DNA from: Candidatus Zixiibacteriota bacterium
GTDB taxonomy: Bacteria; Zixibacteria; MSB-5A5; GN15; FEB-12
Direction: 5' to 3'
Assembly: GCA_028289585.1 (NCBI GenBank)
Contig: JANQPI010000035.1
Span: forward strand, 30,717-94,716
Length of the DNA: 64,000 bases
The notes beneath the pieces are model-generated. The model saw nothing but the letters and a program-made list of their open reading frames with translations, was not told where the DNA came from and searched no databases. Every line of letters begins with the position of its first letter. Positions within the stretch are counted from its first letter, which is position 1. Positions 1-64,000 of this stretch are shown one piece after another. Both the position numbers and the translations under genes were made by a program.

Positions 1-354
1 GACCCGCGGATTACCAAAATCGGTGCGTTCCTGCGGAAGTCACGGCTCGACGAAATTCCGCAGTTTATCAATGTTCTCCGAGGTGATATGTCGCTGGTTG
101 GACCGCGTCCGGAGCGCCCGACGTTTGTTCGCGAGCTTTCGGAGAAGATTGAAGACTACCCATTGCGGCTCGACGTCAAGCCTGGACTGACCGGACTTGC
201 CCAGGTTGAGAACGGATACGATTCCTCCCTTGAGTCGGTTGTCCAGAAGGTTAGCTACGATCTCACCTACATCCGAACCTGGTCTTTGTGGAACGATTTC
301 CGGATTATGCTCAAAACGGTCGTTGTCGTCTTCACCGGCCGGGGCGCTCACTGA
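1..354 (+). CDS. Bacterial sugar transferase (polyprenyl-phosphate glycosyl-1-phosphate transferase, WbaP/EpsL type), C-terminal fragment; 5' end lies outside the window
   Basis: Frame 1 is open from nt 1. The translation [40 protein letters not shown]...[10 protein letters not shown] is the conserved catalytic core of this family. Stop at 352-354. Confidence 0.85.
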
Positions 355-394
355 GCCATTCGAAACCGAGTATGAAAGTTGAGCGGTTGAGGGT

Positions 395-1252
395 TTGGCC
401 TCAGCCGCTTTTTGTTGGGACTCGGATTTTAGTTTTGACCGACTGACGACACCGGTCTATCCTCATCCGAGTCGGGGGAGTGACATTGCGTTTGGGAGCG
501 ATCAGGGAAGATTGAAGCAGATACTCGCAAGTCTCGGTATCATCGCCGTCGCGGTGATTGTGTCGGTAGAGTCGGCGTCGGCCGGCGCTCGGGCCAATTT
601 TACGGTCCTTTCTGATCCCCCGGGGGCGTTAGTCCGACTTACCGGTGAGGCGATTGCCACCGGTGTTGCCCCCGTAACGTTTCGTTTCCCGTTGATTGGT
701 CGCTATCGTGTGACAGTCTCGAAAGAGGGGTACGAAAGCCATTCCGAAACCGTGATCATCGACCCGACCCAAGCTCAGTCGATCAGCGTTACGCTGGTAC
801 CGAAGAGCCGTCTCAAAGCAGCGGCTCGGTCTCTGTTTATCCCGGGGTGGGGACATCACTACTCGGATCAGAAGAACCGCGCCTGGCTCTTTCACCTTTT
901 CGCGGCGTCGGCGGTCGGTTTTTACTTCGCCACCGATGCGGAATTCGACCGTCAGAATCGTCAGTTTCTTGACTCCGAGACGGCCTACGAGCGAGCGCTG
1001 GCAGGAGGGGCTGGACGGGATGAACTCGATGCTCGCCTGCGTTTACTGCGTGACGATCGAACCGATGCCTTCGATGCCGAGACCGTTCGCCGTGTCGCGA
1101 TAGGGACGGTTATCGGCGTCTGGTCGCTGGCGATTTTGGACAATCTGCTGTTTTTCCCCGATCGGAAAGATTCGTTTTCGGTCAAGGGTTTTGCTGTTGC
1201 TCCCGACTTTCGTGATGGTGGTTTTGGCCTGCAGTTAACGAAAGTGTTCTAG
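395..1252 (+). CDS. PEGA-domain membrane protein
   Basis: 285-aa ORF. Hydrophobic N-terminal segment ILASLGIIAVAVIVSVESASA. PEGA-like LSDPPGALVRL...GRYRVTVSKEGYESHSETVIIDP. Then FIPGWGHHYSDQKNRAWLFHLFAASAVGFYF, a TM segment. The TTG 395 start is uncertain. Confidence 0.6.
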   Translation: MASAAFCWDSDFSFDRLTTPVYPHPSRGSDIAFGSDQGRLKQILASLGIIAVAVIVSVESASAGARANFTVLSDPPGALVRLTGEAIATGVAPVTFRFPLIGRYRVTVSKEGYESHSETVIIDPTQAQSISVTLVPKSRLKAAARSLFIPGWGHHYSDQKNRAWLFHLFAASAVGFYFATDAEFDRQNRQFLDSETAYERALAGGAGRDELDARLRLLRDDRTDAFDAETVRRVAIGTVIGVWSLAILDNLLFFPDRKDSFSVKGFAVAPDFRDGGFGLQLTKVF

Positions 1253-1254
1253 TG

Positions 1255-2790
1255 ATGATTCGTCTGCTTGGTACAGTCGTAGTGGTTGGTGCCGCTCTTT
1301 TCACACTTGGTTGTGAGCGCGAGATAGATTCGTCCGATCCGGTGCAGAGTTTACCCGAGGCACTGGCCGCACCGGTTGGTCTGTCGGTTGGTCCGATCGA
1401 CCGTGGTGCAGTTGTCTCTTGGTCTCCACCGCCGTCGGGTACCCCACTTCTGTATCGAGTCTACACGGCCGATTCAACCATCGGTCAGGAGTTTGCCGTA
1501 GCCGATTCCACCAGTGCAACCTCGCTGACCATTTCAGCGCTCACAGCTAATCGAATCTACAAGTTCACGGTAGCGGCAGTCGACTCGCTGGGCGTCGAAG
1601 GGGAACGGGCACCGTTTGTTACGGCGACGGTCGGCCAATTGTCTTTGTCCATTGCCGGTGGCGACCGTTTTACCAATTCACGAGTCGTCCAATTGCAACT
1701 CTCCGCTTCGGCGGGTGCGTCCACGATGCGCCTCTCCGAGCGGCCCGACTTTACCGATGCCTCGTCACAGCCGTTCTCTGGTAACGAGCAGTTCCGCCTC
1801 ACTGATGGTGACGGTACCAAGGTTGTCTACGCGGAATTGACCTTTTCTGATGGCTCGGCAACCGGAGCGCCATTGCTCGATTCGATTCTTCTCGACCGTG
1901 TTGCGACCATCGACTCGGTGATCATTCTCCCAAATCAACCGACCTTTACGGCCGGTGACACAATCCTCTTTCGTCTTGATGCCGGCGAGCCGGAAGGTGA
2001 TGCCGCCGTGCTGGTCGATGGTCTGGATAATCTCGATCTGTTTGACGACGGTTCGACTACGAATGATATCGCGGGGGACGGCGTTTACCAGAACGAGTTG
2101 ATCGTTCCCAATGACCTGACGATTGACGGCGCCAGTGTGACCGGCACCTTTGTCGATCCGGCCGGCAATCGCGCTACTGATCGGCTGTCCGACCAACGGC
2201 TTACGATTGCCAATCCTCCGTTGGCAGTATCGATCGTCTCGTTAACGCTTGAGGAAAATCTCGGTGTTCGTGTCCGATGGTCACAGGCGGCCACTACGAA
2301 TTTCGCTCGCTACTTGATCTATCGTGCTAACTCCGCAGCGGTAGATGAAACATCGACCCTGATCGGTACCGTCACCAGCAACGGGACACTCTCGTTGGTC
2401 GATACCACCGCTGCTCCCAACACGACTGTTCACTATCGCGTATTCGTTGAAAACACGCTGGGACTCACGGCTGGTTCGGGCGTCAGCAACCTCACGACAC
2501 CAGCCAACGATCCACCCCAGGCGGTAACGCTGGCGGGTGCGTTTTCCGAGTCGACCAATATCCGTTTGACGTGGACTGTCAGCGACGCTCCGGATTTTGC
2601 CAGCTATCGCATCTATCGTTCGACCGGACCGTCGGTCTCGGAGGCGGATCAGTTGGTCGCGATTCTGACGAGTTCCGGAACGACGGAGTTTACGGACTTT
2701 GTCACGGTGAACACGATGCGGTATCGGATCTATGTGGTTGATCGATTCGGAGCATCGACCGGATCGAACACGGTGACCGTGACGCGTTAG
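1255..2790 (+). CDS. Surface lipoprotein with multiple fibronectin type III-like domains
   Basis: Lipobox-like N-terminus MIRLLGTVVVVGAALFTLGC. Repeated FN3-like units (GAVVSWSPPPSGTPLLYRVY...YKFTVAAVD; VRVRWSQAATTNFARYLIYR; IRLTWTVSDAPDFASYRIYR). The start overlaps the upstream stop (TAG 1250-1252). Confidence 0.65.
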   Translation: MIRLLGTVVVVGAALFTLGCEREIDSSDPVQSLPEALAAPVGLSVGPIDRGAVVSWSPPPSGTPLLYRVYTADSTIGQEFAVADSTSATSLTISALTANRIYKFTVAAVDSLGVEGERAPFVTATVGQLSLSIAGGDRFTNSRVVQLQLSASAGASTMRLSERPDFTDASSQPFSGNEQFRLTDGDGTKVVYAELTFSDGSATGAPLLDSILLDRVATIDSVIILPNQPTFTAGDTILFRLDAGEPEGDAAVLVDGLDNLDLFDDGSTTNDIAGDGVYQNELIVPNDLTIDGASVTGTFVDPAGNRATDRLSDQRLTIANPPLAVSIVSLTLEENLGVRVRWSQAATTNFARYLIYRANSAAVDETSTLIGTVTSNGTLSLVDTTAAPNTTVHYRVFVENTLGLTAGSGVSNLTTPANDPPQAVTLAGAFSESTNIRLTWTVSDAPDFASYRIYRSTGPSVSEADQLVAILTSSGTTEFTDFVTVNTMRYRIYVVDRFGASTGSNTVTVTR

Positions 2791-2798
2791 GGGAGAGC

Positions 2799-3638
2799 AT
2801 GCTCGACGCACTCAATCGATTCATCGCATTGTTCGTCGATACGTTCCGTCAGTTTGGCCGTGGCTCGGCCTGGCTCCCATTGGTTCTCTTCTACATCATT
2901 CTGACATTTGCTCTCGTGGTCCTGGTCCGATTCGCCGAACCGTTCTGGTTTGGTGCTGTCCTTGCCTGGCTGTCCCTTTTTGAGGCGGGCGTTACGCTCG
3001 GTTTTCAGCACTATCCCGATCACTATCTGCTGCTGCCGCAAGTCTTTGGCTACGCCAAACTAGCGCTTCAGGCGCTGCTTGCCGGATTCGTGCTGGCGTT
3101 AGTCGCGCGACAGTTCGCTCGCGCAATGGCGTCCGACGTCACTCAGCCAACCTCCTCGGTTCGCCTCTGGCTGCACGGCATCATGGTGTGGATACTCCTC
3201 AACGGCCTGCTTTGGCTGGCCGGTCGCTATCTTCCCGAGTTGCTGGGCACGCTGCTCGATGGACCGCGCCGACTTCTCGTCTATCAGTTCATCATCCTTC
3301 CGGGCATCAGCACCCTAATTCTGGCGCCATTGTTCTACGCGATTCCGGCCATTGCCCTCCATGGTGACTCCATTGGTCGCGCTCTTGGGCGATCGCTTCG
3401 GACGGCTGCGGGGCATCCGATTTCAACGCTGCTTCTGGCCGCCATGATTCTGTCGGGACCGGTTCTCTTCGCGATTATGGCTGGGTATTCTCCGCAGTTG
3501 ATTGAGCGATTTCGACCCGAGCTTGTCGCCTGGGTGCTTGGCGGAGGATTATTTGCCGAACTCGTTGCCTCGTTCTTCTGGATGTCGATTGGCGTACAGG
3601 TACTGCTCCGTGACGCCGGACGCCGCCTCGGCGTGTAA
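2799..3638 (+). CDS. Polytopic inner-membrane protein, function unknown
   Basis: 279-aa ORF with about 6-8 hydrophobic helices (for example WLPLVLFYIILTFALVVLV, ILPGISTLILAPLFYAIPAIAL). I recognise no family motif. Confidence 0.5.
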   Translation: MLDALNRFIALFVDTFRQFGRGSAWLPLVLFYIILTFALVVLVRFAEPFWFGAVLAWLSLFEAGVTLGFQHYPDHYLLLPQVFGYAKLALQALLAGFVLALVARQFARAMASDVTQPTSSVRLWLHGIMVWILLNGLLWLAGRYLPELLGTLLDGPRRLLVYQFIILPGISTLILAPLFYAIPAIALHGDSIGRALGRSLRTAAGHPISTLLLAAMILSGPVLFAIMAGYSPQLIERFRPELVAWVLGGGLFAELVASFFWMSIGVQVLLRDAGRRLGV

Positions 3639-3688
3639 ATCACTCCTGACCCTCAACTGAATGTCCGTTTGGCCGATAAAGCTAGCGT

Positions 3689-5137
3689 ATGGCCGCTACG
3701 CTTACCATGCCCAGACTGAAGCATATTCTGCTCGTCGATGACGATCCAGAAGTCTCTCGGTCTTTGGCCAACCTGTTCGATAGCGACAAGTTCCGCTTCG
3801 ATTTTCTCGAAGACGGAGGAGAGGTTGAGCCGTTTCTAAGCTCGCATAACGAGGTTGATGTCGTGATGCTCGACGTTAATCTGCCGTCGCTGTCCGGTCT
3901 CGAAGTCCTCAAACAGATTCGCCGCAGTCATGCCGAGCTGCCGGTAATCATGATCTCCGGATTCGTTTCGACCGAGAACGCGATGGAGGCGATGCGCGAG
4001 GGCGCGTACGAATATCTCACGAAGCCGTTTGCCATCGACAAGCTGATTGATACCGTCAACAAAGCCTGCGGCTTCCAGCACCACCCCGCTAATCGTTCTC
4101 CGGTTGTTGAAACTCCCGTGGCGGTTGACGAGATCATTGGCCATTCCCCAGAGATCGTCGAGATCGCCAAGCTGATTGGTCAGGTTTCGAAAACCGACGC
4201 GGCGGTGCTGATCTTTGGTGAGTCAGGGACTGGAAAGGAACTCGTCGCTCGAGCGATCCACCGCAACTCCAAGCGGCACAACAACGCGTTCCTGTCGGTT
4301 AACTGCGCCGCGCTTCCCGAGACACTGCTTGAGTCGGAGCTCTTCGGTCACGAGAAGGGTGCATTTACCGGTGCCTACTACAAGCGCATTGGAAAGTTTG
4401 AGCAGGCCGATAGCGGCACGCTGTTTCTTGATGAGATTGGGGATATGTCGCTGCTGACTCAAGCCAAACTTCTTCGTGTGTTGCAGGAAAAAGAGTTTGA
4501 GCGAGTTGGTGGGAACGAACCGATCAACGTCGATGTCCGGATTATTGCCGCGACCAATAAGTCACTCGTGCAGGCGATGAAAGACGGCTCGTTCCGAGTC
4601 GATCTTTTCTACCGTCTCAAAGTCGTTTCACTATTCATTCCACCGCTTCGTGAACGTCGTTCCGATATCGGTCTGTTGATCGATTACTTCCGCGAGAAGT
4701 TCGCCCGGCAGTTGGGTGTCGACCCGAAACCGGTAGCCAAACGGGCATTGAACGAGCTGATGAAGTATCCGTGGCCCGGAAACGTTCGCGAGCTCGAGAA
4801 CAATGTTCATACCGCGTTGGTGATGTCCAAGAACGATTCTCTTGAGGAATCAGACTTCCCGTCCCTTGCTGAAACTTCGCCGAAGGTTGAGGTCGATCTT
4901 GAGGTCCTTCAGGACGACTACACGGAGACATTCCGCCAGATCGTTGATCCGGTGATGCCGAAGCTGATTGCGAACTCCCCGGGACAGATCTACCACTTCC
5001 TCGAAGCGGCCCTTGAGCGCGCGGTGATCAGCAGCTGTCTGCGGCAATTCGACGGCAATCAGGTCAAAACGTCCGAGACGTTGGGAATCTCCCGCAATAC
5101 GCTCCGCGACCGGATTGCCAAATACAACCTCTATTAG
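3689..5137 (+). CDS. Sigma-54-dependent response regulator (NtrC family: REC + AAA+ + Fis-type HTH); no kinase gene is adjacent
   Basis: REC (ILLVDDDPEV...VVMLDVNLPSLSGLEVL). Walker A GESGTGKE. GAFTGA loop (GHEKGAFTGA). ESELFGHEKG and RVDLFYRL motifs. C-terminal HTH (TSETLGISRNTLRDRIAKY). Confidence 0.92.
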   Translation: MAATLTMPRLKHILLVDDDPEVSRSLANLFDSDKFRFDFLEDGGEVEPFLSSHNEVDVVMLDVNLPSLSGLEVLKQIRRSHAELPVIMISGFVSTENAMEAMREGAYEYLTKPFAIDKLIDTVNKACGFQHHPANRSPVVETPVAVDEIIGHSPEIVEIAKLIGQVSKTDAAVLIFGESGTGKELVARAIHRNSKRHNNAFLSVNCAALPETLLESELFGHEKGAFTGAYYKRIGKFEQADSGTLFLDEIGDMSLLTQAKLLRVLQEKEFERVGGNEPINVDVRIIAATNKSLVQAMKDGSFRVDLFYRLKVVSLFIPPLRERRSDIGLLIDYFREKFARQLGVDPKPVAKRALNELMKYPWPGNVRELENNVHTALVMSKNDSLEESDFPSLAETSPKVEVDLEVLQDDYTETFRQIVDPVMPKLIANSPGQIYHFLEAALERAVISSCLRQFDGNQVKTSETLGISRNTLRDRIAKYNLY

Positions 5138-5230
5138 CTTCCAGCCTCCCATTCGGGCATTTTTGCTTGACCAATCCCGACGCATGGCCGCTCTTTGCCC
5201 CTCGCTGCGGACAAAGGAGGCTTACTCAGT

Positions 5231-5851
5231 ATGCGCAGATTTGTTCTCGCGGGCTTGTTGGTCCTGGGACTGACCAGTGCCGCTCATGCGGAATTCTTTG
5301 GTGCTCTGACCACCGCCAACGTGGCGGGGCAGGGGCGAGGTTCGTTTACACCCTTCCTCGCGGTTGGTGACGCCACCATCTTCGGTGGTCTGTTTACGTA
5401 CGGTCTGGCCGAGAAGTGGAATGGCCGAGTCAAGATCGGCATCGTCGATCAGGATGGTGCCGATGCGAGCCTTGGCTTTGGCTTCGACGCGATGTACCAG
5501 TTCATGAAAGCGGGTGTGGATGACAATCAGGTGAGTCTTGCGTTCGGTGGTGTGTTCGAGTATGCCGACTTCGATTTTGGCAGTTATCTCCAGGTCGGTC
5601 CGGCATTTCACGCCTCCTATCCGTTTGTGCTCGATAACGGTCGGACGTTGGAGCCGTACGGACGAGTTGTCCTTGGCGTGGAACGTCGATCAGTTGACAT
5701 TGCCGGCATCAGTGCATCGGACTCAGATTTCGATATCTCTCTGGCCGCGGGTGGAACGTACAACTTCTCGAGCGACGTCACCGGATTGTTGGAATTGCAG
5801 CTCGACGACAATTTCCAGATCATTTTCGCGGTCGAACTGGGAGTCATCTAG
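5231..5851 (+). CDS. Small outer-membrane beta-barrel protein
   Basis: ATG 5231 is preceded by AAGGAGG (5214-5220). Signal peptide MRRFVLAGLLVLGLTSAAHA. Alternating beta-strand pattern with a hydrophobic C-terminus. The 5195 start in the ORF track is probably an upstream extension. Confidence 0.6.
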   Translation: MRRFVLAGLLVLGLTSAAHAEFFGALTTANVAGQGRGSFTPFLAVGDATIFGGLFTYGLAEKWNGRVKIGIVDQDGADASLGFGFDAMYQFMKAGVDDNQVSLAFGGVFEYADFDFGSYLQVGPAFHASYPFVLDNGRTLEPYGRVVLGVERRSVDIAGISASDSDFDISLAAGGTYNFSSDVTGLLELQLDDNFQIIFAVELGVI

Positions 5852-5909
5852 CCTTACCCATGTCTGATGAGCAGATCTCATCGCTTCCGAGTCGGTAGGC
5901 GAAGTCGCG

Positions 5910-6683
5910 ATGAGTTGGCTCGACGCTATCATCCTTGGGTTGGTGCAGGGGCTCACCGAGTTTCTGCCGGTCTCCTCTTCTGGACATTTAGTTCTCTTCC
6001 AAGGACTCTTGGGGGTGGCTGTTCCGGGCGTCCTGTTTGAGACGATCGTCCATGTCGGGACACTACTTTCGGTCGTTATCTATTTTCGTAAGCGATTACT
6101 CGCTCTCTTGGTGGGACTATTCTCGGCCGATGGCGCTGCAGCCCGTCGTTACATTCTCTGGTTAGCGATCGGCACGATTCCCGCGGTGATCGTGGGCCTG
6201 CTCCTGAAAGATGTCTTCGAGGCGCTGTTCGACCAGCCGATTGCGGCGGCCGGATTTCTACTCGTAACGGGAGCCATTCTGCTTGCGACGAAGTGGGCGC
6301 CCCGCCGCAGTCACAACGTCAGAGCCGGTAGTGCGGTCATTATGGGCGTGGGACAGGCGATGGCAATTCTTCCTGGAATCTCTCGGTCCGGTTCAACGAT
6401 CGCGGCGGGTCTCTTTGCCGGAGTCGACGCGGAAAAAGCCGCCGAATTCTCATTCCTGTTGTCGATCCCCGCGATTCTGGGGGCGCTGGTTCTACAGCTC
6501 GGAGATCTCGATACGTCCGTACCCGTCGCCTGGGGACCGTATCTGGTCGGAGGCTTCCTGGCCTTCGTCTCCGGTCTTCTGGCGGTGTACTGGCTTCTCA
6601 AGATTGTCAAAAAAGGACAGTTGCACCACTTCTCCTGGTACTGTTTCGCTGTTGGCCTGATCGGTTTCGTGTACTTCTGGTAA
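5910..6683 (+). CDS. uppP: Undecaprenyl-diphosphatase (BacA/UppP)
   Basis: Signature GLTEFLPVSSSGHL near the N-terminus and PGISRSGSTI. 257-aa polytopic membrane protein. Confidence 0.93.
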   Translation: MSWLDAIILGLVQGLTEFLPVSSSGHLVLFQGLLGVAVPGVLFETIVHVGTLLSVVIYFRKRLLALLVGLFSADGAAARRYILWLAIGTIPAVIVGLLLKDVFEALFDQPIAAAGFLLVTGAILLATKWAPRRSHNVRAGSAVIMGVGQAMAILPGISRSGSTIAAGLFAGVDAEKAAEFSFLLSIPAILGALVLQLGDLDTSVPVAWGPYLVGGFLAFVSGLLAVYWLLKIVKKGQLHHFSWYCFAVGLIGFVYFW

Positions 6684-6688
6684 CGATC

Positions 6689-8209
6689 ATGCGAATTGCG
6701 GTCATTCGACTCTCCTCCCTCGGTGATATCGTGCTGACCTCAGCACCGCTGCTCAATCTCAGGCTCGCCTACCCTCAGGCGTCGATAACGCTGATCACGA
6801 AGGCGCGTTTTCGAGAAATCGGGGAGCTATTGCCCGAGGTCGACGATCTGGCCCTCGTGCCGGATACGTCACGCCTGACCGATCTGCACGCACGGCTGAT
6901 GCAGGTCGGCCCCTTCGATCAGATCGTTGATCTGCACGGCAACCTCAGGTCGTTTTTCATTCGTCGCTGGTTGGCTGGCGATAGTCGTGTCTACCGCAAA
7001 GAGCGGTTGGCCCGGTGGTGGCTGACCATGAATCAATCGGGCCGCGTGACACCAACAATAGATCGCTACAACGCCGCCCTCGAATCCGTCGGCGTGTATC
7101 CGTACTGCGATCGACCACAGATCATCCCGCGCTCACCGTCTGGAAGCGACGGCAACACGATCGCGCTTGCGCCCGGTTCGGCGCACCTGACCAAGAACTG
7201 GGGGGAGGGACGGTGGCGGGAGCTTGCTCTGGGTCAACTTGCCCGGGGTCGGAGGGTGGAATGGATCGACCTGATGCCACCAGCACGACCGATTCCTGAG
7301 ACAGCGGGGGAGATTCGCTATCGAATTGGCGAACCACTCCGGGCCGTGGCCGATGCTCTCGCAGCGGCAACCGTGGCGGTCGCCAACGACTCTGGAATCA
7401 TGCACCTCGCCTCGGCAGTCGGTACACCGACCATTGGTCTTTTCGGGCCAACGACCCCGTCGCTTGGCTTTGCCCCGCGGGGACTACGTGATGTCGTGGT
7501 GGACGTCGACGAACCGTGTCGCCCGTGTTCTCTTCATGGTCGAACTCCGTGTTGGCGTGAGGCGCAGTATTGCTTTGATCGAATCGATCCCGATCGCGTG
7601 AGGAGCGAGATTGATCGGATGATGGGGGTTCGGGAGCGATTACGTCCGGCGGTGCTGGTGGATCGCGATGGGACGTTGATCGTCAATAAGCACTACCTGT
7701 CTGATCCGTCCGAGATCGAATTGGAGTCGGGTGCTGTCGGGTTCCTTCAGGCGGCTCGTGCCAAGGGGTATGCCGTCGTGGTTCTCTCCAATCAATCCGG
7801 TGTCGCTCGCGGCATGTTTGATGAGGCAACCGTGGAGCGGGTCAACACCGCACTCATGCAGCGGCTCTCCCGGGCCGGAGTCGTTCCCGATCGCATCGAC
7901 TATTCTCCGTATCACCCGACCGCGGGCGACGACAGCCGTTACCGCCGGTTTACCCGATGCCGAAAACCGGGCCCCGAAATGGCCGAACGAGCCGCTCTGC
8001 GCCTCGGCATTGATCTTCAGCAGTCGACTGTCATTGGCGATTCGCCGGTCGATTTACAACTGGCGCGGATTCTTGGGTGTCGGCGGCGTCCGATTTTGGT
8101 CGCCACCGGGCACGGCCGAGAAACAGTCGCGGAGGTACGGAACTGGCCGGATCCCTGGCAGCCGGAAATTGTTCCAGATCTCGGCGGGGCCGCCGATCTC
8201 TTGCCGTAA
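6689..8209 (+). CDS. Fusion protein: glycosyltransferase family 9 (heptosyltransferase-like) N-terminal domain plus D,D-heptose 1,7-bisphosphate phosphatase (GmhB, HAD family) C-terminal domain
   Basis: N-terminus MRIAVIRLSSLGDIVLTSAPLL plus NDSGIMHLASAVGTPTIGLFGPT is GT9-like. C-terminus VLVDRDGTLI (DxDxT), VVVLSNQSGVARG, CRKPGPEM and IGDSPVDLQLA is GmhB-like. Confidence 0.8.
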   Translation: MRIAVIRLSSLGDIVLTSAPLLNLRLAYPQASITLITKARFREIGELLPEVDDLALVPDTSRLTDLHARLMQVGPFDQIVDLHGNLRSFFIRRWLAGDSRVYRKERLARWWLTMNQSGRVTPTIDRYNAALESVGVYPYCDRPQIIPRSPSGSDGNTIALAPGSAHLTKNWGEGRWRELALGQLARGRRVEWIDLMPPARPIPETAGEIRYRIGEPLRAVADALAAATVAVANDSGIMHLASAVGTPTIGLFGPTTPSLGFAPRGLRDVVVDVDEPCRPCSLHGRTPCWREAQYCFDRIDPDRVRSEIDRMMGVRERLRPAVLVDRDGTLIVNKHYLSDPSEIELESGAVGFLQAARAKGYAVVVLSNQSGVARGMFDEATVERVNTALMQRLSRAGVVPDRIDYSPYHPTAGDDSRYRRFTRCRKPGPEMAERAALRLGIDLQQSTVIGDSPVDLQLARILGCRRRPILVATGHGRETVAEVRNWPDPWQPEIVPDLGGAADLLP

Positions 8210-8289
8210 CAGCCGGTTCACGTTTCTATTGGATAGCGGTTGAATCGGTCCGTCACTTGAGGTGTGTAACCGAAGCCGCCGCGGAGATC

Positions 8290-11073
8290 ATGACCATCAC
8301 TAGCCTACGAATCATCACGATTGGCCTGCTTCTGGGTCTGGCGACGACGAACGCTGCGGCACAGTTCTATTTCGGTCAGAACAAAGTTCAGTATACGGAC
8401 TTCGACTGGCAGGTAATGGAAACCAACCACTTCCGAATCTACTTCGATCGCCAGGCAGCCGACATCGCGGGTATCGCTGCTCGATCTGCTGAAGATGCTT
8501 ACGACTCCCTGTCGGCCAAGTTCAACCATGAGCTGACCGGGCGAGTCCCGATGATCATCTATTCCTCACCGTCGTTCTTCTCACAGACCAACACGATTAA
8601 TCAGCTCGTCCCGGAATCGGTCGCCGGGTTCACGGAGTTTCTCAAAGGCCGTGTTGTCCTTCCGTTCAACGGCTCGTATCGCGACTTCGATCACGTCATC
8701 ACTCACGAGGTAGTGCACGTCTTCCAGATTGATCGTCTGCAGAAAGCGCTCGCTCGCCAGGGGAACATCCGCTATGGCTGGCCGCCGCTCTGGTTTACTG
8801 AGGGCCTGGCGGAATACTGGTCGAAAGACTGGGATACCGAAGCGGATATGTTCGTGAAGGATATGGTCTTAAATGACCGTCTGCCGGCGATCGATGAGCT
8901 CTGGGCCTTTCGCGGTACGTACTTCATGTACAAACTCGGCGAGTCGATCTGCACGTTCATTGATACGACATACGGATCGGACGTCCTGACGCGGATTTAT
9001 CAGAACTGGTCGAAAGATCGGAGCTTCGATGAAGTCGTCCGGCTGACGACCAACGTGTCACTCGATGAAATTTCACGACAGTGGCAGTATTCACTCAAGA
9101 AGCGCTACTTCCCGCAGATCGACACCCTCGGACTGCCGCAGCTCGAATCGCGCCAGTTAACCCGTGATGGCTTCACTCCGGTTGGCGTACCCCTGCGTTG
9201 GGCTGATCCGTCGACCGGCGATACGACCGAATGGTTGGTCTTCAAGGCAAATCGGGTCGGATATACCGGGCTGTACCGGATGCCGCTCGGTGGTGGCGAA
9301 GTCGAAACGCTGGTCAGGGGTGAGCGGTCGTCGGATTTCGAGTCGCTGCACCTCCTGCGCTCGTCGATCGATGCCAACGACAACGGTGAGATCGTCTTCT
9401 CCGCCAAATCGAAAGAGCGTGATCTCCTCAACGTCTATTCGCTGGCGGAGATGGACGTCGTCGACCGTTATGAGATTCCTCATCTGACCGCTGCCCGTTC
9501 GCCACGACTTTCGCCCGATGGACGTTACATCGTCTTCACTGGCCACGAACGATCCGGTTACAGCAATCTCTACTTGCTCGATCGAACGACCGGCGGGTCG
9601 TTCGCCCTTCTTGATGATCGTTGGCATGATGTTGATCCCGCGTTTACTCCCGAGGGTTCGGCAGTCATTTTCGTCTCCGATCGTGGCCGTCATGGCGCCA
9701 GCGGTGCGACCAATCTGTTTCGCTATGATCTCGAATCGAAGCGCATTGCCCAGTTAACGTTTGGACCGTTCGAGGATCGTTCGCCCGAACCGACCGACTA
9801 CGGCATCTTCTTTTCGTCGAACCGGACCGGATCGTACAACGTGTTGCTTCGTCATGACGACGGAACGTTGACTCAGCAGTCGACGATGGTTACGGGGGCG
9901 TTCTCGCCTCGTTTGACGCCCGACGGTAAGTCGCTCACGTATACCGGCTACTCCAATCTGCGTTATCAACTCTACCAGTTGCGTCTCCCCGACGATCCGG
10001 CTGATGTTACCGATTTTCCGGCAACGACTGTCGCTGCCTGGCATCCCGAACGAATCGATTCCAGCTATACGCGCTCGTCGATTCGCTACGACACCGAGTT
10101 CTCGTTCGACATCGCCCAGTCGCAGATCGGGTATGATCCAATTTCCGGTACGGTCGGTGGTTTTCAAGCAGCCCTCTCCGACATGCTTGGCAATCAGATT
10201 ATCTACTTCCTGCTGACGAACACAGCGGAAGATCGCGATGAGTTCCTGTCGTCGTTCAACGTTGCCATTACCTACCTTGATCGTGGCCGGCGGCTGAATT
10301 ACGGTTTCGGTGCCTACCATATCTACGACGAGTACTTCAATGATCGTGATCAGTTCTACGATGAACGTCAGGCGGGTGGTCTCGGTATCCTCAGCTATCC
10401 GGTAAGCCGCTTTACGCGCTTCGACTTCGCGACGTTTGCGCGCTATCTCAAACGTGATCGTCGCTTCGGTCAGACCGATCGCGAAGCATTTGTGGTGACC
10501 AATTCGATATCGTGGATCGTCGACAATTCACTCTGGGATATTTCGGGACCTATCGAGGGCCGTCGTTACAATATCACCGCGGCCCTCAGTACGGCTGCCG
10601 ACAAGGGTCGGATCTGGAGTCGCACGTTTTCTGTCGATTTGCGACATTACTTCCGAATCGGCCGTTACTCGGCCTTTGCCAACCGTCTTTACGGCTACAC
10701 CTCAGACGGAATCGAACCGCAACGGAGGTATTTCGGGGGTTCCTGGTCATTCCGAGGTTTCGATCGCCGCGAGTGGTATGTGCCGCATATTCTCTTTGCT
10801 TCGAACGAGCTTCGTTTCCCGTTGGTTGACAATCTGCTGATCGGACTGCCCATTGGCGCGCTTGGTTTCCAGGCAATTCGTGGTGCGCTGTTCTTCGACG
10901 TTGGCTCGGCCTGGGAGGATGACTTCGATCAATTCCTCGGGTCGTTTGGGGCCGGCATACGCGTGACGCTTGGCTACTACGCTGTCCTGCGTTTCGACTT
11001 CTCACGAACGACAGATTTCGAGACGGTCTCCGACGGCACCGATGTCGACTTCTTCTTCGGATGGAATTTCTGA
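8290..11073 (+). CDS. Secreted chimera: gluzincin-like metallopeptidase motif, TolB/WD40-like beta-propeller repeats and a C-terminal Omp85 (BamA/TamA-type) beta-barrel
   Basis: Signal peptide MTITSLRIITIGLLLGLATTNAAAQ at in-frame ATG 8290. HEVVH, with WFTEGLAEYW about 28 residues downstream. Repeats SPRLSPDGRYIVFTG, PAFTPEGSAVIFVSDR and SPRLTPDGKSLTYTG. Omp85-type GGSWSFRGF and a terminal ...DVDFFFGWNF. The track ORF starts at 8077, but that extension has no signal peptide. Confidence 0.7.
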   Translation: MTITSLRIITIGLLLGLATTNAAAQFYFGQNKVQYTDFDWQVMETNHFRIYFDRQAADIAGIAARSAEDAYDSLSAKFNHELTGRVPMIIYSSPSFFSQTNTINQLVPESVAGFTEFLKGRVVLPFNGSYRDFDHVITHEVVHVFQIDRLQKALARQGNIRYGWPPLWFTEGLAEYWSKDWDTEADMFVKDMVLNDRLPAIDELWAFRGTYFMYKLGESICTFIDTTYGSDVLTRIYQNWSKDRSFDEVVRLTTNVSLDEISRQWQYSLKKRYFPQIDTLGLPQLESRQLTRDGFTPVGVPLRWADPSTGDTTEWLVFKANRVGYTGLYRMPLGGGEVETLVRGERSSDFESLHLLRSSIDANDNGEIVFSAKSKERDLLNVYSLAEMDVVDRYEIPHLTAARSPRLSPDGRYIVFTGHERSGYSNLYLLDRTTGGSFALLDDRWHDVDPAFTPEGSAVIFVSDRGRHGASGATNLFRYDLESKRIAQLTFGPFEDRSPEPTDYGIFFSSNRTGSYNVLLRHDDGTLTQQSTMVTGAFSPRLTPDGKSLTYTGYSNLRYQLYQLRLPDDPADVTDFPATTVAAWHPERIDSSYTRSSIRYDTEFSFDIAQSQIGYDPISGTVGGFQAALSDMLGNQIIYFLLTNTAEDRDEFLSSFNVAITYLDRGRRLNYGFGAYHIYDEYFNDRDQFYDERQAGGLGILSYPVSRFTRFDFATFARYLKRDRRFGQTDREAFVVTNSISWIVDNSLWDISGPIEGRRYNITAALSTAADKGRIWSRTFSVDLRHYFRIGRYSAFANRLYGYTSDGIEPQRRYFGGSWSFRGFDRREWYVPHILFASNELRFPLVDNLLIGLPIGALGFQAIRGALFFDVGSAWEDDFDQFLGSFGAGIRVTLGYYAVLRFDFSRTTDFETVSDGTDVDFFFGWNF

Positions 11074-12251
11074 TGCGATGGTTCACCGCCACTCTGTTGA
11101 TGGCTACCATTGCCTTCGTTGGCTGCGGCGGATCGTATTCGATGCGCAGTACGGAGTTCACCACCTCACCCTGGCCTGTTGATCGCGGAACAGTACACCG
11201 CACGGGGTCAATCGGCGAATCGCAATTTGGGAGCGACTGGCAGATTGCTTGGCAGCATCGGCGGGGAGATCGACCCGAGGGGCCGTTGGCTCTGGCGCAT
11301 CACCGCCTGATTTATCCCAGCAGCCGCAAACGGCTCGTCTTCTTTGTCGACAGTACCGGAGATCGGTCCGGGCAAACCAAACTCAAAGGGGTAGCTCAGA
11401 GTGGCCTTGCCGTCGCCGATTCTCTCCTCACCTACGCCTTGCGCCATAAGAAGAACCGCATCGAGGGGTACGACCTGAGGCGAGGGGATATCCTCTGGAA
11501 GCGACCTCTCAAGGACCCCGGCCCGGGACCGATAGTACTCAATAACCGGATTATTGCGGCGGGCAGTGACGGCGTGGTGATGGCGCTCGATCCGAGAACC
11601 GGATCGGTGCACTGGCAACACAACTGGTCCGCCCGCTGGCGCTCGGGTCCGACGGTGCATGATTCGCTCCTCCTGATGAGCACCGATAACGCGGTTTGGC
11701 TTTTTTCCGCGGAATCGGGCGACTCGCTCGGGGTGGTCGAGATACCAGGAACCGTCGTCGGTCACGTAGCGGTCGGTGCGTTTGCCATCGCCGCCAGCCT
11801 TGACGGCACCGTGATTGGATTCGAACCGTCGTCCGGACAGCTCCGCTGGTCGCGCCAGCTCGGGCCTGAGTTCTGGGCTTCGCCGGCAGTGAGCGACGGC
11901 CACGTTGCCGTGGTTGGGACAGATGGTCGCCTGCTGGTGTTGCGCGAGCACGATGGCACAACAGTTTGGGAACGCGAACTTGGAGAGGTTGTCACCGCGG
12001 CGCCTTTGGTCGCCGGCAACCACCTGATACTCGGAACGCAGCGAGGCACACTATTCGTACTCGATCACCATACCGGCGCCCTGATCACCCGATTTCAGTT
12101 CGTGGGTGGATTCACGCAGGCGCCGATAACCGACGGAACGAGGGTGTATCTCGCGACCGATCGGGGAACCGTTGCGGCACTGGAGGCCCCTCGTGACCAG
12201 CACGCCATCGTCCCTTCGCATGGCCGCTCTTCTGCGGCAGGACTGCCATGA
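11073..12251 (+). CDS. PQQ-like beta-propeller lipoprotein (BamB-like)
   Basis: ATG 11073 overlaps the upstream TGA by 1 nt. Lipobox MRWFTATLLMATIAFVGCGGS. Repeated motifs DGVVMALDPRTGSVHWQ, DGTVIGFEPSSGQLRWS, DGRLLVLREHDGTTVWE and RGTLFVLDHHTGALI are typical of BamB/PQQ propellers. Confidence 0.7.
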   Translation: MRWFTATLLMATIAFVGCGGSYSMRSTEFTTSPWPVDRGTVHRTGSIGESQFGSDWQIAWQHRRGDRPEGPLALAHHRLIYPSSRKRLVFFVDSTGDRSGQTKLKGVAQSGLAVADSLLTYALRHKKNRIEGYDLRRGDILWKRPLKDPGPGPIVLNNRIIAAGSDGVVMALDPRTGSVHWQHNWSARWRSGPTVHDSLLLMSTDNAVWLFSAESGDSLGVVEIPGTVVGHVAVGAFAIAASLDGTVIGFEPSSGQLRWSRQLGPEFWASPAVSDGHVAVVGTDGRLLVLREHDGTTVWERELGEVVTAAPLVAGNHLILGTQRGTLFVLDHHTGALITRFQFVGGFTQAPITDGTRVYLATDRGTVAALEAPRDQHAIVPSHGRSSAAGLP

Positions 12252-14376
12252 GTTAACGCACAGCTTCATTCGTGAACTCGCTCTGGCAACACGCAAGTTT
12301 GCCATCTACGGTCCCGACCACCAGGTCGCCACCCGTTCTCTCGACGCCCCTCTTCGCCATCTTGCGATTCTTCTGAAAGTTCGCACCCACGTGATCGTTG
12401 CTCTCGATCGAGGTCAGCTATCCTGTGCTAATATCACGATCCGACCGAGTGTCCAGACCGGACCACTGGTCGAAGCGATGCAGCGCCTCGACACCTATAC
12501 GATCTCGTTTTTCCCGGGCGCCACCGCCGGGCATCTAGGTCAGTTTCTGACATCTCTGGTTCGCCGCGAACACCAGTTCGATCCGAATTTTGATCTCGCC
12601 TCTCATTTGAAGGCTCAGAACCTGACGACCGTTACCGTCAATTCGGAATTCGGGACGGAAGTCCACGAAAATCGCAAACTGTACCGCGGTGACGTTGCGG
12701 GCGACTTCACGACTCGCCATCTCCTCGCCGATCAGATCGGTACCGATCCGAAGCGGATCGCTACCGTCAATCTCGGCGATGATCAACGTCTGATTGACCT
12801 CGGCATTGACTATCATCCGGAACTGGTCCGGTACGTCGTGCCCGAGCTGATTGCTCGGATCCCGGTCCACGAGATGGTCGCCATGATCAAGCGGTTGTTC
12901 GCCGACGCCGAAGATCTCGATCCCAACGGTAGTGCGTCGGCGCCCGCCCTGGCCGGATCACTGTTGGCGCTGACCGAGTTTCACCCGCGCCGGGCTGACA
13001 TCGTATCCCAGTTGCCGGGCTTGAGCGAGGCCGAAGAACCGACGTCGGTTCCGCCGTCGGTTCAGATGAAAGAGGAAGTAGCCTCGGCGTTCGATAGCTC
13101 CCTTCAGGCGATTTTTGCTGGTTCAGGTTCAATTGACGACCTGCCACGGCTGTTCGATCGCCTGCTGAAGACGGGACAGGAAGTCAAAGCCGCTGACATT
13201 CTCGGTGATCTCATTGATCGGTTGGATGTCATCAATCCGCATGACCGTCAGACGGCTGCCGAAATTCTGCTGGCACTGCTGCCACTCATTTCGCCGCAAC
13301 GTCAGCAGGCACTCCTGAAGTCGCTCATCGATACGGTAACGCAGATCGTACTCGATCAGCGGGAAGCGCTTGAGCATGCCGAGCTGATTACGGCGCTTTT
13401 CGATCACCTCTTTGCAGCTGCCTGGTATGAACCACTCATCACGTTGTCCGCGGCGTTGCATGATCGGACCACCCGCGAAGCCGAGCATACGACCTACGAT
13501 TCGCTCGGTATTCGACGTGTCTTCGAAAAGCTGAATCGTCCTGCAATGGTCGAACGATACCGCGAGCTACTCGTCACCGCCGACCACGAGACAACGCAGC
13601 AGCTCCGGTCGATTCTCAGCTCGATTGGTACCGAGAGCCTCGCTGCCGGTCTGGCCGAAATAATCACGCATGACAACCGCCAGGTCCGTCAAACCGTCCT
13701 GCGGATCCTGACCGAGCTTGGTCCGGCAACACTCGCCGTGGTTGCACGTATCCTGGCCGACGAGAGCCTTTGGCTCCGTGCGGCCGATCGAACCGAACTG
13801 CCGGATCAGCAATGGTATGTCGTCCGCAATTCGATCTACGTGCTTGGCGGTATCCGTGAAACGCGCGGTGTTGAGGTCCTTCATGGTCTCGTTGGTGATG
13901 CCGACCTGCGGGTTCGTCGCGAGATCATCGCCGCGCTTGAGAAGATCGGTGGCAGCAACGCAGTGGACCTGCTCTCGGTCATGGCCGAGGATGTCGTTCC
14001 GGAGATTCGCGAGGCGGCCCTCATCACGATCGGGCTAATCGGCGACGCCGATGCTTCGCCGCTGGTGATCGCGCACATTACGAACGACGCCAAACTGACG
14101 CTCAAAGGGATTGCGGCGCTGGGGCGGCTTGGTGGCGAGGCCGCCTGTAGCTGGCTTGGCGAGGCGCTGACCGATCCGGAGGCGTTCTCTGAGCTCGATC
14201 GCGGTATGGTCGGCAAAGACGACCTACGGGCCGCTCTTATCCGAGCGTTGGCTCAGACTGGCGAAGCTTCGGCCCGCGAGCAGATCAAGGTGTTCAAGGA
14301 GTCGCTGTCGACCGCGAGTCGGCTGTTTGGCCGGAATTCAGCGGTTCAGAAGGCGTTGTCAGACGTCGGCATCTAG
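12220..14376 (+). CDS. Large protein with C-terminal HEAT (PBS-lyase-type) repeats; the N-terminal ~480 aa are unassigned
   Basis: HEAT-like repeats (VRQTVLRILTELGPATL..., LRVRREIIAALEKIGGSNAVDLL, PEIREAALITIGLIGDADASPLV). The start is uncertain (ATG 12220 chosen; the track ORF begins at 12172) and overlaps the upstream gene. Confidence 0.55.
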   Translation: MAALLRQDCHELTHSFIRELALATRKFAIYGPDHQVATRSLDAPLRHLAILLKVRTHVIVALDRGQLSCANITIRPSVQTGPLVEAMQRLDTYTISFFPGATAGHLGQFLTSLVRREHQFDPNFDLASHLKAQNLTTVTVNSEFGTEVHENRKLYRGDVAGDFTTRHLLADQIGTDPKRIATVNLGDDQRLIDLGIDYHPELVRYVVPELIARIPVHEMVAMIKRLFADAEDLDPNGSASAPALAGSLLALTEFHPRRADIVSQLPGLSEAEEPTSVPPSVQMKEEVASAFDSSLQAIFAGSGSIDDLPRLFDRLLKTGQEVKAADILGDLIDRLDVINPHDRQTAAEILLALLPLISPQRQQALLKSLIDTVTQIVLDQREALEHAELITALFDHLFAAAWYEPLITLSAALHDRTTREAEHTTYDSLGIRRVFEKLNRPAMVERYRELLVTADHETTQQLRSILSSIGTESLAAGLAEIITHDNRQVRQTVLRILTELGPATLAVVARILADESLWLRAADRTELPDQQWYVVRNSIYVLGGIRETRGVEVLHGLVGDADLRVRREIIAALEKIGGSNAVDLLSVMAEDVVPEIREAALITIGLIGDADASPLVIAHITNDAKLTLKGIAALGRLGGEAACSWLGEALTDPEAFSELDRGMVGKDDLRAALIRALAQTGEASAREQIKVFKESLSTASRLFGRNSAVQKALSDVGI

Positions 14377-14413
14377 CCGCTCGCGACTACCGTAATCAAT
14401 CTCCAGTACCCAC

Positions 14414-14490
14414 TGCCATAGTGGCGCTTCAGCATGCCGAAGAGGCATTTCAAGTGTGCCGTTGTGGCATTGTCTGGCGCCATATTGGCA
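14414..14490. promoter_or_regulatory. Array of four phased inverted repeats, TGCC-N5-GGCA, in the hsp20 upstream region
   Basis: TGCCATAGTGGCG (14414-14426), TGCCGAAGAGGCA (14435-14447), TGCCGTTGTGGCA (14457-14469), CGCCATATTGGCA (14478-14490). Centre-to-centre spacing is 21, 22 and 21 bp. Confidence 0.6.
14475..14490 (+). promoter_or_regulatory. Sigma-54-like -24/-12 element (TGGCGC-N5-TGGCA), candidate hsp20 promoter
   Basis: TGGCGCCATATTGGCA has the GG-N10-GC spacing. The -12 element reads TGGC rather than TTGC. It overlaps the fourth palindrome, so the resemblance may be incidental. Confidence 0.3.
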
Positions 14491-14633
14491 TAACCGGTTC
14501 CAGTCTCAATCCTACAAAAAAACGTAACTCGTTGTAAGAGAGCCGACTATGTCGGTTGGCATGAGGGTTGTTTAGTCATTGGCTGAATGACAAACCGAAC
14601 GCAAACGATAACGATACGCAAGGAGAGCTAACA

Positions 14634-15059
14634 ATGACGCACCTGACGATTTCAAACCGACTGGAGAACGAAATCAACCGCTTCTTCAACGAGGCGTTCG
14701 ACCGCCCGGCCCGCTCCCGCTCAACCGCCACCGGTTGGCCGCGAGTGAACATCGCCGACGGCGCGGACGAGATCGCGCTGATCTTCTCCCTCCCCGGTTT
14801 CGAGAAGGAGAACATCAAGGTCACTGTGACCGACAATGTTCTGACGGTTTCCGGCAAGCGCGAGCTGAGCACCGATCTCAAGGACGCAAACTGGGTCCGC
14901 ACCGAGTACCGCGCCGGTGAGTTCAGCCGCTCGCTGACGCTACCCGAGACGGTGAACACCGACGCGATCAAGGCGGATTACAAGAATGGTCTTCTGGAAG
15001 TCCGTCTCGCCAAGATCGAAGAGGTCAAGCCGAAGGAAATCGAAGTCAAAGTTTCATAA
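14634..15059 (+). CDS. hsp20: Small heat-shock protein, Hsp20/alpha-crystallin family
   Basis: ATG 14634 is preceded by AGGAG (14621-14625). Alpha-crystallin core: PRVNIADGADEIALIFSLPGFEKENIKVTVTDNVLTVSGKRE...AGEFSRSLTLPETV...ADYKNGLLEVRL. Confidence 0.9.
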   Translation: MTHLTISNRLENEINRFFNEAFDRPARSRSTATGWPRVNIADGADEIALIFSLPGFEKENIKVTVTDNVLTVSGKRELSTDLKDANWVRTEYRAGEFSRSLTLPETVNTDAIKADYKNGLLEVRLAKIEEVKPKEIEVKVS

Positions 15060-15093
15060 AGCACCAGTAACGTGGTGTCGTGGCGTGGTGGAA

Positions 15094-15120
15094 GGTCGGG
15101 CGGCAACGCCCGGCCTTTCC
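15094..15120 (+). terminator. Candidate intrinsic terminator after hsp20
   Basis: GGTCGGGCG-GCAA-CGCCCGGCC stem-loop (9 bp including one G-U pair) followed by TTTCC. The U-tract is short. Confidence 0.4.
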
Positions 15121-15260
15121 CGTATGTGTGACTCAGTCACTCTGTTTGTCGCACACTTTGTGTGTCTCGAATGTGCTGTTTACTGTTACCTGCTAGTATG
15201 ATGATTGAAATGAATCGCACCGCGGGTGCGACGTAGAATAGGGAAGGAGGTGATACGGAA

Positions 15261-16199
15261 TTGGCGATGAACGACTATTACAAAATTCTCGGCGTAAGCG
15301 AGAACGCGACGCCCGAGGAGATGAAGAAGCAATTCCGCAAGCTCGCCAAGGAGTATCACCCCGATCGGCATCAGGGTGACCCGGCGAAAGAGGCGAAGTT
15401 CAAGGAGATTGCCGAGGCGTACGACACGCTGTCCGATCCGAAGAAGCGCCAGGAATACGACATGATGCGCCGCTACGGTGCCCACACCGGTGCCGGTAAC
15501 TTTGGCGGCGGCCAGGGCTTCCCCGGTGGAATGGGGGGCGGCAACTTCCAGGGCGGGTTCACGTTCGACTTTGAGGATTTCCTCAATCGCGGCAGCCAAC
15601 GCGGATCCGGAATTGACGACATCCTCAACGAGATCTTCGGTGCCGGGATGTCCGGCCGAGGCTTCGGCCAGCGACCGAATCCGTTTGGACGAGCGACGCA
15701 AAAGCCAACCAAAGGCCAGGATATCGTTGCCCGTCTTGCGATCTCATTTACCGAGGCGGCGAACGGCACGACACGCCGCATTGAGTTGACGAACGGTATA
15801 AAGCTCAACGCAAAGATTCCGGCGGGGATCGCCGATGGCGGCAAGATTCGCCTGCGCGGGCAGGGGAATCCGAGCCACAACGGTGGTCCGGCGGGTGACT
15901 TGATTATTACGGTGACGGTTATGCCTGATCGAGATTTCGAGCGCAAAGGAAACGATATCTATTCATCGACGACGATCTCGTTCAAGGATGCGATTCTGGG
16001 GACAAAGATCGACGTGCGCACGTTATCCAAGACCGTCACGCTGAGCGTGCCGGCAGGCACCCAGCCGGGTACAAAGCTGCGCTTGAAAGAGATGGGTTTG
16101 GATGTCGGCGGCAAGACCGGCGATCATTATGTGACTATAAACGTCACTATTCCGAAATCGCTGACCGACGAACAGCGTGAGGCGCTGGAACGTTTCTGA
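15261..16199 (+). CDS. cbpA: DnaJ-class co-chaperone without a zinc-finger domain (CbpA/class B type)
   Basis: J domain [35 protein letters not shown]-rich linker and C-terminal substrate-binding domains. No CxxCxGxG repeats. RBS GGAAGGAGG at 15242-15250. The start is TTG 15261 or ATG 15267. Confidence 0.88.
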
Positions 16200-16201
16200 C
16201 T

Positions 16202-17467
16202 ATGTTGAACCGACCTGAAAAGTTAGCTTTGGTTCCAATACCTACCTGGTACGGTAATGCCCCCGAGCTCCATATGGCTGGTATACCTGCTGACGTTGGA
16301 GCATTTGCCGAGGCACTTCTATTCTATGATCGGCTATTGGTCCAGGTCGAATCCGAAAGACAACTGCATTGCCTCCTGTCATGGTTCACCTCTTCAGTAG
16401 ATTCAGATCGATTCACGAAGTTACTCGAAGAAGGATCGGTCCAATTTATCTACTTTGATTGGGTAGCAACTCCAGTCCAACGCAATGACTCAGATGATTA
16501 TCTTCTATGGAATATAGTTGAAGAGAAGCCGAAAGGTTTGAATCCCGATCGGCTGTACAAGTTCAAGAAGCGAGTGATACCGCTACCTTCCCGGTATTTC
16601 AGCAGTTCCAGGAAAATGCGTCGATTTGCTGATGTCTTACACTCAAGTGTTGTGGTTGTTGATGTCGATTCATTCGGGAATGGCATTTCTGTCTCTAGGG
16701 CTTGGGTAGAACAACAAGAAACACACCGATTGATTTTGCAGTCACTTGTTGACTCACTGCACTCAACTGGTGCTCTAGAGGGATGTCCGAAGGTAGAGGT
16801 AACCGTAGAGGATCTGAAACGAGGAAAGAAGCGAATACACTCAAACGTATCCTTTGATGACATAGCCAAGAAACTGCCTGTCAACAGTGGATTCGGAAAG
16901 AGCGTGCCATTAGCCATTGGTACCAATTTAGCGAGGTTGGCCTGGGCGGCTGCAAACAACGATACAGATCTGTATGTTAGTAATCCGATGTTGACAGCGG
17001 CCAACCACTTGATAAGTGAAGCAGTAGGAGAAGCAGGGAAGGTTCAGTCGGGACTAGATGTATTGAGTACCGAGCATTCGTTGCCTGACATCAGGATGCA
17101 GGTCAATTCGAATGAGGTGTCTGCCGAGAAGATACTTCGGTTAAGAACTGAAGTGACGGAGTTTCGCGATTGGTTTCATCAGACGATTTCCGAAGAGCGG
17201 TCTATTGATCAGGCTTATGCCAATGATGTTGTCAATCGCTACGGAATTTCCTCCCGACTCCAAAGGTCTCTCGAGGCAACTGTCGCGACAGGAACAACTA
17301 GCGCGGTCGGTTTGGCGACAGCGCAATTTGATCCGGCTGTCTGCGCGATTGCGACTTCGGCTTCTGCGGGCGTAATCCATTTCGAGCTAGATCTTGTTAA
17401 GAAACTTTGTGGTGAGTGGAGGCCGAAGATCTTTGGCGGAAGGCTCAGAAAAGCAACTGATGGTTGA
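16202..17467 (+). CDS. Hypothetical protein with no recognisable domain; low-GC insert between the dnaJ-like gene and clpB
   Basis: 421-aa ORF starting 2 nt after the dnaJ-like stop and ending 9 nt before clpB. Sampled 60-nt lines give about 42-57% GC (mean near 47%), against about 68% in a sampled clpB line. It uses AT-rich codons (TTA, AGA, ATA). Confidence 0.55.
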   Translation: MLNRPEKLALVPIPTWYGNAPELHMAGIPADVGAFAEALLFYDRLLVQVESERQLHCLLSWFTSSVDSDRFTKLLEEGSVQFIYFDWVATPVQRNDSDDYLLWNIVEEKPKGLNPDRLYKFKKRVIPLPSRYFSSSRKMRRFADVLHSSVVVVDVDSFGNGISVSRAWVEQQETHRLILQSLVDSLHSTGALEGCPKVEVTVEDLKRGKKRIHSNVSFDDIAKKLPVNSGFGKSVPLAIGTNLARLAWAAANNDTDLYVSNPMLTAANHLISEAVGEAGKVQSGLDVLSTEHSLPDIRMQVNSNEVSAEKILRLRTEVTEFRDWFHQTISEERSIDQAYANDVVNRYGISSRLQRSLEATVATGTTSAVGLATAQFDPAVCAIATSASAGVIHFELDLVKKLCGEWRPKIFGGRLRKATDG

Positions 17468-17476
17468 GGATAGGCT

Positions 17477-20107
17477 ATGAATCTCAATAAATTCACACAG
17501 AAGTCGATCGACGCGATCGGCTACGCGCAGCAGCACGCGACTGCCGAGGGGCACCCCCATATCGCCCCTGTGCATCTGCTCGCCGCGCTGCTCAAGCAGG
17601 ACGACGGACTCGTCCCGCAGGTTATCAAGAAAATCGGCGGTGACATTGTCACCCTTGTTCAGGACGTTGACGACACACTCGTTAGACTACCCCGCCAGGA
17701 GGGGGGGCAGGTGATGCCGACGCCGGAGTTGCAGCAGATCATCTTCAAAGCCGAGGCACTGCTCAAGAAGTTCAAAGATGAGTATGTCTCGGTTGAACAT
17801 ATGCTGCTGGCGTTCTTCGACGTTAAGTCAGAAGCGACGAATCTTCTCAAGCAGCATGGAATCACGGCGGAAAACTTCACGCAGGCGCTCACCGCAATCC
17901 GCGGTGCCAACCGTGTGGTCGATGACAACCCCGAGAACAAACTTGGTGTCATCGAGAAATACTCCCGCGACCTGACCGCCGCCGCGCGCGAGGGGAAGCT
18001 CGATCCGGTGATTGGTCGTGATGACGAGATCCGACGGATTATCAAAATCCTCTCCCGCCGGACCAAGAATAACCCGGTGCTGATTGGTGAGCCGGGGACG
18101 GGTAAAACGGCCGTTGTAGAAGGTCTCGCACTCAAGATCGCTCACGGCGAGGTACCGGATTCGTTGATCGACCGTCAGTTGATCGCGCTCGATCTCGGCT
18201 CGCTCATTGCAGGCTCCAAGTTCCGCGGTGAGTTCGAGGACCGCTTGAAAGCGATCCTCAAAGAGGTCGAGGCGTCCGATGGCCGGATGGTGCTGTTCAT
18301 CGACGAGATGCACACGCTCGTTGGTGCGGGTGCGGCTGAGGGGGCGATGGATGCCTCGAACATGCTGAAACCGGCGCTGGCGCGCGGGGAGCTGCGCTTC
18401 ATTGGTGCAACCACCCTCGACGAATACCGCAAGCATATTGAGAAAGATGCCGCGCTCGAAAGGCGGTTCGCGCCGGTGCTGATCGAACCGCCGTCAGTTG
18501 AAGACACCGTCTCGATCCTTCGTGGCCTCCGCGAGCGCTACGAGGTCTTCCACGGGATCAAGATCTCCGATGCCGCGATTGTCGCGGCGGCGAAACTGTC
18601 TGACAGATACATCGCCGACCGGTTCCTTCCGGATAAGGCGATCGATCTGATCGACGAAGCGGCGGCCGAACTGCGCATCTCGATCAACTCAATGCCGGAA
18701 GAGCTCGATGTTGTCGAGAAGCGGATCCGTCAGCTCGAAATCGAAAAAGAGGGAATCAAGCGGGAGCCCGACGCTGCCGAACGGCTGAAGCCGCTCACCG
18801 ACGAACTGACTATGCTCTATGCCGAGCGCGACAAACTGCGCGAGCAATGGACCAAAGAGAAAGAGACGGTCGAGGCGATTCGCGATATCAAGTCCGAGAT
18901 TGAAGATCTCAAACATCGCGCGGCCGAGGCGGAACGTCAGGCCGACTTTGAAGCGGCGGCCCGTATCAAATACGGTGAGATCGCCGAGGCCGAGAAGAAG
19001 CTCGAACTACTGACCCACTCTCTGACTGCAATCCAGGAGCATCATCAGTTGCTCAAGGAGGTGGTCGACGAGGAGGATGTTGCGGAGATCGTTGCCAAAT
19101 GGACGGGTATCCCCGTCACGCGTTTGACTGAGTCGGAGGCGTCACGGCTGTTGCGACTGGAAGATGACCTGCACCGACGGGTGATCGGTCAGAACGAGGC
19201 GGTGACCGCGGTCGCCGATGCGGTCCGTCAGTCGCGCGCCGGTCTCTCCGATCCGAATCGTCCGATCGGGTCGTTTATCTTTCTTGGTCCGACCGGTGTC
19301 GGCAAGACCGAACTGGCGCGGGCGCTGGCGGAGAATCTCTACGGGACCGAGGACGCGATCATCCGCATCGACATGTCCGAGTACATGGAGAAGCATACCG
19401 TCTCGCGACTGGTCGGCGCGCCGCCGGGATATGTCGGCTACGACGAAGGGGGACAGTTAACGGAAGCCGTTCGCCGCCGCCCGTATGCCGTCGTGCTGCT
19501 CGATGAGATAGAGAAGGCGCACCCGGAGGTGTTCAATATCCTGTTGCAGGTGCTCGACGATGGTCGCCTGACCGACAACAAGGGGCGTACGGTCTCGTTC
19601 AAGAACACGATCCTGATCATGACCTCGAATCTCGCTGCTGAGTATATCCAGAAAGAGTCAGAGAACATCGGCGAGTACAATCGCGAGATGATCTATGAAA
19701 ACATGAAGAAGTCAGTTCTCGAAACACTGCGAGCGTCGCTGCGTCCGGAGTTCCTCAATCGCATCGACGAAACGATTGTCTTTGCCGCGCTGACGCGTGA
19801 CGAAATCGCTCAGATCGTCCGATTACAACTCGCGCGACTCGAAACGCTGCTGGCAGACAAGGAGATTACCGTTCAGGTTTCCGATGCGGCGGTCGATCAT
19901 ATTGCCGAGACGGCCTACGATCCGACGTTCGGGGCTCGGCCGATCAAGCGATACATCAACAAGGAGTTGAGCCAGGCGATCGCGAAAGCGTTGTTGGCCG
20001 GAACGATCAAGCCGAATCAGACGGTTGTTGTCGATCTCCATGAAGGAACGTTGCAACTATCGGGACTCGATCGGGAACCGCAGGAGGAGGCAACGGTTAA
20101 TCACTGA
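17477..20107 (+). CDS. clpB: ATP-dependent chaperone/disaggregase ClpB
   Basis: 876 aa. N-domain [18 protein letters not shown]. Two AAA+ modules ([15 protein letters not shown]; [15 protein letters not shown]). Long coiled-coil M-domain between them. Confidence 0.97.
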
Positions 20108-20174
20108 CAAACCCAATCCCTGGTGTGCCGAGACGAAACGAGTCGGCTCCGTGCATCCGGTTAGTTTCATAGAG

Positions 20175-20212
20175 CGGGCGTTGGAGAATCTCTCCGGCGC
20201 CCGTTTTGATTT
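20175..20212 (+). terminator. Intrinsic terminator after clpB
   Basis: CGGGCGTTGGAGA-ATC-TCTCCGGCGCCCG stem (about 13 bp with two G-U pairs) followed by TTTTGATTT. Confidence 0.65.
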
Positions 20213-20771
20213 AGCGGTTTTCGAGGTGGTGGCTGATGTCCCGCCGCTCCGTAACACGAAAGCCCGCCAACGCGGCAAAATAGACATCCTCAGCGGCCGA
20301 ACGGGGGTAGGCTTCAGCGATAAGGCAGTCCAGAATGACTATTTCAGATTCGCCGTTGAAGTACGACGTGAAGAGTGTTGGCAGGAAATAGTCGCGATTG
20401 TTGACAAAGAACCCAGTGATCGGACGGTCGTTGCCGATCGTGGCATCGTCGAGCGGCGTCAGTGTTGTCGACGAACCGAAATGCTCACGCAGGCGCGCGG
20501 TGTCGGCAGTCAGGACGCTGTCGAAAACGAGTCCTCGAATCCGATAGAAATGACCGGCAATAATCACGCGGGCGGTGTCGTACGTCTGGTCTTCCGGGAT
20601 AAACGCAAATGAGTAACCGTCGGCCCGGGCGTCACGTGTGTTGAGTACGAAGCCGACCGGCGGGTGGAGTACATAGTCGAAACGTTCCCCCTCGAAGAAA
20701 GCGGAATTGTTATCAAGCTGAGCCGTGGCGCTGGAAGCCAGCCCAATCAGGAGGAGGAGAAGACACCGCAT
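20211..20771 (-). CDS. Secreted hypothetical protein
   Basis: In-frame ATG at 20771 gives the signal peptide MRCLLLLLIGLASSATAQ. The longer track ORF (to 20882) would overlap the photolyase gene. No family recognised. Confidence 0.5.
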   Translation of the reverse strand: MRCLLLLLIGLASSATAQLDNNSAFFEGERFDYVLHPPVGFVLNTRDARADGYSFAFIPEDQTYDTARVIIAGHFYRIRGLVFDSVLTADTARLREHFGSSTTLTPLDDATIGNDRPITGFFVNNRDYFLPTLFTSYFNGESEIVILDCLIAEAYPRSAAEDVYFAALAGFRVTERRDISHHLENR

Positions 20772-20823
20772 ACTCTCTGTATCGGCCTGCTTCGGGTGCT
20801 GGTGCTGTGCAGAAACTGAGCAA

Positions 20824-22209
20824 TTAGCCAAACAGGTCCGGATCGCCATTACCATGGCGTCGGACGTACGCGTCGGCGTCAAACTTCCGCCGCAGCCCGT
20901 TGGCGTTCATGTAGCGAACCTTACCATAGACTGCCCGCTCGACCCATGGCCGATCGTGCTTCCCAAAACACCAGGCGACTCCGGTAAACCCGTTCGGATC
21001 GATACCGTCGAGTTCGTAGCGGTTGTTGAGATACAGGGCGGTATCGAACGCTTCCTCCGGAGTTCGTGACCACTCAAGGATCTTCTTTCCCCAGTACATG
21101 CGCATGTAACCATGCATCTTGCCGGTCGTTACCATCTCGCGCTGGCACGCGTTCCAGTACGGATCATGGGTTGCAGCAGCTTCCCATTGATCGCGGGTGT
21201 AAAGATAATCTCGGGGATCGTCTTGGTGTTCGGCGAGAGTAATCTTGCACCAATCGGGGAGTCCGTTATAGCGATCGTAAGAATCATTGAACTCACAGAA
21301 GTTACAGGCGAGTTCGCGGCGCACGATCAGCTCTTCGAGGTAGGCGTTCGAGCCAGGGCGGTCGGCTTCACGAACAGCCAGGGCGACTTCAAGCGGTGAA
21401 ATCTGTCCAAAATGGAGATAGGGAGACAGGTTCGAGAGATGGTCGGCGTTCGGGTCGTTCCGTTTGCTGTCGTAGTCGTCGAGCCGGGAAGAGAGAAACG
21501 CTCGGAGCTTTTGGCGTGCGTGGCTACTGCCACCCACAAACGAATCTACCGGCGATACCGATCGATCGATCTGCTGTTTACCATGCAGGGCATCGGGGTC
21601 AGACCAATCTTCGGCGGAGACAGGTAGTTCGAGATCGAGCGACGTGTGTTTGAGTCGTAACCGTGGCACCTCGGTCAGGAATGTCTCCCAGTATCGATGC
21701 ACTTTCGGTCGATACGTTCGAGCCGCGAACTCATCCTTGTCCGACGCCGTGTTCAGCGGAACAATGACATCCGATTCAACCATTACCACTCGCTTACCGG
21801 TCCGCTCGACAATCTTCTGGCGCCATTCCCGGTGAATACGCAGGTAACCACGGTCCAGAATGATCTGAGCGGCATCGTCGGCCAGCCGCTCGACGGCGGT
21901 CACCGGATCGGCATGGAGAAGGCTGAAGCGAATACCTCGCTTGTGGAGATTCGATCCCGTCTCTGAGATCCCTTGGAGCATGAACCGGAAGTTGCGTGCG
22001 GTTGCTTCTGGGTACGTGTCATCGAGCCCGAACAGGACGACGACCGGAAGATCGAGTTCGTTGGCGCGTTCAATCGCGTACTCGAGAGCGTGGTTGTTCT
22101 CCGCACGCTGGCTCTGCTGGATCGAATAGAGCACGTACCGAGCGGAAGAGTCAGCCTCTCTTTCCGCGAGGACGTGGATGCGCTCGGGGTGGATGCGACT
22201 TGCGACCAC
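20824..22209 (-). CDS. phr: Deoxyribodipyrimidine photolyase, class II
   Basis: 461 aa. N-terminal alpha/beta domain (YVLYSIQQSQRAENNHALEYAIERANELDLPVVVLFGL) and FAD-binding C-terminus (LSPYLHFGQISP, MHGYMRMYWGKKILEW). GTG start 3 nt after the upstream stop. Confidence 0.88.
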   Translation of the reverse strand: MVASRIHPERIHVLAEREADSSARYVLYSIQQSQRAENNHALEYAIERANELDLPVVVLFGLDDTYPEATARNFRFMLQGISETGSNLHKRGIRFSLLHADPVTAVERLADDAAQIILDRGYLRIHREWRQKIVERTGKRVVMVESDVIVPLNTASDKDEFAARTYRPKVHRYWETFLTEVPRLRLKHTSLDLELPVSAEDWSDPDALHGKQQIDRSVSPVDSFVGGSSHARQKLRAFLSSRLDDYDSKRNDPNADHLSNLSPYLHFGQISPLEVALAVREADRPGSNAYLEELIVRRELACNFCEFNDSYDRYNGLPDWCKITLAEHQDDPRDYLYTRDQWEAAATHDPYWNACQREMVTTGKMHGYMRMYWGKKILEWSRTPEEAFDTALYLNNRYELDGIDPNGFTGVAWCFGKHDRPWVERAVYGKVRYMNANGLRRKFDADAYVRRHGNGDPDLFG

Positions 22210-22212
22210 GGC

Positions 22213-22704
22213 TTAGACGGAGACCGTTGCGGTTGTATCGGTCGGCATCTTCCCGAAGACCTTCTCAAGTGTTGTCGTCCGATACGCGAAGATCTTCCGG
22301 AGTTCACCACCCACCAGCGGGCCGTGCAGAATCCGCGAGAACGGATCGAGTGGCAAAGCGTAACTCACGATATCTTTCATTTCGACGCCGCCCTCAACGG
22401 CCCGAAAATGGTGCTGATGGTGCCAGAAGCGATACGGTCCGAAACGTTGCTCATCGACGAAGAAGTGCGGCTTTTCGACATGCGTGATTTCAGTGACCCA
22501 AGTCGCCTTGACGAGTGGTGCCAAGCGGACCCGATAGGTGATAATCATGCCGGGATACATCGCATCGGGAAGCGGCGAGGTTGGGCTCAGATTCATTTCC
22601 GGCGGCGTGATCTTAATCAGGTTCCGTGGGTCGGAGAAGAAGGTCCACGCTTCGTCGACGGCCAGCGGCAGGCGTTGAGTTGTTTCGAATGTGTAGAGTT
22701 TCAT
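22213..22704 (-). CDS. SRPBCC-superfamily (START/Bet v1-like, ligand-binding) protein
   Basis: ATG 22704 with an upstream GGAG. MKLYTFETTQRLPLAVDEAWTFFSDPRNLIKITPP...FVDEQRFGPYRFWHHQHHF is typical of the COG4276-type SRPBCC family. Confidence 0.7.
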   Translation of the reverse strand: MKLYTFETTQRLPLAVDEAWTFFSDPRNLIKITPPEMNLSPTSPLPDAMYPGMIITYRVRLAPLVKATWVTEITHVEKPHFFVDEQRFGPYRFWHHQHHFRAVEGGVEMKDIVSYALPLDPFSRILHGPLVGGELRKIFAYRTTTLEKVFGKMPTDTTATVSV

Positions 22705-22780
22705 GTTGGTCTCCAATCTCCAGCATGAACCACCGTCGAGGCCAGTCAGTTCGCACGAGTGTTGCGGTTGCGGCAGCCCT

Positions 22781-22826
22781 TTACGACGAGCCGGTCCCGG
22801 GCTATATTCGGCCCTTTCCAGAAAGG
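22781..22826 (+). promoter_or_regulatory. Candidate sigma-70-type promoter (TTACGA-N16-TATATT) followed by the inverted repeat CCTTTC-CA-GAAAGG, upstream of the AtuA-like gene
   Basis: TTACGA at 22781-22786, TATATT at 22803-22808, palindrome at 22813-22826, ATG at 22841. Confidence 0.3.
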
Positions 22827-22840
22827 CTATACGACGGACT

Positions 22841-24628
22841 ATGCCGAAGACAAGCATTACGATCGGGAACGCCGGTGGCTATTGGGGCGATGATCTCCAG
22901 GCGATGCGTCGGCAATTGGAAGGCGGCCCGCTCGATTATATCACCATGGATTTCCTGGCGGAAATCACGATGTCGATTCTCCAGAAACAACGTGCCCGCA
23001 AACCGGAACTCGGCTATGCCACCGATTTCGTTACCCAGATCCGGGACTGCCTGCCGCTCATCATCGAGCGCGGTACCACCGTCATCTCCAATGCGGGTGG
23101 TATCAACCCCCTGGGCTTGGGGTTGGAGATTCATGAACTGGTCAAAGCGGCCGGTCATGACCTGAAGGTCGGCGTCGTTCGTGGAGATGACATCCTCACG
23201 GACCTCGACAACCTGACCGCGGCGGGTGAGTCGTTTACTAACATGGAGACCGGCGAAGCGTTCAGCCCGATTCGCCACCGCATCTCCTCGGCGAACGTCT
23301 ATTTCGGTGCTGAGCCGGTTGTACGAGCGCTGGAGGCTGGTTGCCGGATCATTGTCACGGGTCGGGTAACAGATACCGGAGTGACGCTTGCACCGATGAT
23401 TCACGAGTTCGGATGGGCGGCCGACGATTGGAATCGCATCGCCGCGGGAGTTGTGGCGGGCCATATCATTGAATGTGGTACGCAGGCATCGGGTGGCAAT
23501 ATCACTGACTGGGAGGACGTGAAGAGTTTTCACCGAATCGGCTATCCGATGCTGAAAGTTTCTTCCGATGGATCATTCGTCGTAACCAAACACCCCAAGA
23601 CCGGTGGGCTGGTCTCCGAAAAGACAATTAAAGAGCAGTTAGTCTACGAAATGGGTGACCCGTCGAACTACATCTCACCGGATGGGATCGCCTGCTTTGA
23701 TACGCTTCAGCTTGACGAAGTCGGCCCCAATCGGGTCAGAGTGTCGGGGGTGACTGGAAAGCCGGCCCCGACCCATCTCAAGGTTTCGATGTCATACGAT
23801 GATGGCTGGAAAGCTTCTGGATCGTTGCTCATGTCCGGTCCGCATGTCGAGGTGAAGGCCAAGACGATGGCTGATATCTTCTGGAAACGGCTCGGGCTGA
23901 CGTTTGAAGACCAACGTACCGAGGCGATTGGCATCGGCTCAATCTGGCCGGCCGAATTGTCGGAATACGAACCATCTGAAATCCTCCTGCGCTTCGGGGT
24001 CCGCGATCAGGATGCTGACAAGATCACTGAGTTTGGCAAACTGCTCCCGTCGTTGATCCTCTCCGGACCCTCAGGAGTTGCAGTTACCGGTGGACGACCG
24101 CGGCCAGCTCCGGTCGTTGCGTACTGGCCGACCCTGATCGCTCGAGAACGTTGCCAGGCCGAGGTGATCGTGATTGATCCGGACGGAACACAGCGCAACG
24201 AAACCATGCCTCTGGGGCGAAGCGATGTCGCTCCTCCCGATGGCAGCAAAACGAAGCGGGCGAAACGGTTGAACGTGTCACATGGTAAGCGGACCCGTTC
24301 GGCTCCACTTCGGGCAATCGCCTATGCCCGTTCCGGCGACAAAGGAGATACCTGCAACATCGGCGTACTCGCGCGTTCACCGGAAGCGTACGCATGGCTT
24401 TGCGACAATCTGAAACCGACCGTGGTGAAACGGTTCTTCAAAGGCATTACTCGCGGACGAGTCACTCGCTACGAACTCGATAATCTTCTCGCCCTGAATT
24501 TCCTGCTCGAACAGACACTGGGTGGGGGAGGGACACGGTCGTTGATGATTGATCCCCAGGGTAAAACACTATCACAGGCACTACTTGAGATGCGACTTGA
24601 AATTCCCGTCACGCTTCTGAAAGCCTAA
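22841..24628 (+). CDS. AtuA-like acyclic-terpene-utilisation family protein (DUF1446) with a C-terminal AtuA-like ferredoxin-fold domain
   Basis: ATG 22841. [13 protein letters not shown]...[17 protein letters not shown] is characteristic of DUF1446. C-terminus [19 protein letters not shown]. Confidence 0.75.
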
Positions 24629-24633
24629 GTCCA

Positions 24634-26241
24634 ATGTTTCGATTACCAACCCAGATCGACACCGGCAGTGCTGAATATATCCGCAATGCCGAGCATCATC
24701 GTCGCGTGCATGCCGAGTTTGGAGAGCGGCTTGCCCGTATCAAGTTCGGCGGTCCGGAACGGTCGCGCAGCCGCCATGTCGAACGTGGTAAGCTGCTCCC
24801 GCGCGAGCGGATTGCCCGACTCCTTGACCCTAACACGCCGTTCCTCGAGATCGGCGCCCTGGCTGCCTATGACATGTACGACAACGACGCTCCGTCGGCG
24901 GGCATCATCTGCGGAATCGGTACGGTCCACGGTCGGGAGGTGATGGTTGTCGCCAACGATGCTACCGTTAAGGGCGGCACGTATTATCCAATGACGATCC
25001 TCAAGCACGCACGGGCTCAGGAGATTGCCGAGAACAACCGTATCCCCTGTGTCTATCTGGTCGATTCGGGCGGTATCTTTTTGCCGTTGCAAGCCGGTAC
25101 GTTTCCGGACAAAGACCACTTTGGACGGATCTTCTATAACGAAGCTCGGATGTCGGCTCAGGGGATTGCCCAGGTGTCGGTTGTCATGGGGTCGTGTACG
25201 GCAGGTGGCGCGTACCTCCCCGCGATGTCTGACGAAACCGTGATTGTCCGCAATCAAGGGACGATCTTTATCGGTGGACCACCGCTGGTAAAGGCGGCGA
25301 CGGGTGAAGAAGTAACCGCCGAGGAACTGGGTGGTGCAGATGTCCATTGCCGCCAGTCCGGTGTTACGGACCACTACGCCGATGACGACGATCACGCGCT
25401 GCGCATTGCCCGGAACGTCATTGAGAATCTCCACGCACCGAAGCGGTACGATCTCGATCGCATCGCTCCCGAAGACCCGTACTATGATCCCGAAGAACTA
25501 TACGGTATTGTGCCCTCCGATCTTCGTCAGCCGTACGATATTCGCGAGGTGATTGCCCGGATTGTCGACGGATCCAAGTTTCATGAATTCAAGGCACTTT
25601 ACGGCACCACTCTGGTCACCGGCTTTGCCCGCATTCACGGGTACCTGGTCGGCATTCTCGGAAACAACGGGGTGTTGTTCGCGGAATCATCGCAGAAGGG
25701 CGCTCATTTCATTGAACTCTGTGCCCAGCGGAAGATTCCGCTCATCTTTCTCCAGAACATTTCGGGCTTTATCGTCGGTCGGAAATACGAGCAAGGCGGG
25801 ATTGCCCGCGATGGAGCCAAAATGGTTCACGCGGTCGCCAATGCCCAGGTGCCGAAATTCACGGTCGTCGTCGGTGGATCATACGGAGCTGGTAACTATG
25901 CCATGTGCGGACGGGGCTATCTGCCCAATCTGATGTGGATGTGGCCAAACGCGCGTATCTGCGTGATGGGTGGCGAGCAGGCCGCGGATGTCCTGGCGAC
26001 CGTCAAAATACGGCAATTAGAAAAGGAGGGTGGAAAGCTCTCCGATGAAGAGATCGCGGCGATTCGCCAGCCGATCATCGACAAATACGAGCATGAGTCG
26101 ACGCCATACTATTCGGGTGCCCGGTTGTGGGACGACGGTATGTTGCCGATGACCGAGACGCGCGACGTGCTTGCGATGGGAATAGCAACGGCACTCAACA
26201 AGCCGATCGGCGATCCGAAGTTCGGCGTCTTCAGGATGTAA
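24634..26241 (+). CDS. Acyl-CoA carboxylase carboxyltransferase subunit (methylcrotonyl-CoA / geranyl-CoA carboxylase beta type)
   Basis: 535 aa. [42 protein letters not shown] and [16 protein letters not shown] are typical of MccB/LiuB/AtuC. Confidence 0.9.
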
Positions 26242-26243
26242 TC

Positions 26244-27035
26244 ATGACTGACTCTCTACTTCACTATGATCAGCAGGGTGCAGTTGGGCGGATCACGTTC
26301 AACCGACCCGACATTCACAATGCCTTCAACGCCGCGGTTATCGATGAGATGGCTGCGCTCTTCACGGAACTAGCCGATGACTCGGACCTCCGCGTTGTTG
26401 TACTCACCGGTGCCGGTAAGTCATTCTGCGCCGGGGCCGATCTGAACTGGATGCGGTCGGTGGTCGATCAGACCTATGAGCAGAACCTGGCTGAATCGAA
26501 TCGGCTGGCGGATCTCTTCTATCAGATGCATACGTTTCCGCGCCCGATCATCGCGCGTGTCAATGGTGCCGCGATTGGTGGCGGAACGGGATTTGTCGCT
26601 GTCTGCGATATTGCTATCGCTGCTGAGTCGGCGAAATTCTCGTTCTCCGAGGTGAAGATCGGCGTTGTTCCGGCGTGCATTGGTCCCTACGTCATTCAGA
26701 AGATCGGCGAGGGGAAAGCCCGAGAACTCTTTATGACCGGTGAACGGATGGATGGACGACGGGCGCACGACGTCGGATTGGTCAATCGAGCCGTTCCTGA
26801 TGCCGATCTCGATTCGACCGTCGATGCAATCGTCAATTCTCTGCTGTCATCCGGTCCCGAGGCGGTTGCGACCGCCAAGCGCCTGATTAACGAAGTCCCC
26901 GGCATGCCTGCTGAAGAGTTTCGGCCGTACACCGCCGAAATGATTGCCAAGATCCGTCTGTCGCCGGAGGGACAGGAAGGGATGGCGGCATTTCTGGAGA
27001 AACGCAAACCGAGCTGGGTTTCCGGAAACGAGTGA
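26244..27035 (+). CDS. Enoyl-CoA hydratase/isomerase family protein (methylglutaconyl-CoA hydratase-like)
   Basis: ATG 26244, 2 nt after the upstream stop. Crotonase fold: GRITFNRPDIHNAFN, VVVLTGAGKSFCAGADL, FSFSEVKIGVVP. Confidence 0.88.
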   Translation: MTDSLLHYDQQGAVGRITFNRPDIHNAFNAAVIDEMAALFTELADDSDLRVVVLTGAGKSFCAGADLNWMRSVVDQTYEQNLAESNRLADLFYQMHTFPRPIIARVNGAAIGGGTGFVAVCDIAIAAESAKFSFSEVKIGVVPACIGPYVIQKIGEGKARELFMTGERMDGRRAHDVGLVNRAVPDADLDSTVDAIVNSLLSSGPEAVATAKRLINEVPGMPAEEFRPYTAEMIAKIRLSPEGQEGMAAFLEKRKPSWVSGNE

Positions 27036-28558
27036 TGTTCTCTACGATACTCGTCGCTAATCGATCTGAGATCGCAGTTCGTGTCATTAATGGCTGCCGA
27101 ACGCTCGGTATTCGCTCAGTGTCGGTTTACTCAGATGCCGACGTCAATGCGAAACATCGACACTATGCTGACGAGTCGATCCATATTGGCGCTGCGGCAC
27201 CGTCCGAATCGTACCTGAATATCGAACGAATCATTGCGGCCGCTTGCGAAGCAGGTGCTCAGGCGATTCATCCGGGCTATGGTTTCCTTTCTGAGAACCC
27301 CGCATTTGCTGAGGCGTGCCGTGATGCCGGTATCGCCTTCATTGGACCAAGTGCGGCATCGATGCGGCTCATGGGTAACAAGGTCGCCTCCCGGAAGGCG
27401 ATGGCGGATGCCGGGGTGCCGCTCACTCCCGGTATGCAATCAGCTTCGTCCGACCTCGATCTCTACCGGACTGAGGCGGAGCGCATCGGTTATCCGGTCA
27501 TGATCAAGGCCGCTGCCGGTGGCGGTGGTAAAGGGATGCGCGTTGTCGATGAACCGAAAGACCTCGCCGGTGCGGTCGAAGCGGCTCAACGAGAAGCATT
27601 GAACGCCTTCGGCGATAGCTCGGTCTACATGGAGAAGTTTATCGCTCGTCCCCGGCACATTGAATTTCAGATCATGGCTGATCAACACGGCAACGTTGTG
27701 CACCTCTTTGAGAGGGAGTGTTCGATTCAGCGGCGACATCAGAAGATCATCGAGGAAACGCCGTCGGTTGCTCTGACCGAGAGCCTCCGTGCCGAGATGG
27801 GAGAATCGGCGGTTGCGGTGGCCCGGGCTGCCAACTATGTCAACGCGGGAACGGTCGAGTTCCTGCTCGATACCGACGGGTCGTATTACTTCCTTGAGAT
27901 GAACACCCGGTTACAGGTTGAGCACCCGATCACCGAGATGGTGACCGGCATCGATCTGGTCGCCGAGCAAATCCGGATTGCGGCAGGTGAGGAATTGTCT
28001 CCGGCTGTGCGTCAGGCGCATCAGCGCGGCCACGCCATCGAATGTCGTATCTACGCCGAAGATGGTGAAAACGGATTCCTGCCGGCGACCGGTACGATCG
28101 CTCTCTACTCCGAACCGGTCGGTCCGGGGATACGGGTCGACTCGGGAGTTGAGGCCGGTGCCGAGATCGGAATCGACTACGATCCGATTATGGCGAAACT
28201 CATCGTTCACGCCGGGAGTCGCGACGATGCGATCGGTAAGATGATCACTGCCCTTAAGGAGTTTCATATCCTCGGTGTGCAGACATCGCGCCGCTTCATG
28301 ATCGACTGTCTGGAACATGCAGAGTTTCGGGCTGGCAACACGTTCACGAGCTTCATCTCCGATCACATGCTCACGCGCCCTGTAGTTGCCGACGAGATGA
28401 TCCAGGCCGGCGCAGCCGCGGCATCGCTCGCCGCACTCGCGGCCGCCCATCACGCCCGACTCTCGACCGGGGAAGGGTCGAACCAGCCGTTGACGCCGTG
28501 GCAGACAATCGGGGCGTGGCAGATCGGTTCGAGTATCTCTCATGAGGCAACATCATGA
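27035..28558 (+). CDS. Biotin carboxylase subunit of an acyl-CoA carboxylase (alpha chain lacking the biotinyl domain)
   Basis: MFSTILVANRSEIAVRV, ATP-grasp GYPVMIKAAAGGGGKGMRVV, EMNTRLQVEHPITE. The ORF ends before any AMKM motif. Confidence 0.92.
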   Translation: MFSTILVANRSEIAVRVINGCRTLGIRSVSVYSDADVNAKHRHYADESIHIGAAAPSESYLNIERIIAAACEAGAQAIHPGYGFLSENPAFAEACRDAGIAFIGPSAASMRLMGNKVASRKAMADAGVPLTPGMQSASSDLDLYRTEAERIGYPVMIKAAAGGGGKGMRVVDEPKDLAGAVEAAQREALNAFGDSSVYMEKFIARPRHIEFQIMADQHGNVVHLFERECSIQRRHQKIIEETPSVALTESLRAEMGESAVAVARAANYVNAGTVEFLLDTDGSYYFLEMNTRLQVEHPITEMVTGIDLVAEQIRIAAGEELSPAVRQAHQRGHAIECRIYAEDGENGFLPATGTIALYSEPVGPGIRVDSGVEAGAEIGIDYDPIMAKLIVHAGSRDDAIGKMITALKEFHILGVQTSRRFMIDCLEHAEFRAGNTFTSFISDHMLTRPVVADEMIQAGAAAASLAALAAAHHARLSTGEGSNQPLTPWQTIGAWQIGSSISHEATS

Positions 28559-29064
28559 TCCGTCATGAATTCGTTCGAGATGGTGTCTCGTTCGCCACTG
28601 ATGCGGTTGTCGATGAGAATTCGTTTCTCGTCTCCGTTGACGGCATTGAGTTTCGTTTCGTGTTACGCGGTACGGGTCGATATCGATTGTCGGTCGATGG
28701 ACATCGGATAGCGATCGCCGCGGTACGGGTTCGTGATCGGTACCTTGTTGACATAAACGGACATCAATTAGAGTTTCGGGATCCATCATCTGACACCATT
28801 GCTGCTGCGGGCGGGTCAGCCGGTGCTGGTGACCAGATCTTTGCGCCGATGCCGGGCAAAGTCGTCAAGCTACTGGTCAGCGAAGGAGACGACGTCGAGG
28901 TGGGTCAGCCGTTGATCATCGTTGAAGCGATGAAAATGGAGAATCAAGTCCGAGCTGGGGCCGCCGGTCGGGTTGCCTCGATCACGGTGGCTGCCGGAGA
29001 CCAGGTCGATACTGAGTCCCCGCTGATTCGCCTCGATCTCGTTCCAGAGTCAGATCAGAACTGA
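28555..29064 (+). CDS. Biotinyl/lipoyl-domain protein (BCCP-like carrier for the adjacent carboxylase)
   Basis: ATG 28555 overlaps the upstream TGA (ATGA). The C-terminus PMPGKVVKLLVSEGDDVEVGQPLIIVEAMKMENQV carries the biotinylation motif AMKM. Confidence 0.85.
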   Translation: MIRHEFVRDGVSFATDAVVDENSFLVSVDGIEFRFVLRGTGRYRLSVDGHRIAIAAVRVRDRYLVDINGHQLEFRDPSSDTIAAAGGSAGAGDQIFAPMPGKVVKLLVSEGDDVEVGQPLIIVEAMKMENQVRAGAAGRVASITVAAGDQVDTESPLIRLDLVPESDQN

Positions 29065-29600
29065 AAGCCCAGCGACAGGCCGTACACCAGATATTCGGGT
29101 AGCCACTTTCCGGATATGCCGGTAAAGCGGAGCTCCACGACGAGTGATCCCGACGCGGGGTTCCCCACCAGCATGCCGGCCGCGGCGGTGAGAAACGGCT
29201 CGGTCTCGCTGAAACCCGGATCGGTGAATGTCGGGAACTCGAATTCTGCCTTGTCGGTGAAGGCGACTCCGCCGCCGGCTGCGAGGTAGTAGTGGAGCAC
29301 AGGGCTTCGTCGCTGCAACAGACGTATTTCCGGCCCGACGGTGAGCGTTCGCAGGTTGCTTCCCCACTCCTCATCCAGATCGACGATCGTACCGCTGGCC
29401 CGCAGCCAGAGTTCGAGCCCGTCCTGGGGCGGTGTGAGGATGTCGAAGCCGTACCCCAGGCTGATGCCATAGGCGAGCGACGCTCGGTCGGCCGTGCGGT
29501 CTGCCGGTAGCAGCCCACTTGCCGTGATCCCAATCGCGCCGAAGGCGGAAGGCATCAACGCGGCTGTGACAGCGGTAACGAGAACGAGTGCGCGGAGCAT
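29055..29600 (-). CDS. Small outer-membrane beta-barrel protein
   Basis: ATG 29600 gives the signal peptide MLRALVLVTAVTAALMPSAFG. C-terminal ...YGLSLGFQF ends in an aromatic residue. The 3' end overlaps the convergent BCCP gene by 10 nt. Confidence 0.6.
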   Translation of the reverse strand: MLRALVLVTAVTAALMPSAFGAIGITASGLLPADRTADRASLAYGISLGYGFDILTPPQDGLELWLRASGTIVDLDEEWGSNLRTLTVGPEIRLLQRRSPVLHYYLAAGGGVAFTDKAEFEFPTFTDPGFSETEPFLTAAAGMLVGNPASGSLVVELRFTGISGKWLPEYLVYGLSLGFQF

Positions 29601-29624
29601 ACCGGAGTATACCGGGAGATCGGG

Positions 29625-29659
29625 CAAAAGAAAACGGGCCGCTCGGTTGAGCGGCCCGT
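29625..29659 (-). terminator. Intrinsic terminator of the 29681-30286 OMP gene
   Basis: On the minus strand an 11-bp stem ACGGGCCGCTC / GAGCGGCCCGT with a 4-nt loop is followed by TTTTCTTTTG. Confidence 0.75.
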
Positions 29660-29680
29660 CCGGTTGTCAATGAGGATAGT

Positions 29681-30286
29681 CTAGAAGAACTTGATACCGA
29701 GGGAGATCGGAATGTAGTTCGTCGCCTCGCCGTCGGTCTGGATCGAGACCCAGCGCGCCTGAGCGAAGAACGAAAAGAGCGGTGTGGTTGCGAGTTCAAC
29801 ACCGGCACCAAACTCATAGTAGAATTCCGAGACATCTTCGGTCTGATTGAGCAAATCCACCGTGCTCGTAGCGAGCGGATTGTTCGTCTCAAAGTCGCCG
29901 ACACTGATCATGGCAATGCCGAGACCACCGAGCACGTACGGCTTGAGCGGAACGGCGGGGGCGCCAAACGCCTTCTTGGCATCAACGCCGAACAGCAGCA
30001 GCGAGTTGTCGCCACCGGTGATATCGAGACCAAAACCACCATCTTCGGCAGCAAAGCTGTTGAACTCGATCTTACCAACGAGCTCGACCGGGAGCATCTT
30101 GAGGCCCACGCCACCAAAGAAGTGGAAGCCGTTGCCATAGAGATCGGAGAAGCCTTCGGACTGCGGGAGAGAAATCAGACCACCGGCATAGAACGAAACC
30201 GGAGACTTCGGTACCTGCGCCTCGGCCGACGTAGTCGCCGCGGCGAGCAGCAGAGCGGTCAGGGAAAGAGCGATAAGTTTCTTCAC
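29681..30286 (-). CDS. Outer-membrane beta-barrel protein (OmpW/OmpA-like small porin family)
   Basis: Signal peptide MKKLIALSLTALLLAAATTSAEAQ. Alternating strands. C-terminal ...PISLGIKFF. Confidence 0.65.
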   Translation of the reverse strand: MKKLIALSLTALLLAAATTSAEAQVPKSPVSFYAGGLISLPQSEGFSDLYGNGFHFFGGVGLKMLPVELVGKIEFNSFAAEDGGFGLDITGGDNSLLLFGVDAKKAFGAPAVPLKPYVLGGLGIAMISVGDFETNNPLATSTVDLLNQTEDVSEFYYEFGAGVELATTPLFSFFAQARWVSIQTDGEATNYIPISLGIKFF

Positions 30287-30442
30287 GATTGCCTCCTGTG
30301 AGCATGTTATCGCGTTCCGCAGACCTATCGGCGAGATCGCCTAGGGCTTTAGCTCCAACTCATTTCCCTTGCAAAGTGCGGAGTCGGGCTCAGGCTTGTT
30401 CCCGATAAGCGTTTGGGGCGGTGCCGGTTAGCCTTTGTCCGC

Positions 30443-30471
30443 TTGCCTCGCATGCGTTTTTCCGCTATATA
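30443..30471 (+). promoter_or_regulatory. Candidate sigma-70-type promoter TTGCCT-N17-TATATA upstream of the thiolase gene
   Basis: TTGCCT at 30443-30448, TATATA at 30466-30471, GGAGG RBS at 30519-30523, ATG at 30529. Confidence 0.3.
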
Positions 30472-30528
30472 GCATGCTCTCGTTTTCACAAGTCTGCTTC
30501 TACCCGTTTTGCTGTTTTGGAGGTTACG

Positions 30529-31719
30529 ATGGCTGATCGTCCCGATGCCTATATCGTCGCTGCCTGCCGCACCCCGATCGGGAGTCTGCACGGCAATCTG
30601 TCCAAGCTGACTGCGCCCCAAATGGGTGCACTGGCGGTCCGCGAGGCCGTTGGCCGCGCCGGAGTCGCGGTAGATGATGTTGAAGAAGTAATCATGGGCC
30701 AGGTTGTCCAGGGCGGTTCCGGACAGGCACCTGCCCGCCAGGCCGCCATTCACGGTGGCTTGCCGCCGACGGTCGCTGCGATGACGATCAACAAGGTCTG
30801 TGGATCAGGTCTGAAAGCGGTAATGCTCGCGGCGCAGTCGATCCGTGCCGGGGATCAGCACTGTATCGTGGCCGGGGGGCAGGAATCGATGTCCAACACA
30901 CCCCTTGCGTTTCACGGTGCCAAGACAGGTGTCAAATTCGGCCATCAGAAGATGATGGATATCATGATCACTGATGGTCTCTGGGATTCATTCAACAACT
31001 TCCACATGGGTTCGGCCGCCGAGCTGACACGTAAGAAGGCCAACATCACACGCGAGATGCAGGATGAGTTTGCCTTCAATTCTCATCGCAAAGCAATCGC
31101 TGCTGCCGAAGCGGGGAAATTCGACCACGAGATCTTCCCGGTCGAGATCCCGCAGCGTAAAGGGGACCCGGTGGTCGTCAAAGCCGACGAGCCGCCGCGT
31201 GCCGACATCTCGCTGGAGAAACTCGCTAAGCTGCGTCCGGCGTTTGAAAAGGATGGTACCGTCACCGCCGGGAACGCACCTGGGCTGAACGACGGCGCCG
31301 CTGCGACTGTTGTCGTGTCCGAGCCGTTCCTCAAAGAAAAGGGTCTGACGCCCCTCGCGCGCATTATCGATTACGCGGTCGCCGGCACACCACCGGAAGA
31401 TCTGTTCTTCGCACCGATCTATGCCGTTCAGAAGCTGATGGCTAAGATGAACGTAGACATCAATCACTGGGATCTAATCGAGGCGAACGAGGCGTTCGCT
31501 GCTCAGGCGCTGGCCGACGGCCAGGAACTCAAGTGGGACTGGGATCGCGTCAACGTACACGGTGGCGCCGTTGCTCTCGGTCATCCGATTGGTGCCTCAG
31601 GGGCTCGTATCCTGTCGACGCTGATCTATGCGCTGAAGGATCGGGGATTAAAAACCGGCATGGCAACACTATGCCTCGGTGGCGGGAACGCTGTCGCGCT
31701 GGCGATTGAACTCGTCTAG
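30529..31719 (+). CDS. Acetyl-CoA C-acetyltransferase (thiolase II)
   Basis: AYIVAACRTPIGSLHGNLS, active-site region INKVCGSGLKAV, C-terminal NVHGGAVALGHPIGASGARIL and CLGGGNAVA. Confidence 0.93.
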   Translation: MADRPDAYIVAACRTPIGSLHGNLSKLTAPQMGALAVREAVGRAGVAVDDVEEVIMGQVVQGGSGQAPARQAAIHGGLPPTVAAMTINKVCGSGLKAVMLAAQSIRAGDQHCIVAGGQESMSNTPLAFHGAKTGVKFGHQKMMDIMITDGLWDSFNNFHMGSAAELTRKKANITREMQDEFAFNSHRKAIAAAEAGKFDHEIFPVEIPQRKGDPVVVKADEPPRADISLEKLAKLRPAFEKDGTVTAGNAPGLNDGAAATVVVSEPFLKEKGLTPLARIIDYAVAGTPPEDLFFAPIYAVQKLMAKMNVDINHWDLIEANEAFAAQALADGQELKWDWDRVNVHGGAVALGHPIGASGARILSTLIYALKDRGLKTGMATLCLGGGNAVALAIELV

Positions 31720-31761
31720 TCAGCGATCGGTTAGCATTAGGGAAGGACAAGGCGTACGACT

Positions 31762-32625
31762 ATGACCGTAGATGATATCAAACAGGTAGCGGTGATCGGG
31801 TCCGGTACGATGGGCAACGGTATCGCCCAGGTGTTTGCCCAGTCGGGCTTTGGGGTCATTCTGATCGACCTCAGTGAAGAGCATCTCAACCGCGCGGTTT
31901 CGACAATCACCGGCTCAATGGAGCGTCTGGTGAAGAAAGAGCGGATGAGCGCCGACGACAAGGATGCCGCTCTCAGCCGGTTGGCGACGTCAACCTCACT
32001 GGCCCAGGCCAAGACCGCGGAAGTTGTCGTCGAAGCCGTTACCGAGAATCTTGACGTTAAATCCAAGATCTTCGGTGAACTCGAGTCGATTTGTGGGCCG
32101 GAAACGATCTTTGCCTCGAACACGTCCTCGCTTCCAATCACGCAACTCGCCAACACGACGAGTCGTGCTGACAAATTCATCGGCATGCACTTCATGAATC
32201 CCGTGCCGATCATGAAGCTGGTCGAGGTGATTCGCGGTCTTGCCACGTCGCAGGAGACATATGATCTCACAGCCGAGCTGTCGAAACGTCTGGGCAAGAC
32301 GCCGGTGGAGGTCAACGACTATCCCGGGTTTATCGCGAATCGTATTCTCATGCCGATGATTAACGAAGCGATCTATGCCCATATGGAAGGCGTCGGTACG
32401 GTTGAGGCAATCGACGAAGTGATGAAACTCGGCATGGGGCATCCGATGGGTCCGCTTTTTCTTGCTGACTTCATCGGTCTCGATGTCTGTCTCGCGATTC
32501 TTGAGGTGATGCACGATGGGCTGGGCGACCCGAAGTATCGTCCCTGTCCGTTGTTGAAGAAGATGGTACAAGCGGGATACCTGGGCCGAAAGTCGGGGCG
32601 GGGGTTCTATACCTACGACAAATAA
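31762..32625 (+). CDS. hbd: 3-hydroxybutyryl-CoA (3-hydroxyacyl-CoA) dehydrogenase
   Basis: NAD-binding [34 protein letters not shown]-terminal [14 protein letters not shown]. Confidence 0.92.
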
Positions 32626-32648
32626 GCCGACGACGGAGTAACGACATT

Positions 32649-33791
32649 ATGCAGTATACCCTGAGTGACGATGATCTTGAGCTGAAGCAGATGGCGCGTG
32701 AACTCGCAACCAAGCGCATCATGCCCCTGGCCGAGGAGATGGATGAAAAAGAGTGCACGCCAAAAGAGCTGATTGATGAATGTCGCGAGCTCGGCTACTT
32801 CGGTTTCACCATCCCTGAGGAATATGGCGGACTTGGTCTCGGTACGGTCTCGTTCATGTCCGTTCTTGAAGAGATCTGCTACGGTAATGCCGGCTTTGGA
32901 ATCATGGTCTCCGTGCACAACACGCTGGTTGGCGATGCCTTTAAGCTCTTTGCCTCGGAAGAGCTTAAGCAGAAGTACCTGCCGCGGATGGCCACCGGCG
33001 AACTGATTGGTGCCTACTGCCTCACGGAACCGCACTCAGGAACCGATGCCGCTGGACTGACGACTGCTGCGGTTGATAAGGGAGACCACTTCCTCCTCAA
33101 TGGCACCAAGAGTTACGTCACGAATGCCGGTCACGCCGGAGTGTTCGTTGTTTTCTGTCGGACCAATCCCGACGATAAAAACCGCGGCATCTCATTGATG
33201 GCCATCGACGCCGATACTCCGGGGCTGACGCTCGGAAAGCCCGAGCGTAAGATGGGGATTAAGAATTCCGATACCCGCGAGATCTCGTTGCAGGATGTCC
33301 GCGTTCCGAAAGAGAATCTGATCGGGCCGCTCAACGGTGGCTTCAAGCAGGCGATGATTATTCTCAATGGCGGTCGGATCGGCGTGAGCTTCCAGGCAAT
33401 CGGTATTGCTCAGGCGGCCCTGGACGAATCAGTCAAGTATGCCAAGGAGCGTCATCAGTTTGATCGTCCGATTGCCGAGTTTCAGGCGATTCAGTTCAAG
33501 CTCGCCGAGATGGCTACCCGCATCGATGCCGGTCGTCTCCTGGCGTTTCGCGCCGCTCAGATGAAAGATGATGGCACGCCGTTCCATCGGGAAGCCTCGA
33601 TGGCGAAGCTGTTCTGCTCGCGCATGTCTAACTACGTCACTAACGAAGCAGTCCAGATTCATGGCGGTTATGGCTACATCAAAGAGTATCCGGTGGAACG
33701 CTATTTCCGCGACGCACGTGTGACGGAGTTGTACGAGGGGACAACTGAAGCGCAGCGCATGGTCATCTCTCGCGATCTCTTGAAGGAGTAG
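32649..33791 (+). CDS. Acyl-CoA dehydrogenase (short/branched-chain type)
   Basis: 380 aa. CLTEPHSGTDAAGLTTAA, QIHGGYGYIKEYPVERYFRDARVTELYEGTTEAQRMVI. Confidence 0.9.
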   Translation: MQYTLSDDDLELKQMARELATKRIMPLAEEMDEKECTPKELIDECRELGYFGFTIPEEYGGLGLGTVSFMSVLEEICYGNAGFGIMVSVHNTLVGDAFKLFASEELKQKYLPRMATGELIGAYCLTEPHSGTDAAGLTTAAVDKGDHFLLNGTKSYVTNAGHAGVFVVFCRTNPDDKNRGISLMAIDADTPGLTLGKPERKMGIKNSDTREISLQDVRVPKENLIGPLNGGFKQAMIILNGGRIGVSFQAIGIAQAALDESVKYAKERHQFDRPIAEFQAIQFKLAEMATRIDAGRLLAFRAAQMKDDGTPFHREASMAKLFCSRMSNYVTNEAVQIHGGYGYIKEYPVERYFRDARVTELYEGTTEAQRMVISRDLLKE

Positions 33792-33796
33792 GACGC

Positions 33797-35005
33797 GTGC
33801 TGGATCACCATCATCTTGAGTATCGGGATAAGCTTCGCGCCTTTTGCGAGGAGACGATCGCCCCACTGGCGGCAACGCTCGATCATGAGCAGCGCTTCCC
33901 GTCGGAGCACATGGGTCCACTTACTGCCATGGGGCTACTCGGGTGCCTGGTGCCCGAGGAGTACGGCGGGACTCCGGTTGATACGATTAGCTACTGCATT
34001 GCGGTCGAAGAACTCGCTCGGGTGTGTGGCTCAACAGCAATCATCATTGCCGCCCACAATTCGCTCGGGACGTTTCCCATTGTTCGTTTTGGTTCCGAAG
34101 AGCAGAAACGACGGTTTTTGCCCCGGGCTACCGCTGGTGAGCTGATCGCTTTTGGTCTCTCCGAGCCTGATGCCGGTTCGGATGCCGGCGGTACACGCAC
34201 CACGGCCCGGCTCACTGGTGACACCTGGACGATTAACGGCAGCAAGTGCTGGATTACCTCCGGTCCTCAGGCATTTGCCGTTAACGCTACTGCTCGGGCA
34301 TCGACCGACCCGGAGAACAAAGATATTACGACGTTCGTGCTTGAACGCGACTGGGCTGGTTACGATATCGGTAAGAAAGAGAACAAGCTCGGCCTGCGTG
34401 GCTCGGATACATCATTCCTCCATTTCGATGACCTAAAGTGTCCCGACGAAAACCGTCTTGGTGAGGTCGGCATGGGCTTCAAGCAGATGCTGATCACGCT
34501 CGACGGCGGGCGTATCTCCATTGGTGCGATGGCCCTCGGTCTGGCCCAGGGCTCGTTGGAGGTCGCCCTGAAGTACGCTACTGAACGGGAACAGTTTGGT
34601 AAACCGATCGCCTCGTTCCAGGGGATCGCTCATAAGCTGGCCGATATGGCGACTGAGTTGGAGGCGGCCCGATTGCTGGTGTACGAGGCGGCGCGCATGA
34701 AGGATGCCGGTCTACCGTTCTCGCGACACTCCGCGATGTGTAAGCTGTACGCATCGGAAGTCGGTCACCGCGTCTGTGAGATCGCCTTCTCTGTCCTCGG
34801 CGGTGTCGGCTATGAGACGGGACCATATCCGGTCGAACGCAACTGGCGAGACGTCAAATTGTGCGAGATCGGAGAGGGAACCTCCGAGATTCAGCGGCTG
34901 GTGATCTCACGGGACCTTATCCGCGAGCTGTCCGGCTCGACCCGTGAGACAACAGCGGAAGAACCCTCGATCAAGGCTCGGGAGGCCGCGAAGGCGCGAA
35001 ACTAA
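33797..35005 (+). CDS. Acyl-CoA dehydrogenase (second paralogue, with a short charged C-terminal extension)
   Basis: GTG start. GLSEPDAGSDAGGTRTTA, GGVGYETGPYPVERNWRDVKLCEIGEGTSEIQRLVI. Confidence 0.88.
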   Translation: MLDHHHLEYRDKLRAFCEETIAPLAATLDHEQRFPSEHMGPLTAMGLLGCLVPEEYGGTPVDTISYCIAVEELARVCGSTAIIIAAHNSLGTFPIVRFGSEEQKRRFLPRATAGELIAFGLSEPDAGSDAGGTRTTARLTGDTWTINGSKCWITSGPQAFAVNATARASTDPENKDITTFVLERDWAGYDIGKKENKLGLRGSDTSFLHFDDLKCPDENRLGEVGMGFKQMLITLDGGRISIGAMALGLAQGSLEVALKYATEREQFGKPIASFQGIAHKLADMATELEAARLLVYEAARMKDAGLPFSRHSAMCKLYASEVGHRVCEIAFSVLGGVGYETGPYPVERNWRDVKLCEIGEGTSEIQRLVISRDLIRELSGSTRETTAEEPSIKAREAAKARN

Positions 35006-35102
35006 GTCGCTGCGGCACAGCTTCTTATTCGTGCGATCTTTTCTCTTGGAGGGGATTCCTCAAACCGCCTATCTTGTTTTTATCGGATAAGGAGATAGTT
35101 AC

Positions 35103-35696
35103 ATGTCGGCTCGGCCATTTCCACTCTATCAGCTGATTAAGCCCGCTTCGCTCTGGCGCGAAGTCCCTCTGCTTCTGGGTTTCAACCTGCTGCTGGTGGC
35201 GTCGGCGTATCTCTCGTTTTCGGTGCCATTCTCACCGGTCCCGATCACGGGGCAGACGCTTGGCGTGATGATCATCGCCCTGGCGCTCGGCCGCACGCGG
35301 GCACTCGCCGTGACAATGGCCTATCTGCTCGAAGGGATCGCAGGCTTGCCGGTCTTTGCGGGAGGAGCCGCGGGAATTGGTGTCTTGTTCGGTCCGACCG
35401 GCGGATATCTCCTGGGAATGGTGGTTGCCGCGGGCTTGGTGGGACACCTGGCCGACCGAGGATGGGACCGTAAGGTGCTGACAGCAATTGGCGCCGTGGG
35501 CATAGGGCATGCGGTGATTTTCGTGGTCGGTTTAGCCCAGCTTTCGTATTTTGTACCTGTTGCCGGACTTCTGGCAGCGGGTTTCTGGCCGTTCCTTCCG
35601 GGAACGGCGCTCAAGATCGTCCTGGCCGCATTGCTGCTTCCCGCCATCTGGCGGTTAACAGGTCGTTCAGGTGACGATCGCCCGGAGGGGAACTAA
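35103..35696 (+). CDS. bioY: Biotin transporter BioY (ECF S-component)
   Basis: YLSFSVPFSPVPITGQTLGVMIIALALG and GPTGGYLLGMVVAA are typical BioY motifs. RBS AAGGAG upstream. Confidence 0.88.
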   Translation: MSARPFPLYQLIKPASLWREVPLLLGFNLLLVASAYLSFSVPFSPVPITGQTLGVMIIALALGRTRALAVTMAYLLEGIAGLPVFAGGAAGIGVLFGPTGGYLLGMVVAAGLVGHLADRGWDRKVLTAIGAVGIGHAVIFVVGLAQLSYFVPVAGLLAAGFWPFLPGTALKIVLAALLLPAIWRLTGRSGDDRPEGN

Positions 35697-35729
35697 GGGC
35701 CTCCTCGGGCGTAGTGTACATAGACATGA

Positions 35730-35768
35730 CGTCGTGCGTTCCGGCGGCTCCTCACCGCGGGCACGACG
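35730..35768 (+). other. GC-rich two-tier stem-loop in the bioY-ilvE spacer (possible weak terminator or ilvE leader structure)
   Basis: CGTCGTGC (35730-35737) pairs perfectly with GCACGACG (35761-35768). An inner CCG(G)CGG / CCGCGG stem lies within. It is followed by CCTTCTCT, which is not a clean U-tract. Confidence 0.35.
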
Positions 35769-35875
35769 CCTTCTCTACGGAGGGCACCGGATGATGTACT
35801 GTCGACTGCGGCGGCCCTCGACTGTTCGGCAAGAAGATTTAACCGTTTACCCTCGGTAACGAAGGAGGACTCGGT

Positions 35876-36823
35876 ATGCCGGTCACACCGACCGATTACA
35901 TTTGGATGGATGGCGACCTCGTTAAATGGGAAGACGCCAAGATACATATTCTCGCCCATGCGATGCATTACGGTTCGTCGGTCTTTGAAGGCATGCGCGT
36001 CTACAAGACGCCCAAGGGCCCGGCCGCATTTCGTCTCCGCGAGCACACCCAGCGCCTGTTCAATTCCGCCAAGCTCTATTACATGGAGATTCCGTTCACG
36101 CCGATGGAGATCAACGATGCGATCATGAATCTGGTTCGCATTAACGACCTCGAGGAATGCTACGTGCGTCCGTTGGCGTATCGCGGCTATGGTGACGTTG
36201 GGGTCGACCCGACCGGAATTCCGATCAGTGTCGCGATCGCGGTCTGGCCATGGGGTAAGTACCTCGGCGAGGGAGCGCTTGAGAAAGGCGTCTCGGTCTG
36301 TTTCTCATCGTGGAATCGCATGGCTCCGAATACACTCCCGGCGATGGCCAAGGCCGGTGCCAACTATATGAATTCGCAGCTAATGAAGCTTGAGGCGAAG
36401 CGCCAGGGCTATGTCGAAGCGATCGCGCTCGACACCAATGGCCTCGTATCGGAAGGCTCCGGCGAGAACATCTTTGTCATTCACAACGAACGAATCATCA
36501 CGCCCACCTTTGGTGCGTCGATTCTACCAGGCATTACCCGCGACACGATCATGACGCTTGCCCGCGAAATGGGTTATCGCGTGATCGAACAGGATATCCC
36601 ACGTGAAATGGTCTACCTCGCCGACGAGGTCTTCTTCACGGGCACTGCAGCTGAGGTTACACCGATCTCGTGCGTCGACGATCATGTTATCGGTACGGGG
36701 GTTGCCGGCCCGATTACGCGCCGTCTCCAGCAGGCGTTCTTTGACATTCTTCAGGGGAACACCGATGACACGCACGGCTGGCTGACACCAGTTGCAGAGT
36801 ACAAGCCGATGGCTACGGTCTAG
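35876..36823 (+). CDS. ilvE: Branched-chain amino acid aminotransferase
   Basis: IWMDGDLVKWEDAKIHILAHAMHYGSSVFEGMRVY, PLAYRGYGDVGV, TGTAAEVTPI. RBS GAAGGAGG. Confidence 0.93.
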   Translation: MPVTPTDYIWMDGDLVKWEDAKIHILAHAMHYGSSVFEGMRVYKTPKGPAAFRLREHTQRLFNSAKLYYMEIPFTPMEINDAIMNLVRINDLEECYVRPLAYRGYGDVGVDPTGIPISVAIAVWPWGKYLGEGALEKGVSVCFSSWNRMAPNTLPAMAKAGANYMNSQLMKLEAKRQGYVEAIALDTNGLVSEGSGENIFVIHNERIITPTFGASILPGITRDTIMTLAREMGYRVIEQDIPREMVYLADEVFFTGTAAEVTPISCVDDHVIGTGVAGPITRRLQQAFFDILQGNTDDTHGWLTPVAEYKPMATV

Positions 36824-36827
36824 GTCG

Positions 36828-37280
36828 ATGAGAATCGCGCTCGGCGCCGACCATAAAGGCTACCAGTATAAGGAGAGGGTCAAGGAGATCCTCTCCCGGC
36901 TGGGGCATGAAGTGACTGATTTCGGCACCAATTCAGAGGAATCCGTCGACTATCCAGACTTCGGAGAGGCTGCGGCGCGGGCGGTGATCGACGGCCAAGC
37001 CGACATCGCAATCGGTGTATGCTGGACCGGTAACGGCATCAATATCGCCGCTAATAAGGTGCACGGCATCCGCTCGGCGCTCGTACTCTCGCCCGAAATG
37101 GCCCATCTCGCCCGGGCTCACAACAATGCCAATTTCCTGGCACTGTCCGGTAAGTACACGCCGGAGGATCAGCTTGAGGCGATCGTCACCGAGTTTCTCT
37201 CGACCGAATTCGAGGGTGGGCGCCACGCGCGTCGGGTCGACAAGCTGACGGCCGAAGACAACGCCCGCGTCGGCTGCTAA
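36828..37280 (+). CDS. rpiB: Ribose-5-phosphate isomerase B
   Basis: ATG 36828. MRIALGADHKGYQYKERVKEIL...GVCWTGNGINIAANKVHGIRSAL. Confidence 0.9.
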   Translation: MRIALGADHKGYQYKERVKEILSRLGHEVTDFGTNSEESVDYPDFGEAAARAVIDGQADIAIGVCWTGNGINIAANKVHGIRSALVLSPEMAHLARAHNNANFLALSGKYTPEDQLEAIVTEFLSTEFEGGRHARRVDKLTAEDNARVGC

Positions 37281-37397
37281 CTCTCTCTGTAACCCTTCCT
37301 ACCCCATCATATCGCTAACCATTGATTTTGCAGGGGCACCCGCCTACCTTTCGGTGTTATCCGAATACCCACCCAAGGTGGTGAAAGGGAGGCTGTT

Positions 37398-38660
37398 ATG
37401 GCGCATCTCCGAGAGACCGACCCCGACATCTTTGCGGCAATTCAGAATGAAATCCGGCGGCAGTCGACCAAGCTGGAGCTGATTGCTTCCGAGAACTTCA
37501 CCTCCGAGGCGGTCATGGCCGCCACCGGTTCGGTGATGACCAACAAGTACGCTGAGGGGTACCCGGGGAAGCGCTATTATGGCGGCTGCGAGTTCGTCGA
37601 CGTGGCGGAAGATCTTGCCCGCGACCGTGCCCGCGAGTTGTTTGGTGCCGAGCACGCCAACGTTCAGCCGCATTCCGGATCGAACGCCAACCTGGCCGTC
37701 TATATGGCATCGCTGAAACCAGGTGACACAGTGATGGGGCTCGATCTCTCGCACGGTGGTCACCTCACCCACGGCCACCCAATCAACGTCTCCGGCATCC
37801 TCTACAACTTCACCGGCTATCAGGTCGACGCCAAGACAGAGGTGATCGACTACGACGCCCTCCGGGAGCAGGCGCGCGAGGTTCGCCCGAAGATGATCGT
37901 GTGCGGCGGTTCCGCCTACCCGCGGACCTGGGACTTCGAGGCGATTCGTTCGATCTGTGATGAGGTCGGTGCTCTGATGATGGCCGACATTGCCCATATT
38001 GCCGGGCTGGTTGCTGCCAAGCTGCATCCGTCGCCGATTCCGTTTGCCGACTTCGTGACGACAACGACTCACAAGACGCTGCGCGGGCCGCGCGGGGGTC
38101 TGATTCTCTGCAAGGAACAGTATGCTACGGACATCGATCGCATGGTCATGCCCGGTGTGCAGGGGGGACCGCTGATGCACGTCATCGCTGCCAAAGCGGT
38201 TGCGTTCCAGGAGGCGCTTTCACCGACTTTTGTCGCCTATCAGCAGCAGGTTCTCAGCAACGCCGCGGCTCTCGCCGCAGCGCTGGTCGAAAAAGGCCAC
38301 CGCCTTGTCACCGGCGGCACCGACACGCATCTGCTCCTGATGTCGTTTATCGACATCGAAAAGGTCACCGGCAAGAAAGTCGAGAAAGCGCTCGATGCTG
38401 CCGGAATCACGGCCAATAAGAACACGGTGCCGTTCGATCCTGAGAAACCGTTCGTGACATCAGGAATTCGACTGGGTACTCCAGCGGTAACGACACGTGG
38501 GATGAAAGAGCCAGAAATGGTCCGGATTGCTGATTTCATCGATCGGGCGATCAAGAATCGTCGTAATGAGGACGGACTGGCCGAGATCGCACGTGAAGTC
38601 AGCGCGTTTGCCGAGCCGTTTCCGTTACCGGTTTACCAGGCCGATCGCGTTACCGTTTAG
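37398..38660 (+). CDS. glyA: Serine hydroxymethyltransferase
   Basis: [41 protein letters not shown]-site [14 protein letters not shown]. Confidence 0.97.
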
Positions 38661-38666
38661 TCGTTA

Positions 38667-38981
38667 ATGCCGCTCTTTCAGTTGACGATCTTTCCGACCG
38701 ACAAGCAGGGACCATCCGGTTCTGATGCGCTGGCCCCCGTCATTGCTCGCATCGCGGCGTCGGGATTGCCCTACCAGCTCAACGCGATGGCCACGCTGAT
38801 TGAGGGGGAATGGGATGAGGTGATCACACTGGTGGGGGCGTGTCGGGAGATCCTTCGGCGGTCCCACGATCGCGTCTATTTGATTCTTACTGTTGACGAT
38901 CGCCAGGGGGCGGTCGATCGCATTCATGGAAAAGTCCGTTCTATCCACGAAAAACTAGCCAACGAAGGACCAAACGAATGA
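38667..38981 (+). CDS. MTH1187/YkoF-family (UPF0045, thiamine-binding-like) protein
   Basis: 104 aa. LTIFPTDKQG...ARIAASGLPYQLNAMATLIEGEWDEV pattern of the family. Confidence 0.7.
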   Translation: MPLFQLTIFPTDKQGPSGSDALAPVIARIAASGLPYQLNAMATLIEGEWDEVITLVGACREILRRSHDRVYLILTVDDRQGAVDRIHGKVRSIHEKLANEGPNE

Positions 38982-39319
38982 GTGAACTACGGGTCGTTCT
39001 GATTACCGCCCGGACGAATGAAGCCGAGGAGCTGGCGGCAAAAATCGTTGAGGCGCGCATGGCCGCTTGTGTCAACATTGTCCCAAGCATGACCTCAATC
39101 TATTGGCTGAACAACAAAGTGCAGCGTGCTGAGGAAAGTCTGCTGGTTGCCAAATCGACCACTGATCGGGTCCAGGCGCTGATCGACTTTGTCGAGGACG
39201 AGCATTCGTACGCCCTACCGGAGATCATTGCGATGCCGGTTTCCGAGGGACTCTCCGGATACTTCGATTGGGTTCGTAAGGAAGCGAGCGGCGATCCGTC
39301 GTCACTCAGCATGGAGTAA
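38978..39319 (+). CDS. cutA: Divalent-cation tolerance protein CutA
   Basis: ATGA overlap with the upstream gene. LAAKIVEARMAACVNIVPSMTSIYWLNNKVQRAEESLLVAKS...YALPEIIAMPV. Confidence 0.85.
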   Translation: MSELRVVLITARTNEAEELAAKIVEARMAACVNIVPSMTSIYWLNNKVQRAEESLLVAKSTTDRVQALIDFVEDEHSYALPEIIAMPVSEGLSGYFDWVRKEASGDPSSLSME

Positions 39320-39329
39320 CGCTTCGGCG

Positions 39330-40148
39330 GTGTCAGACTTCACGCAGATTAACCAGCATCTTGCCAAGCTGCTGCGGCTGATCCGACTTCCTCTCAATCC
39401 CAATGATCCGCCCCGCCTGCTGCCGCAATCGCATTGGGTCATCAAGCAAAGCCGGGAGGTTATGGGTTCGCGACCGGAGGTCGCTACCGAACCACTGATC
39501 AAGCTGGGGAACATCGAGTACGGTCTGGGTGAGTTCGTGCGTGCCGTCGAATATTTTACACGGGCGGCCAATCAAGCGAACGAGGATGGTGACGATCGTC
39601 TGACGGATGTCGCCTTGCGCAATCTTGGTGTCGCTCAGCTGGCCAGTGAACAGTCGGATGCAGCGATTCGGACCTATGATCTGATCGCGGAACGCGCCGC
39701 GTTGATCAGCGAGGCGCCGACACAACGACTGGAAGCGATGATTAACAAAGCGACCGCGCTCCGCCGTGCCGATAGGCTCGACGACGCCCGTGCGACGCTT
39801 GAGGAAGTATGCCGCGTTGCGGCTGAGTCCGGTTTCCCTGATCTCGAAGCCAAGTGTTGGATGGACTTGTCGCTCTTTGATTACGCCAACGGTGAGACCA
39901 GGGCAGCTATTCAGAAGCTGAGGCGTGCCCTCGATCTCTATGCCATGAGTGGCAATATCGCCGATCAGTTGCGAGCCTACTACAACATCGCCCTCGTCTA
40001 CGCTGATAGCGGTGATCGACCAGCCGCTATCCGTCACTTAGAGCATGCGTTAACGCTACAGCGCGAACACAAGATCGAGTACGGGGACGAGTTGATCAGC
40101 AAAACCCTTGAGGAAATGCGCTCGCTCTCCGATTCCGGTGCGTCATGA
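39330..40148 (+). CDS. TPR-repeat protein
   Basis: TPR-like helices (LGEFVRAVEYFTRAANQ, AIRTYDLIAERAA, AIQKLRRALDLYAMSGN, AIRHLEHALTLQRE). The start is uncertain (GTG 39330 chosen; the track ORF from 39189 overlaps cutA). Confidence 0.6.
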   Translation: MSDFTQINQHLAKLLRLIRLPLNPNDPPRLLPQSHWVIKQSREVMGSRPEVATEPLIKLGNIEYGLGEFVRAVEYFTRAANQANEDGDDRLTDVALRNLGVAQLASEQSDAAIRTYDLIAERAALISEAPTQRLEAMINKATALRRADRLDDARATLEEVCRVAAESGFPDLEAKCWMDLSLFDYANGETRAAIQKLRRALDLYAMSGNIADQLRAYYNIALVYADSGDRPAAIRHLEHALTLQREHKIEYGDELISKTLEEMRSLSDSGAS

Positions 40149-40594
40149 GATGCCCGAAGTGCGGACATCTGGAGGATCGCGTGGTCGATAGCCGGCCCTA
40201 TCAGGAGCATCGCGGTATTCGTCGTCGCCGAGAATGTGCCCACTGCAATTGGCGCTATACGACGTTTGAGTATATCGAGACTGACCAGCTAACTGTCCTT
40301 AAGTCCGATGGTCGGCGTGAGCCATTCGATCCCGGCAAGGTTCTGTATGGCGTTAAACTCGCCTGTAACAAGCGTCCGGTAACGGGTCCAGAGATGGCCA
40401 ATATTGTCGAACGCATTGTTGCGAGTCTTCATGCTCTGGGATCACCGGAGGTAACAACTCAGCAGATCGGTGAGGCCGTCATGGAGGAACTCCGAACCGT
40501 CGATGAGATAGCCTATGTTCGGTTTGCGTCGGTGTATCGCAAATTCAAAGACAAGAATGAGTTCCTCGACGAAATGAAGCGGCTGTTGGAATAG
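40145..40594 (+). CDS. nrdR: Transcriptional repressor NrdR
   Basis: MRCPKCGHLEDRVVDSRP...RRRECAHCNWRYTTFE zinc ribbon plus an ATP-cone. Confidence 0.95.
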   Translation: MRCPKCGHLEDRVVDSRPYQEHRGIRRRRECAHCNWRYTTFEYIETDQLTVLKSDGRREPFDPGKVLYGVKLACNKRPVTGPEMANIVERIVASLHALGSPEVTTQQIGEAVMEELRTVDEIAYVRFASVYRKFKDKNEFLDEMKRLLE

Positions 40595-40598
40595 GCTG

Positions 40599-41354
40599 AT
40601 GTCAATGACTCACCGCCCCCTTGATCAGCAGGGTACCACCGATGACTCGGTGGCTCCCATGATGCCGTTCCTTGAGCATCTTGAGGAACTCCGCCGCCGA
40701 CTTCTGAAAGCGGGTCTGGCGATCGTGCTGTTTGCGATCGCCGCGTTCGTCTTTGCCGAACCAGTAATCTCCTTCTTGATCCGACCTCTCGGCGATACGC
40801 CACTGCACGTAACGGAGGTCACCGGAGCGTTCTATGCCTATTTGAAGATCTCGTTGATCGTTGGCATCACGGCCGCGCTGCCGATTGTTGTCTACCAGGC
40901 CTGGGCGTTCATTGCGCCGGGACTGTATCCTTCGGAACGGCGTCTGACTCTGCCAATCGTTCTCGCGTCGACGCTCCTGTTCGCCCTGGGTGCGGCGTTT
41001 TGCTATGTCGTTGTGCTTCCGCTCTCGCTCCGTTTCCTGATTGATTTTGGCGGCGGGTTGTTCAGCCCGATCATCACCGTATCGAGTTATATCTCGTTCT
41101 CCGGATTCTTGCTGCTGGCCTTTGGGCTCTCCTTCCAGCTCCCGATTCTGGCGTTCTTCCTGGGCAAGCTGGGGATTGTCGATTCGCGCATGCTCGGTAA
41201 GGGCCGCCGGTACGCTGTCGTCCTGATCCTCGTGCTGGCTGCGATTGTTACGCCGACTCCAGATGTGTTCACTCAGCTGACGCTCGCGCTGCCGATGTAC
41301 GCCCTCTACGAAGGCTCAATCCTGCTCGTACGGGCCACCGGTCGCCGTAACTGA
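40599..41354 (+). CDS. tatC: Twin-arginine translocase subunit TatC
   Basis: MPFLEHLEELRRRLLKAGLAIV, six TM helices, LTLALPMYALYE. Confidence 0.93.
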   Translation: MSMTHRPLDQQGTTDDSVAPMMPFLEHLEELRRRLLKAGLAIVLFAIAAFVFAEPVISFLIRPLGDTPLHVTEVTGAFYAYLKISLIVGITAALPIVVYQAWAFIAPGLYPSERRLTLPIVLASTLLFALGAAFCYVVVLPLSLRFLIDFGGGLFSPIITVSSYISFSGFLLLAFGLSFQLPILAFFLGKLGIVDSRMLGKGRRYAVVLILVLAAIVTPTPDVFTQLTLALPMYALYEGSILLVRATGRRN

Positions 41355-41365
41355 TCCGGCTTGGC

Positions 41366-41399
41366 TTGACAGAACGTGTTCTCTGGCACAATCTTAGCG
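41366..41399 (+). promoter_or_regulatory. Promoter-like region upstream of tRNA-Gly: a perfect TTGACA -35 box overlapping a sigma-54-like TGGCAC-N5-TAGC element
   Basis: TTGACA at 41366-41371. TGGCACAATCTTAGC at 41384-41398 has the GG-N10-GC spacing. The tRNA 5' end is at 41409. Confidence 0.35.
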
Positions 41400-41408
41400 C
41401 TCCGGTCA

Positions 41409-41483
41409 GCGGGCGTAATTCAGTGGTAGAATGCAAGCTTCCCAAGCTTGACGTCGCCGGTTCGAGTCCGGTCGCCCGCTCCA
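41409..41483 (+). tRNA. tRNA-Gly (anticodon CCC), with encoded CCA
   Basis: Manual cloverleaf. Acceptor GCGGGCG/CGCCCGC. D-arm ATTC-AGTGGTA-GAAT. Anticodon arm CAAGC-TTCCCAA-GCTTG. T-arm GCCGG-TTCGAGT-CCGGT. Discriminator T plus CCA. Confidence 0.95.
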
Positions 41484-41519
41484 TTTCTCCGTTGAGTTTG
41501 AGGTAGAACGAGGCAGTTT

Positions 41520-42836
41520 GTGAGTCGTTTACGTATCCGAGATGTCGATCCTTTTTCGCCGCTGTTCGGCTATGTCCGACCGGGATGGACGCTTGTTTCC
41601 GTCAACGAGCAGCCGGTTGAGGACGAAATCGACTTTCGGTACAAGATCAGCGAAGATCGGATCTCGATCGTCTTCGCCAATCCCGACGACGAAGAACTGG
41701 AGTTTGAATTCGAGGACATTGATGCCGTCACGCTCGGACTCACTCTCGACGACCGTAAGATCAAGCTCTGTAAGAATGATTGTATTTTCTGCTTCATTTT
41801 GCAGCAGCCCCCGGGGATGCGCCGGACGCTTTATTTGAAAGACGAAGATTACCGGTTGTCGTTCACGCACGGTAACTTCATCACGTTGTCGAATACATCC
41901 GATTCCGACCTCGAACGGATTGTCGAACAGAAACTGTCACCGCTCTACATTTCGGTACACGCTACTGATGATACGCTGCGACGTTGTATGCTTCGCAATG
42001 AACGGCTTGCTCCGATCGTGCCGCGAATCAAGTATCTTACTGACAACGGCATCACCGTTCATACTCAGGCAGTTCTTTGTCCGGAGATCAACGATGGTGC
42101 GTACGCTGAACAGACGATTCGGGATCTTGCGGCTCTTCACCCCGGTGTCGAGTCACTGGCTGTCGTACCGGTCGGACTCACTCGGTATCGCGACGGATTG
42201 GCCAAGCTGCGGCCGTACCGACCTGATGAGGCCCGTCGTGTAGTCGCTCAAGTGGAGGCGATCCAGCAGGATCTGCTCGCCGAGCTGGGCACCCGTTTTG
42301 TGTGGCCGGCTGACGAATTCTACACGATTGCCGATCTCGATTTCCCGGGCGAATCGACCTATGAACACACGCCCCAATTCGAAAACGGCATCGGCATGTG
42401 CCGGGAGTTCATCACTGGCTGGCATCGACGGAAGCGTTGGCTTCGTGATATTCAGACCGATCGCCGCATTCTTATGCTAACCGGGACCTCCGCCTATCCG
42501 TTTCTCTCACGACACTGCCTGCCGTATCTTCGCGACCAACTCGGACTGCGCGTTGATCTCCATGCTGTCACCAACCGGTTCTGGGGAGAGACCGTCACCG
42601 TGTCGGGACTTCTGACCGGCCAGGACCTTCTGCGCCACGCCCGCCAGCATGAGTCGAAATTCGATCTCCTGATCCTCCCGCCGAACTGCACCAATGACGA
42701 GGACCTTTTTCTCGACAACCTGACATTGACTCAGTTTCGGCAGGCGCTCAAAAAACCGGTTGTCATTGGGCACTACAACCTGGCCGATACTATTCGTGAG
42801 GCGGTCGCGAGCGACTCTGCCGTCGTTGCCGCATGA
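41520..42836 (+). CDS. DUF512-family protein (PDZ-like N-terminus plus radical-SAM-type CxxxCxxC core)
   Basis: GTG start. LCKNDCIFCFILQ (C-x3-C-x2-C), RLSFTHGNFITLSN. Sits immediately upstream of der and overlaps it. Confidence 0.75.
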   Translation: MSRLRIRDVDPFSPLFGYVRPGWTLVSVNEQPVEDEIDFRYKISEDRISIVFANPDDEELEFEFEDIDAVTLGLTLDDRKIKLCKNDCIFCFILQQPPGMRRTLYLKDEDYRLSFTHGNFITLSNTSDSDLERIVEQKLSPLYISVHATDDTLRRCMLRNERLAPIVPRIKYLTDNGITVHTQAVLCPEINDGAYAEQTIRDLAALHPGVESLAVVPVGLTRYRDGLAKLRPYRPDEARRVVAQVEAIQQDLLAELGTRFVWPADEFYTIADLDFPGESTYEHTPQFENGIGMCREFITGWHRRKRWLRDIQTDRRILMLTGTSAYPFLSRHCLPYLRDQLGLRVDLHAVTNRFWGETVTVSGLLTGQDLLRHARQHESKFDLLILPPNCTNDEDLFLDNLTLTQFRQALKKPVVIGHYNLADTIREAVASDSAVVAA

Positions 42837-44143
42837 GTCGCCCGGTCGTCGCCATCGTCGGACGACCGAACGTTGGTAAATCCTCACTCTTTAATCGAAT
42901 CGTTGGGTCACGCATTGCTATTGTCGATCCAACACCGGGCGTCACTCGGGATCGCAACTACGGCATCGCGGAATGGCAAGGCCGCGAATTCCATCTGGTC
43001 GATACCGGTGGCATGGTGCCGCAGTCGGAAGATCTCATGCAGCGCCTCATTACCGATCAGGCGTTGTTTGCGATCGGTGAAGCTGATGTCATCCTGTTCG
43101 TTGTCGATGCGCAGACGGGTGTCGATCCTCACGATCGGGACCTTGCCCGGCAACTTCAGCAGACGCAAAAACCGGTTCTTGTCGCCGCCAACAAAGCCGA
43201 CAACGAGCTGCTCGAAGCGGAGATCTACGATTTCCTGAAGCTTGGGCTGGGAGATCCCTCGGCGACCTCGGCAACGGCGGGAAGCGGCATCGGCGACCTG
43301 CTTGATCGTGTCGTTGAGCTGTTTCCCTCGCTCGACTCAGGTGACACTGCCGCCGATGGCATTCGAGTCGCCCTAATCGGCCGGCCGAACGTCGGTAAGT
43401 CGAGTTTCATTAATCGACTCCTTGGCGAAGAGCGGCTGATTGTGTCGAACATTGCCGGAACGACTCGCGATGCAATCGATAGCCGCATTGAGTACGGCGG
43501 TAACTCGTACGTCTTAATCGATACGGCCGGGATTCGCCGCCGCTACAAAGTCGTCGAGAACATTGAGTTTTACACCAATCTCCGCACCACGCGAGCTCTG
43601 GAAACCGCAGAAGTCGCTGTTGTGCTGATCGATGCGGTCGATGGGGTGACGACTCAAGATCAACGAATTCTGACGCAGGTTCTGGAGTCGCGTCGAGCCG
43701 CAGTACTTGCCATCAACAAGTGGGATCTGATTGCGAAAGATACGCATACTGCGGATCGCTTTACCAAAGAGGTGGAGCGCCTTGTTGCGATGAACGCCTA
43801 CGTACCACTCCTCTACATTTCAGCCCTTACCGGTCAGCGTGTTACGAAAGTCCTGGATACTGTCCGCACTGTTCACGCGGAGTATCATCGTCGTATCAGC
43901 ACCGCCGAGCTCAATGATTTTCTCAATCAGGCTCTGGCTCGCCGGAAGCCACCCGCCCGGCAGGGGAAGTTTATCCAGATTAAGTATCTGACGCAGTCCG
44001 AGGTCGCTCCGCCGACATTTATCTTCTTTGCCAACCACGTTCGCCTGATCGATAAGTCGTACGTTCAATACCTGACCAATCGACTCCGTGAAACGTTCGG
44101 GTTCACGGGCGTTCCGATCCGCCTGAAATTCAAGGCGAAATAG
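42833..44143 (+). CDS. der: Ribosome-associated GTPase Der (EngA), double GTPase domain
   Basis: Two G-domains (VAIVGRPNVGKSSLFN; VALIGRPNVGKSSFIN) and a KH-like C-terminus. Confidence 0.96.
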   Translation: MSRPVVAIVGRPNVGKSSLFNRIVGSRIAIVDPTPGVTRDRNYGIAEWQGREFHLVDTGGMVPQSEDLMQRLITDQALFAIGEADVILFVVDAQTGVDPHDRDLARQLQQTQKPVLVAANKADNELLEAEIYDFLKLGLGDPSATSATAGSGIGDLLDRVVELFPSLDSGDTAADGIRVALIGRPNVGKSSFINRLLGEERLIVSNIAGTTRDAIDSRIEYGGNSYVLIDTAGIRRRYKVVENIEFYTNLRTTRALETAEVAVVLIDAVDGVTTQDQRILTQVLESRRAAVLAINKWDLIAKDTHTADRFTKEVERLVAMNAYVPLLYISALTGQRVTKVLDTVRTVHAEYHRRISTAELNDFLNQALARRKPPARQGKFIQIKYLTQSEVAPPTFIFFANHVRLIDKSYVQYLTNRLRETFGFTGVPIRLKFKAK

Positions 44144-44150
44144 CCTTTCT

Positions 44151-44203
44151 GGCAATCCGTACGGAATTGCCGGGTCGAGATTTCGCTCTATCGGCCGATA
44201 GAG
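44151..44203. promoter_or_regulatory. Two consecutive palindromes between der and the phosphatase gene
   Basis: GGCAATCCGTACGGAATTGCC (44151-44171; 10 paired positions with one bulged A) and the perfect 18-bp palindrome CTCTATCGGCCGATAGAG (44186-44203), 5 nt before ATG 44209. Confidence 0.55.
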
Positions 44204-44208
44204 CCGAT

Positions 44209-45501
44209 ATGACAACAACCCTCGACTACGCCACCCGTATCGACGAACTCGAACATCGACTCGCCGCGCGTCGGGCGGAGCTCCACGACCTTGCGACAAT
44301 GGGTGCGGTGATCACCTCGATCACCGAACTTGATGCGATTCTCTCGGTCGTCATGGATATGAGCCTCCGCCTTGTTGACGGTGAGGTCGGGTTTGTTATG
44401 GAAGCCGAGGGGGAGGACCTCGCTGCCCGCATCTCATGGGGAGTTGGTGAGGAGTTCGTTCGATCGCTCCACTACGCCGATGATCTCGATCTGCCGACGT
44501 GGGTGTACACCAATCGCGAAACGGTGCTGCTCTCCGATCTGGATCTCCGGACCGATGACGGCATGCAACTCAACAGTCTGATTGCCTCGCCCATTCAGGT
44601 TCAGGATAACTGCCTCGGGGTAATGATCATCATCAACAAGTCCGGAGGGACGTCCTTCACTGCCGATGATCAGGAGAAGCTCGAAGTTCTTCTCAATTTC
44701 CTCGCGGTTGCCATTCAGAACACACAGTTGATCAAGGCGAGGATGCGCCAGCAGCAGATGGAGCAGGAACTGCTCATTGCTCGCCAGGTGCAGACGACTA
44801 TCCTCCCGTCAGACCTCGCTCAAATGCCGGGTCTCCAGATTGGGACGGTCTATCAGCCGGCCCAGGAAGTGGGGGGAGATTTCTATGATGTCATTCGTTT
44901 AGGCGAGAAGAACTGTCTTGTCGTGCTTGGTGACGTCTCCAGTAAGGGAGTTCCGGCGGCGCTGGTTATGACAGCGACATCAGCTCTCATCCACTCAGTC
45001 GTCGACCTCGATCCGAACATCGATGTCGCGAACCTAATGATGAAAGTCAACGATCTGCTCTCCACGTCGATTATCAAAGACCGCGAAATGTTTGTGACGA
45101 TGTTCTTCGCGCGCTTCGATCTCGAACAAGGTGAGTTGAGTTATTGCAACGGCGGGCATGTGCCGGGCCTTTTCTGGGATGCCGCCGCTGGTGAGGTACG
45201 TGAGCTCGCGCTCGGAGGACCGATCGTTGGCGCATTTGTCGGTGCCCCATTTTCACGAGGGGCGCAACAAATCAAATCTGGTGACCGGTTGTTCCTGTTC
45301 ACCGACGGACTCACCGAAGCCGCGGACCGCTTTGACAATCTCTTCGGACGTGAGCGGGCCGAGGCGGTCTTCGTAGAGGAAATCAACCTGGCACCTCAGG
45401 CGGCCTGCGAACGTGTTCGCGAACGTATCGCCACCTTCGCCGAGGGCGCATCCGAAGAATCATACGACGACTTCACCGTCGTCCAGGCTGGGGTCGACTA
45501 G
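44209..45501 (+). CDS. GAF-domain PP2C-type (SpoIIE/RsbU-like) serine phosphatase
   Basis: A GAF-like N-terminal half. The PP2C core is ARQVQTTILP...EVGGDFYDVI...LGDVSSKGVPAALVMT...LFTDGLTEA. A TTG 44167 alternative start is possible. Confidence 0.85.
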   Translation: MTTTLDYATRIDELEHRLAARRAELHDLATMGAVITSITELDAILSVVMDMSLRLVDGEVGFVMEAEGEDLAARISWGVGEEFVRSLHYADDLDLPTWVYTNRETVLLSDLDLRTDDGMQLNSLIASPIQVQDNCLGVMIIINKSGGTSFTADDQEKLEVLLNFLAVAIQNTQLIKARMRQQQMEQELLIARQVQTTILPSDLAQMPGLQIGTVYQPAQEVGGDFYDVIRLGEKNCLVVLGDVSSKGVPAALVMTATSALIHSVVDLDPNIDVANLMMKVNDLLSTSIIKDREMFVTMFFARFDLEQGELSYCNGGHVPGLFWDAAAGEVRELALGGPIVGAFVGAPFSRGAQQIKSGDRLFLFTDGLTEAADRFDNLFGRERAEAVFVEEINLAPQAACERVRERIATFAEGASEESYDDFTVVQAGVD

Positions 45502-45502
45502 G

Positions 45503-45919
45503 ATGCCTCGTTACGCGTTCGATTATCCCTCCCGGTCAGACAGTGAAGCGCGGGCTATGGATGATCTCTTCGGACTACTCGAAGAGCACCAGATTCCGCA
45601 TGAACTACGGCAGCACTTTGCTCTCGCGGTATCGGAAGCGTTCACCAACGCTCTGGTCCACGGTAACCGACGTCAGGCTGAGAAGATAATCCATCTCGAG
45701 GTCGAGATTAATGACGACCTGTTGTCTGCCGATATAACCGACGAAGGCTCGGGCGGGCTCGACCGTATTGCTAATCGGTCGACGGCCGGCCTGCTGGCTG
45801 AAGGTGGGCGTGGAATTGACCTTATTCGTCACTACACCGATGCTTCATTTAGTGAGACACCAAATGGTGGCTTACGCGTGACGATCGTGATGAATCGAAA
45901 GAGCAACGTAGCGAACTAA
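45503..45919 (+). CDS. RsbW/SpoIIAB-like anti-sigma-factor-type serine kinase (HATPase_c_2)
   Basis: ATG 45503, 1 nt after the upstream stop. N-box EAFTNALVHGN, DEGSGG, GGRGIDLI. Confidence 0.8.
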   Translation: MPRYAFDYPSRSDSEARAMDDLFGLLEEHQIPHELRQHFALAVSEAFTNALVHGNRRQAEKIIHLEVEINDDLLSADITDEGSGGLDRIANRSTAGLLAEGGRGIDLIRHYTDASFSETPNGGLRVTIVMNRKSNVAN

Positions 45920-45943
45920 CGATAGCGTTTCATTCGGAGGACG

Positions 45944-46297
45944 ATGATGAACATCTCGATGCGGGAAGAGAACGGAATTGCGCTGCTGAGTTTGAGCGGA
46001 CGGCTCGATCTGGCCAGCGGCACCGCTCTGAAGGAGCAGGTCAAGAAACTCTTTGCCAACAACATGAACTCGATCCATCTGAATCTTGCGGAAGTTGAAT
46101 TTATCAACAGCTCCGGACTCGGCGCGATGGTCTCGATCATGAAAGAGACACGGATGCGCAAGGGGCGACTGACGCTGTCGAACTTGGCCACCTACGTTCA
46201 GGAGATTTTTGAGATCACGCAGCTTTCGCATATCTTTGAAATCTTCCCGACCGAAGAAGAAGCCGTCAGCTCGTTCTCGACAGTTCACGCCGGATAA
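45944..46297 (+). CDS. STAS-domain anti-sigma-factor antagonist (RsbV/SpoIIAA-like)
   Basis: 117 aa. LSGRLDLASGTALKEQV...VEFINSSGLGAMV contains the phosphorylatable-serine motif, ...IFEIFPTEEEAV. Confidence 0.85.
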   Translation: MMNISMREENGIALLSLSGRLDLASGTALKEQVKKLFANNMNSIHLNLAEVEFINSSGLGAMVSIMKETRMRKGRLTLSNLATYVQEIFEITQLSHIFEIFPTEEEAVSSFSTVHAG

Positions 46298-46336
46298 CGG
46301 CTCTGCCCCCCGACGATGGGGGGAGGGGGAGTTGCT

Positions 46337-48244
46337 ATGGCGCGTGTAACCGATCGTATCACGATCCTGTTGGCCCACTTGCAGGAGAATGATACCTCCG
46401 TTCGTATTCAGGCAATCGAGGAGCTGGGGGGCTTCGATGCCGATGAGGCCGTTGCTGGTCTTGTCGTTGCCCTGGAAGATACCGAACCGGCCGTTCGCGA
46501 AGTGGCCGCCGAGTTCTTGGCGGAGCGGCGCTCGACAACGGCAATTCGGCTATTGATCCATTTCCTCGGTCACGATCAAATCAGCACCCGCAACCTGGCA
46601 TCGGAAACGCTGGTGCGCATTGGTGCCCCTGCGGTCGATGACCTCATCACCCATCTCGATGCTGACGATCCTGATGTCCGCACGTTCATTGTCGATATTC
46701 TCGGACTGATCGGGGATCGCGCGGCAGTGGCAGCGCTTGTTCAGTGCCTCGATGATCCCAACCTGAACGTTGGCTGCGCTGCCGCTGAAGCGCTTGGTCG
46801 ACTTGCCGATTCGGCGGCCGTCGAGCCCTTGGTAGGTGCCATGGATCGGATGGACGATCTCCGGCTGCCCGCCATTGAAGCACTGGGCAATATCGGGGAT
46901 GCCTCAGCCGTCGCTCCACTCGTTGAGCGTTTAGCAACCGACGATCCAATCGTCCTGTATGGTGTCCTCGACGCCCTTGGGAAGCTCGGCGACGCCGACA
47001 CGGCCGAACGCTTGGCCCCATTTCTTGATGCCGATGATCGTTCCATCGCCGAAACCGCCCTGGCTGCCGTAATCGCAATCGATCGACGGCATGGTGGCCG
47101 CATTTCGGTCGATCTGTCCCTCGATCGCTTCACGGATTATCTCTTCGAGGGGATTCGCGATCACGACGCAGATATCACAGACTTTACGCTCAGTCGTCTC
47201 AAGCGTTGGTACGGTAATGATGTTCTTCGCGGGCTCCTCGGGGTTATTGACCACGTTTCCGACTCCGATTTGCATCGAATTACCGAGTTGCTGCGTGACG
47301 TTGGGTATCCTGCCGGTAAGGCGATTACCGATCGCTTGAAGACAGCAGCCAAGCCGCTCAAGCTCCGGCTACTCGACTTGCTGGTTCCGTTTGTCGACGA
47401 TGAGCTCGCTGCTGCGGTCACGCCACTAACGGCCGATGCTGATCCCGACGTGCGTCAGCGCATCGCCCACCTGTTGGGAATCTCCGGATGGACAGGGGCG
47501 ATCTACCCGCTCAAAGAGCTCGCCCTCGATCGACATGCCCATGTTCGTGCCGCTGCTTACAAGGCGATTGGCTGGCTCGGCTCCGACGCTCAGGTTGAGT
47601 GCATTATCCATGGACTCGATGACAAGTATCCCGAAGTGCGCGAAGCGGCATTGGGTGCGCTGATCATCATTGGCGGTCCTCATGTGATCGCGAAGTTAAC
47701 AGCAGATCTTTACCACGAAGACACTGAACGTCAGCGACTCAGTGTTATGGCCCTCGGTTGGATTGGGGAAGAGGAGGTTGTGTCTTCTCTGGTCAATGCC
47801 GTCGGTCATCCCGAGGCGACAGTGCGGCAGTCGGCGATCAACGCCCTGGCGCGAATCGGCGGTCTTCAGTCCGTTGACCCGATCCGCGCCACGCTGCACG
47901 ACAGCAATCCGGGAGTTCGCAAGGCGACTGCATCGGCCCTGGCGTTGTTAGCGGGTGAACGGGCGGTTCCCGACCTGATCGGTCTGCTGTCTGACGATGA
48001 CATTTGGGTGCGCTACCACACGATCTTGCAGCTGGGCACGATTCCGGGGGATGCGACCGTTGATGCCCTCTTGCCATTGATCAGTGATCCGCAGGACATC
48101 ATCAAACTTGCGGCTGCTAAAGCGCTGTCTGGCCTTAACTCTCAGCGCGCCTGTAGTGCCCTCGAATCGTTGCGGTCGGATGAAAATGAGGACCTTGTCG
48201 CGGTTGCGGAACAGGCCCTATCACAGATTGGAGATTCTGCGTGA
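46337..48244 (+). CDS. HEAT-repeat protein (PBS-lyase HEAT-like repeats throughout)
   Basis: ATG 46337 after GGGAGGGGGAG. More than 12 tandem units of the pattern VRxxAAxALGxxGDxxAVxPLxxxLxDxD (for example VRIQAIEELGGFDADEAVAGLVVALED). Confidence 0.8.
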   Translation: MARVTDRITILLAHLQENDTSVRIQAIEELGGFDADEAVAGLVVALEDTEPAVREVAAEFLAERRSTTAIRLLIHFLGHDQISTRNLASETLVRIGAPAVDDLITHLDADDPDVRTFIVDILGLIGDRAAVAALVQCLDDPNLNVGCAAAEALGRLADSAAVEPLVGAMDRMDDLRLPAIEALGNIGDASAVAPLVERLATDDPIVLYGVLDALGKLGDADTAERLAPFLDADDRSIAETALAAVIAIDRRHGGRISVDLSLDRFTDYLFEGIRDHDADITDFTLSRLKRWYGNDVLRGLLGVIDHVSDSDLHRITELLRDVGYPAGKAITDRLKTAAKPLKLRLLDLLVPFVDDELAAAVTPLTADADPDVRQRIAHLLGISGWTGAIYPLKELALDRHAHVRAAAYKAIGWLGSDAQVECIIHGLDDKYPEVREAALGALIIIGGPHVIAKLTADLYHEDTERQRLSVMALGWIGEEEVVSSLVNAVGHPEATVRQSAINALARIGGLQSVDPIRATLHDSNPGVRKATASALALLAGERAVPDLIGLLSDDDIWVRYHTILQLGTIPGDATVDALLPLISDPQDIIKLAAAKALSGLNSQRACSALESLRSDENEDLVAVAEQALSQIGDSA

Positions 48245-48636
48245 GCACCTCCCGAACTATTATGGTTGTCGACGACGAGCTCCTCATTCGTGATTTGTTG
48301 TATGACTTCTTCAGCAATCAGGGCTGGCGTATTCTCGTTGCCGAGAATGGCGAGGCGGCGCTCGATCAACTCGCCGATATCGATGTTGACGTTGTGCTTG
48401 CTGATATCAAGATGCCGGAGCTCGATGGCCTTGAGCTAACGGAACGGTTGGGCGAGGAAAAACCCCAGCTTCCCGTTGTCCTTATGACCGGATATCCGTC
48501 AGTCGATACGGCCGTATCGGCCCTGCGGTTGCGAGCAGCCGACTACATCGTGAAACCGTTTAATATCAATCAGCTCTATAAGTTGATTGATCGCACTGTT
48601 GAGCAGGCGCAGGCTGAGGTGCGCGATTCGGCCTGA
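48241..48636 (+). CDS. Single-domain response regulator (REC only)
   Basis: GTG start overlapping the upstream TGA. IMVVDDELLIRDLL...VVLADIKMPELDGLEL...IVKPFNI. Confidence 0.88.
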   Translation: MSTSRTIMVVDDELLIRDLLYDFFSNQGWRILVAENGEAALDQLADIDVDVVLADIKMPELDGLELTERLGEEKPQLPVVLMTGYPSVDTAVSALRLRAADYIVKPFNINQLYKLIDRTVEQAQAEVRDSA

Positions 48637-48655
48637 ATGGCCGGTGGAGAGATGC

Positions 48656-49708
48656 ATGCTCAACCACTTCGATACAGATATCGAAATCACGTCGGACGAC
48701 CTGCGACAGACTCGTGACTATATCCACGATCTGAGCGGTATCCACTTCACCCTTGGTCAGATTACGTCGCGGCGGCACCGACTTCAGCAACGGATCGCCG
48801 ACTTACAGATGACGGCTTTCCGGGACTACTTTTATCACCTGAAGTATGACACAACCGAACGCGAGGGAACTCAGCTCATGTCGATCCTGGCGGATAGTGC
48901 CACGCAGTTTTTTGCTGATTCGGCGGTATTTGAAGCTCTCCGACAGACGATTCTTCCGCGCATCGTGGCGGACAAAGATGCGGCCCGCCGATCACGAACG
49001 TTACGGATTTGGTCGGCCGGATGCGCGACCGGTGAAGAGGCCTATTCACTGGCAATGGTCGTTCACGATATTCTCCGAGACCGTCAGGATCTGACCATCG
49101 AGATCATTGCTACGGATATCTCAACAGATGCTCTGGCCGCAGCCAGCCTCGGTGAGTATTCGGCCTCCGCCGTCGATACGCTTCCCGAAGCGTACCGCCA
49201 AGCGTTCTTCGTCGCGAGTGACGGCGATTTCCGTATCTCGGAGGAGCTGCGCGCCATGGTCAAGTTCTCTCAGCATAATCTTAACGATCCGGACAAAGTC
49301 CGCCTGATTCGCCATATCGACGCTATTGTCTGTTGTAACGTGATGACTGACTGGTCGGATAACGCGCGTCGTCGTCTCGTCCGAGGCTTTCATCGCGTTC
49401 TTCTCCCCGGAGGCTACCTGCTCCTGTCGTCTTCGGAATCGTTGCGTGGGATCAGTCGAGCCTTTCATCCAGTTGCTGTTGGTAAGTCGCTCGTCTATCG
49501 ACGGACGCCCCTTGCGATACGCAGTGAGGTGATTACCTCGGTCGAACATGTCGTTGGCACTGCCGAAGCTCCAATCGACCAACCGGTGGCAACAACCGAA
49601 CCCGCGACGACAAGCGTCACGGGGCGTGCGATGAATCTCTTGAAAGGGGTCAATGGCGCTTCCTCGGAATCGGATTGGGAGCATGCTGATTGGGGGCTGA
49701 GGCGATGA
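48656..49708 (+). CDS. cheR: CheR-type protein-glutamate O-methyltransferase with a ~90-aa C-terminal extension
   Basis: ATG 48656. SAM-binding LRIWSAGCATGEEAYSLAMVV, IIATDISTDAL, IVCCNVM, LLPGGYLLL. Confidence 0.85.
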   Translation: MLNHFDTDIEITSDDLRQTRDYIHDLSGIHFTLGQITSRRHRLQQRIADLQMTAFRDYFYHLKYDTTEREGTQLMSILADSATQFFADSAVFEALRQTILPRIVADKDAARRSRTLRIWSAGCATGEEAYSLAMVVHDILRDRQDLTIEIIATDISTDALAAASLGEYSASAVDTLPEAYRQAFFVASDGDFRISEELRAMVKFSQHNLNDPDKVRLIRHIDAIVCCNVMTDWSDNARRRLVRGFHRVLLPGGYLLLSSSESLRGISRAFHPVAVGKSLVYRRTPLAIRSEVITSVEHVVGTAEAPIDQPVATTEPATTSVTGRAMNLLKGVNGASSESDWEHADWGLRR

Positions 49709-50106
49709 AATCGAACGTTCCAATGTCGGATACTGGTAAGCCTACCGTATTGGTTGTCGATGATTCGCCAACCGTTATCAAGTTTCTGTCGTTTTCCTTG
49801 CGCAATGACGGCTTCGACGTTGTCTCGGCAGTCGACGGTGTCGATGCGCTCGAACGCCTCACCCGCCACCCGCAGTCGATCGATCTCGTCATCACGGATT
49901 TGAATATGCCGAACCTTGACGGATACGGTTTGATCGAAGCTATTCGTCAGAACGCTGATTTCCGCAACCTGCCGATCATTATCCTCTCGTTCGAAGCCAG
50001 CGATGAGGACGAGCAACGAGGGATTGAAGCGGGGGCAACGAGCTACTTTGTCAAGCCGTTCAAATCGTCACTCCTGCGGACCGAAGTCACGCGACTGCTG
50101 GGATAA
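49705..50106 (+). CDS. CheY-like single-domain response regulator
   Basis: ATGA overlap with cheR. VLVVDDSPTVIKFL...LVITDLNMPNLDGYGLI...YFVKPF. Confidence 0.88.
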   Translation: MKSNVPMSDTGKPTVLVVDDSPTVIKFLSFSLRNDGFDVVSAVDGVDALERLTRHPQSIDLVITDLNMPNLDGYGLIEAIRQNADFRNLPIIILSFEASDEDEQRGIEAGATSYFVKPFKSSLLRTEVTRLLG

Positions 50107-50107
50107 G

Positions 50108-50497
50108 ATGGAGTCCGGTTCCGTGTACGACCTCCGCATACTGGCTGTTGATGACTCGCCCACCATGCGACGGATTATCATCAACACGTTGAAACGTGCG
50201 GGTTTCCCGAACGTCATTGAGGCAGTCGATGGCAAAGACGCGCTGGCTAAGATTCAGGTGGAACCTGTCGATTTTGTCATCGCGGATTGGAACATGCCAG
50301 AAATGGATGGTCTGGAGCTGGTGGCTGCGCTGCGTGAGAGTGTGGATTATCACAATCTGCCTGTTCTCATGGTAACGACACGATCCGTCAAAGAAGATAT
50401 CGTTGAGGCGATGCGTGCCGGGGTCAACAGCTACATCGTGAAGCCGTTCACGCCCGAAATTCTTCGCGAGAAAATCCTCCAGATTACCTGCGTGTAG
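50108..50497 (+). CDS. cheY: CheY chemotaxis-type response regulator
   Basis: ATG 50108, 1 nt after the upstream stop. ILAVDDSPTMRRIIINTLKRAGF...FVIADWNMPEMDGLELV...YIVKPFT. Confidence 0.88.
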   Translation: MESGSVYDLRILAVDDSPTMRRIIINTLKRAGFPNVIEAVDGKDALAKIQVEPVDFVIADWNMPEMDGLELVAALRESVDYHNLPVLMVTTRSVKEDIVEAMRAGVNSYIVKPFTPEILREKILQITCV

Positions 50498-50509
50498 TCC
50501 GAGTCGCGC

Positions 50510-51439
50510 ATGATCGATCGGGCGACACCATCAGAATCAGAAAACGAACTCAGCGAGATCGTTGATTCGTTCGTCATCGAATCACGAGAGCTCCTGGCCG
50601 ACTGCTATCGGTATCTCAACCGATGGTCGACCGACGGAGATGCGGGCGATTCGATGGCGGATCTTGCCCGGGCATTACACACAATCAAAGGCACCGCCAG
50701 CTTTCTGAATCTCGAGGCGATTGTCGCGCGGGCGCATGCTCTTGAGGAGACGCTTCGCGCGTTCGGCTGCGACCAATCCACGGTGACAGTCGATGCCGTT
50801 GGCGAACTGAGTGACCACCTGGATCAGCTGGCGATCGATGTCTCACTGGTGGGGGAGATACGCCCAGAAAACGTACCACATCGTCCGTTCACCGAAGTAG
50901 CTGTCGCTGCCTACTGTCAGGCGCTCGCGGGGTACGTCGAGCGAATTGCCGCTGAGTGCAGCATTAACGCGGCGCTCTCAGTCAGCGTTCGCCCCGATGA
51001 TCTTCCTTATCAACTCGTTCAGCCGCTGTCATCAGCGATTCTCCATTTGCTGCGTAATGCGTGCGCCCACGGCATAGAGTCGGCCGGTCTACGGGTCGCC
51101 GCTGGAAAGCCGGCAACCGGTGTGATTTCTCTGAGCATCGAACTTGACGACCAGCAGCTGACGGTGCGTGTCGCCGATGATGGTCGGGGGCTTGATGCTA
51201 AGGCAATCTCAGCGGCCGCGCGAGAGTTTGGGGAGGCGGCAACCGGCCCCATGACTGCCGAGGAGCAGATCATCCTTCCAGGGTTCTCCACCGCGCTCTC
51301 AGCTGGCCCCCTCGCCGGTCGAGGGTATGGCCTCGATGTCGTTCGCCGGAGCGCTGAGGCACTGGGTGGCAGGCTCGTTGTCGAGGGTCGTCAGGGTCAC
51401 GGTTTCGCAGCCGTGGTTACCATTCCGCAAATCCGGTAA
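50510..51439 (+). CDS. Minimal CheA-like kinase: HPt (P1) plus CheA-type HATPase (P4) only
   Basis: HPt motif LARALHTIKGTASFL. CheA-type N-box HLLRNACAHGIES, G1 ADDGRGLD, F-box IILPGFSTA, G2 AGRGYGLDVV. At 309 aa there is no room for the P2, P3 or P5 (CheW-like) domains. Confidence 0.75.
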   Translation: MIDRATPSESENELSEIVDSFVIESRELLADCYRYLNRWSTDGDAGDSMADLARALHTIKGTASFLNLEAIVARAHALEETLRAFGCDQSTVTVDAVGELSDHLDQLAIDVSLVGEIRPENVPHRPFTEVAVAAYCQALAGYVERIAAECSINAALSVSVRPDDLPYQLVQPLSSAILHLLRNACAHGIESAGLRVAAGKPATGVISLSIELDDQQLTVRVADDGRGLDAKAISAAAREFGEAATGPMTAEEQIILPGFSTALSAGPLAGRGYGLDVVRRSAEALGGRLVVEGRQGHGFAAVVTIPQIR

Positions 51440-51502
51440 GTCTAACTTTTAGTTGAAGATAGCTCCTTCCACCGGCATTGTCGCAAACGGTGGTAAGGGA
51501 AT

Positions 51503-52870
51503 ATGTCTGATCGAGATCAACTCGTCGCAGCGCTGGCGGCATCGAACGGTGACAATTCTGTCGGCTCGTTTACGGAGTCGTATGCCGTCTTTCAGCGGTC
51601 GATTAACCGTCTCCAGCGGCAGTATATCCAACTCCGCGAGGAGTTTTCGGCTCAGAATAGCCAGCTCGTAGCGCTAAATCGCGAGCTGGTATCGCTGACC
51701 GGCCAGAACGTCGCCACCACCCAGTTTCTTGACTCAATTCTTCGGGCACTTGGTGTCGCCGTTGTTGCTGTCGATCGCCGGGGCATAATCACGCACTGTA
51801 ACCCCGCGGCCTGTCACCTCTTAGGAGTTGAAGAGTCAGCTCTTCTTGGCCAGCCGTACGAGGTCGCCGTGCCGTCGCTTGCCGACGATGGTGCGACTGC
51901 GGCCGCCGCCATACGATCGGGCGAAACGGTCGCCAATGTACCGCGTCGACTCATCCTTCCTGGACAACCCGAGCTTCAGCTCTCGGTGTCCACCGCCCTT
52001 CTGCACGACGATGAGGGGGCGATTAGTGGAGCGGTTGAAATATGTCATGATCTGACGCCTCTGCGGCGGATGGAGCAGGAGGTCGCACGTCTGAATACCC
52101 TGGTTGCCCTGGGTGAGATGGCCGCGACAATCGCGCACGAGGTTCGCAACCCCCTCGCTGGAATCGCCGGATTCGCCTCCCTCCTGAGGAATGATCTTGA
52201 AGAAGAAGATCCGCGGCGACGGACCGCGGACAAGATCATTAAGGGGGTCGAAGCGCTCGACCATACCGTTACGACACTGCTCAACTACACCCGCCAGGAA
52301 GAACTGCAGATGCAGTCGGTCTCATTATTGCCCTGGCTGACACAAATTATCGCACGCTGGCGGACTGAATCTCCTGATCGAGGTCGACCGACGTTACGTG
52401 CTCCGAAAGATCCTGCCTTAGTTGACTTCGTCCTTTCTGTCGATCCCGTGCTCATGCACCAAGTACTGTTCAACCTGTTTGCCAATGCGTATGAGGCCGC
52501 CGGCGACGGGGACGTAACGATTACGCTATCGACTCGGCTCCTCGCACGATCGCATGCCGTCGTCAGTTATGGTGACCAGATACCGTTGACCCTGAACGAA
52601 ACGATCGTTGAGCTGTTGGTCAGTGATGATGGCCCCGGTGTCCCGAGCGAAATGCTCCCCAAGCTGTTTCGTCCCTTCTTTACGACCAAGAAACAGGGGA
52701 CCGGGCTCGGTTTAGCCGCTGCTGCCAAGATTGTACGTGCTCACGGTGGAGCGATCGATGCTCGCCCGGCCGAGCCAACGGGTCTAACCATTGTTATTGC
52801 ATTACCTGTAGCCCTGCCGTCTGCGACGGCACCGACACGGATGTCGGAATCCGGGGAGAGGAGAGCATGA
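51503..52870 (+). CDS. PAS-domain sensor histidine kinase (NtrB/FleS-like)
   Basis: PAS (VAVDRRGIITHCNPAACHLLGV), H-box MAATIAHEVRNPLAGI, HATPase FFTTKKQGTGLGLAAAAKIVRAHGG. Confidence 0.9.
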   Translation: MSDRDQLVAALAASNGDNSVGSFTESYAVFQRSINRLQRQYIQLREEFSAQNSQLVALNRELVSLTGQNVATTQFLDSILRALGVAVVAVDRRGIITHCNPAACHLLGVEESALLGQPYEVAVPSLADDGATAAAAIRSGETVANVPRRLILPGQPELQLSVSTALLHDDEGAISGAVEICHDLTPLRRMEQEVARLNTLVALGEMAATIAHEVRNPLAGIAGFASLLRNDLEEEDPRRRTADKIIKGVEALDHTVTTLLNYTRQEELQMQSVSLLPWLTQIIARWRTESPDRGRPTLRAPKDPALVDFVLSVDPVLMHQVLFNLFANAYEAAGDGDVTITLSTRLLARSHAVVSYGDQIPLTLNETIVELLVSDDGPGVPSEMLPKLFRPFFTTKKQGTGLGLAAAAKIVRAHGGAIDARPAEPTGLTIVIALPVALPSATAPTRMSESGERRA

Positions 52871-54279
52871 AGCACGCCGTCCTGATTGTAGACGACGATC
52901 CGTTTGTAAATGAATTCGTAACTGAGGCCTTAACGCGACTCGGCTATGAAACCGAATCAGTCCTGAGCGGTGAAGATGCTCTCGTCGCGATGGATGACCG
53001 AGAATTCGATATCGTTCTGACCGACCTCAAGATGGGGGGGATGGACGGTCTGGAGCTGTTGCGATCGATTCGACGGCGTGATGCTCAGGCGATAGTTATG
53101 ATTATGACCGCTTACGGATCAGTGGAAACTGCCGTACGTGCTGTAAAAGACGGTGCCTACGACTTCCTCATTAAACCGGTGACTCCCGAAACCCTTGAAA
53201 TCAAGCTCGGTCAGGCGGTAGAAACATTGCTGCTCCGCCAGGAAAATCAACAGCTGCGCCAGGATTTGACACATGACTACATGAGCATGATCGGTAAGAG
53301 CGGAGTCATGCGCGAAGTCTATGAAAAGATTCAGGCTGCGGCCACCGCCCGCTCAACCGTGTTGCTGACCGGTGGCTCCGGCACTGGTAAGGAGATGGTA
53401 GCACGTGCGCTGCATTTCGCCTCACCCAGGAGTAACGGTCCGTTCGTGCGCGTCAACTGTGCTGCTCTGCCCGATGAACTGGTCGAATCGATGCTCTTTG
53501 GCCACGAGAAGGGAGCGTTTACGCACGCCTATAAGGCAACGCGTGGGCGCTTTGAGGTTGCCGACGGCGGTACGATCCTGCTCGACGAAATCTCCGAGAT
53601 GAATATCAATCTGCAGGGGAAGTTACTTCGCGTTCTGCAGGAGTCTGAGTTTGAGCGGGTCGGTTCGGAGGAGACGATCAAAGTCGATGTCCGGGTCATT
53701 GCGACGTCGAATCGCAATCTGAAAGAATACATCGAGCGCCGTCAATTCCGCGACGACCTGTACTACCGACTGGCGGTTGTGCCGATCCACCTTCCGTCGC
53801 TGGAACAGCGCAAAGAAGATATCCCATTGCTCGTCGACCACTTCGTTCGGAAGTACAACGCCGAGAATGGTCGTTCGGTCAAGGGCCTGACGCGGGGGGC
53901 ATTGAACCTCTTTGCCGGCTATCATTGGCCGGGCAACGTCCGGGAGCTGGAGAACGTCATTGAGGGAGCGATCGTCATGGCTCGCGATGAGTGGCTAACC
54001 GAGGACGACTTCCCAATGGAAATGTCTCTCGGACGTGTCGCTGACCACGCGCCAAGCTTTGAAGTTCCGCTGACCATCAAAGAAGGGAATCGGTTCCTCG
54101 TTCTCAAGACGCTCGAGTTCACCAACAATAATCGTACCGAGGCGGCCCGACGACTGGGCATCACCACTCGAACCCTGCGCAATTGGCTTAACGAGTGGGG
54201 AATGGGAGCCGGGGGCGGGGATTCCGATGATGAGGAGGAGGAATCGGCCGGTACCGACCGAGCCGGTTCTGCCGCCTGA
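52867..54279 (+). CDS. Sigma-54-dependent response regulator (NtrC/FleR/FlrC type)
   Basis: ATGA overlap with the kinase gene. REC (VLIVDDDPFV...IVLTDLKMGGMDGLELL), GGSGTGKE, GHEKGAFTHA, Fis-type HTH (TEAARRLGITTRTLRNWL), acidic tail. Confidence 0.92.
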   Translation: MKHAVLIVDDDPFVNEFVTEALTRLGYETESVLSGEDALVAMDDREFDIVLTDLKMGGMDGLELLRSIRRRDAQAIVMIMTAYGSVETAVRAVKDGAYDFLIKPVTPETLEIKLGQAVETLLLRQENQQLRQDLTHDYMSMIGKSGVMREVYEKIQAAATARSTVLLTGGSGTGKEMVARALHFASPRSNGPFVRVNCAALPDELVESMLFGHEKGAFTHAYKATRGRFEVADGGTILLDEISEMNINLQGKLLRVLQESEFERVGSEETIKVDVRVIATSNRNLKEYIERRQFRDDLYYRLAVVPIHLPSLEQRKEDIPLLVDHFVRKYNAENGRSVKGLTRGALNLFAGYHWPGNVRELENVIEGAIVMARDEWLTEDDFPMEMSLGRVADHAPSFEVPLTIKEGNRFLVLKTLEFTNNNRTEAARRLGITTRTLRNWLNEWGMGAGGGDSDDEEEESAGTDRAGSAA

Positions 54280-54303
54280 TCTGCTCAGAGACTGACCAGA
54301 CCT

Positions 54304-54311
54304 GCCGATAA
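54304..54311 (+). promoter_or_regulatory. Sigma-28 (FliA)-type -10 box GCCGATAA upstream of motA; no convincing -35
   Basis: An 8/8 match to the GCCGATAA -10 consensus, 60 nt before the motA ATG. The region expected to hold TAAA reads TCAG. Confidence 0.25.
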
Positions 54312-54371
54312 CTACTCGTAGTAGCCGGCCGATACGACATCGGCGGGCCGGGAAAGCTACGGACGGTTCGG

Positions 54372-55139
54372 ATGGATCTGGCAACCCTTATCGGTCTCAT
54401 CGTTGCCTTCGGCGCGGTCGGCGGCGGCTTCCTGATGGAAGGCGGCTCGCTTGATGCGCTCGTCCTGTTGCCTCCGATTATTATCGTCGTGGGTGGCACT
54501 CTCGGCGCGACGATGGTGACAACATCCTTCGGCACCGTGGTTCGTGCGCCGCTCTATCTCCGCCTCGCTTTCTTCAGCAAAGCCCCTAATCGGGCAGCAA
54601 CGATTGATCAGATCACCCGCCTCGCCGAGAAAGCGCGACGGGAGGGTATTCTGGGTCTGGAGACCGATCTTAAGAAGATTCGGCACCCGTTCTTTCACAA
54701 AGCGATCCAGCTGCTGATCGATGGCACCGAGGTGACGGTCCTTCGTGAAATTCTCGAAACCGAAATTGCCTATATCGAAGAACGTCACCGTAAAGGAATC
54801 GTCTTTTTCCAAAAAGCGGGTGGCTTTGCGCCTACGTTGGGAATCCTTGGCACGGTCATGGCGCTCGTGCACACGTTGGGCAACATGGAAGACGCCGGCA
54901 CGATGGCTCGATCGATTGCGACGGCGTTCATTGCTACCTTGTGGGGCGTAGGCACCGCAAACCTCTTCTTCCTCCCCATCGCCGACAAGCTTGTCATGCG
55001 GCACGAAGAAGAAGCCGCTCATCTGGAGCTGATTGTCGAAGGGATCGTTTCGATTCAATCGGGTGACAACCCGCGCAATGTCCGGACGCGACTTCTGTCG
55101 TTTGTTTCACCCGAACAGCGTTCGATTCCGCGGAGATAG
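54372..55139 (+). CDS. motA: Flagellar stator protein MotA (MotA/TolQ/ExbB channel family)
   Basis: MDLATLIGLIVAFGAVGGGFLMEGG. C-terminal channel helices ATLWGVGTANLFFLPIADKL. Confidence 0.92.
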   Translation: MDLATLIGLIVAFGAVGGGFLMEGGSLDALVLLPPIIIVVGGTLGATMVTTSFGTVVRAPLYLRLAFFSKAPNRAATIDQITRLAEKARREGILGLETDLKKIRHPFFHKAIQLLIDGTEVTVLREILETEIAYIEERHRKGIVFFQKAGGFAPTLGILGTVMALVHTLGNMEDAGTMARSIATAFIATLWGVGTANLFFLPIADKLVMRHEEEAAHLELIVEGIVSIQSGDNPRNVRTRLLSFVSPEQRSIPRR

Positions 55140-55142
55140 TCG

Positions 55143-55910
55143 ATGCGTCGCCGTCGCCGCCCGACCGGGGGTAACGATAATTTCGAGCGCTGGTTGCTTA
55201 CCTATGCTGACTTGATCACGTTGCTGCTCGCATTTTTCATCGTGATGTATTCAATGTCGTCAGTCGACGACAAGAAGTTCGACCAGGTCACGAGTGCGCT
55301 CAATGGCGTTCTCAAAGGCGGAAAAAGCCTGATTGAACGCGAGGGAACAATTCCCTCGGAACGACGGGCCGGTCGCGGGATTATTCATCTCGGCAATCTT
55401 GACATGATTCGCGAACGGATCGATCAGCGCTTCTCACGTTTGCAGCGCCGTGACGAAATCGAAACCGAGATCACGGAACGGGGACTTGTCATTCACGTGC
55501 TCGAATCAGCACTTTTTGCTGAGGGAGAGGCTGAGTTGCAGCCACGCGCGCAGGAAGTGCTCGATCTGATCGCCACCGAGCTCGTTGGCATTCCCAATCA
55601 CGTCCGCGTTGAGGGGCATACCGATGATCGCCCGATCCAAACGCTGGCGTATCCGACCAACTGGGAGCTGTCAGCGTCGCGCGCAACGCGAGTTGTCCGC
55701 TACTACATCGAAAACTTCGAGATCTATCCCGGTCGAATATCTGCCCTCGGATACGGCCGCTACCGCCCGATCGTCCCGAACAATTCGATCGAGAACCGAG
55801 CCCGCAATCGGCGCGTCGATGTCGTTATCCTGACAATGGATTTGACGCTCAAAGAACCCTCGAGCCAGCTCTTCTCTCCCGATTTCGCGGCGGAATCGAA
55901 TTCCCCCTAG
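55143..55910 (+). CDS. motB: Flagellar stator protein MotB (OmpA-like peptidoglycan-binding C-terminus)
   Basis: WLLTYADLITLLLAFFIVMYSMSS contains the plug/TM with the conserved Asp. OmpA-like VEGHTDDRPI...NWELSASRA...NRRVDVVI. Confidence 0.92.
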   Translation: MRRRRRPTGGNDNFERWLLTYADLITLLLAFFIVMYSMSSVDDKKFDQVTSALNGVLKGGKSLIEREGTIPSERRAGRGIIHLGNLDMIRERIDQRFSRLQRRDEIETEITERGLVIHVLESALFAEGEAELQPRAQEVLDLIATELVGIPNHVRVEGHTDDRPIQTLAYPTNWELSASRATRVVRYYIENFEIYPGRISALGYGRYRPIVPNNSIENRARNRRVDVVILTMDLTLKEPSSQLFSPDFAAESNSP

Positions 55911-55972
55911 GGTGGAATGATTAGCCACGTGTCGCTCGCAGACGACTCGCTACTGCACCCCATCTGAGCGAT

Positions 55973-55998
55973 CTAAGTTTCTGTCACACAACGGATAA
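55973..55998 (+). promoter_or_regulatory. Sigma-28-like promoter candidate upstream of flgB (CTAAGTTT-N10-ACGGATAA)
   Basis: 6/8 matches to TAAAGTTT and 6/8 to GCCGATAA, with a spacer of 10 rather than 11. Confidence 0.3.
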
Positions 55999-56016
55999 GC
56001 GTGCTGCCTGAAGACT

Positions 56017-56032
56017 CGGCACGGCATCTGTA
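56017..56032 (+). promoter_or_regulatory. Sigma-54-like -24/-12 candidate upstream of flgB (CGGCAC-N5-CTGTA)
   Basis: The GGCAC -24 box is good. The -12 box reads TGT rather than TGC. It lies 38 nt before the flgB ATG, and a sigma-54 activator gene is 1.7 kb upstream. Confidence 0.3.
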
Positions 56033-56069
56033 CCTACCTTTCGCGTGGAAATCTGTGTGACGGGACAAA

Positions 56070-56480
56070 ATGGATAACGGACTTTCGACATTTCTCTTCA
56101 ACCGGATGCGCATACCGCAGCTCGATCGTTATCTCGATTTGGCCGCGTACCGTCATAAGCTTCTGGCCGGCAACGTCGCGAACGTTGCCACGCCCGGTTA
56201 TCAGGCGCAGGATCTCGACTTTGCGGGTGAATACGAGAAACTGAACAAGTCCGATCGTCCGTTTTCGCTTTCGGTGACGCATCCGAATCACCTTCCCGTT
56301 GGCCAGGACCGCTTTTCACCCAAAGTCCACCGCACCAAAGTCGAGTCATCGGCAATGAACTCGGTCGATATCGATCGCGAAGTAGCGTCGATGGCCCAGA
56401 ACGAACTTCGGTTCACGGTCGCCGCACGATTGCTGCAGCGGAAATTCGACGGCATGCGGTCCGCGATTCAGAGCAAGTAG
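56070..56480 (+). CDS. flgB: Flagellar basal-body rod protein FlgB
   Basis: LDLAAYRHKLLAGNVANVATPGYQAQDL and C-terminal MAQNELRFTVAARLL. Confidence 0.92.
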   Translation: MDNGLSTFLFNRMRIPQLDRYLDLAAYRHKLLAGNVANVATPGYQAQDLDFAGEYEKLNKSDRPFSLSVTHPNHLPVGQDRFSPKVHRTKVESSAMNSVDIDREVASMAQNELRFTVAARLLQRKFDGMRSAIQSK

Positions 56481-56491
56481 GAGCACGGCAG

Positions 56492-56986
56492 ATGGCAGAC
56501 ATGCTCAATTCGATTGATATCTCCGCTCGCGGCTTGACCGTTCAGCGGCAGAAGATGAACACGGTCGCCGAGAACATGGCCAACGCCGAAACGACAGCGA
56601 CCCGCGAAGGCGGACCGTATCGCCGTAAACGCGTTCTCGTTGAGGCCGAACAAGTCCCGGGTGGATTCTCCGGCGAACTGCAACGGGCCAATACGAAACT
56701 CGCAACCACGCACGGCAGCCATCGGCAGGGTAAAGTGACGCAGATCGGGCACCGACAGCAGTTGACTGCTGCCGATCCCGAGGTGGTGCAGGATCCGGCA
56801 TCGTCATTCCGACTCGTCTACGATCCAAGCCATCCCCATGCCGATACTGATGGCTACGTCAAGATGCCGGATGTCGACATCGTCACCGAAATGGTCGACA
56901 TGATGCTCGCTTCCCGGGCCTATGAGGCGAACACGAGTGCGATTAGCACCGCCAAGAAGATGATAAACGACGCGCTTGAGATTTAG
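56492..56986 (+). CDS. flgC: Flagellar basal-body rod protein FlgC
   Basis: IDISARGLTVQRQKMNTVAENMANAETT. C-terminal VDIVTEMVDMMLASRAYEANTSAISTAKKMINDALEI. Confidence 0.93.
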   Translation: MADMLNSIDISARGLTVQRQKMNTVAENMANAETTATREGGPYRRKRVLVEAEQVPGGFSGELQRANTKLATTHGSHRQGKVTQIGHRQQLTAADPEVVQDPASSFRLVYDPSHPHADTDGYVKMPDVDIVTEMVDMMLASRAYEANTSAISTAKKMINDALEI

Positions 56987-57004
56987 TGACAGAAGGAACA
57001 TGAC

Positions 57005-57310
57005 ATGAAAGTCTCGCCTATTGGTGTCCAAACCTATCAGCAGAATCAGCAGCGTCCGACGGTTGAGAATCACAACGATGCATCGTCGTCGGGTACTGTC
57101 CAGCGGGCCGATACGACATCGATACAACCCTCCAAAACTGAACAGTCGTCACGGTTGGCAATTCAGGCTCCGAGCGATCGGACGTACGCTGAAATGTTGA
57201 CCGACAAGGAGCGGGCCGCCCTCGATCTGGTCTTTACCAAATATGCCCACCGGCAGGCCGAGGGATCGGAAGAGACCGGCTTGGGTCAGCAGATTGACGT
57301 CAAGGTGTGA
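57005..57310 (+). CDS. Small Q/S/T-rich hypothetical protein between flgC and fliE
   Basis: 101-aa ORF in the same orientation. Its stop overlaps the fliE start. The N-terminal ~60 aa are low-complexity (QTYQQNQQRPTVENHNDASSSGTVQ). No family recognised. Confidence 0.5.
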   Translation: MKVSPIGVQTYQQNQQRPTVENHNDASSSGTVQRADTTSIQPSKTEQSSRLAIQAPSDRTYAEMLTDKERAALDLVFTKYAHRQAEGSEETGLGQQIDVKV

Positions 57311-57630
57311 TGATGAGTGCTCCTATTGATTCTGGTGTCCGAATTGTCCCGGGGCTCCTTGAGCGGGTGCAACCGAAGCCAACCGACGCGTCGGTAGCGG
57401 CTGACGATGAGGGGGGCTTTGCCTCGCTCGTTCAGGATTTTGTCCAGACCGTGAATACGGCTCAACATGACTCGGCGGCGATGCAGGAAGCGTTGCTGAC
57501 CGGTCAGCCGGTCGAGCTCCACGACGTAATGATCGAGGCGGAGAAAGCCGGTGTGACTATGGATTTGCTGCTGGAGATTCGAAACCGCCTGGTGACGGCA
57601 TACAACGACATCATGCGGATGCCGTTGTAA
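57310..57630 (+). CDS. fliE: Flagellar hook-basal body complex protein FliE
   Basis: FASLVQDFVQTVNTAQHDSAAMQEALLTGQPVELHDVMIEAEKAGVTMDLLLEIRNRLVTAYNDIMRMPL. The start is one of GTG 57307, ATG 57310 or ATG 57313. Confidence 0.9.
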   Translation: MMSAPIDSGVRIVPGLLERVQPKPTDASVAADDEGGFASLVQDFVQTVNTAQHDSAAMQEALLTGQPVELHDVMIEAEKAGVTMDLLLEIRNRLVTAYNDIMRMPL

Positions 57631-57716
57631 GACGGACTCGATGATCTGTCGCGACACCGCGGCAGAACAAACGACCGGCTATGGATGGCCGGTTGATGTG
57701 AGGAATAGGATTCGGC

Positions 57717-59300
57717 ATGGACACATTTAAGGCCTTCTTCAAAGGTCTGTCGGACTGGGTCGGTCGAATGACCCCAAGCCAGGTGATGATGCTGCTTGGC
57801 CTTTCGGCCGGTAGCATCGTCGGAGCTGTCATGCTCTTCGGCTGGGTGAATTCGGTCACCTACTCTCGGTTGTACGCCAATCTGGATGCTGCCGAGGCCG
57901 GTGAAGTTGTCAACTGGCTCAACGATAATCAAATCCCCTATCAGCTGAGTGACAATGGCAGTTCGATAGATATTCCTCAGGATGATGTCTATCGGGCTCG
58001 CCTTTCTCTCGCTGCCGAGGGACTGCCGCGAGGTGGTACGGTCGGGTATTCCGTCTTTGACCAGAACAATCTCGGTATGACCGATTTTCTTCAGAATCTC
58101 AATTTCCGGCGCGCACTTGAGGGAGAGCTGACCCGGACAATCATGCAGTTGAAAGAGGTCCAGGCTGCTCGCGTCCATATCGTGATGCCTAAAGATCGAC
58201 TGTTCAAAGAAGCGCAGGAAGAAGCCACAGCTTCCGTTCTCCTCAAGCTGCGCGGTTCCGGTCGTCTCACGGCCGCTCAGCTCGACGGGATCACACACCT
58301 GGTGTCAGCATCGGTCGAAGGGCTCGAACCACCGAACATTGCAATCATCGATTACAACGGTAATCTACTCTCGGGGGGGAAAGAGGCCGATCCGGTTGCG
58401 GGGCTGACCGCAAATCAGCTCGAAGCGCGCAAGCAGATCGAACAGCACCTGGAGAGCAAGGCACAGACGATGCTCGACCGGGTGCTCGGTCCTAATACCG
58501 CTATCGTTCGCGTAACCGCCGACCTGAATTTCGCTCAACGTGAGCAAACGAGTGAGTCGTTTGATCCCAACCAACAGATCGTTCGCTCCGAAGAGCTCAC
58601 CCGATCCGACAACCAAATGAGCGACAAGCCGGCCGAGGAAGCCGAGTCAACGGAATCAGGCTCCTCGGAAACGACTGTTACCAACTATGAGATCGGCAAG
58701 ACCGTTGCCCATCTCGTTGAAGCAGTGGGATCGATTGAGCGGTTGTCGATTGCTGTCATGGTTGATGGCACGTACGAGGCACCACCGGCAGATGCTGACG
58801 GCGCTGCGGCACCAGTCTATCAGCCGCGAACGCAGGAAGACCTCGATCGCCTGGCGGCGATTGTCAAAAATGCGGTAGGTTTCGACTCACAGCGTAACGA
58901 TGCGATTGAAATGGTTAATGTTCCGTTCAATCAGACAGACCTCGATCTTGATCGTCAAGCGCTCGATTCGATGTATCTCCAGCAGTTCTGGTGGGATGTC
59001 GGTAAGAACGTTGGGCTCGTTCTCCTCGCCGTGTTTGCGCTATTCTGGCTCCGCAAGCGTGCCTCGAAGCTCTTCAAAGCGCTCGGTCAAATTGCCCCGG
59101 CGCCTCGCCCGGCTCCGACTCCCGCTCCAGCCCCGGCGCCGGCCGCGGAGCCAGCTACAGCAGCGGTATCCACTGCTGATGCGTCATTCGGCTCCGCTGA
59201 CCAGCGTCAACCAACGCTCGTTGACCACATGCAGAAAGCCGCCCGGGAACACCCGGATGAGATTGCCAAGGTTATCCGAACGATGATGGCTGACTCCTGA
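57717..59300 (+). CDS. fliF: Flagellar MS-ring protein FliF
   Basis: 527 aa. N-terminal TM, YSRLYANLDAAEAGEVVNWLNDNQIPYQL, RALEGELTRTI, second TM, Pro/Ala-rich linker and a C-terminal FliG-binding tail. Confidence 0.93.
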   Translation: MDTFKAFFKGLSDWVGRMTPSQVMMLLGLSAGSIVGAVMLFGWVNSVTYSRLYANLDAAEAGEVVNWLNDNQIPYQLSDNGSSIDIPQDDVYRARLSLAAEGLPRGGTVGYSVFDQNNLGMTDFLQNLNFRRALEGELTRTIMQLKEVQAARVHIVMPKDRLFKEAQEEATASVLLKLRGSGRLTAAQLDGITHLVSASVEGLEPPNIAIIDYNGNLLSGGKEADPVAGLTANQLEARKQIEQHLESKAQTMLDRVLGPNTAIVRVTADLNFAQREQTSESFDPNQQIVRSEELTRSDNQMSDKPAEEAESTESGSSETTVTNYEIGKTVAHLVEAVGSIERLSIAVMVDGTYEAPPADADGAAAPVYQPRTQEDLDRLAAIVKNAVGFDSQRNDAIEMVNVPFNQTDLDLDRQALDSMYLQQFWWDVGKNVGLVLLAVFALFWLRKRASKLFKALGQIAPAPRPAPTPAPAPAPAAEPATAAVSTADASFGSADQRQPTLVDHMQKAAREHPDEIAKVIRTMMADS

Positions 59301-60322
59301 TGGCACAGGTAATTGAATACGAAGAGATGACACCGCTCCAGAAAGCGGCTGTCGCCCTGGTCTCTCTGGGGCCGGAAGTCTCCGCCCATGTTCTGCAGGG
59401 TCTCAAGGAATCGGACCTCGAGAAGATCACGATTGAGATCGCCAACATGCGCGATGTTGCTCCCGAGATCGAGGAAAAGGTCCTTCAGGAATGTCATACG
59501 ATCTTCATGGCGCGACAATACATCTCGCAGGGTGGTGTTGACTTCGCGTCGGAGATTCTTGAAAAAGCTGTCGGTGCCGTTAAGGCACGTGAAATCATGA
59601 GCCGTCTCGAATCAGCGTTCCGAGCTGGCGGTTTCGGTCTGCTCAAGGACATCGATCCGAAGCAGTTATCGAGTTTTCTCAGTAATGAGCATCCGCAGAC
59701 GATCTCACTGATCTTGACGCAGCTTCATCCCAAGCAGGCGGCTGCGGTGCTGAGCGAGTTATCACCCGAGCTGCAAGCGGAAGTGTCGTTGCGGATCGCG
59801 ACGATGGAGAAGATCTCTCCGGAAACGTTGAAAGAGATCGAAGCGACTCTTGAGATGCAGTTTGGCTCATCGGCGAGTCGCGATCTTTCGGTCTCCGGTG
59901 GAGCCAAGGCGATTGCCGGTATCCTCAACCTGATCGAATCATCGGCGGAGAAGAACATTCTGCAGTCTCTTGAAGCCGACGATCCCGACCTGGCAGCAGA
60001 GGTCAAGAACATGATGTTCGTCTTCGATGACCTGATTCTGCTCGACGACCGCTCGATTCAGCGTCTGCTCAAAGAAGTTGAGACCAAGGATCTTTCGATT
60101 GCTTTGAAGGCGACGAGTGATGAAGTCAAAGGCAAGATCTTCTCGAATGTCTCCGAGCGTGTCTCGGTGATGATTCAGGAGGAGATGGAGTTCATGGGTC
60201 CGACGCGACTCTCCGATGTCGAAGCAGCGCAGTCTCGAATCGTTGAGACGGTGCGACGACTCGAAGAGGAAGGTCAGATCATTATCTCCGGTCGGGGCGG
60301 CAAGGAAGAAGTCATTGTCTAG
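59300..60322 (+). CDS. fliG: Flagellar motor switch protein FliG
   Basis: LTPLQKAAVALVSLGPEVSAHVL, EHPQTISLILTQL, MFVFDDLILLDDRSIQRLLKEV, VSVMIQEEME. Confidence 0.95.
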   Translation: MAQVIEYEEMTPLQKAAVALVSLGPEVSAHVLQGLKESDLEKITIEIANMRDVAPEIEEKVLQECHTIFMARQYISQGGVDFASEILEKAVGAVKAREIMSRLESAFRAGGFGLLKDIDPKQLSSFLSNEHPQTISLILTQLHPKQAAAVLSELSPELQAEVSLRIATMEKISPETLKEIEATLEMQFGSSASRDLSVSGGAKAIAGILNLIESSAEKNILQSLEADDPDLAAEVKNMMFVFDDLILLDDRSIQRLLKEVETKDLSIALKATSDEVKGKIFSNVSERVSVMIQEEMEFMGPTRLSDVEAAQSRIVETVRRLEEEGQIIISGRGGKEEVIV

Positions 60323-61016
60323 AATCCTCCGCCATACCAACCGCGGTGGTGCCGTGCTGATTGGCGATCAGCAGACTGATCAGTTAGCGGAGGACAACGC
60401 TGCCGGTTTGCTCGCGCAGTTGTTCCCCAGTGTTTCGTACGTCACCGCTCCCAACGGTGCCCGCCTCATTCCGATTCAGGAAGTGTTTTCGATTCAGCAG
60501 CATTTCGCTGAGGAGTGTGAGCGTGTCCGCAAGGATGCTCACGCCAAAGGCTTCGAGGCTGGACGTCAGGATGGACTAACCGAAGCGCGGACCGTGTTGA
60601 AGCGGTTTGACGCAGCGATCGCCGACGCCGTTCAGGAGCGGGAGCGGCTTCTCAACGAGGCCCGCAGCCGGGTCCTGGCTCTGGTCGAGCAGGTTAGTCG
60701 CAAGGTAACGTTCGATGCGATCGAAATCGATCGCGACGCAACGGCTGAGATGATCAATCGAATCATCGATCAGCTCGTTGATAAGCGGCGTATTACGATC
60801 AAGGTTGCTCCGGATTATCTGCCGATCGTTGAGCAGCACCTGGAACGATTTCTGGGACAATCGACCGCGATCAAGGAACTGACGATTGAAGCTGACCCGC
60901 GAGTCAAGTCGGGCGGGTGTTTCATCGAGACACCAACCGGTGACATTGATGCTCGTATCGAATCGCAGTTCGATGTAATCCACGAAACGCTCAGTGCCCA
61001 TGAGCCGCAGCCATGA
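60315..61016 (+). CDS. fliH: Flagellar assembly protein FliH
   Basis: The position between fliG and fliI. FliH/NtpE-like C-terminus (ARSRVLALVEQVSRKVTFDAIE...GGCFIETPTGDIDARIESQFD). TTG 60315 follows AAGGAAG; the start is uncertain (GTG 60354 is the alternative). Confidence 0.8.
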   Translation: MSRILRHTNRGGAVLIGDQQTDQLAEDNAAGLLAQLFPSVSYVTAPNGARLIPIQEVFSIQQHFAEECERVRKDAHAKGFEAGRQDGLTEARTVLKRFDAAIADAVQERERLLNEARSRVLALVEQVSRKVTFDAIEIDRDATAEMINRIIDQLVDKRRITIKVAPDYLPIVEQHLERFLGQSTAIKELTIEADPRVKSGGCFIETPTGDIDARIESQFDVIHETLSAHEPQP

Positions 61017-62335
61017 GTGCCGTACCGTACGAACTGCTGCATGAGCGTGTCGAACAGGTCACCACGGTTCGTCACTACGGCAAGGTCAGCCAGGTTGTTG
61101 GCCTCGTGGTTGAATCAGCCGGACCAGCCGTCCCTATTGGCCGGCTCTGCATGATCGAAAATCATGAGACTGGTGTGCGCCTTCCGGCCGAAGTCGTTGG
61201 TTTTCGTGATGATCGTATTCTGTTGATGCCCTACGGATCGCTCTCGGGAATAACACCCGGCGCAATTGTCACTTCGATATCTGATCAACTTCGCGTCCCT
61301 GTTGGTGACGGCCTCATTGGTCGCGTTTTGGGCGGCCTTGGCGAACCAATCGATGGACGAGGTCCAATCCTATCGACAACCAACCGCTGCGTTGCCGGTC
61401 ATCCGGTGCCCGTCCTCAGTCGACGACGGATCACGGAATCACTCAGCACAGGCGTCGCGGCTCTTGATCTGATGACGACGGTGGGGCGGGGGCAGCGGCT
61501 CGGGATCTTTGCCGGATCCGGTGTTGGGAAATCAGTCCTGCTCGGCATGCTGGCGCGCGGATCGTCGGCCGATGTGACTGTTATTGGGCTGATTGGCGAA
61601 CGTGGACGTGAAGTTCGAGATTTCGTTGAAAAAGAACTCGGCCCCAACGGGCTCAAGCGCTCGGTCGTGGTCGCTGTGTCGAGTGATCAACCACCACTCG
61701 TTCGGATCAAGGGAGCTATGGTGGCAACCGCGATTGCCGAACAGTTTCGAGATGAAGGGAAAGACGTTCTCTTTCTTCTCGACTCCATTACGCGCGTCGC
61801 GATGGCTCAGCGCGAGATCGGGTTGGCCGTCGGTGAACCACCGGCTACCAAGGGATACACACCGTCGGTCTTCACGCTTCTCCCGACACTTCTGGAACGA
61901 GCCGGATCGACCGACACCGGTTCCATCACCGGACTCTACACCGTTTTTGTCGAAGCCGATGATTTTAACGAGCCGATCTCCGATGCCGTGCGGTCGATTC
62001 TCGATGGTCATATCACGCTGTCTCGCCGTCTCGCGCGACGGAATCAGTATCCGGCGATCGACTACCTCGATTCAATCTCACGACTCATGCGCGATGTGGT
62101 TACGCCCGATGATGTCGAGTTGGCTGGGGCGGTCAGGGAACTTGCGGCGGCGTACGCCGAAGCGGAAGACCTGATTACGATCGGTGCGTATGTGAGCGGT
62201 TCGGATCCCAAGATCGACCGTGCGATAGCAACGATGCCAAAGATTGATCGCCTGTTTCGTCAGCAGATCGACGAGATCGTCGATCCCGCAGCGGCGCGAT
62301 CGGAACTCCGGGCAATTCTCGCTGACGGCACATGA
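61013..62335 (+). CDS. fliI: Flagellum-specific ATPase FliI
   Basis: Walker A GIFAGSGVGKSVLLGM, Walker B VLFLLDSITRVA, PAIDYLDSISR. Confidence 0.96.
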   Translation: MSAVPYELLHERVEQVTTVRHYGKVSQVVGLVVESAGPAVPIGRLCMIENHETGVRLPAEVVGFRDDRILLMPYGSLSGITPGAIVTSISDQLRVPVGDGLIGRVLGGLGEPIDGRGPILSTTNRCVAGHPVPVLSRRRITESLSTGVAALDLMTTVGRGQRLGIFAGSGVGKSVLLGMLARGSSADVTVIGLIGERGREVRDFVEKELGPNGLKRSVVVAVSSDQPPLVRIKGAMVATAIAEQFRDEGKDVLFLLDSITRVAMAQREIGLAVGEPPATKGYTPSVFTLLPTLLERAGSTDTGSITGLYTVFVEADDFNEPISDAVRSILDGHITLSRRLARRNQYPAIDYLDSISRLMRDVVTPDDVELAGAVRELAAAYAEAEDLITIGAYVSGSDPKIDRAIATMPKIDRLFRQQIDEIVDPAAARSELRAILADGT

Positions 62336-62781
62336 AACGGTTCCGCTATCGTCTTGAACCACTGTTGACGCGAGCGCGCCAGCAGGAAGAGCAACGCCAG
62401 CGTGACCTGGCAGCGGCTGAAACGAAGGTGCGAAACCAGCAGCAGAGGCTGATCGAACTGGCCGACCGCAAACAGGGTACAGTCGAGCGTATGCGCCAAC
62501 AGATGTTGAGCTCCTTGTCGGTCAGCGCCCTTTCTCGATCCTATCGGCACCTGGTGATTACGAAACGGGATCAAGTAACCGGTGCGGAAGTGTTACGGTC
62601 GCTTCAGCAAACCGCTGCCGGCGCACGAGATGACCTCACTATCGCAATGCGGGAGCGGAAGAAATACGAGAAACTGAAAGAGCGTCAACGAGACCGGCAT
62701 CGAACCGCCGCCGAGGAACGCGAGCGGAAAGAACTCGATGAGCTTTCGATTCAGCGGTACCGGTTTACCCGCGCTACTTGA
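62332..62781 (+). CDS. fliJ: Flagellar export chaperone-like protein FliJ
   Basis: ATGA overlap with fliI. 149-aa coiled coil MKRFRYRLEPLLTRARQQEEQRQRDLAAAE.... Confidence 0.8.
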   Translation: MKRFRYRLEPLLTRARQQEEQRQRDLAAAETKVRNQQQRLIELADRKQGTVERMRQQMLSSLSVSALSRSYRHLVITKRDQVTGAEVLRSLQQTAAGARDDLTIAMRERKKYEKLKERQRDRHRTAAEERERKELDELSIQRYRFTRAT

Positions 62782-64000
62782 GCAACACCATCTTTCGGGT
62801 TTCGCGATACGCCTCATCGGCAACCAGTCGATAGAAATAGATGCCAGAAGCCAGCCGTTGGCCGGATGACGACCGTCCATCGAACGTTACGCGATGCGCT
62901 CCGGCGGGATACGGACCGTCGATCAGTGACCTTACGCGGCGCCCCAGAACGTTGAATACTTCCAGGCGTACTTGTCCCGACTTGGCCAGTTCGAACTCGA
63001 TGACCGTTTCCGGATTGAACGGATTCGGATAGTTCTGAGCAAGACGATACGATCCCGGTAGTCCGTCAAGTTCGTCGTCCACATCGGTCGGAATGCGAAT
63101 CTGGACACCACCTGGTGTCACCTGCGGAATAATCAACCCGCCGCCGAACTCGGGGGAGAGGCGAAGTGATGTGAAGAAACCGGAGGCGTATTCAAACGTA
63201 TCGATCGGGACAAATGACTCCGTTGCCGTATCGGCTACGGTGAAGTGAATTCGTGCCGCAATACCTGAGCCTGCAGATAACGAATCTCCCGCGGGATAGT
63301 CAGCCACGATCAGAATACCTCGGTCGAATCCGCGTGTTTGTACCGACGGAAAGATTGGTGGGAGAAAGCGCGTGGATTGAAAACTGACGGAATCATAGAT
63401 GAGATCGTTGTTGCCATACTGCAGCGACAACACGACGCGATCAACGGCGAGCTCATTGAAGAGACCCACATCAACAATCACGTTACCGTTGGGTTCGCCG
63501 GTTACCGATGCCACCCAAACCGAATCGAGCGTCATTGGTGTCTGCTGGATATCAATTGAACCCGGTGTGACAACCGGTTTGTACGACGCAACCTCGCCGT
63601 CTTCGGTGAACGACGTACTAAACGTGATCTGAATCTCCGTAACGGTCACCGTGTCAATGCCAATGAGCGCCGGTGCTATCGACGACGGAAATCGGCAGTA
63701 GAGATTGCCAAGCAGGCCACTTCCCGGCGGGATCGAATTACCCAGTGAGGGAAGAACGAAGACGTTAGCCGTTTGATTATCGCGGTTCGATGCCCCCTGA
63801 AACGAGACGCCTTCGACACGACCACCAACGAACGAAAACGAATCGATCGTTACTTCCGCGGAACCAACCCGCATCGTCACCTCGATCGCTCCAAGGGCGA
63901 CGTCGTTCGCAAAGGTCACCGGGATAGTGACACTCCCAATGGCCGGAAATGTCGATACGGAACCGATGGTAAGTGAGTCCGGCGCACCGGTGTCAACGCC
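62774..64000 (-). CDS. Surface/secreted protein with a T9SS-type (Por) C-terminal sorting domain; the N-terminus lies outside the window
   Basis: The minus-strand frame is open to nt 64000 (no stop upstream of the GTG at 63919). The C-terminus LAQNYPNPFNPETVIEFELAKSGQVRLEVFNVLGRRVRSLIDG...ASGIYFYRLVADE...KMVLLK matches the T9SS type A / FlgD-Ig-like sorting domain. The 3' end overlaps fliJ by 8 nt. Confidence 0.75.
   Translation of the reverse strand, partial: GVDTGAPDSLTIGSVSTFPAIGSVTIPVTFANDVALGAIEVTMRVGSAEVTIDSFSFVGGRVEGVSFQGASNRDNQTANVFVLPSLGNSIPPGSGLLGNLYCRFPSSIAPALIGIDTVTVTEIQITFSTSFTEDGEVASYKPVVTPGSIDIQQTPMTLDSVWVASVTGEPNGNVIVDVGLFNELAVDRVVLSLQYGNNDLIYDSVSFQSTRFLPPIFPSVQTRGFDRGILIVADYPAGDSLSAGSGIAARIHFTVADTATESFVPIDTFEYASGFFTSLRLSPEFGGGLIIPQVTPGGVQIRIPTDVDDELDGLPGSYRLAQNYPNPFNPETVIEFELAKSGQVRLEVFNVLGRRVRSLIDGPYPAGAHRVTFDGRSSSGQRLASGIYFYRLVADEAYRETRKMVLLK

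Follow-up and report, generated by a model that had tools for sequence, protein, structure and literature searches.

Four phased palindromic sites (dyads) upstream of hsp20, a small heat-shock protein (sHSP) gene of a Candidatus Zixiibacteriota bacterium, were likely to be the upstream activating sequence (UAS), or enhancer, of a sigma-54-dependent hsp20 promoter. This promoter has a predicted start point, and putative binding sites for an activator and for IHF lie upstream of it. The dyads were found in a 64,000-nucleotide stretch of genomic DNA, which is referred to here as the window. The elements, their order, and their fixed spacing were conserved over about 45 related hsp20 loci, which shared a single layout: four dyads, an IHF-like site, a sigma-54-type box, a short A-rich leader, hsp20, and an intrinsic terminator.

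In the window, the hsp20 upstream spacer extended from 14377 to 14633, between the stop codon of a HEAT-repeat gene (14376) and the hsp20 ATG (14634). An initial reading of the window, which was made from the sequence alone (the sequence-only reading), had described this spacer as 257 nt long and AT-richer than its surroundings. The length was right, and the GC content was lowered to 0.47-0.49, compared to 0.57 for the whole window. The sequence-only reading had also placed four dyads in the spacer at start-to-start spacings of 21, 22, and 21 bp, and all four were located where it had put them: dyad 1 (TGCCATAGTGGCG) at 14414-14426, dyad 2 (TGCCGAAGAGGCA) at 14435-14447, dyad 3 (TGCCGTTGTGGCA) at 14457-14469, and dyad 4 (CGCCATATTGGCA) at 14478-14490. 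Dyads 2 and 3 were perfect matches to TGCC-N5-GGCA. When the sites were scored with a position weight matrix (PWM), dyad 4 had the best score in the window (16.3), and dyad 1 had a score of 14.5. The two outer dyads carried one mismatch each at a terminal base of the 13-mer, as had been claimed, but this base was on the side that faced the inside of the array instead of the outermost side. The mirror symmetry that had been proposed for the whole array was not conserved in relatives.

The four-dyad array was not a chance cluster, a possibility that the sequence-only reading had itself raised. Exact matches to TGCC-N5-GGCA were found three times in the 64-kb window, compared to an expected 0.96, and matches with at most one mismatch were found 43 times, compared to an expected 25; four of these 43 were inside 77 bp. 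When the 64-kb window was simulated 300 times with a first-order Markov model, there was no case of at least three sites within 80 bp and no chain of at least three sites at a spacing of 19-23 bp. Even one phased pair was produced in only 17 of the 300 simulated windows.

Alignment of hsp20 upstream regions from relatives showed that the array was conserved and that it was held at a fixed distance from a conserved box. The comparison set consisted of four NCBI/Logan loci and 80 metagenome loci. Specifically, 37 sequences from NCBI metagenome-assembled genomes (MAGs) and JGI metagenomes were anchored on the box without gaps, and dyad positions were taken from 34 loci. The consensus dyad in the 34 relatives was TGCCATWWTGGCA, or cTGCCATWWTGGCAg when the flanks were included. 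When positions were counted from the T of TGGCAC in the box, the dyads of the relatives started at -141, about -121.5, about -99.5, and -78. In all 34 relatives, site 1 preceded the box by 139-145 bp (at -141 in 21 of them), and it had a mean of 1.0 mismatch. Site 2 was at about -121 or -122, site 3 was at about -98 to -100, and site 4 started at -78 in 23 of the 34 relatives. The positions of the dyads were constant to ±2 bp, and the three spacings of 19-20, 22-23, and 21-22 bp had a sum of 63 bp.

At 10.5 bp per helical turn, the positions in the relatives put the centers of the dyads 7.0, 9.05, 11.1, and 13.0 turns from the GG of the -24 element. Because these were whole-turn distances, all four dyads were on the helical face of the -24 element. 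In the window, the distance to the -24 GG was 74.5 bp (7.1 turns) for the center of dyad 4 and 138.5 bp (13.2 turns) for the center of dyad 1. Other conserved columns in the 37 anchored sequences were TAA at -32 to -30, TTG at -25 to -23, and an invariant T at -9 within CTTA. Downstream of the box, the relatives had GGnCAGAA at +24 to +31, followed by an A-rich tract.

A second arrangement of the same motif was found in a lineage with two dyads, which consisted of a GTDB genome (L014) and three metagenome loci (L080, L091, and L108). The two dyads were 30-31 bp apart, and the first dyad started about 140 bp upstream of the box, or 118 bp upstream in the case of L091. In more distant Hsp20 loci (37-41% identity), the box was often kept, but these dyads were not. 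When genome contigs were searched with a single Hsp20 protein, the module was found in only one of the loci with distant Hsp20 homologues (at most 43% identity), namely, L014. The hsp20 loci of Acidobacteria, Nitrospirae, Verrucomicrobia, and five Bacteroidota genomes contained neither the box nor the dyads.

Among the loci sampled, the module was specific to hsp20. A scan of 1.13 Mb of fetched loci with the dyad PWM yielded dyad clusters in 48 sources, and in 46 of the 48 the cluster was in the hsp20 upstream spacer. L086 and L012 had stray dyad pairs, as did L048, in which the stray was a second pair. No dyad cluster was found upstream of dnaK, dnaJ, clpB, or, these strays aside, any other gene in the 1.13 Mb; the sequence-only reading had pointed to dnaK and clpB as genes where further arrays might be sought. 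The exact string TGGCAC-N5-TTG was found 53 times in the same 1.13 Mb. Forty-four of these matches were upstream of hsp20, and the remaining nine equaled the chance expectation (about 8.6).

The conserved box had the form TTTGGCACG-N4-TTG(A/T)T. Its TGGCA, with a TTG 11-13 nt later, was invariant in all 37 anchored relatives. Nearly all loci of the Zixibacteria type carried a TGGCAC-N5-TTG box at 62-104 nt from the ATG, with dyads starting 141 bp (±2) upstream of it. Wherever the box was present, it was 62-148 nt from the hsp20 ATG (65-104 nt in the clear Zixibacteria loci). In the window, the predicted sigma-54-type promoter was TGGCATGAGGGTTGTT at 14557-14572 on the plus strand, with the GG of the -24 element at 14558-14559. 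The -24 element was TGGCAT and not TGGCAC (the sixth base was C in 33 of the 37 relatives), and the -12 element was TTGT, in which a T replaced the canonical C. The -12 C was replaced by A or T in 35 of the 37 relatives, which had TTGA or TTGT with the TTG at the correct spacing.

Because the -12 C was missing, the box lacked one feature of textbook sigma-54 promoters. A canonical -12 element (TTGC, CTGC, or TAGC) was found at the same place in five related loci (L061, L080, L082, L103, and L108), which supported the sigma-54 identity of the box, and a canonical (T/C)GGCAGC-N4-TTTGCT box was found elsewhere in the phylum. Given the textbook -24 element, the TTG spacing, and the canonical -12 elements in relatives, we take the hsp20 box to be a true sigma-54 promoter, the -12 element of which is a promoter-specific variant that only partly conforms to the textbook form. 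Work on -12 mutants indicates that the closed complex is less tightly locked when the -12 element is weakened. The relevance of such a loosened lock at the hsp20 promoter is a matter of speculation.

The segment between the array and the box contained an A-tract (ACAAAAAAAC) and an IHF-like core (TAACTCGTTGTAA), which together spanned 14515-14537, with the core at 14525-14537. The core corresponded to the reverse of the IHF consensus WATCAANNNNTTR with two mismatches, which is a weak match and one that was found in the reverse orientation only. The 37 anchored relatives were scanned for the same consensus with at most two mismatches. Matches peaked at two positions between the array and the box, -20 in the forward orientation (18 of 37) and -32 in the reverse orientation (13 of 37), and no other position reached 4 of 37. 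As judged from these matches, the segment at 14515-14537 is probably a site at which a bending or architectural protein would bind between the enhancer and the promoter.

With regard to the start point, we infer that transcription begins at about 14583, at +26 to +28 when counted from the T of TGGCA. A start at this point would put the array at about -98 to -161 or -163, with the center of dyad 1 at about -163, and this is the usual position of an enhancer and not that of an operator. The predicted 5' untranslated region (UTR), the start of which was deduced from the box, would span about 50 nt (14583-14633, plus strand); it is A-rich and contains the Shine-Dalgarno sequence AAGGAG at 14620-14625.

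The sequence-only reading had put the promoter farther upstream, at TGGCGCCATATTGGCA (14475-14490). If transcription started from that string, at about 14500, then hsp20 mRNA would have a leader of about 135 nt with two hairpins, and this leader might act as an RNA thermometer, as the sequence-only reading had suggested. Several observations fit this proposal: TGGCGCCATATTGGCA had the GG-N10-GC spacing that was claimed for it, the hairpins at 14543-14555 and 14575-14591 were both there as written, and sHSP mRNAs often carry thermometers. However, the GG of TGGCGCCATATTGGCA was not conserved (a G was found at these two positions in no more than 6/34 and 5/34 relatives), its GC was part of the GGCA half-site of dyad 4, and the conserved box was about 80 bp downstream. 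A promoter at this string would also put the dyads at -17 to -81, where they would overlap the polymerase site. We therefore rejected TGGCGCCATATTGGCA as a promoter.

The evidence on the leader pointed in the same direction. Hairpin 1 was just upstream of the conserved box and hairpin 2 straddled the predicted start, and given that start, most of what had been described as a long structured leader would be untranscribed spacer. Both hairpins were absent in relatives, while the downstream box was invariant. No Rfam match was found in 14377-14633, even at E values up to 10. The segment from 14581 to 14665, which included the UTR and the first codons, had a folding energy of -4.7 kcal/mol, compared to -8.97 kcal/mol for shuffled sequences (z = +1.81), and the Shine-Dalgarno sequence was not sequestered in this fold. 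A long, 171-nt version of the leader folded no better than shuffled sequences (z = -0.54), and the Shine-Dalgarno sequence was outside any stable helix. Thus, an RNA thermometer was not supported, and we consider it extremely improbable that TGGCGCCATATTGGCA and a thermometer leader account for this region.

The position of the array also bears on whether the dyads might be an operator. Tandem phased palindromes are typical of cooperative repressors as well, many sHSP genes are controlled by repressors, and the array was conserved upstream of a heat-shock gene. It is conceivable, then, that several dimers of a repressor cover all four dyads and thereby shut off a sigma-70 or sigma-32 type promoter located within or beside the array, which would be close to the cooperative heat-shock operator that the sequence-only reading had proposed. 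Several findings counted against this idea. A scan with the sigma-70 consensus only yielded no -35/-10 pair on either strand of 14200-15400, and thus no sigma-70-type promoter that overlapped the dyads. The array ended 67 bp upstream of the conserved box without overlapping it, and the array as a whole was 75-140 bp upstream of the box. In addition, the invariant TGGCA-N6-TTG and the IHF-like site would have no role if the dyads were repressor sites. The known heat-shock operators CIRCE (HrcA) and HAIR (HspR) were also absent near hsp20, in agreement with the claim that the motif was neither CIRCE nor HAIR: the window contained no match to CIRCE (TTAGCACTC-N9-GAGTGCTAA) at up to three mismatches, and the three matches to HAIR (CTTGAGT-N7-ACTCAAG) that it contained had three mismatches each, were not near hsp20, and did not exceed chance (2.0 expected). 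On balance, control by a repressor seems quite improbable, and we favor an enhancer. An enhancer was the other function that the sequence-only reading had considered for the dyads. That part of the reading agreed with an array at a constant distance from a conserved box and with an IHF-like site between the two; the location that it gave for the box did not hold, and its choice of activator was doubtful.

The gene downstream of the module encoded a 141-amino-acid alpha-crystallin sHSP (14634-15059, plus strand; Pfam HSP20, E = 1.1e-23). Its nearest homologues were 55-61% identical and were named as Hsp20 proteins of Zixibacteria. A protein identical to the Hsp20 of the window was present in the protein collection as P0001, although an exact-sequence look-up of this Hsp20 yielded no match. 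In Zixibacteria, the conserved order of genes upstream was an outer-membrane barrel protein gene, BacA, GT9, a Tricorn-like peptidase, a PQQ propeller, and the HEAT protein, and the conserved order downstream was hsp20, dnaK in some genomes, dnaJ, and clpB. In the window, hsp20 was followed by a DnaJ/CbpA-like gene, a 421-amino-acid open reading frame (ORF) without a family match, and clpB. An intrinsic terminator, which consisted of a GC-rich hairpin (GGTCGGGCG-gcaa-CGCCCGGCC) and a T-run (TTTCCC), was located at 15094-15121 on the plus strand. A GC-rich hairpin and a short T run (at least three T's) were found just 3' of the hsp20 stop codon in 22 of 22 loci, before dnaJ and dnaK alike. Because the terminator directly followed hsp20, this gene formed a transcription unit by itself, and dnaJ and clpB are not under the control of the module.

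None of the loci examined had a sigma-54 activator gene less than 10 kb from hsp20. In L045, L049, and L061, a GAFTGA motif was found about 2.9 kb downstream of hsp20; this was a false alarm, as the motif was inside a DnaJ-like protein (KYGAFTGAG). Two sigma-54 activators with Sigma54_activat domains were encoded in the window, which lends indirect support to a sigma-54 promoter, and the sequence-only reading had suggested that one of these activators might be the partner of the array. This was doubtful for both. The gene for the first, EBP2 (52867-54279), followed a gene for a PAS histidine kinase and preceded motAB/fliF/fliG/fliI; given this context, EBP2 was assigned as a flagellar regulator and was rejected as the hsp20 activator. 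The second, EBP1 (3689-5137), was an orphan NtrC-type response regulator that scored below all NCBIfam cut-offs (464 bits for NtrC, compared to a cut-off of 558.6 bits). EBP1 was 73-82% identical across the phylum, and its gene was always some 10 kb upstream of hsp20, where a Bac_transf/PEGA/fn3 cluster ended. A canonical sigma-54 box belonged to this cluster, and about 190 bp upstream of the box two genomes carried a GCAA-N4-TTGC palindrome; no TGCCAT dyads were found near the cluster. EBP1 more likely serves this neighboring envelope gene cluster. Because it was tied to another promoter and another palindrome, EBP1 was kept only as a weak candidate, and we consider it rather unlikely to be the cognate activator of hsp20.

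Another type of protein might also occupy the dyads. Specifically, they might bind a protein other than the AAA+ activator itself, such as an anti-activator, a co-activator, or a protein of the nucleoid type. This protein would modulate the sigma-54 promoter, and the true activator would act elsewhere or from solution; activators without DNA-binding domains do exist, as in the FlgR and Chlamydia CtcC types. In favor of such a protein, the motif could not be linked to any cognate activator gene. Furthermore, a 13-bp dyad with half-site centers about 8 bp apart is short for the Fis-type helix-turn-helix that these activators usually carry (compare the sites of NtrC and Fis), and its geometry is unusual for such domains. 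Against it, the position of the dyads, their copy number, their phasing on the same face, and the intervening IHF-like site together form the standard layout of an enhancer, and the alignment of relatives showed no second conserved block in the spacer that was able to serve as a UAS. We therefore regard a binder of this other type as unlikely and an enhancer bound by an activator as the preferred interpretation.

In the model that we propose, dimers of a putative AAA+ enhancer-binding protein would bind the four TGCCATWWTGGCA sites, which are two helical turns apart and on the DNA face of the -24 element, and the bound dimers would assemble into an active ring. DNA bending at about 14515-14537, where the IHF-like site lies, would deliver the ring to sigma-54 RNA polymerase, which would be waiting as a closed complex on TGGCAT-N5-TTGT (14557-14572). 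ATP hydrolysis would then open the promoter, and transcription would begin near 14583. The resulting transcript would contain a short, unstructured, A-rich leader, a strong ribosome-binding site, and hsp20, and it would end at the 15094-15121 terminator. The nature of the hsp20 gene suggests heat or protein-folding stress as the inducing signal.

The enhancer-dependent sigma-54 promoter is a well-known kind of promoter, and two systems resemble the hsp20 module closely. As at the enteric glnAp2 promoter, to whose NtrC site geometry we compared the dyads, several dyads preceded a sigma-54 promoter by about 100-160 bp with whole-turn phasing, and the presumed mechanism is likewise oligomerization of an activator on its sites and DNA looping to the closed complex. 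The two-dyad lineage, with its sites 30-31 bp apart, is especially close to this arrangement. The NtrC motif, however, is the 17-bp TGCACCA-N3-TGGTGCA, as opposed to the 13-bp TGCCATWWTGGCA. Unlike glnAp2, the hsp20 array has four comparably good sites spaced two turns apart, an sHSP gene as its target, and a -12 element without the C. The second system is pspA, a stress-protection gene with a sigma-54 promoter, upstream PspF sites, and an IHF site between them. PspF and pspA provide a model for how a stress signal might reach an activator through its release from an inhibitory partner. In contrast to the array described here, pspA has a different motif and two sites instead of four, and no PspF-like or PspA-like gene was found near hsp20.

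Links between sigma-54 and heat-shock genes have been described as well. We know of no dedicated enhancer array at ibpB, a small heat-shock gene of Escherichia coli. According to one paper (PMC2831329, citing Kuczynska-Wisnik 2001), ibpB is transcribed by sigma-54 polymerase from a TGGTAA-N5-TTGCT box that is inside the ibpAB operon and beside a sigma-32 promoter. In contrast, the sigma-54 box upstream of the Zixibacteria hsp20 appears to be the sole conserved promoter and is served by an elaborate enhancer. In Myxococcus xanthus, the heat-shock gene lonD is switched on directly by an NtrC-like activator, via the HsfB/HsfA phosphorelay (PMC9109919). That system differs from the one described here in that it belongs to another phylum and its target is the Lon protease, and no kinase/regulator pair was found linked to hsp20 in Zixibacteria. 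Zixibacteria are grouped with Bacteroidota in the FCB group. A 2025 survey (PMC12316311) indicates that, in the phyla Bacteroidota and Planctomycetota, predicted sigma-54 promoters are overrepresented in front of IbpA, GroEL/ES, GrpE, DnaK/J, and related genes. The survey reports promoters only and, as far as its text was consulted, includes no enhancer motif, activator, or Zixibacteria. Unlike the chaperone set listed there, in which several chaperone genes have such promoters, only hsp20 carried the module in our loci, and dnaK, dnaJ, and clpB did not. Our literature search found no paper that contained the motif strings and none that joined "Zixibacteria" and "sigma-54." The kind of promoter is familiar, and the motif and its single-gene regulon are new; the four equally spaced sites, the very rigid geometry, and the conserved non-canonical -12 element are the notable features of the module.

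The module has practical uses and a lesson for annotation. A four-dyad probe would be a clean bait for the cognate activator, and the hsp20 promoter is a natural test case for how the number of enhancer sites, two-turn phasing, and a non-canonical -12 element affect sigma-54 output. The lesson is that the "leaders" upstream of sHSP genes should not be presumed to be RNA thermometers.

A broader idea, which seems rather unlikely on present evidence, is that sigma-54 and a dedicated enhancer-binding protein are the main sHSP switch in Zixibacteria and some allied uncultured lineages. In that case, by analogy with PspF, which is held by PspA, the activator could sense folding stress directly if it were held by a chaperone and freed when that chaperone was titrated. 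The conserved loss of the -12 C could then have been selected, as a weaker lock on the closed complex might make promoter opening sensitive to temperature. If correct, this idea would describe a heat-shock logic that is distinct from sigma-32, HrcA, HspR, CtsR, and RNA thermometers. Sigma-54 control of an sHSP gene can be ancient, as it would be phylum-wide here instead of a side promoter of the E. coli type. For Zixibacteria, which are known from metagenomes only, the findings provide a concrete regulatory module, with a 13-bp motif, a fixed geometry, and a single target gene.

An intrinsic terminator was located directly 3' of hsp20 (15094-15121), and it was conserved at the same place in 22 loci, whatever gene came next; examples of its counterparts in relatives were found at 3163-3190 in L037 and ~10484-10515 in L048 (L-numbers denote loci fetched from relatives, with coordinates local to each locus). 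Because this conserved terminator directly follows hsp20, the gene appeared to be transcribed alone, and other promoters would thus be required for dnaJ, dnaK, and clpB.

A MAFFT alignment of the spacer between the terminator and the dnaJ-like gene (15122-15260) revealed no motif in common with relatives. In many relatives, an inserted dnaK separated hsp20 from the dnaJ-like gene (L043, L045, L047, L049, L051, L055, L061, L062, L064, L078, L084, and L090), and the window had no dnaK at this position. At some of these loci, the DnaJ-like protein contained the string GAFTGA, which we rejected as a mimic of the σ54 activator signature motif in motif searches. The 421-aa ORF located between the dnaJ-like gene and clpB (16202-17467) had no match in Pfam or NCBIfam; among all fetched loci, its only homologue was in L050 (33% identity).

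Look-alikes of the hsp20 dyads and box were found elsewhere in the window. The only other perfect TGCC-N5-GGCA palindrome, TGCCGTTAAGGCA at 59575-59587, was an isolated copy within the fliG coding region and most likely arose by chance. A TGGCAC-N5-TAGC string inside the spacer of the TTGACA-N17-CAATCT promoter preceding tRNA-Gly(CCC) was dismissed as a chance resemblance to a σ54 box (tRNA, 41409-41483; whole region, 41366-41483).

An exact TGGCACGATTATTGTT box was present on the minus strand of L072 at ~7987, about 114 nt upstream of a gene whose putative product, on visual inspection of its sequence, resembled a membrane protease of the M50/CBS type. There were no TGCCAT dyads upstream of this box, which may represent another σ54 target that shares the non-canonical -12 position.

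The window also encodes two σ54 activators, EBP1 and EBP2. EBP2 was located in a flagellar and chemotaxis region (50510-64000) together with a CheA-like fragment, a PAS histidine kinase, motAB, fliF, fliG, and fliI, and this gene context pointed to an FlrC/FleR-like activator. A weak σ54-like string in this region, CGGCACGGCATCTGTA at 56017, was downstream of motB and likewise had a T rather than a C at -12.

EBP1, an orphan NtrC-type activator (3689-5137), showed 73-82% identity across Zixibacteria, which matched or exceeded the conservation of ClpB (73-78%) and was far higher than that of its other neighbours (~30-60%). It did not reach the cut-off of any named activator family in NCBIfam. 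Outside the window, the Bac_transf/PEGA/fn3/279-aa/EBP1 cluster was preceded by a canonical σ54 box, (T/C)GGCAGC(A/G)CTTTTGCT, in L117 (5341-5356) and L119 (~5627-5642), and a GCAA-N4-TTGC palindrome was located ~190 bp upstream of the box in both loci. The box and palindrome likely mark a separate EBP1 regulon for envelope or polysaccharide genes.

Follow-up and report, generated by a model that had tools for sequence, protein, structure and literature searches.

A partner-switch, chemotaxis and motility gene order conserved across Zixibacteria, and its apparent reduction in one lineage

Precedents for parts of the locus described here are backed by four papers (PMC7184735, PMC9855816, PMC8256260, PMC11514114), the first two of which place STAS and serine phosphatase genes inside che clusters. 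A partner switch within a che cluster is seen in F7 stage 1 and in Shewanella (CrsR/CrsA), a HEAT protein in a che cluster is found in Myxococcus (Cpc7), and HsbA–FlgM of Pseudomonas is a partner switch on an anti-sigma-28 factor. Further, HEAT genes occur in the che clusters of all three non-Zixibacterial loci inspected, and in at least two they adjoin cheR.

The present locus lies within a 64-kb stretch of its source genome (the window), and findings on that genome cover these 64 kb. A sequence-only reading had named thirteen genes by their domains, likened parts of the arrangement to the HEAT-containing Che7 cluster and to HsbR/HsbA, and did not recognize the combined architecture as a known system. 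All 13 domain calls are borne out by Pfam, and we judge the analogies apt; parts of the combination (STAS with serine phosphatase genes, HEAT genes in che clusters), however, are already known.

Genes of the block

The block comprises:
44209..45501, + strand: GAF-PP2C serine phosphatase, RsbU/SpoIIE type (Pfam SpoIIE 3e-39, GAF 1e-10)
45503..45919, + strand: RsbW/SpoIIAB-like anti-sigma-type Ser kinase (Pfam HATPase_c_2 2.6e-16)
45944..46297, + strand: STAS anti-sigma-factor antagonist (Pfam STAS 1.4e-20)
46337..48244, + strand: HEAT-repeat solenoid protein, 635 aa (HEAT_2 x9 5e-87, HEAT_PBS 4e-30)
48241..48636, + strand: REC1, stand-alone NtrC/AtoC-type receiver whose start overlaps the HEAT stop (Response_reg 4e-29)
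48656..49708, + strand: divergent CheR-like methyltransferase (CheR 5.8e-48; CheR_N sub-threshold)
49705..50106, + strand: REC2, CheY-like single-domain receiver (Response_reg 2e-26)
50108..50497, + strand: REC3, CheY (REC; 54% identity to E. coli CheY)
50510..51439, + strand: mini-CheA, 309 aa (Hpt 4.7e-13, HATPase_c 1.5e-13)
51503..52870, + strand: soluble PAS-HisKA-HATPase kinase (Pfam), FlrB/FleS/FlgS-like by architecture and position
52867..54279, + strand: REC-AAA+-HTH (HTH_8) sigma-54 activator, FlrC/FleR/FlgR-like by position (Sigma54_activat 5.6e-68)
54372..55139, + strand: motA (MotA_ExbB 3.9e-29, MotA_N)
55143..55910, + strand: motB (MotB_plug 2.4e-21, OmpA 1.2e-18)

The tiny or overlapping junctions reported earlier were recovered, with 1-nt gaps at PP2C/RsbW and REC2/REC3 and GTGA or ATGA overlaps at HEAT/REC1, CheR/REC2 and kinase/activator; wider gaps, of 63, 92 and 159 nt, precede the PAS kinase, motA and flgB, respectively. 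The "flgB" ORF (56070-56480) is named by position only (Flg_bb_rod E=0.099).

Catalytic and acceptor motifs are kept in the PP2C, RsbW, STAS and receiver proteins. The phosphatase (52-59% identical to its orthologues) contains the Asp-containing motifs GGDFYD, GDVSSKG, TDG and DDFT, and the RsbW-like kinase carries the N-box EAFTNALVHG together with DEGSG and GGRG, its best NCBIfam matches being anti-sigma F/B factors, all below cutoff. The STAS protein (68-71% identical to orthologues; NCBIfam ant_ant_sig 82.8 bits vs a cutoff of 53) presents a phosphorylatable Ser within NSSGLG. Among the receivers, REC1 carries the equivalents of DD, D57, T87 and K109, and its nearest paralogue is the REC domain of the sigma-54 activator, not CheY. 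REC2 shares 37% identity with E. coli CheY and 59-64% with its orthologues; REC3 (67-76% to orthologues) carries the D12/D13/D57/T87/Y106/K109 equivalents and scores 136.7 bits against the NCBIfam CheY model, below its cutoff of 189.

Full-length orthologues of the HEAT protein, 43-55% identical to it, form approximately 39 clusters, and those that are named belong to Zixibacteria; the AF2 model of the protein (pLDDT 91.7, 39 helices) recovers only generic scaffold matches in the PDB. In all five relatives inspected, HEAT and REC1 overlap or are at most 2 nt apart.

By architecture and position, the PAS kinase and activator resemble FlrBC, FleSR or FlgSR. The kinase (45-49% identical to orthologues) lacks a hydrophobic segment; its H-box, HEVRNP, is at residue 212. 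The activator has a non-canonical loop, GAFTHA vs GAFTDA in relatives, and its NCBIfam FlgR and FlbD matches fall well below cutoffs. The 40-64 kb part of the window yielded no sigma-54 promoter consensus, and the FlrBC-like role is therefore positional. MotA is 67-72% identical to its orthologues.

Conserved gene order and the chemotaxis core

Synteny was assessed in five contexts found through protein matches and in 61 species-representative loci. Some 60 Zixibacteria genomes share the order Der, then GAF-PP2C, RsbW, STAS, HEAT, REC1, CheR, CheY-like and CheY, continuing with CheZ, full CheA and CheB, then the PAS kinase and sigma-54 activator, then MotA and MotB; the order is identical in every locus long enough to display it. 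The regulatory block is thus conserved as a unit adjoining motAB, with HEAT preceded by PP2C, RsbW and STAS in 52/52 loci, and the arrangement in the window is a local, cut-down version of this order. The earlier statement that no sigma gene accompanies the RsbU/W/V-type trio holds both in the window and within 10 kb in relatives.

What is missing from the window is best seen against these relatives. As stated before, no MCP, CheW, CheB, CheD or CheZ gene was found in the 64 kb: Pfam detected no MCPsignal, CheW, CheB_methylest, CheD or CheZ domain, nor any sigma-70-family domain, among the window's long likely-gene ORFs (nearly all on the + strand), and tblastn with the relatives' CheZ, CheA and CheB recovered no trace of CheZ, of the CheB esterase domain or of CheA P5. 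At the place of mini-CheA, 43/45 loci spanning the region encode CheZ, a full P1-P5 CheA and CheB; the ancestral system was therefore receptor-coupled. This argues against the earlier view that a receptor-less, Che-like state is the system's design, and the state in the window instead reflects lineage-specific reduction. A standard che set in syntenic genomes had been named as evidence that the locus is ordinary; CheA, CheB and CheZ are indeed present there, but MCP and CheW are absent from the relatives' cluster too.

Mini-CheA consists of P1 (Hpt, with His57 in HTIKG), a linker of about 15 residues and the P4 kinase domain; P2, P3 and P5 were not found, the alignment to the relatives' CheA being confined to residues 10-116 and 295-451. 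Its AF2 model (pLDDT 82.8) shows a P1 bundle and a P4 fold, with CheA P4 as the top Foldseek matches. Identity among relatives vs window-to-relatives is 68% vs 38% for CheR and 66% vs 32% for CheA, whereas neighbors are near normal (STAS 71 vs 70%, REC1 70 vs 64%, HEAT 58 vs 50%, MotA 75 vs 69%). These comparisons indicate that cheZ and cheB were deleted and that cheA lost P2, P3 and P5 in a lineage-specific reduction in place, the surviving cheR and cheA having evolved unusually fast in the source lineage.

The window CheR departs from 24/72 positions of at least 90% conservation, including the 100%-conserved residues changed in R87A, R227C, Y232D and F233W (FFR to FFA; RNVMIYF to CNVMTDW), but retains its SAM-binding motif. 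It probably still folds, and may be inactive on receptors or repurposed. It is possible, if improbable, that the che genes are non-functional relics (CheR dead, mini-CheA a truncated leftover), with only the partner switch, HEAT, REC1, the kinase/activator pair and motAB in use. The deletions and lost CheA domains, the divergence of CheR and CheA to about twice that of their neighbors, and the complete absence of che genes from two other lineages are compatible with such decay, as is fast evolution combined with the loss of invariant CheR residues. However, the cheR and mini-cheA ORFs are intact, in register and tightly joined, and REC3 and REC2 remain 73% and 62% identical to orthologues. Mini-CheA also keeps 31/38 conserved positions, including His57 and every ATP-binding box (N, G1, F, G2), a pattern difficult to account for unless kinase activity is under selection.

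A further reading is that cheR and mini-cheA were imported from another lineage, or that the metagenome junction is chimeric: neither gene product has a close relative among 5.8 billion clusters, and P4, roughly equidistant from all CheAs, scores 108-118 bits against some non-Zixibacterial CheAs and 91-99 against those of Zixibacteria. We consider this very improbable. The best matches of the window CheR are Zixibacteria/GN15 CheRs, albeit at only 36-42% identity, and P1 has its best matches among Zixibacteria CheAs; the two genes flank REC2 and REC3, both of them ordinary orthologues; GC and GC3 equal those of neighboring genes; and gene order and junctions are intact, with the conserved flrB-upstream motif directly 3' of the mini-CheA stop codon.

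Transcription units and separable modules

Three sets of promoter-like motifs were assigned from consensus and conservation alone:
44175..44209, + strand: sigma-28-type motif before PP2C (TCGA-N15-GCCGATAG); a further copy of GCCGATA overlaps the ATG
51444..51481, + strand: sigma-70-like motif with a T-rich upstream element (AACTTTTAGTTGAAG-N17-CATTGT)
54285..54334, + strand: sigma-28-type motifs before motA (TCAG-N15-GCCGATAA, 54285-54311; second GCCGATA, 54328-54334)

The first is enclosed by a perfect 20-bp palindrome (44185-44204), and in 47/53 Zixibacteria loci TxAA-N15-G[CT]CGATA precedes the PP2C start, by 17-23 nt in most of them; the motif's distance of 15-23 nt from the start codon implies an almost leaderless transcript. 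In 44/45 loci, including the two che-less ones, the 200 nt before the PAS kinase gene contain TTTT[TA]GTTGAA, and 33/33 loci have CTGCCGATA, mostly 68-96 nt upstream of motA, together with a T-rich/A -35-like element. The window contains 22 copies of GCCGATA vs 8.2 expected; no fliA gene was seen in these 64 kb. Most likely, then, the block forms three transcription units, with putative sigma-28-type, sigma-70-like and sigma-28-type promoters, and is probably not the single block feeding into motAB proposed before.

The sequence-only reading had envisaged the 11 regulatory genes as one integrated machine, receptor-less by design, in which mini-CheA feeds the CheY-like proteins, the HEAT partner and the partner switch and so controls flagellar gene expression or the motor. 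The tight junctions are consistent with this, as are the co-linear and apparently co-transcribed partner switch, HEAT, REC1 and che genes of about 60 genomes; kinase motifs kept at approximately 68% sequence divergence suggest that mini-CheA continues to be used, and there are CheW-less CheA-like kinases elsewhere that have REC plus CheR or CheX as neighbors. We nevertheless find it unlikely, given the receptor-coupled ancestry, the invariant motif residues lost from CheR, and the promoter-like motifs that set the kinase/activator pair and motAB apart. Moreover, the che core is gone from two lineages (L035 and L052) that retain the partner switch, the HEAT and REC1 genes and the kinase/activator pair, which indicates that the modules are separable.

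A proposed mechanism

We favor, as probable, a joint reading: a phylum-wide order in three transcription units, with the chemotaxis core reduced in place and the following mechanism. A sigma-28-type promoter would drive a late-flagellar operon of a complete partner switch, HEAT/REC1 and the chemotaxis core; a sigma-70-like promoter, the soluble PAS kinase and sigma-54 activator; and a second sigma-28-type promoter, motAB. Because all ATP-binding boxes are kept, mini-CheA is proposed still to autophosphorylate His57, and may hand phosphate to CheY (REC3) and REC2 while no longer coupling to receptor arrays. The HEAT scaffold and REC1 would be a translationally coupled pair forming a HEAT–REC1 complex. 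The GAF domain of PP2C may sense a cue to which the partner switch responds, possibly also through REC1/HEAT, acting on a target encoded elsewhere. Since the operon itself lies behind a sigma-28-type promoter, the most economical guess is that this target is the sigma-28/anti-sigma-28 axis, the same axis as that of HsbA–FlgM.

A conserved gene order in the Zixibacteria

The thirteen genes of the block, which runs from the GAF-PP2C phosphatase gene to motB, all carry the domains that the sequence-only reading had assigned to them. Pfam recovers the following features, in order:

44209-45501, + strand: GAF and SpoIIE/PP2C domains
45503-45919, + strand: HATPase_c_2, RsbW-like kinase
45944-46297, + strand: STAS
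46337-48244, + strand: HEAT_2/HEAT_PBS repeats, 635 aa
48241-48636, + strand: receiver (REC1)
48656-49708, + strand: CheR
49705-50106, + strand: receiver (REC2)
50108-50497, + strand: receiver (REC3)
50510-51439, + strand: Hpt and HATPase_c (mini-CheA)
51503-52870, + strand: PAS-HisKA-HATPase_c kinase
52867-54279, + strand: REC-Sigma54_activat-HTH_8 activator
54372-55910, + strand: MotA and MotB

Junctions within the block are as tight as first described, with 1-nt gaps and GTGA or ATGA overlaps, and the only wider gaps, of 63, 92, and 159 nt, precede the PAS kinase gene, motA, and the gene after motB, respectively. Nearly all long ORFs of the window lie on the + strand. On its 5′ side the block is preceded by genes of housekeeping type (SHMT, a thiamine-binding protein, CutA1, a TPR protein, NrdR, TatC, a DUF512 radical-SAM protein, and Der); on its 3′ side lie a putative flgB, called by position only, and then flgC, fliE, fliF, fliG, fliH, fliI, and fliJ. 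The single Rfam match in the window is a tRNA gene (41409-41480) between tatC and the DUF512 gene. The TPR-repeat gene (39189-40148, between cutA and nrdR) is missing from L001 and L002, two otherwise syntenic relatives with which the window shares the SHMT-to-Der stretch. Directly after fliJ, a convergent gene (62774-63919, − strand) encodes an FlgD_ig domain and a T9SS C-terminal sorting domain; such sorting domains are a marker of the FCB group, in keeping with an origin of the window in the Zixibacteria.

The first three genes encode a PP2C phosphatase, a GHKL-type anti-sigma serine kinase, and a STAS antagonist, which together make up a complete RsbU/RsbW/RsbV-type module. The phosphatase matches SpoIIE (3e-39) over positions 2-190 of the 192-position profile and contains GGDFYD, GDVSSKG, TDG, and DDFT, which we take to be the metal-binding aspartate motifs. 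The RsbW-like kinase matches HATPase_c_2 (2.6e-16) and has the N-box, DEGSG, and GGRG, and it scores below cutoff against the NCBIfam SpoIIAB and RsbW models. The STAS protein (Pfam, 1.4e-20) reaches 82.8 bits against a TIGR00377 cutoff of 53 and holds an NSSGLG motif with a phosphorylatable serine. Judged from these motifs, the partner switch looks intact. No cognate sigma factor or target gene lies beside it in the window.

The HEAT-repeat protein that follows is recognized by HEAT_PBS in Pfam (3.8e-30), and a Foldseek search of its model against the PDB returned generic solenoid scaffolds only. Another HEAT_2 protein (734 aa), unrelated to this one, is encoded 30 kb before the block, at 12172-14376; a GCCGATA at 12122 precedes its ORF by 50 nt. 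The three receivers differ in kind. REC3 is a CheY that shares 54% identity with the E. coli protein and has the equivalents of D12, D13, D57, T87, Y106, and K109; REC2 is CheY-like; and the nearest paralog of REC1 is the receiver of the adjoining sigma-54 activator, not CheY. CheY signature residues are thus present, and of the other parts of a canonical Che pathway, MCP, CheW, CheB, and CheZ are absent from the 64 kb. The earlier statement that the 64 kb hold no MCP, CheW, CheB, CheD, or CheZ gene stands for the long ORFs searched with Pfam, and tblastn with the CheZ, CheA, and CheB of relatives detected neither CheZ remnants nor traces of the CheB esterase domain or of CheA P5 in the window. 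Among ten block proteins scanned against NCBIfam, none reached cutoff except STAS, through a broad anti-sigma-antagonist superfamily model.

The gene order around the HEAT gene is conserved across the Zixibacteria. Five contexts of HEAT orthologs were examined, and a scan of GTDB species representatives with the HEAT query added 61 loci, all from Zixibacteria/GN15 MAGs (part of them auto-labeled "Ignavibacteriales"), which were compared by tblastn. About 39 full-length ortholog clusters were found for the HEAT protein, at 633-637 aa and 43-55% identity; all named ones are Zixibacteria, and the next tier falls sharply to 31% identity. The top match among the species-representative loci is 53% identical. 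Every locus of sufficient length shows the order DUF512 - Der - GAF-PP2C - RsbW - STAS - HEAT - REC1 - CheR - REC2 - REC3, followed by CheZ - full CheA - CheB - PAS kinase - sigma-54 activator - MotA - MotB. The PP2C, RsbW, and STAS genes lie upstream of HEAT in 52 of 52 loci, HEAT and REC1 overlap or are separated by at most 2 nt in all relatives inspected, and the kinase/activator pair always adjoins motAB, so that the block is indeed conserved as a unit beside motAB. About 20 Zixibacteria loci hold an additional 155-aa receiver gene, REC1b, between REC1 and CheR (for example, 5153-5617 in L037 and 12191-12655 in L040). Neither the genes called in a 10-kb range in relatives nor the long ORFs of the window include a sigma-70-family gene.

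In this canonical unit a standard CheZ-CheA-CheB set, its CheA comprising Hpt, H-kinase_dim, HATPase_c, and CheW domains, occupies the site where the window holds only a 930-bp mini-cheA. CheR, CheZ, CheA, and CheB are all present in 43 of the 45 loci that span HEAT to the PAS kinase; the receptor-less Che-like set noted earlier reflects a lineage-specific loss, not a design.

Reduction of the chemotaxis core

In alignments with the CheA of relatives, the mini-CheA covers residues 10-116 (P1) and 295-451 (P4) and nothing else, and Pfam finds only Hpt and HATPase_c, the P3 dimerization and P5/CheW-like receptor-coupling domains being absent. Compared with canonical CheA (P1-P5), it shares P1 with HTIKG and P4 with all ATP-binding boxes, yet is without P2, P3, and P5, and its P1-P4 linker is about 15 residues long. 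Of 38 positions with at least 90% conservation, 31 are unchanged in it, among them His57 in HTIKG, Glu79, the N-box (H179, N183, H187, G188, E190), G1 (DDGRG), the F-box (GFST), and G2 (GRGYG). In its AlphaFold model (pLDDT 82.8), residues 9-116 form a four-helix P1 bundle that a short linker joins to a P4 fold. Searched against the PDB with Foldseek, the model matches CheA P4 structures best (target TM-scores about 0.8). Judged from these features, the kinase looks active but uncoupled.

Split CheAs, such as those of Rhodobacter sphaeroides, are with canonical CheA the nearest known systems. No close relative of the mini-CheA was found among 5.8 billion clusters, where the next best match is 33% identical, and an exhaustive phmmer search returned no relative above 38% identity, its list being dominated by giant multi-Hpt ChpA-like proteins. 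Two other CheW-less CheA-like proteins, P0014 and P0109, are longer and about 30% identical to it. CheW-less CheA-like kinases occur in two small receptor-less clusters, one in an alphaproteobacterial MAG (L073, GCA_037975565.1, 5304-8473: ChpT-like HPTransfase, Hpt-HATPase, REC, CheR) and one at L072 (6001-8293: Hpt-HATPase, REC, CheX-like). As a minimal P1-P4 CheA with its kinase motifs, the mini-CheA could help in asking what CheA does alone.

CheR is altered as well. Its top database matches are Zixibacteria/GN15 CheRs at 36-42% identity, and of the 72 positions at which 90% or more of its 119 nearest homologs agree, 24 are changed. Among the altered residues are seven that are conserved in 100% of those homologs (E82A, R87A, Q91V, R227C, Y232D, F233W, and G258S). 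In place of the universal TTNETxFFR the window CheR, which was also aligned to P. aeruginosa CheR1 (PDB 5xly), has ADSATQFFA, and in place of CRNVMIYF it has CCNVMTDW. The arginine of FFR and the tyrosine of IYF are presumably the counterparts of Arg98 and Tyr235 in Salmonella CheR, at the methyl-transfer site; a literature search on CheR catalytic residues returned nothing specific. The SAM-binding motifs WSAGCxTGEE and DIS are retained, and CheR_N is below the Pfam cutoff. This pattern of substitutions makes the enzyme look catalytically compromised or repurposed.

Gene-by-gene identities, compared among five relatives and between the window and those relatives, were as follows.

Amino acid identity (%) among five relatives, and between the window and those relatives
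STAS: among relatives 71; window versus relatives 70
RsbW: among relatives 46; window versus relatives 50
REC1: among relatives 70; window versus relatives 64
HEAT: among relatives 58; window versus relatives 50
REC2: among relatives 73; window versus relatives 62
REC3: among relatives 84; window versus relatives 73
Activator: among relatives 72; window versus relatives 59
MotA: among relatives 75; window versus relatives 69
CheR: among relatives 68; window versus relatives 38
CheA: among relatives 66; window versus relatives 32

Import of cheR and mini-cheA by horizontal transfer was considered and rejected, because the best matches of CheR and of the P1 domain of mini-CheA are Zixibacterial (for P1, Zixibacteria CheA), the GC and GC3 of both genes are those of their neighbors, and REC2 and REC3, which lie between them, are ordinary orthologs. 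The most parsimonious account is that cheZ, cheB, and the P2, P3, and P5 domains of CheA were lost in place and that the remainder evolved faster, after that loss or alongside it.

The same region has been reduced independently of the window lineage in two relatives. CheR, CheZ, CheA, and CheB are gone from both, leaving REC1 and one CheY before the PAS kinase in L052 (CAZYRH010000087.1, 4345-10105), and REC1 and REC1b in L035 (CBDUZQ010000088.1, 3099-8826), whose DNA is 89% identical up to REC1/REC1b to that of L037, a locus with the full set. None of the three, the window, L035, and L052, has lost the partner switch, HEAT, REC1, or the kinase/activator pair. Together they form a natural series in which the che core is partly or wholly gone and the partner switch, HEAT, and REC1 are kept, which argues that the partner-switch/HEAT/REC1 and che modules are functionally separable.

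Promoter-like motifs and probable transcription units

The block had been read as a single unit feeding into motAB. Alignment of the three wider intergenic gaps across loci argues against this, since each contains a conserved promoter-like motif, and three transcription units are more likely than one. Ahead of the PP2C gene, TxAA-N15-G[CT]CGATA occurs in 47 of 53 loci, in most of them 17-23 nt from the start codon (44175-44201 in the window). Ahead of motA, CTGCCGATA occurs in 33 of 33 loci, mostly 68-96 nt upstream and with a −35-like element (54285-54311 in the window, with a second copy at 54328-54334). Ahead of the PAS kinase, AAGTTTT(T/A)GTTGAA occurs in 44 of 45 loci, with a TAnnnT-like hexamer 16-17 nt after it in the loci inspected by eye; the motif in the window (51444-51481) is sigma-70-like, with a T-rich upstream element.

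The classical sigma-28 consensus is TAAA-N15-GCCGATAA, and the motifs before PP2C and motA match it. GCCGATA is enriched in the window, with 22 occurrences observed against 8.2 ± 2.9 expected. Enteric che and mot genes belong to the late (sigma-28) flagellar class, and by consensus the partner switch/HEAT/che operon would belong to it too. No fliA was seen in the window, nor any sigma gene in the window or the fetched flanks. The hits of a consensus promoter and terminator scan did not exceed chance, and within the block no + strand terminator was found between genes.

Several other features were noted near such motifs. The window motif before PP2C lies within a perfect 20-bp palindrome (GCTCTATCGGCCGATAGAGC, 44185-44204) made up of two GCCGATA motifs in opposite orientations immediately ahead of the PP2C start, and a near-palindrome at 44151-44171 closely follows the Der stop; relatives conserve neither of them. 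A full sigma-28-type motif, TCAA-N15-GCCGATAA (3653-3679, + strand), has the first base of its GCCGATA 17 nt before the gene at 3689-5137, a second REC-sigma-54 activator with a canonical GAFTGA loop, which may also be in the late flagellar regulon. A textbook sigma-28-type promoter-like motif (CTAAAG...GCCGATAG, 30332-30326, − strand) precedes the gene for an outer-membrane beta-barrel protein (29681-30286, − strand) by 46 nt.

The GAFTGA loop that contacts sigma-54 is near-universal; in the activator of the block (52867-54279) it reads GAFTHA, and in L001, L002, L003, and L006 GAFTDA. No sigma-54 promoter (TGGCAC-N5-TTGCW) matching at 9 of 11 positions or more was found in 40-64 kb, and a weak GGCAC-N5-CTGTA precedes the putative flgB.

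Known relatives of the parts and a proposed working of the whole

The claim that this arrangement has no described precedent survives in part: the combined architecture was not found described, but each component is already known. Literature searches on the combined architecture, Zixibacteria motility, and Geobacter HEAT/che clusters returned nothing specific, and a phylum-wide operon in which che genes are combined with a partner switch and a HEAT/receiver pair is apparently undescribed in the literature searched. This is not a new class of system, as every ingredient has a described precedent; known elements are combined in a Zixibacterial order, of which the window is a reduced derivative.

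STAS-only proteins in motility and chemotaxis operons have been pointed out in a review (PMC8256260). Stage-1/2 F7 clusters include genes for a STAS antagonist and a serine phosphatase within a che cluster (PMC7184735), and in Shewanella oneidensis Che1 is associated with the CrsR/CrsA partner switch, which acts on RpoS, encoded elsewhere (PMC9855816). Like the block, both have STAS and phosphatase genes inside a che cluster and no sigma gene. CrsR, however, is a single REC-PP2C-kinase protein, whereas the block encodes a GAF-PP2C and a separate RsbW-like kinase; F7 clusters have Aer2/McpA receptors, CheW, and CheD, all of them missing from the block, which has a HEAT protein in addition; and the block, unlike either, sits in the flagellar locus of an FCB-group phylum. 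In Pseudomonas aeruginosa, the HptB-HsbR(PA3346)-HsbA(PA3347)-FlgM pathway, in which HsbA acts on FlgM (PMC8256260, PMC5085249), likewise ties a PP2C/kinase and STAS partner switch to flagellar sigma-28 control, and we count its input through His-Asp phosphotransfer as a further likeness. HsbR, however, is a fusion protein with an N-terminal REC, where the phosphatase of the block has a GAF domain. The link of the block's partner switch to FlgM/FliA is one that we infer solely from the sigma-28-type promoter ahead of the operon.

For the HEAT protein, the nearest described parallel is Myxococcus xanthus Che7, where, in the accounts of Darnell et al. (2014) given in PMC11514114 and PMC9040617, the HEAT-repeat protein Cpc7 binds CheY7. 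Both have a large PBS-type HEAT protein in a che cluster with a single-domain receiver directly beside it. The likeness is one of architecture and gene position: the block is without MCP, CheW, and desaturase, REC1 is NtrC-type and not CheY-type, and Che7 acts on development, not flagella. The next-closest HEAT homologs, at about 30% identity and 660-680 aa, come from three non-Zixibacterial loci (L069, 9487-15311; L070, 8544-15252; and L071, 9519-15375, the last labeled Nitrospirae) with the order MCP-CheW-HEAT(~665 aa)-CheR-CheB-GAF-REC, and in two of these the HEAT gene immediately precedes cheR. HEAT genes are thus found inside che clusters outside the Zixibacteria as well; these clusters are probably Che7-like, and may represent the wider family of the Zixibacterial HEAT gene. 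Kinship between their stand-alone GAF proteins and the GAF domain of the PP2C was considered and rejected, with no detectable relation.

The kinase/activator pair resembles FlrB/FlrC of Vibrio, FleS/FleR of Pseudomonas, and FlgS/FlgR of Campylobacter in combining a soluble PAS kinase (here without any hydrophobic segment) with a sigma-54 activator, and in being encoded by two overlapping genes of a flagellar locus that precede motAB and flgBC-fliEFGHIJ. The resemblance is of architecture and position only, scores against NCBIfam FlgR and FlbD falling far under cutoffs, and the block differs in its GAFTHA/GAFTDA loop and in that the sigma-54 promoter consensus was not found in 40-64 kb.

Taken together, these parts suggest how the block might work. 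With neither receptor control nor CheZ, the mini-CheA would autophosphorylate and charge CheY and REC2, and any motor bias that it set would be independent of chemoeffector gradients, unless another che system is encoded elsewhere in the genome. HEAT and REC1 may form a complex, because their genes overlap or nearly abut in all relatives inspected and because Cpc7 and CheY7 provide a precedent. REC1 is more likely to be served by the PAS kinase than by CheA, since it is an NtrC-type receiver and is kept in che-less loci. The GAF-PP2C, RsbW, and STAS proteins would act on a target encoded elsewhere. Operons of anti-sigma factors and their antagonists are often transcribed by the sigma factor that they control, as is the sigB operon. 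On this ground, and because Pseudomonas HsbA acts on FlgM (PMC8256260), sigma-28 or FlgM would be the leading candidate.

A bolder reading, which we think unlikely, has two parts. In the first, the partner switch and HEAT-REC1 would be wired directly to the chemotaxis and FlrBC-like phosphorelays in a sigma-28-driven operon, with the RsbW-like protein, or STAS by way of FlgM, setting sigma-28 activity; if true, this would be an undescribed feedback from signaling state to late flagellar gene expression. In the second, the che core of the window lineage would have been converted into a receptor-independent module and not merely have decayed: the monomeric P1-P4 kinase and a CheR-derived pseudo-enzyme would charge CheY-like receivers, and these would talk to the HEAT and partner-switch proteins. 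More broadly, the phylum-wide operon model, with its sigma-28-type promoters, offers a testable signaling layout for the uncultured Zixibacteria.
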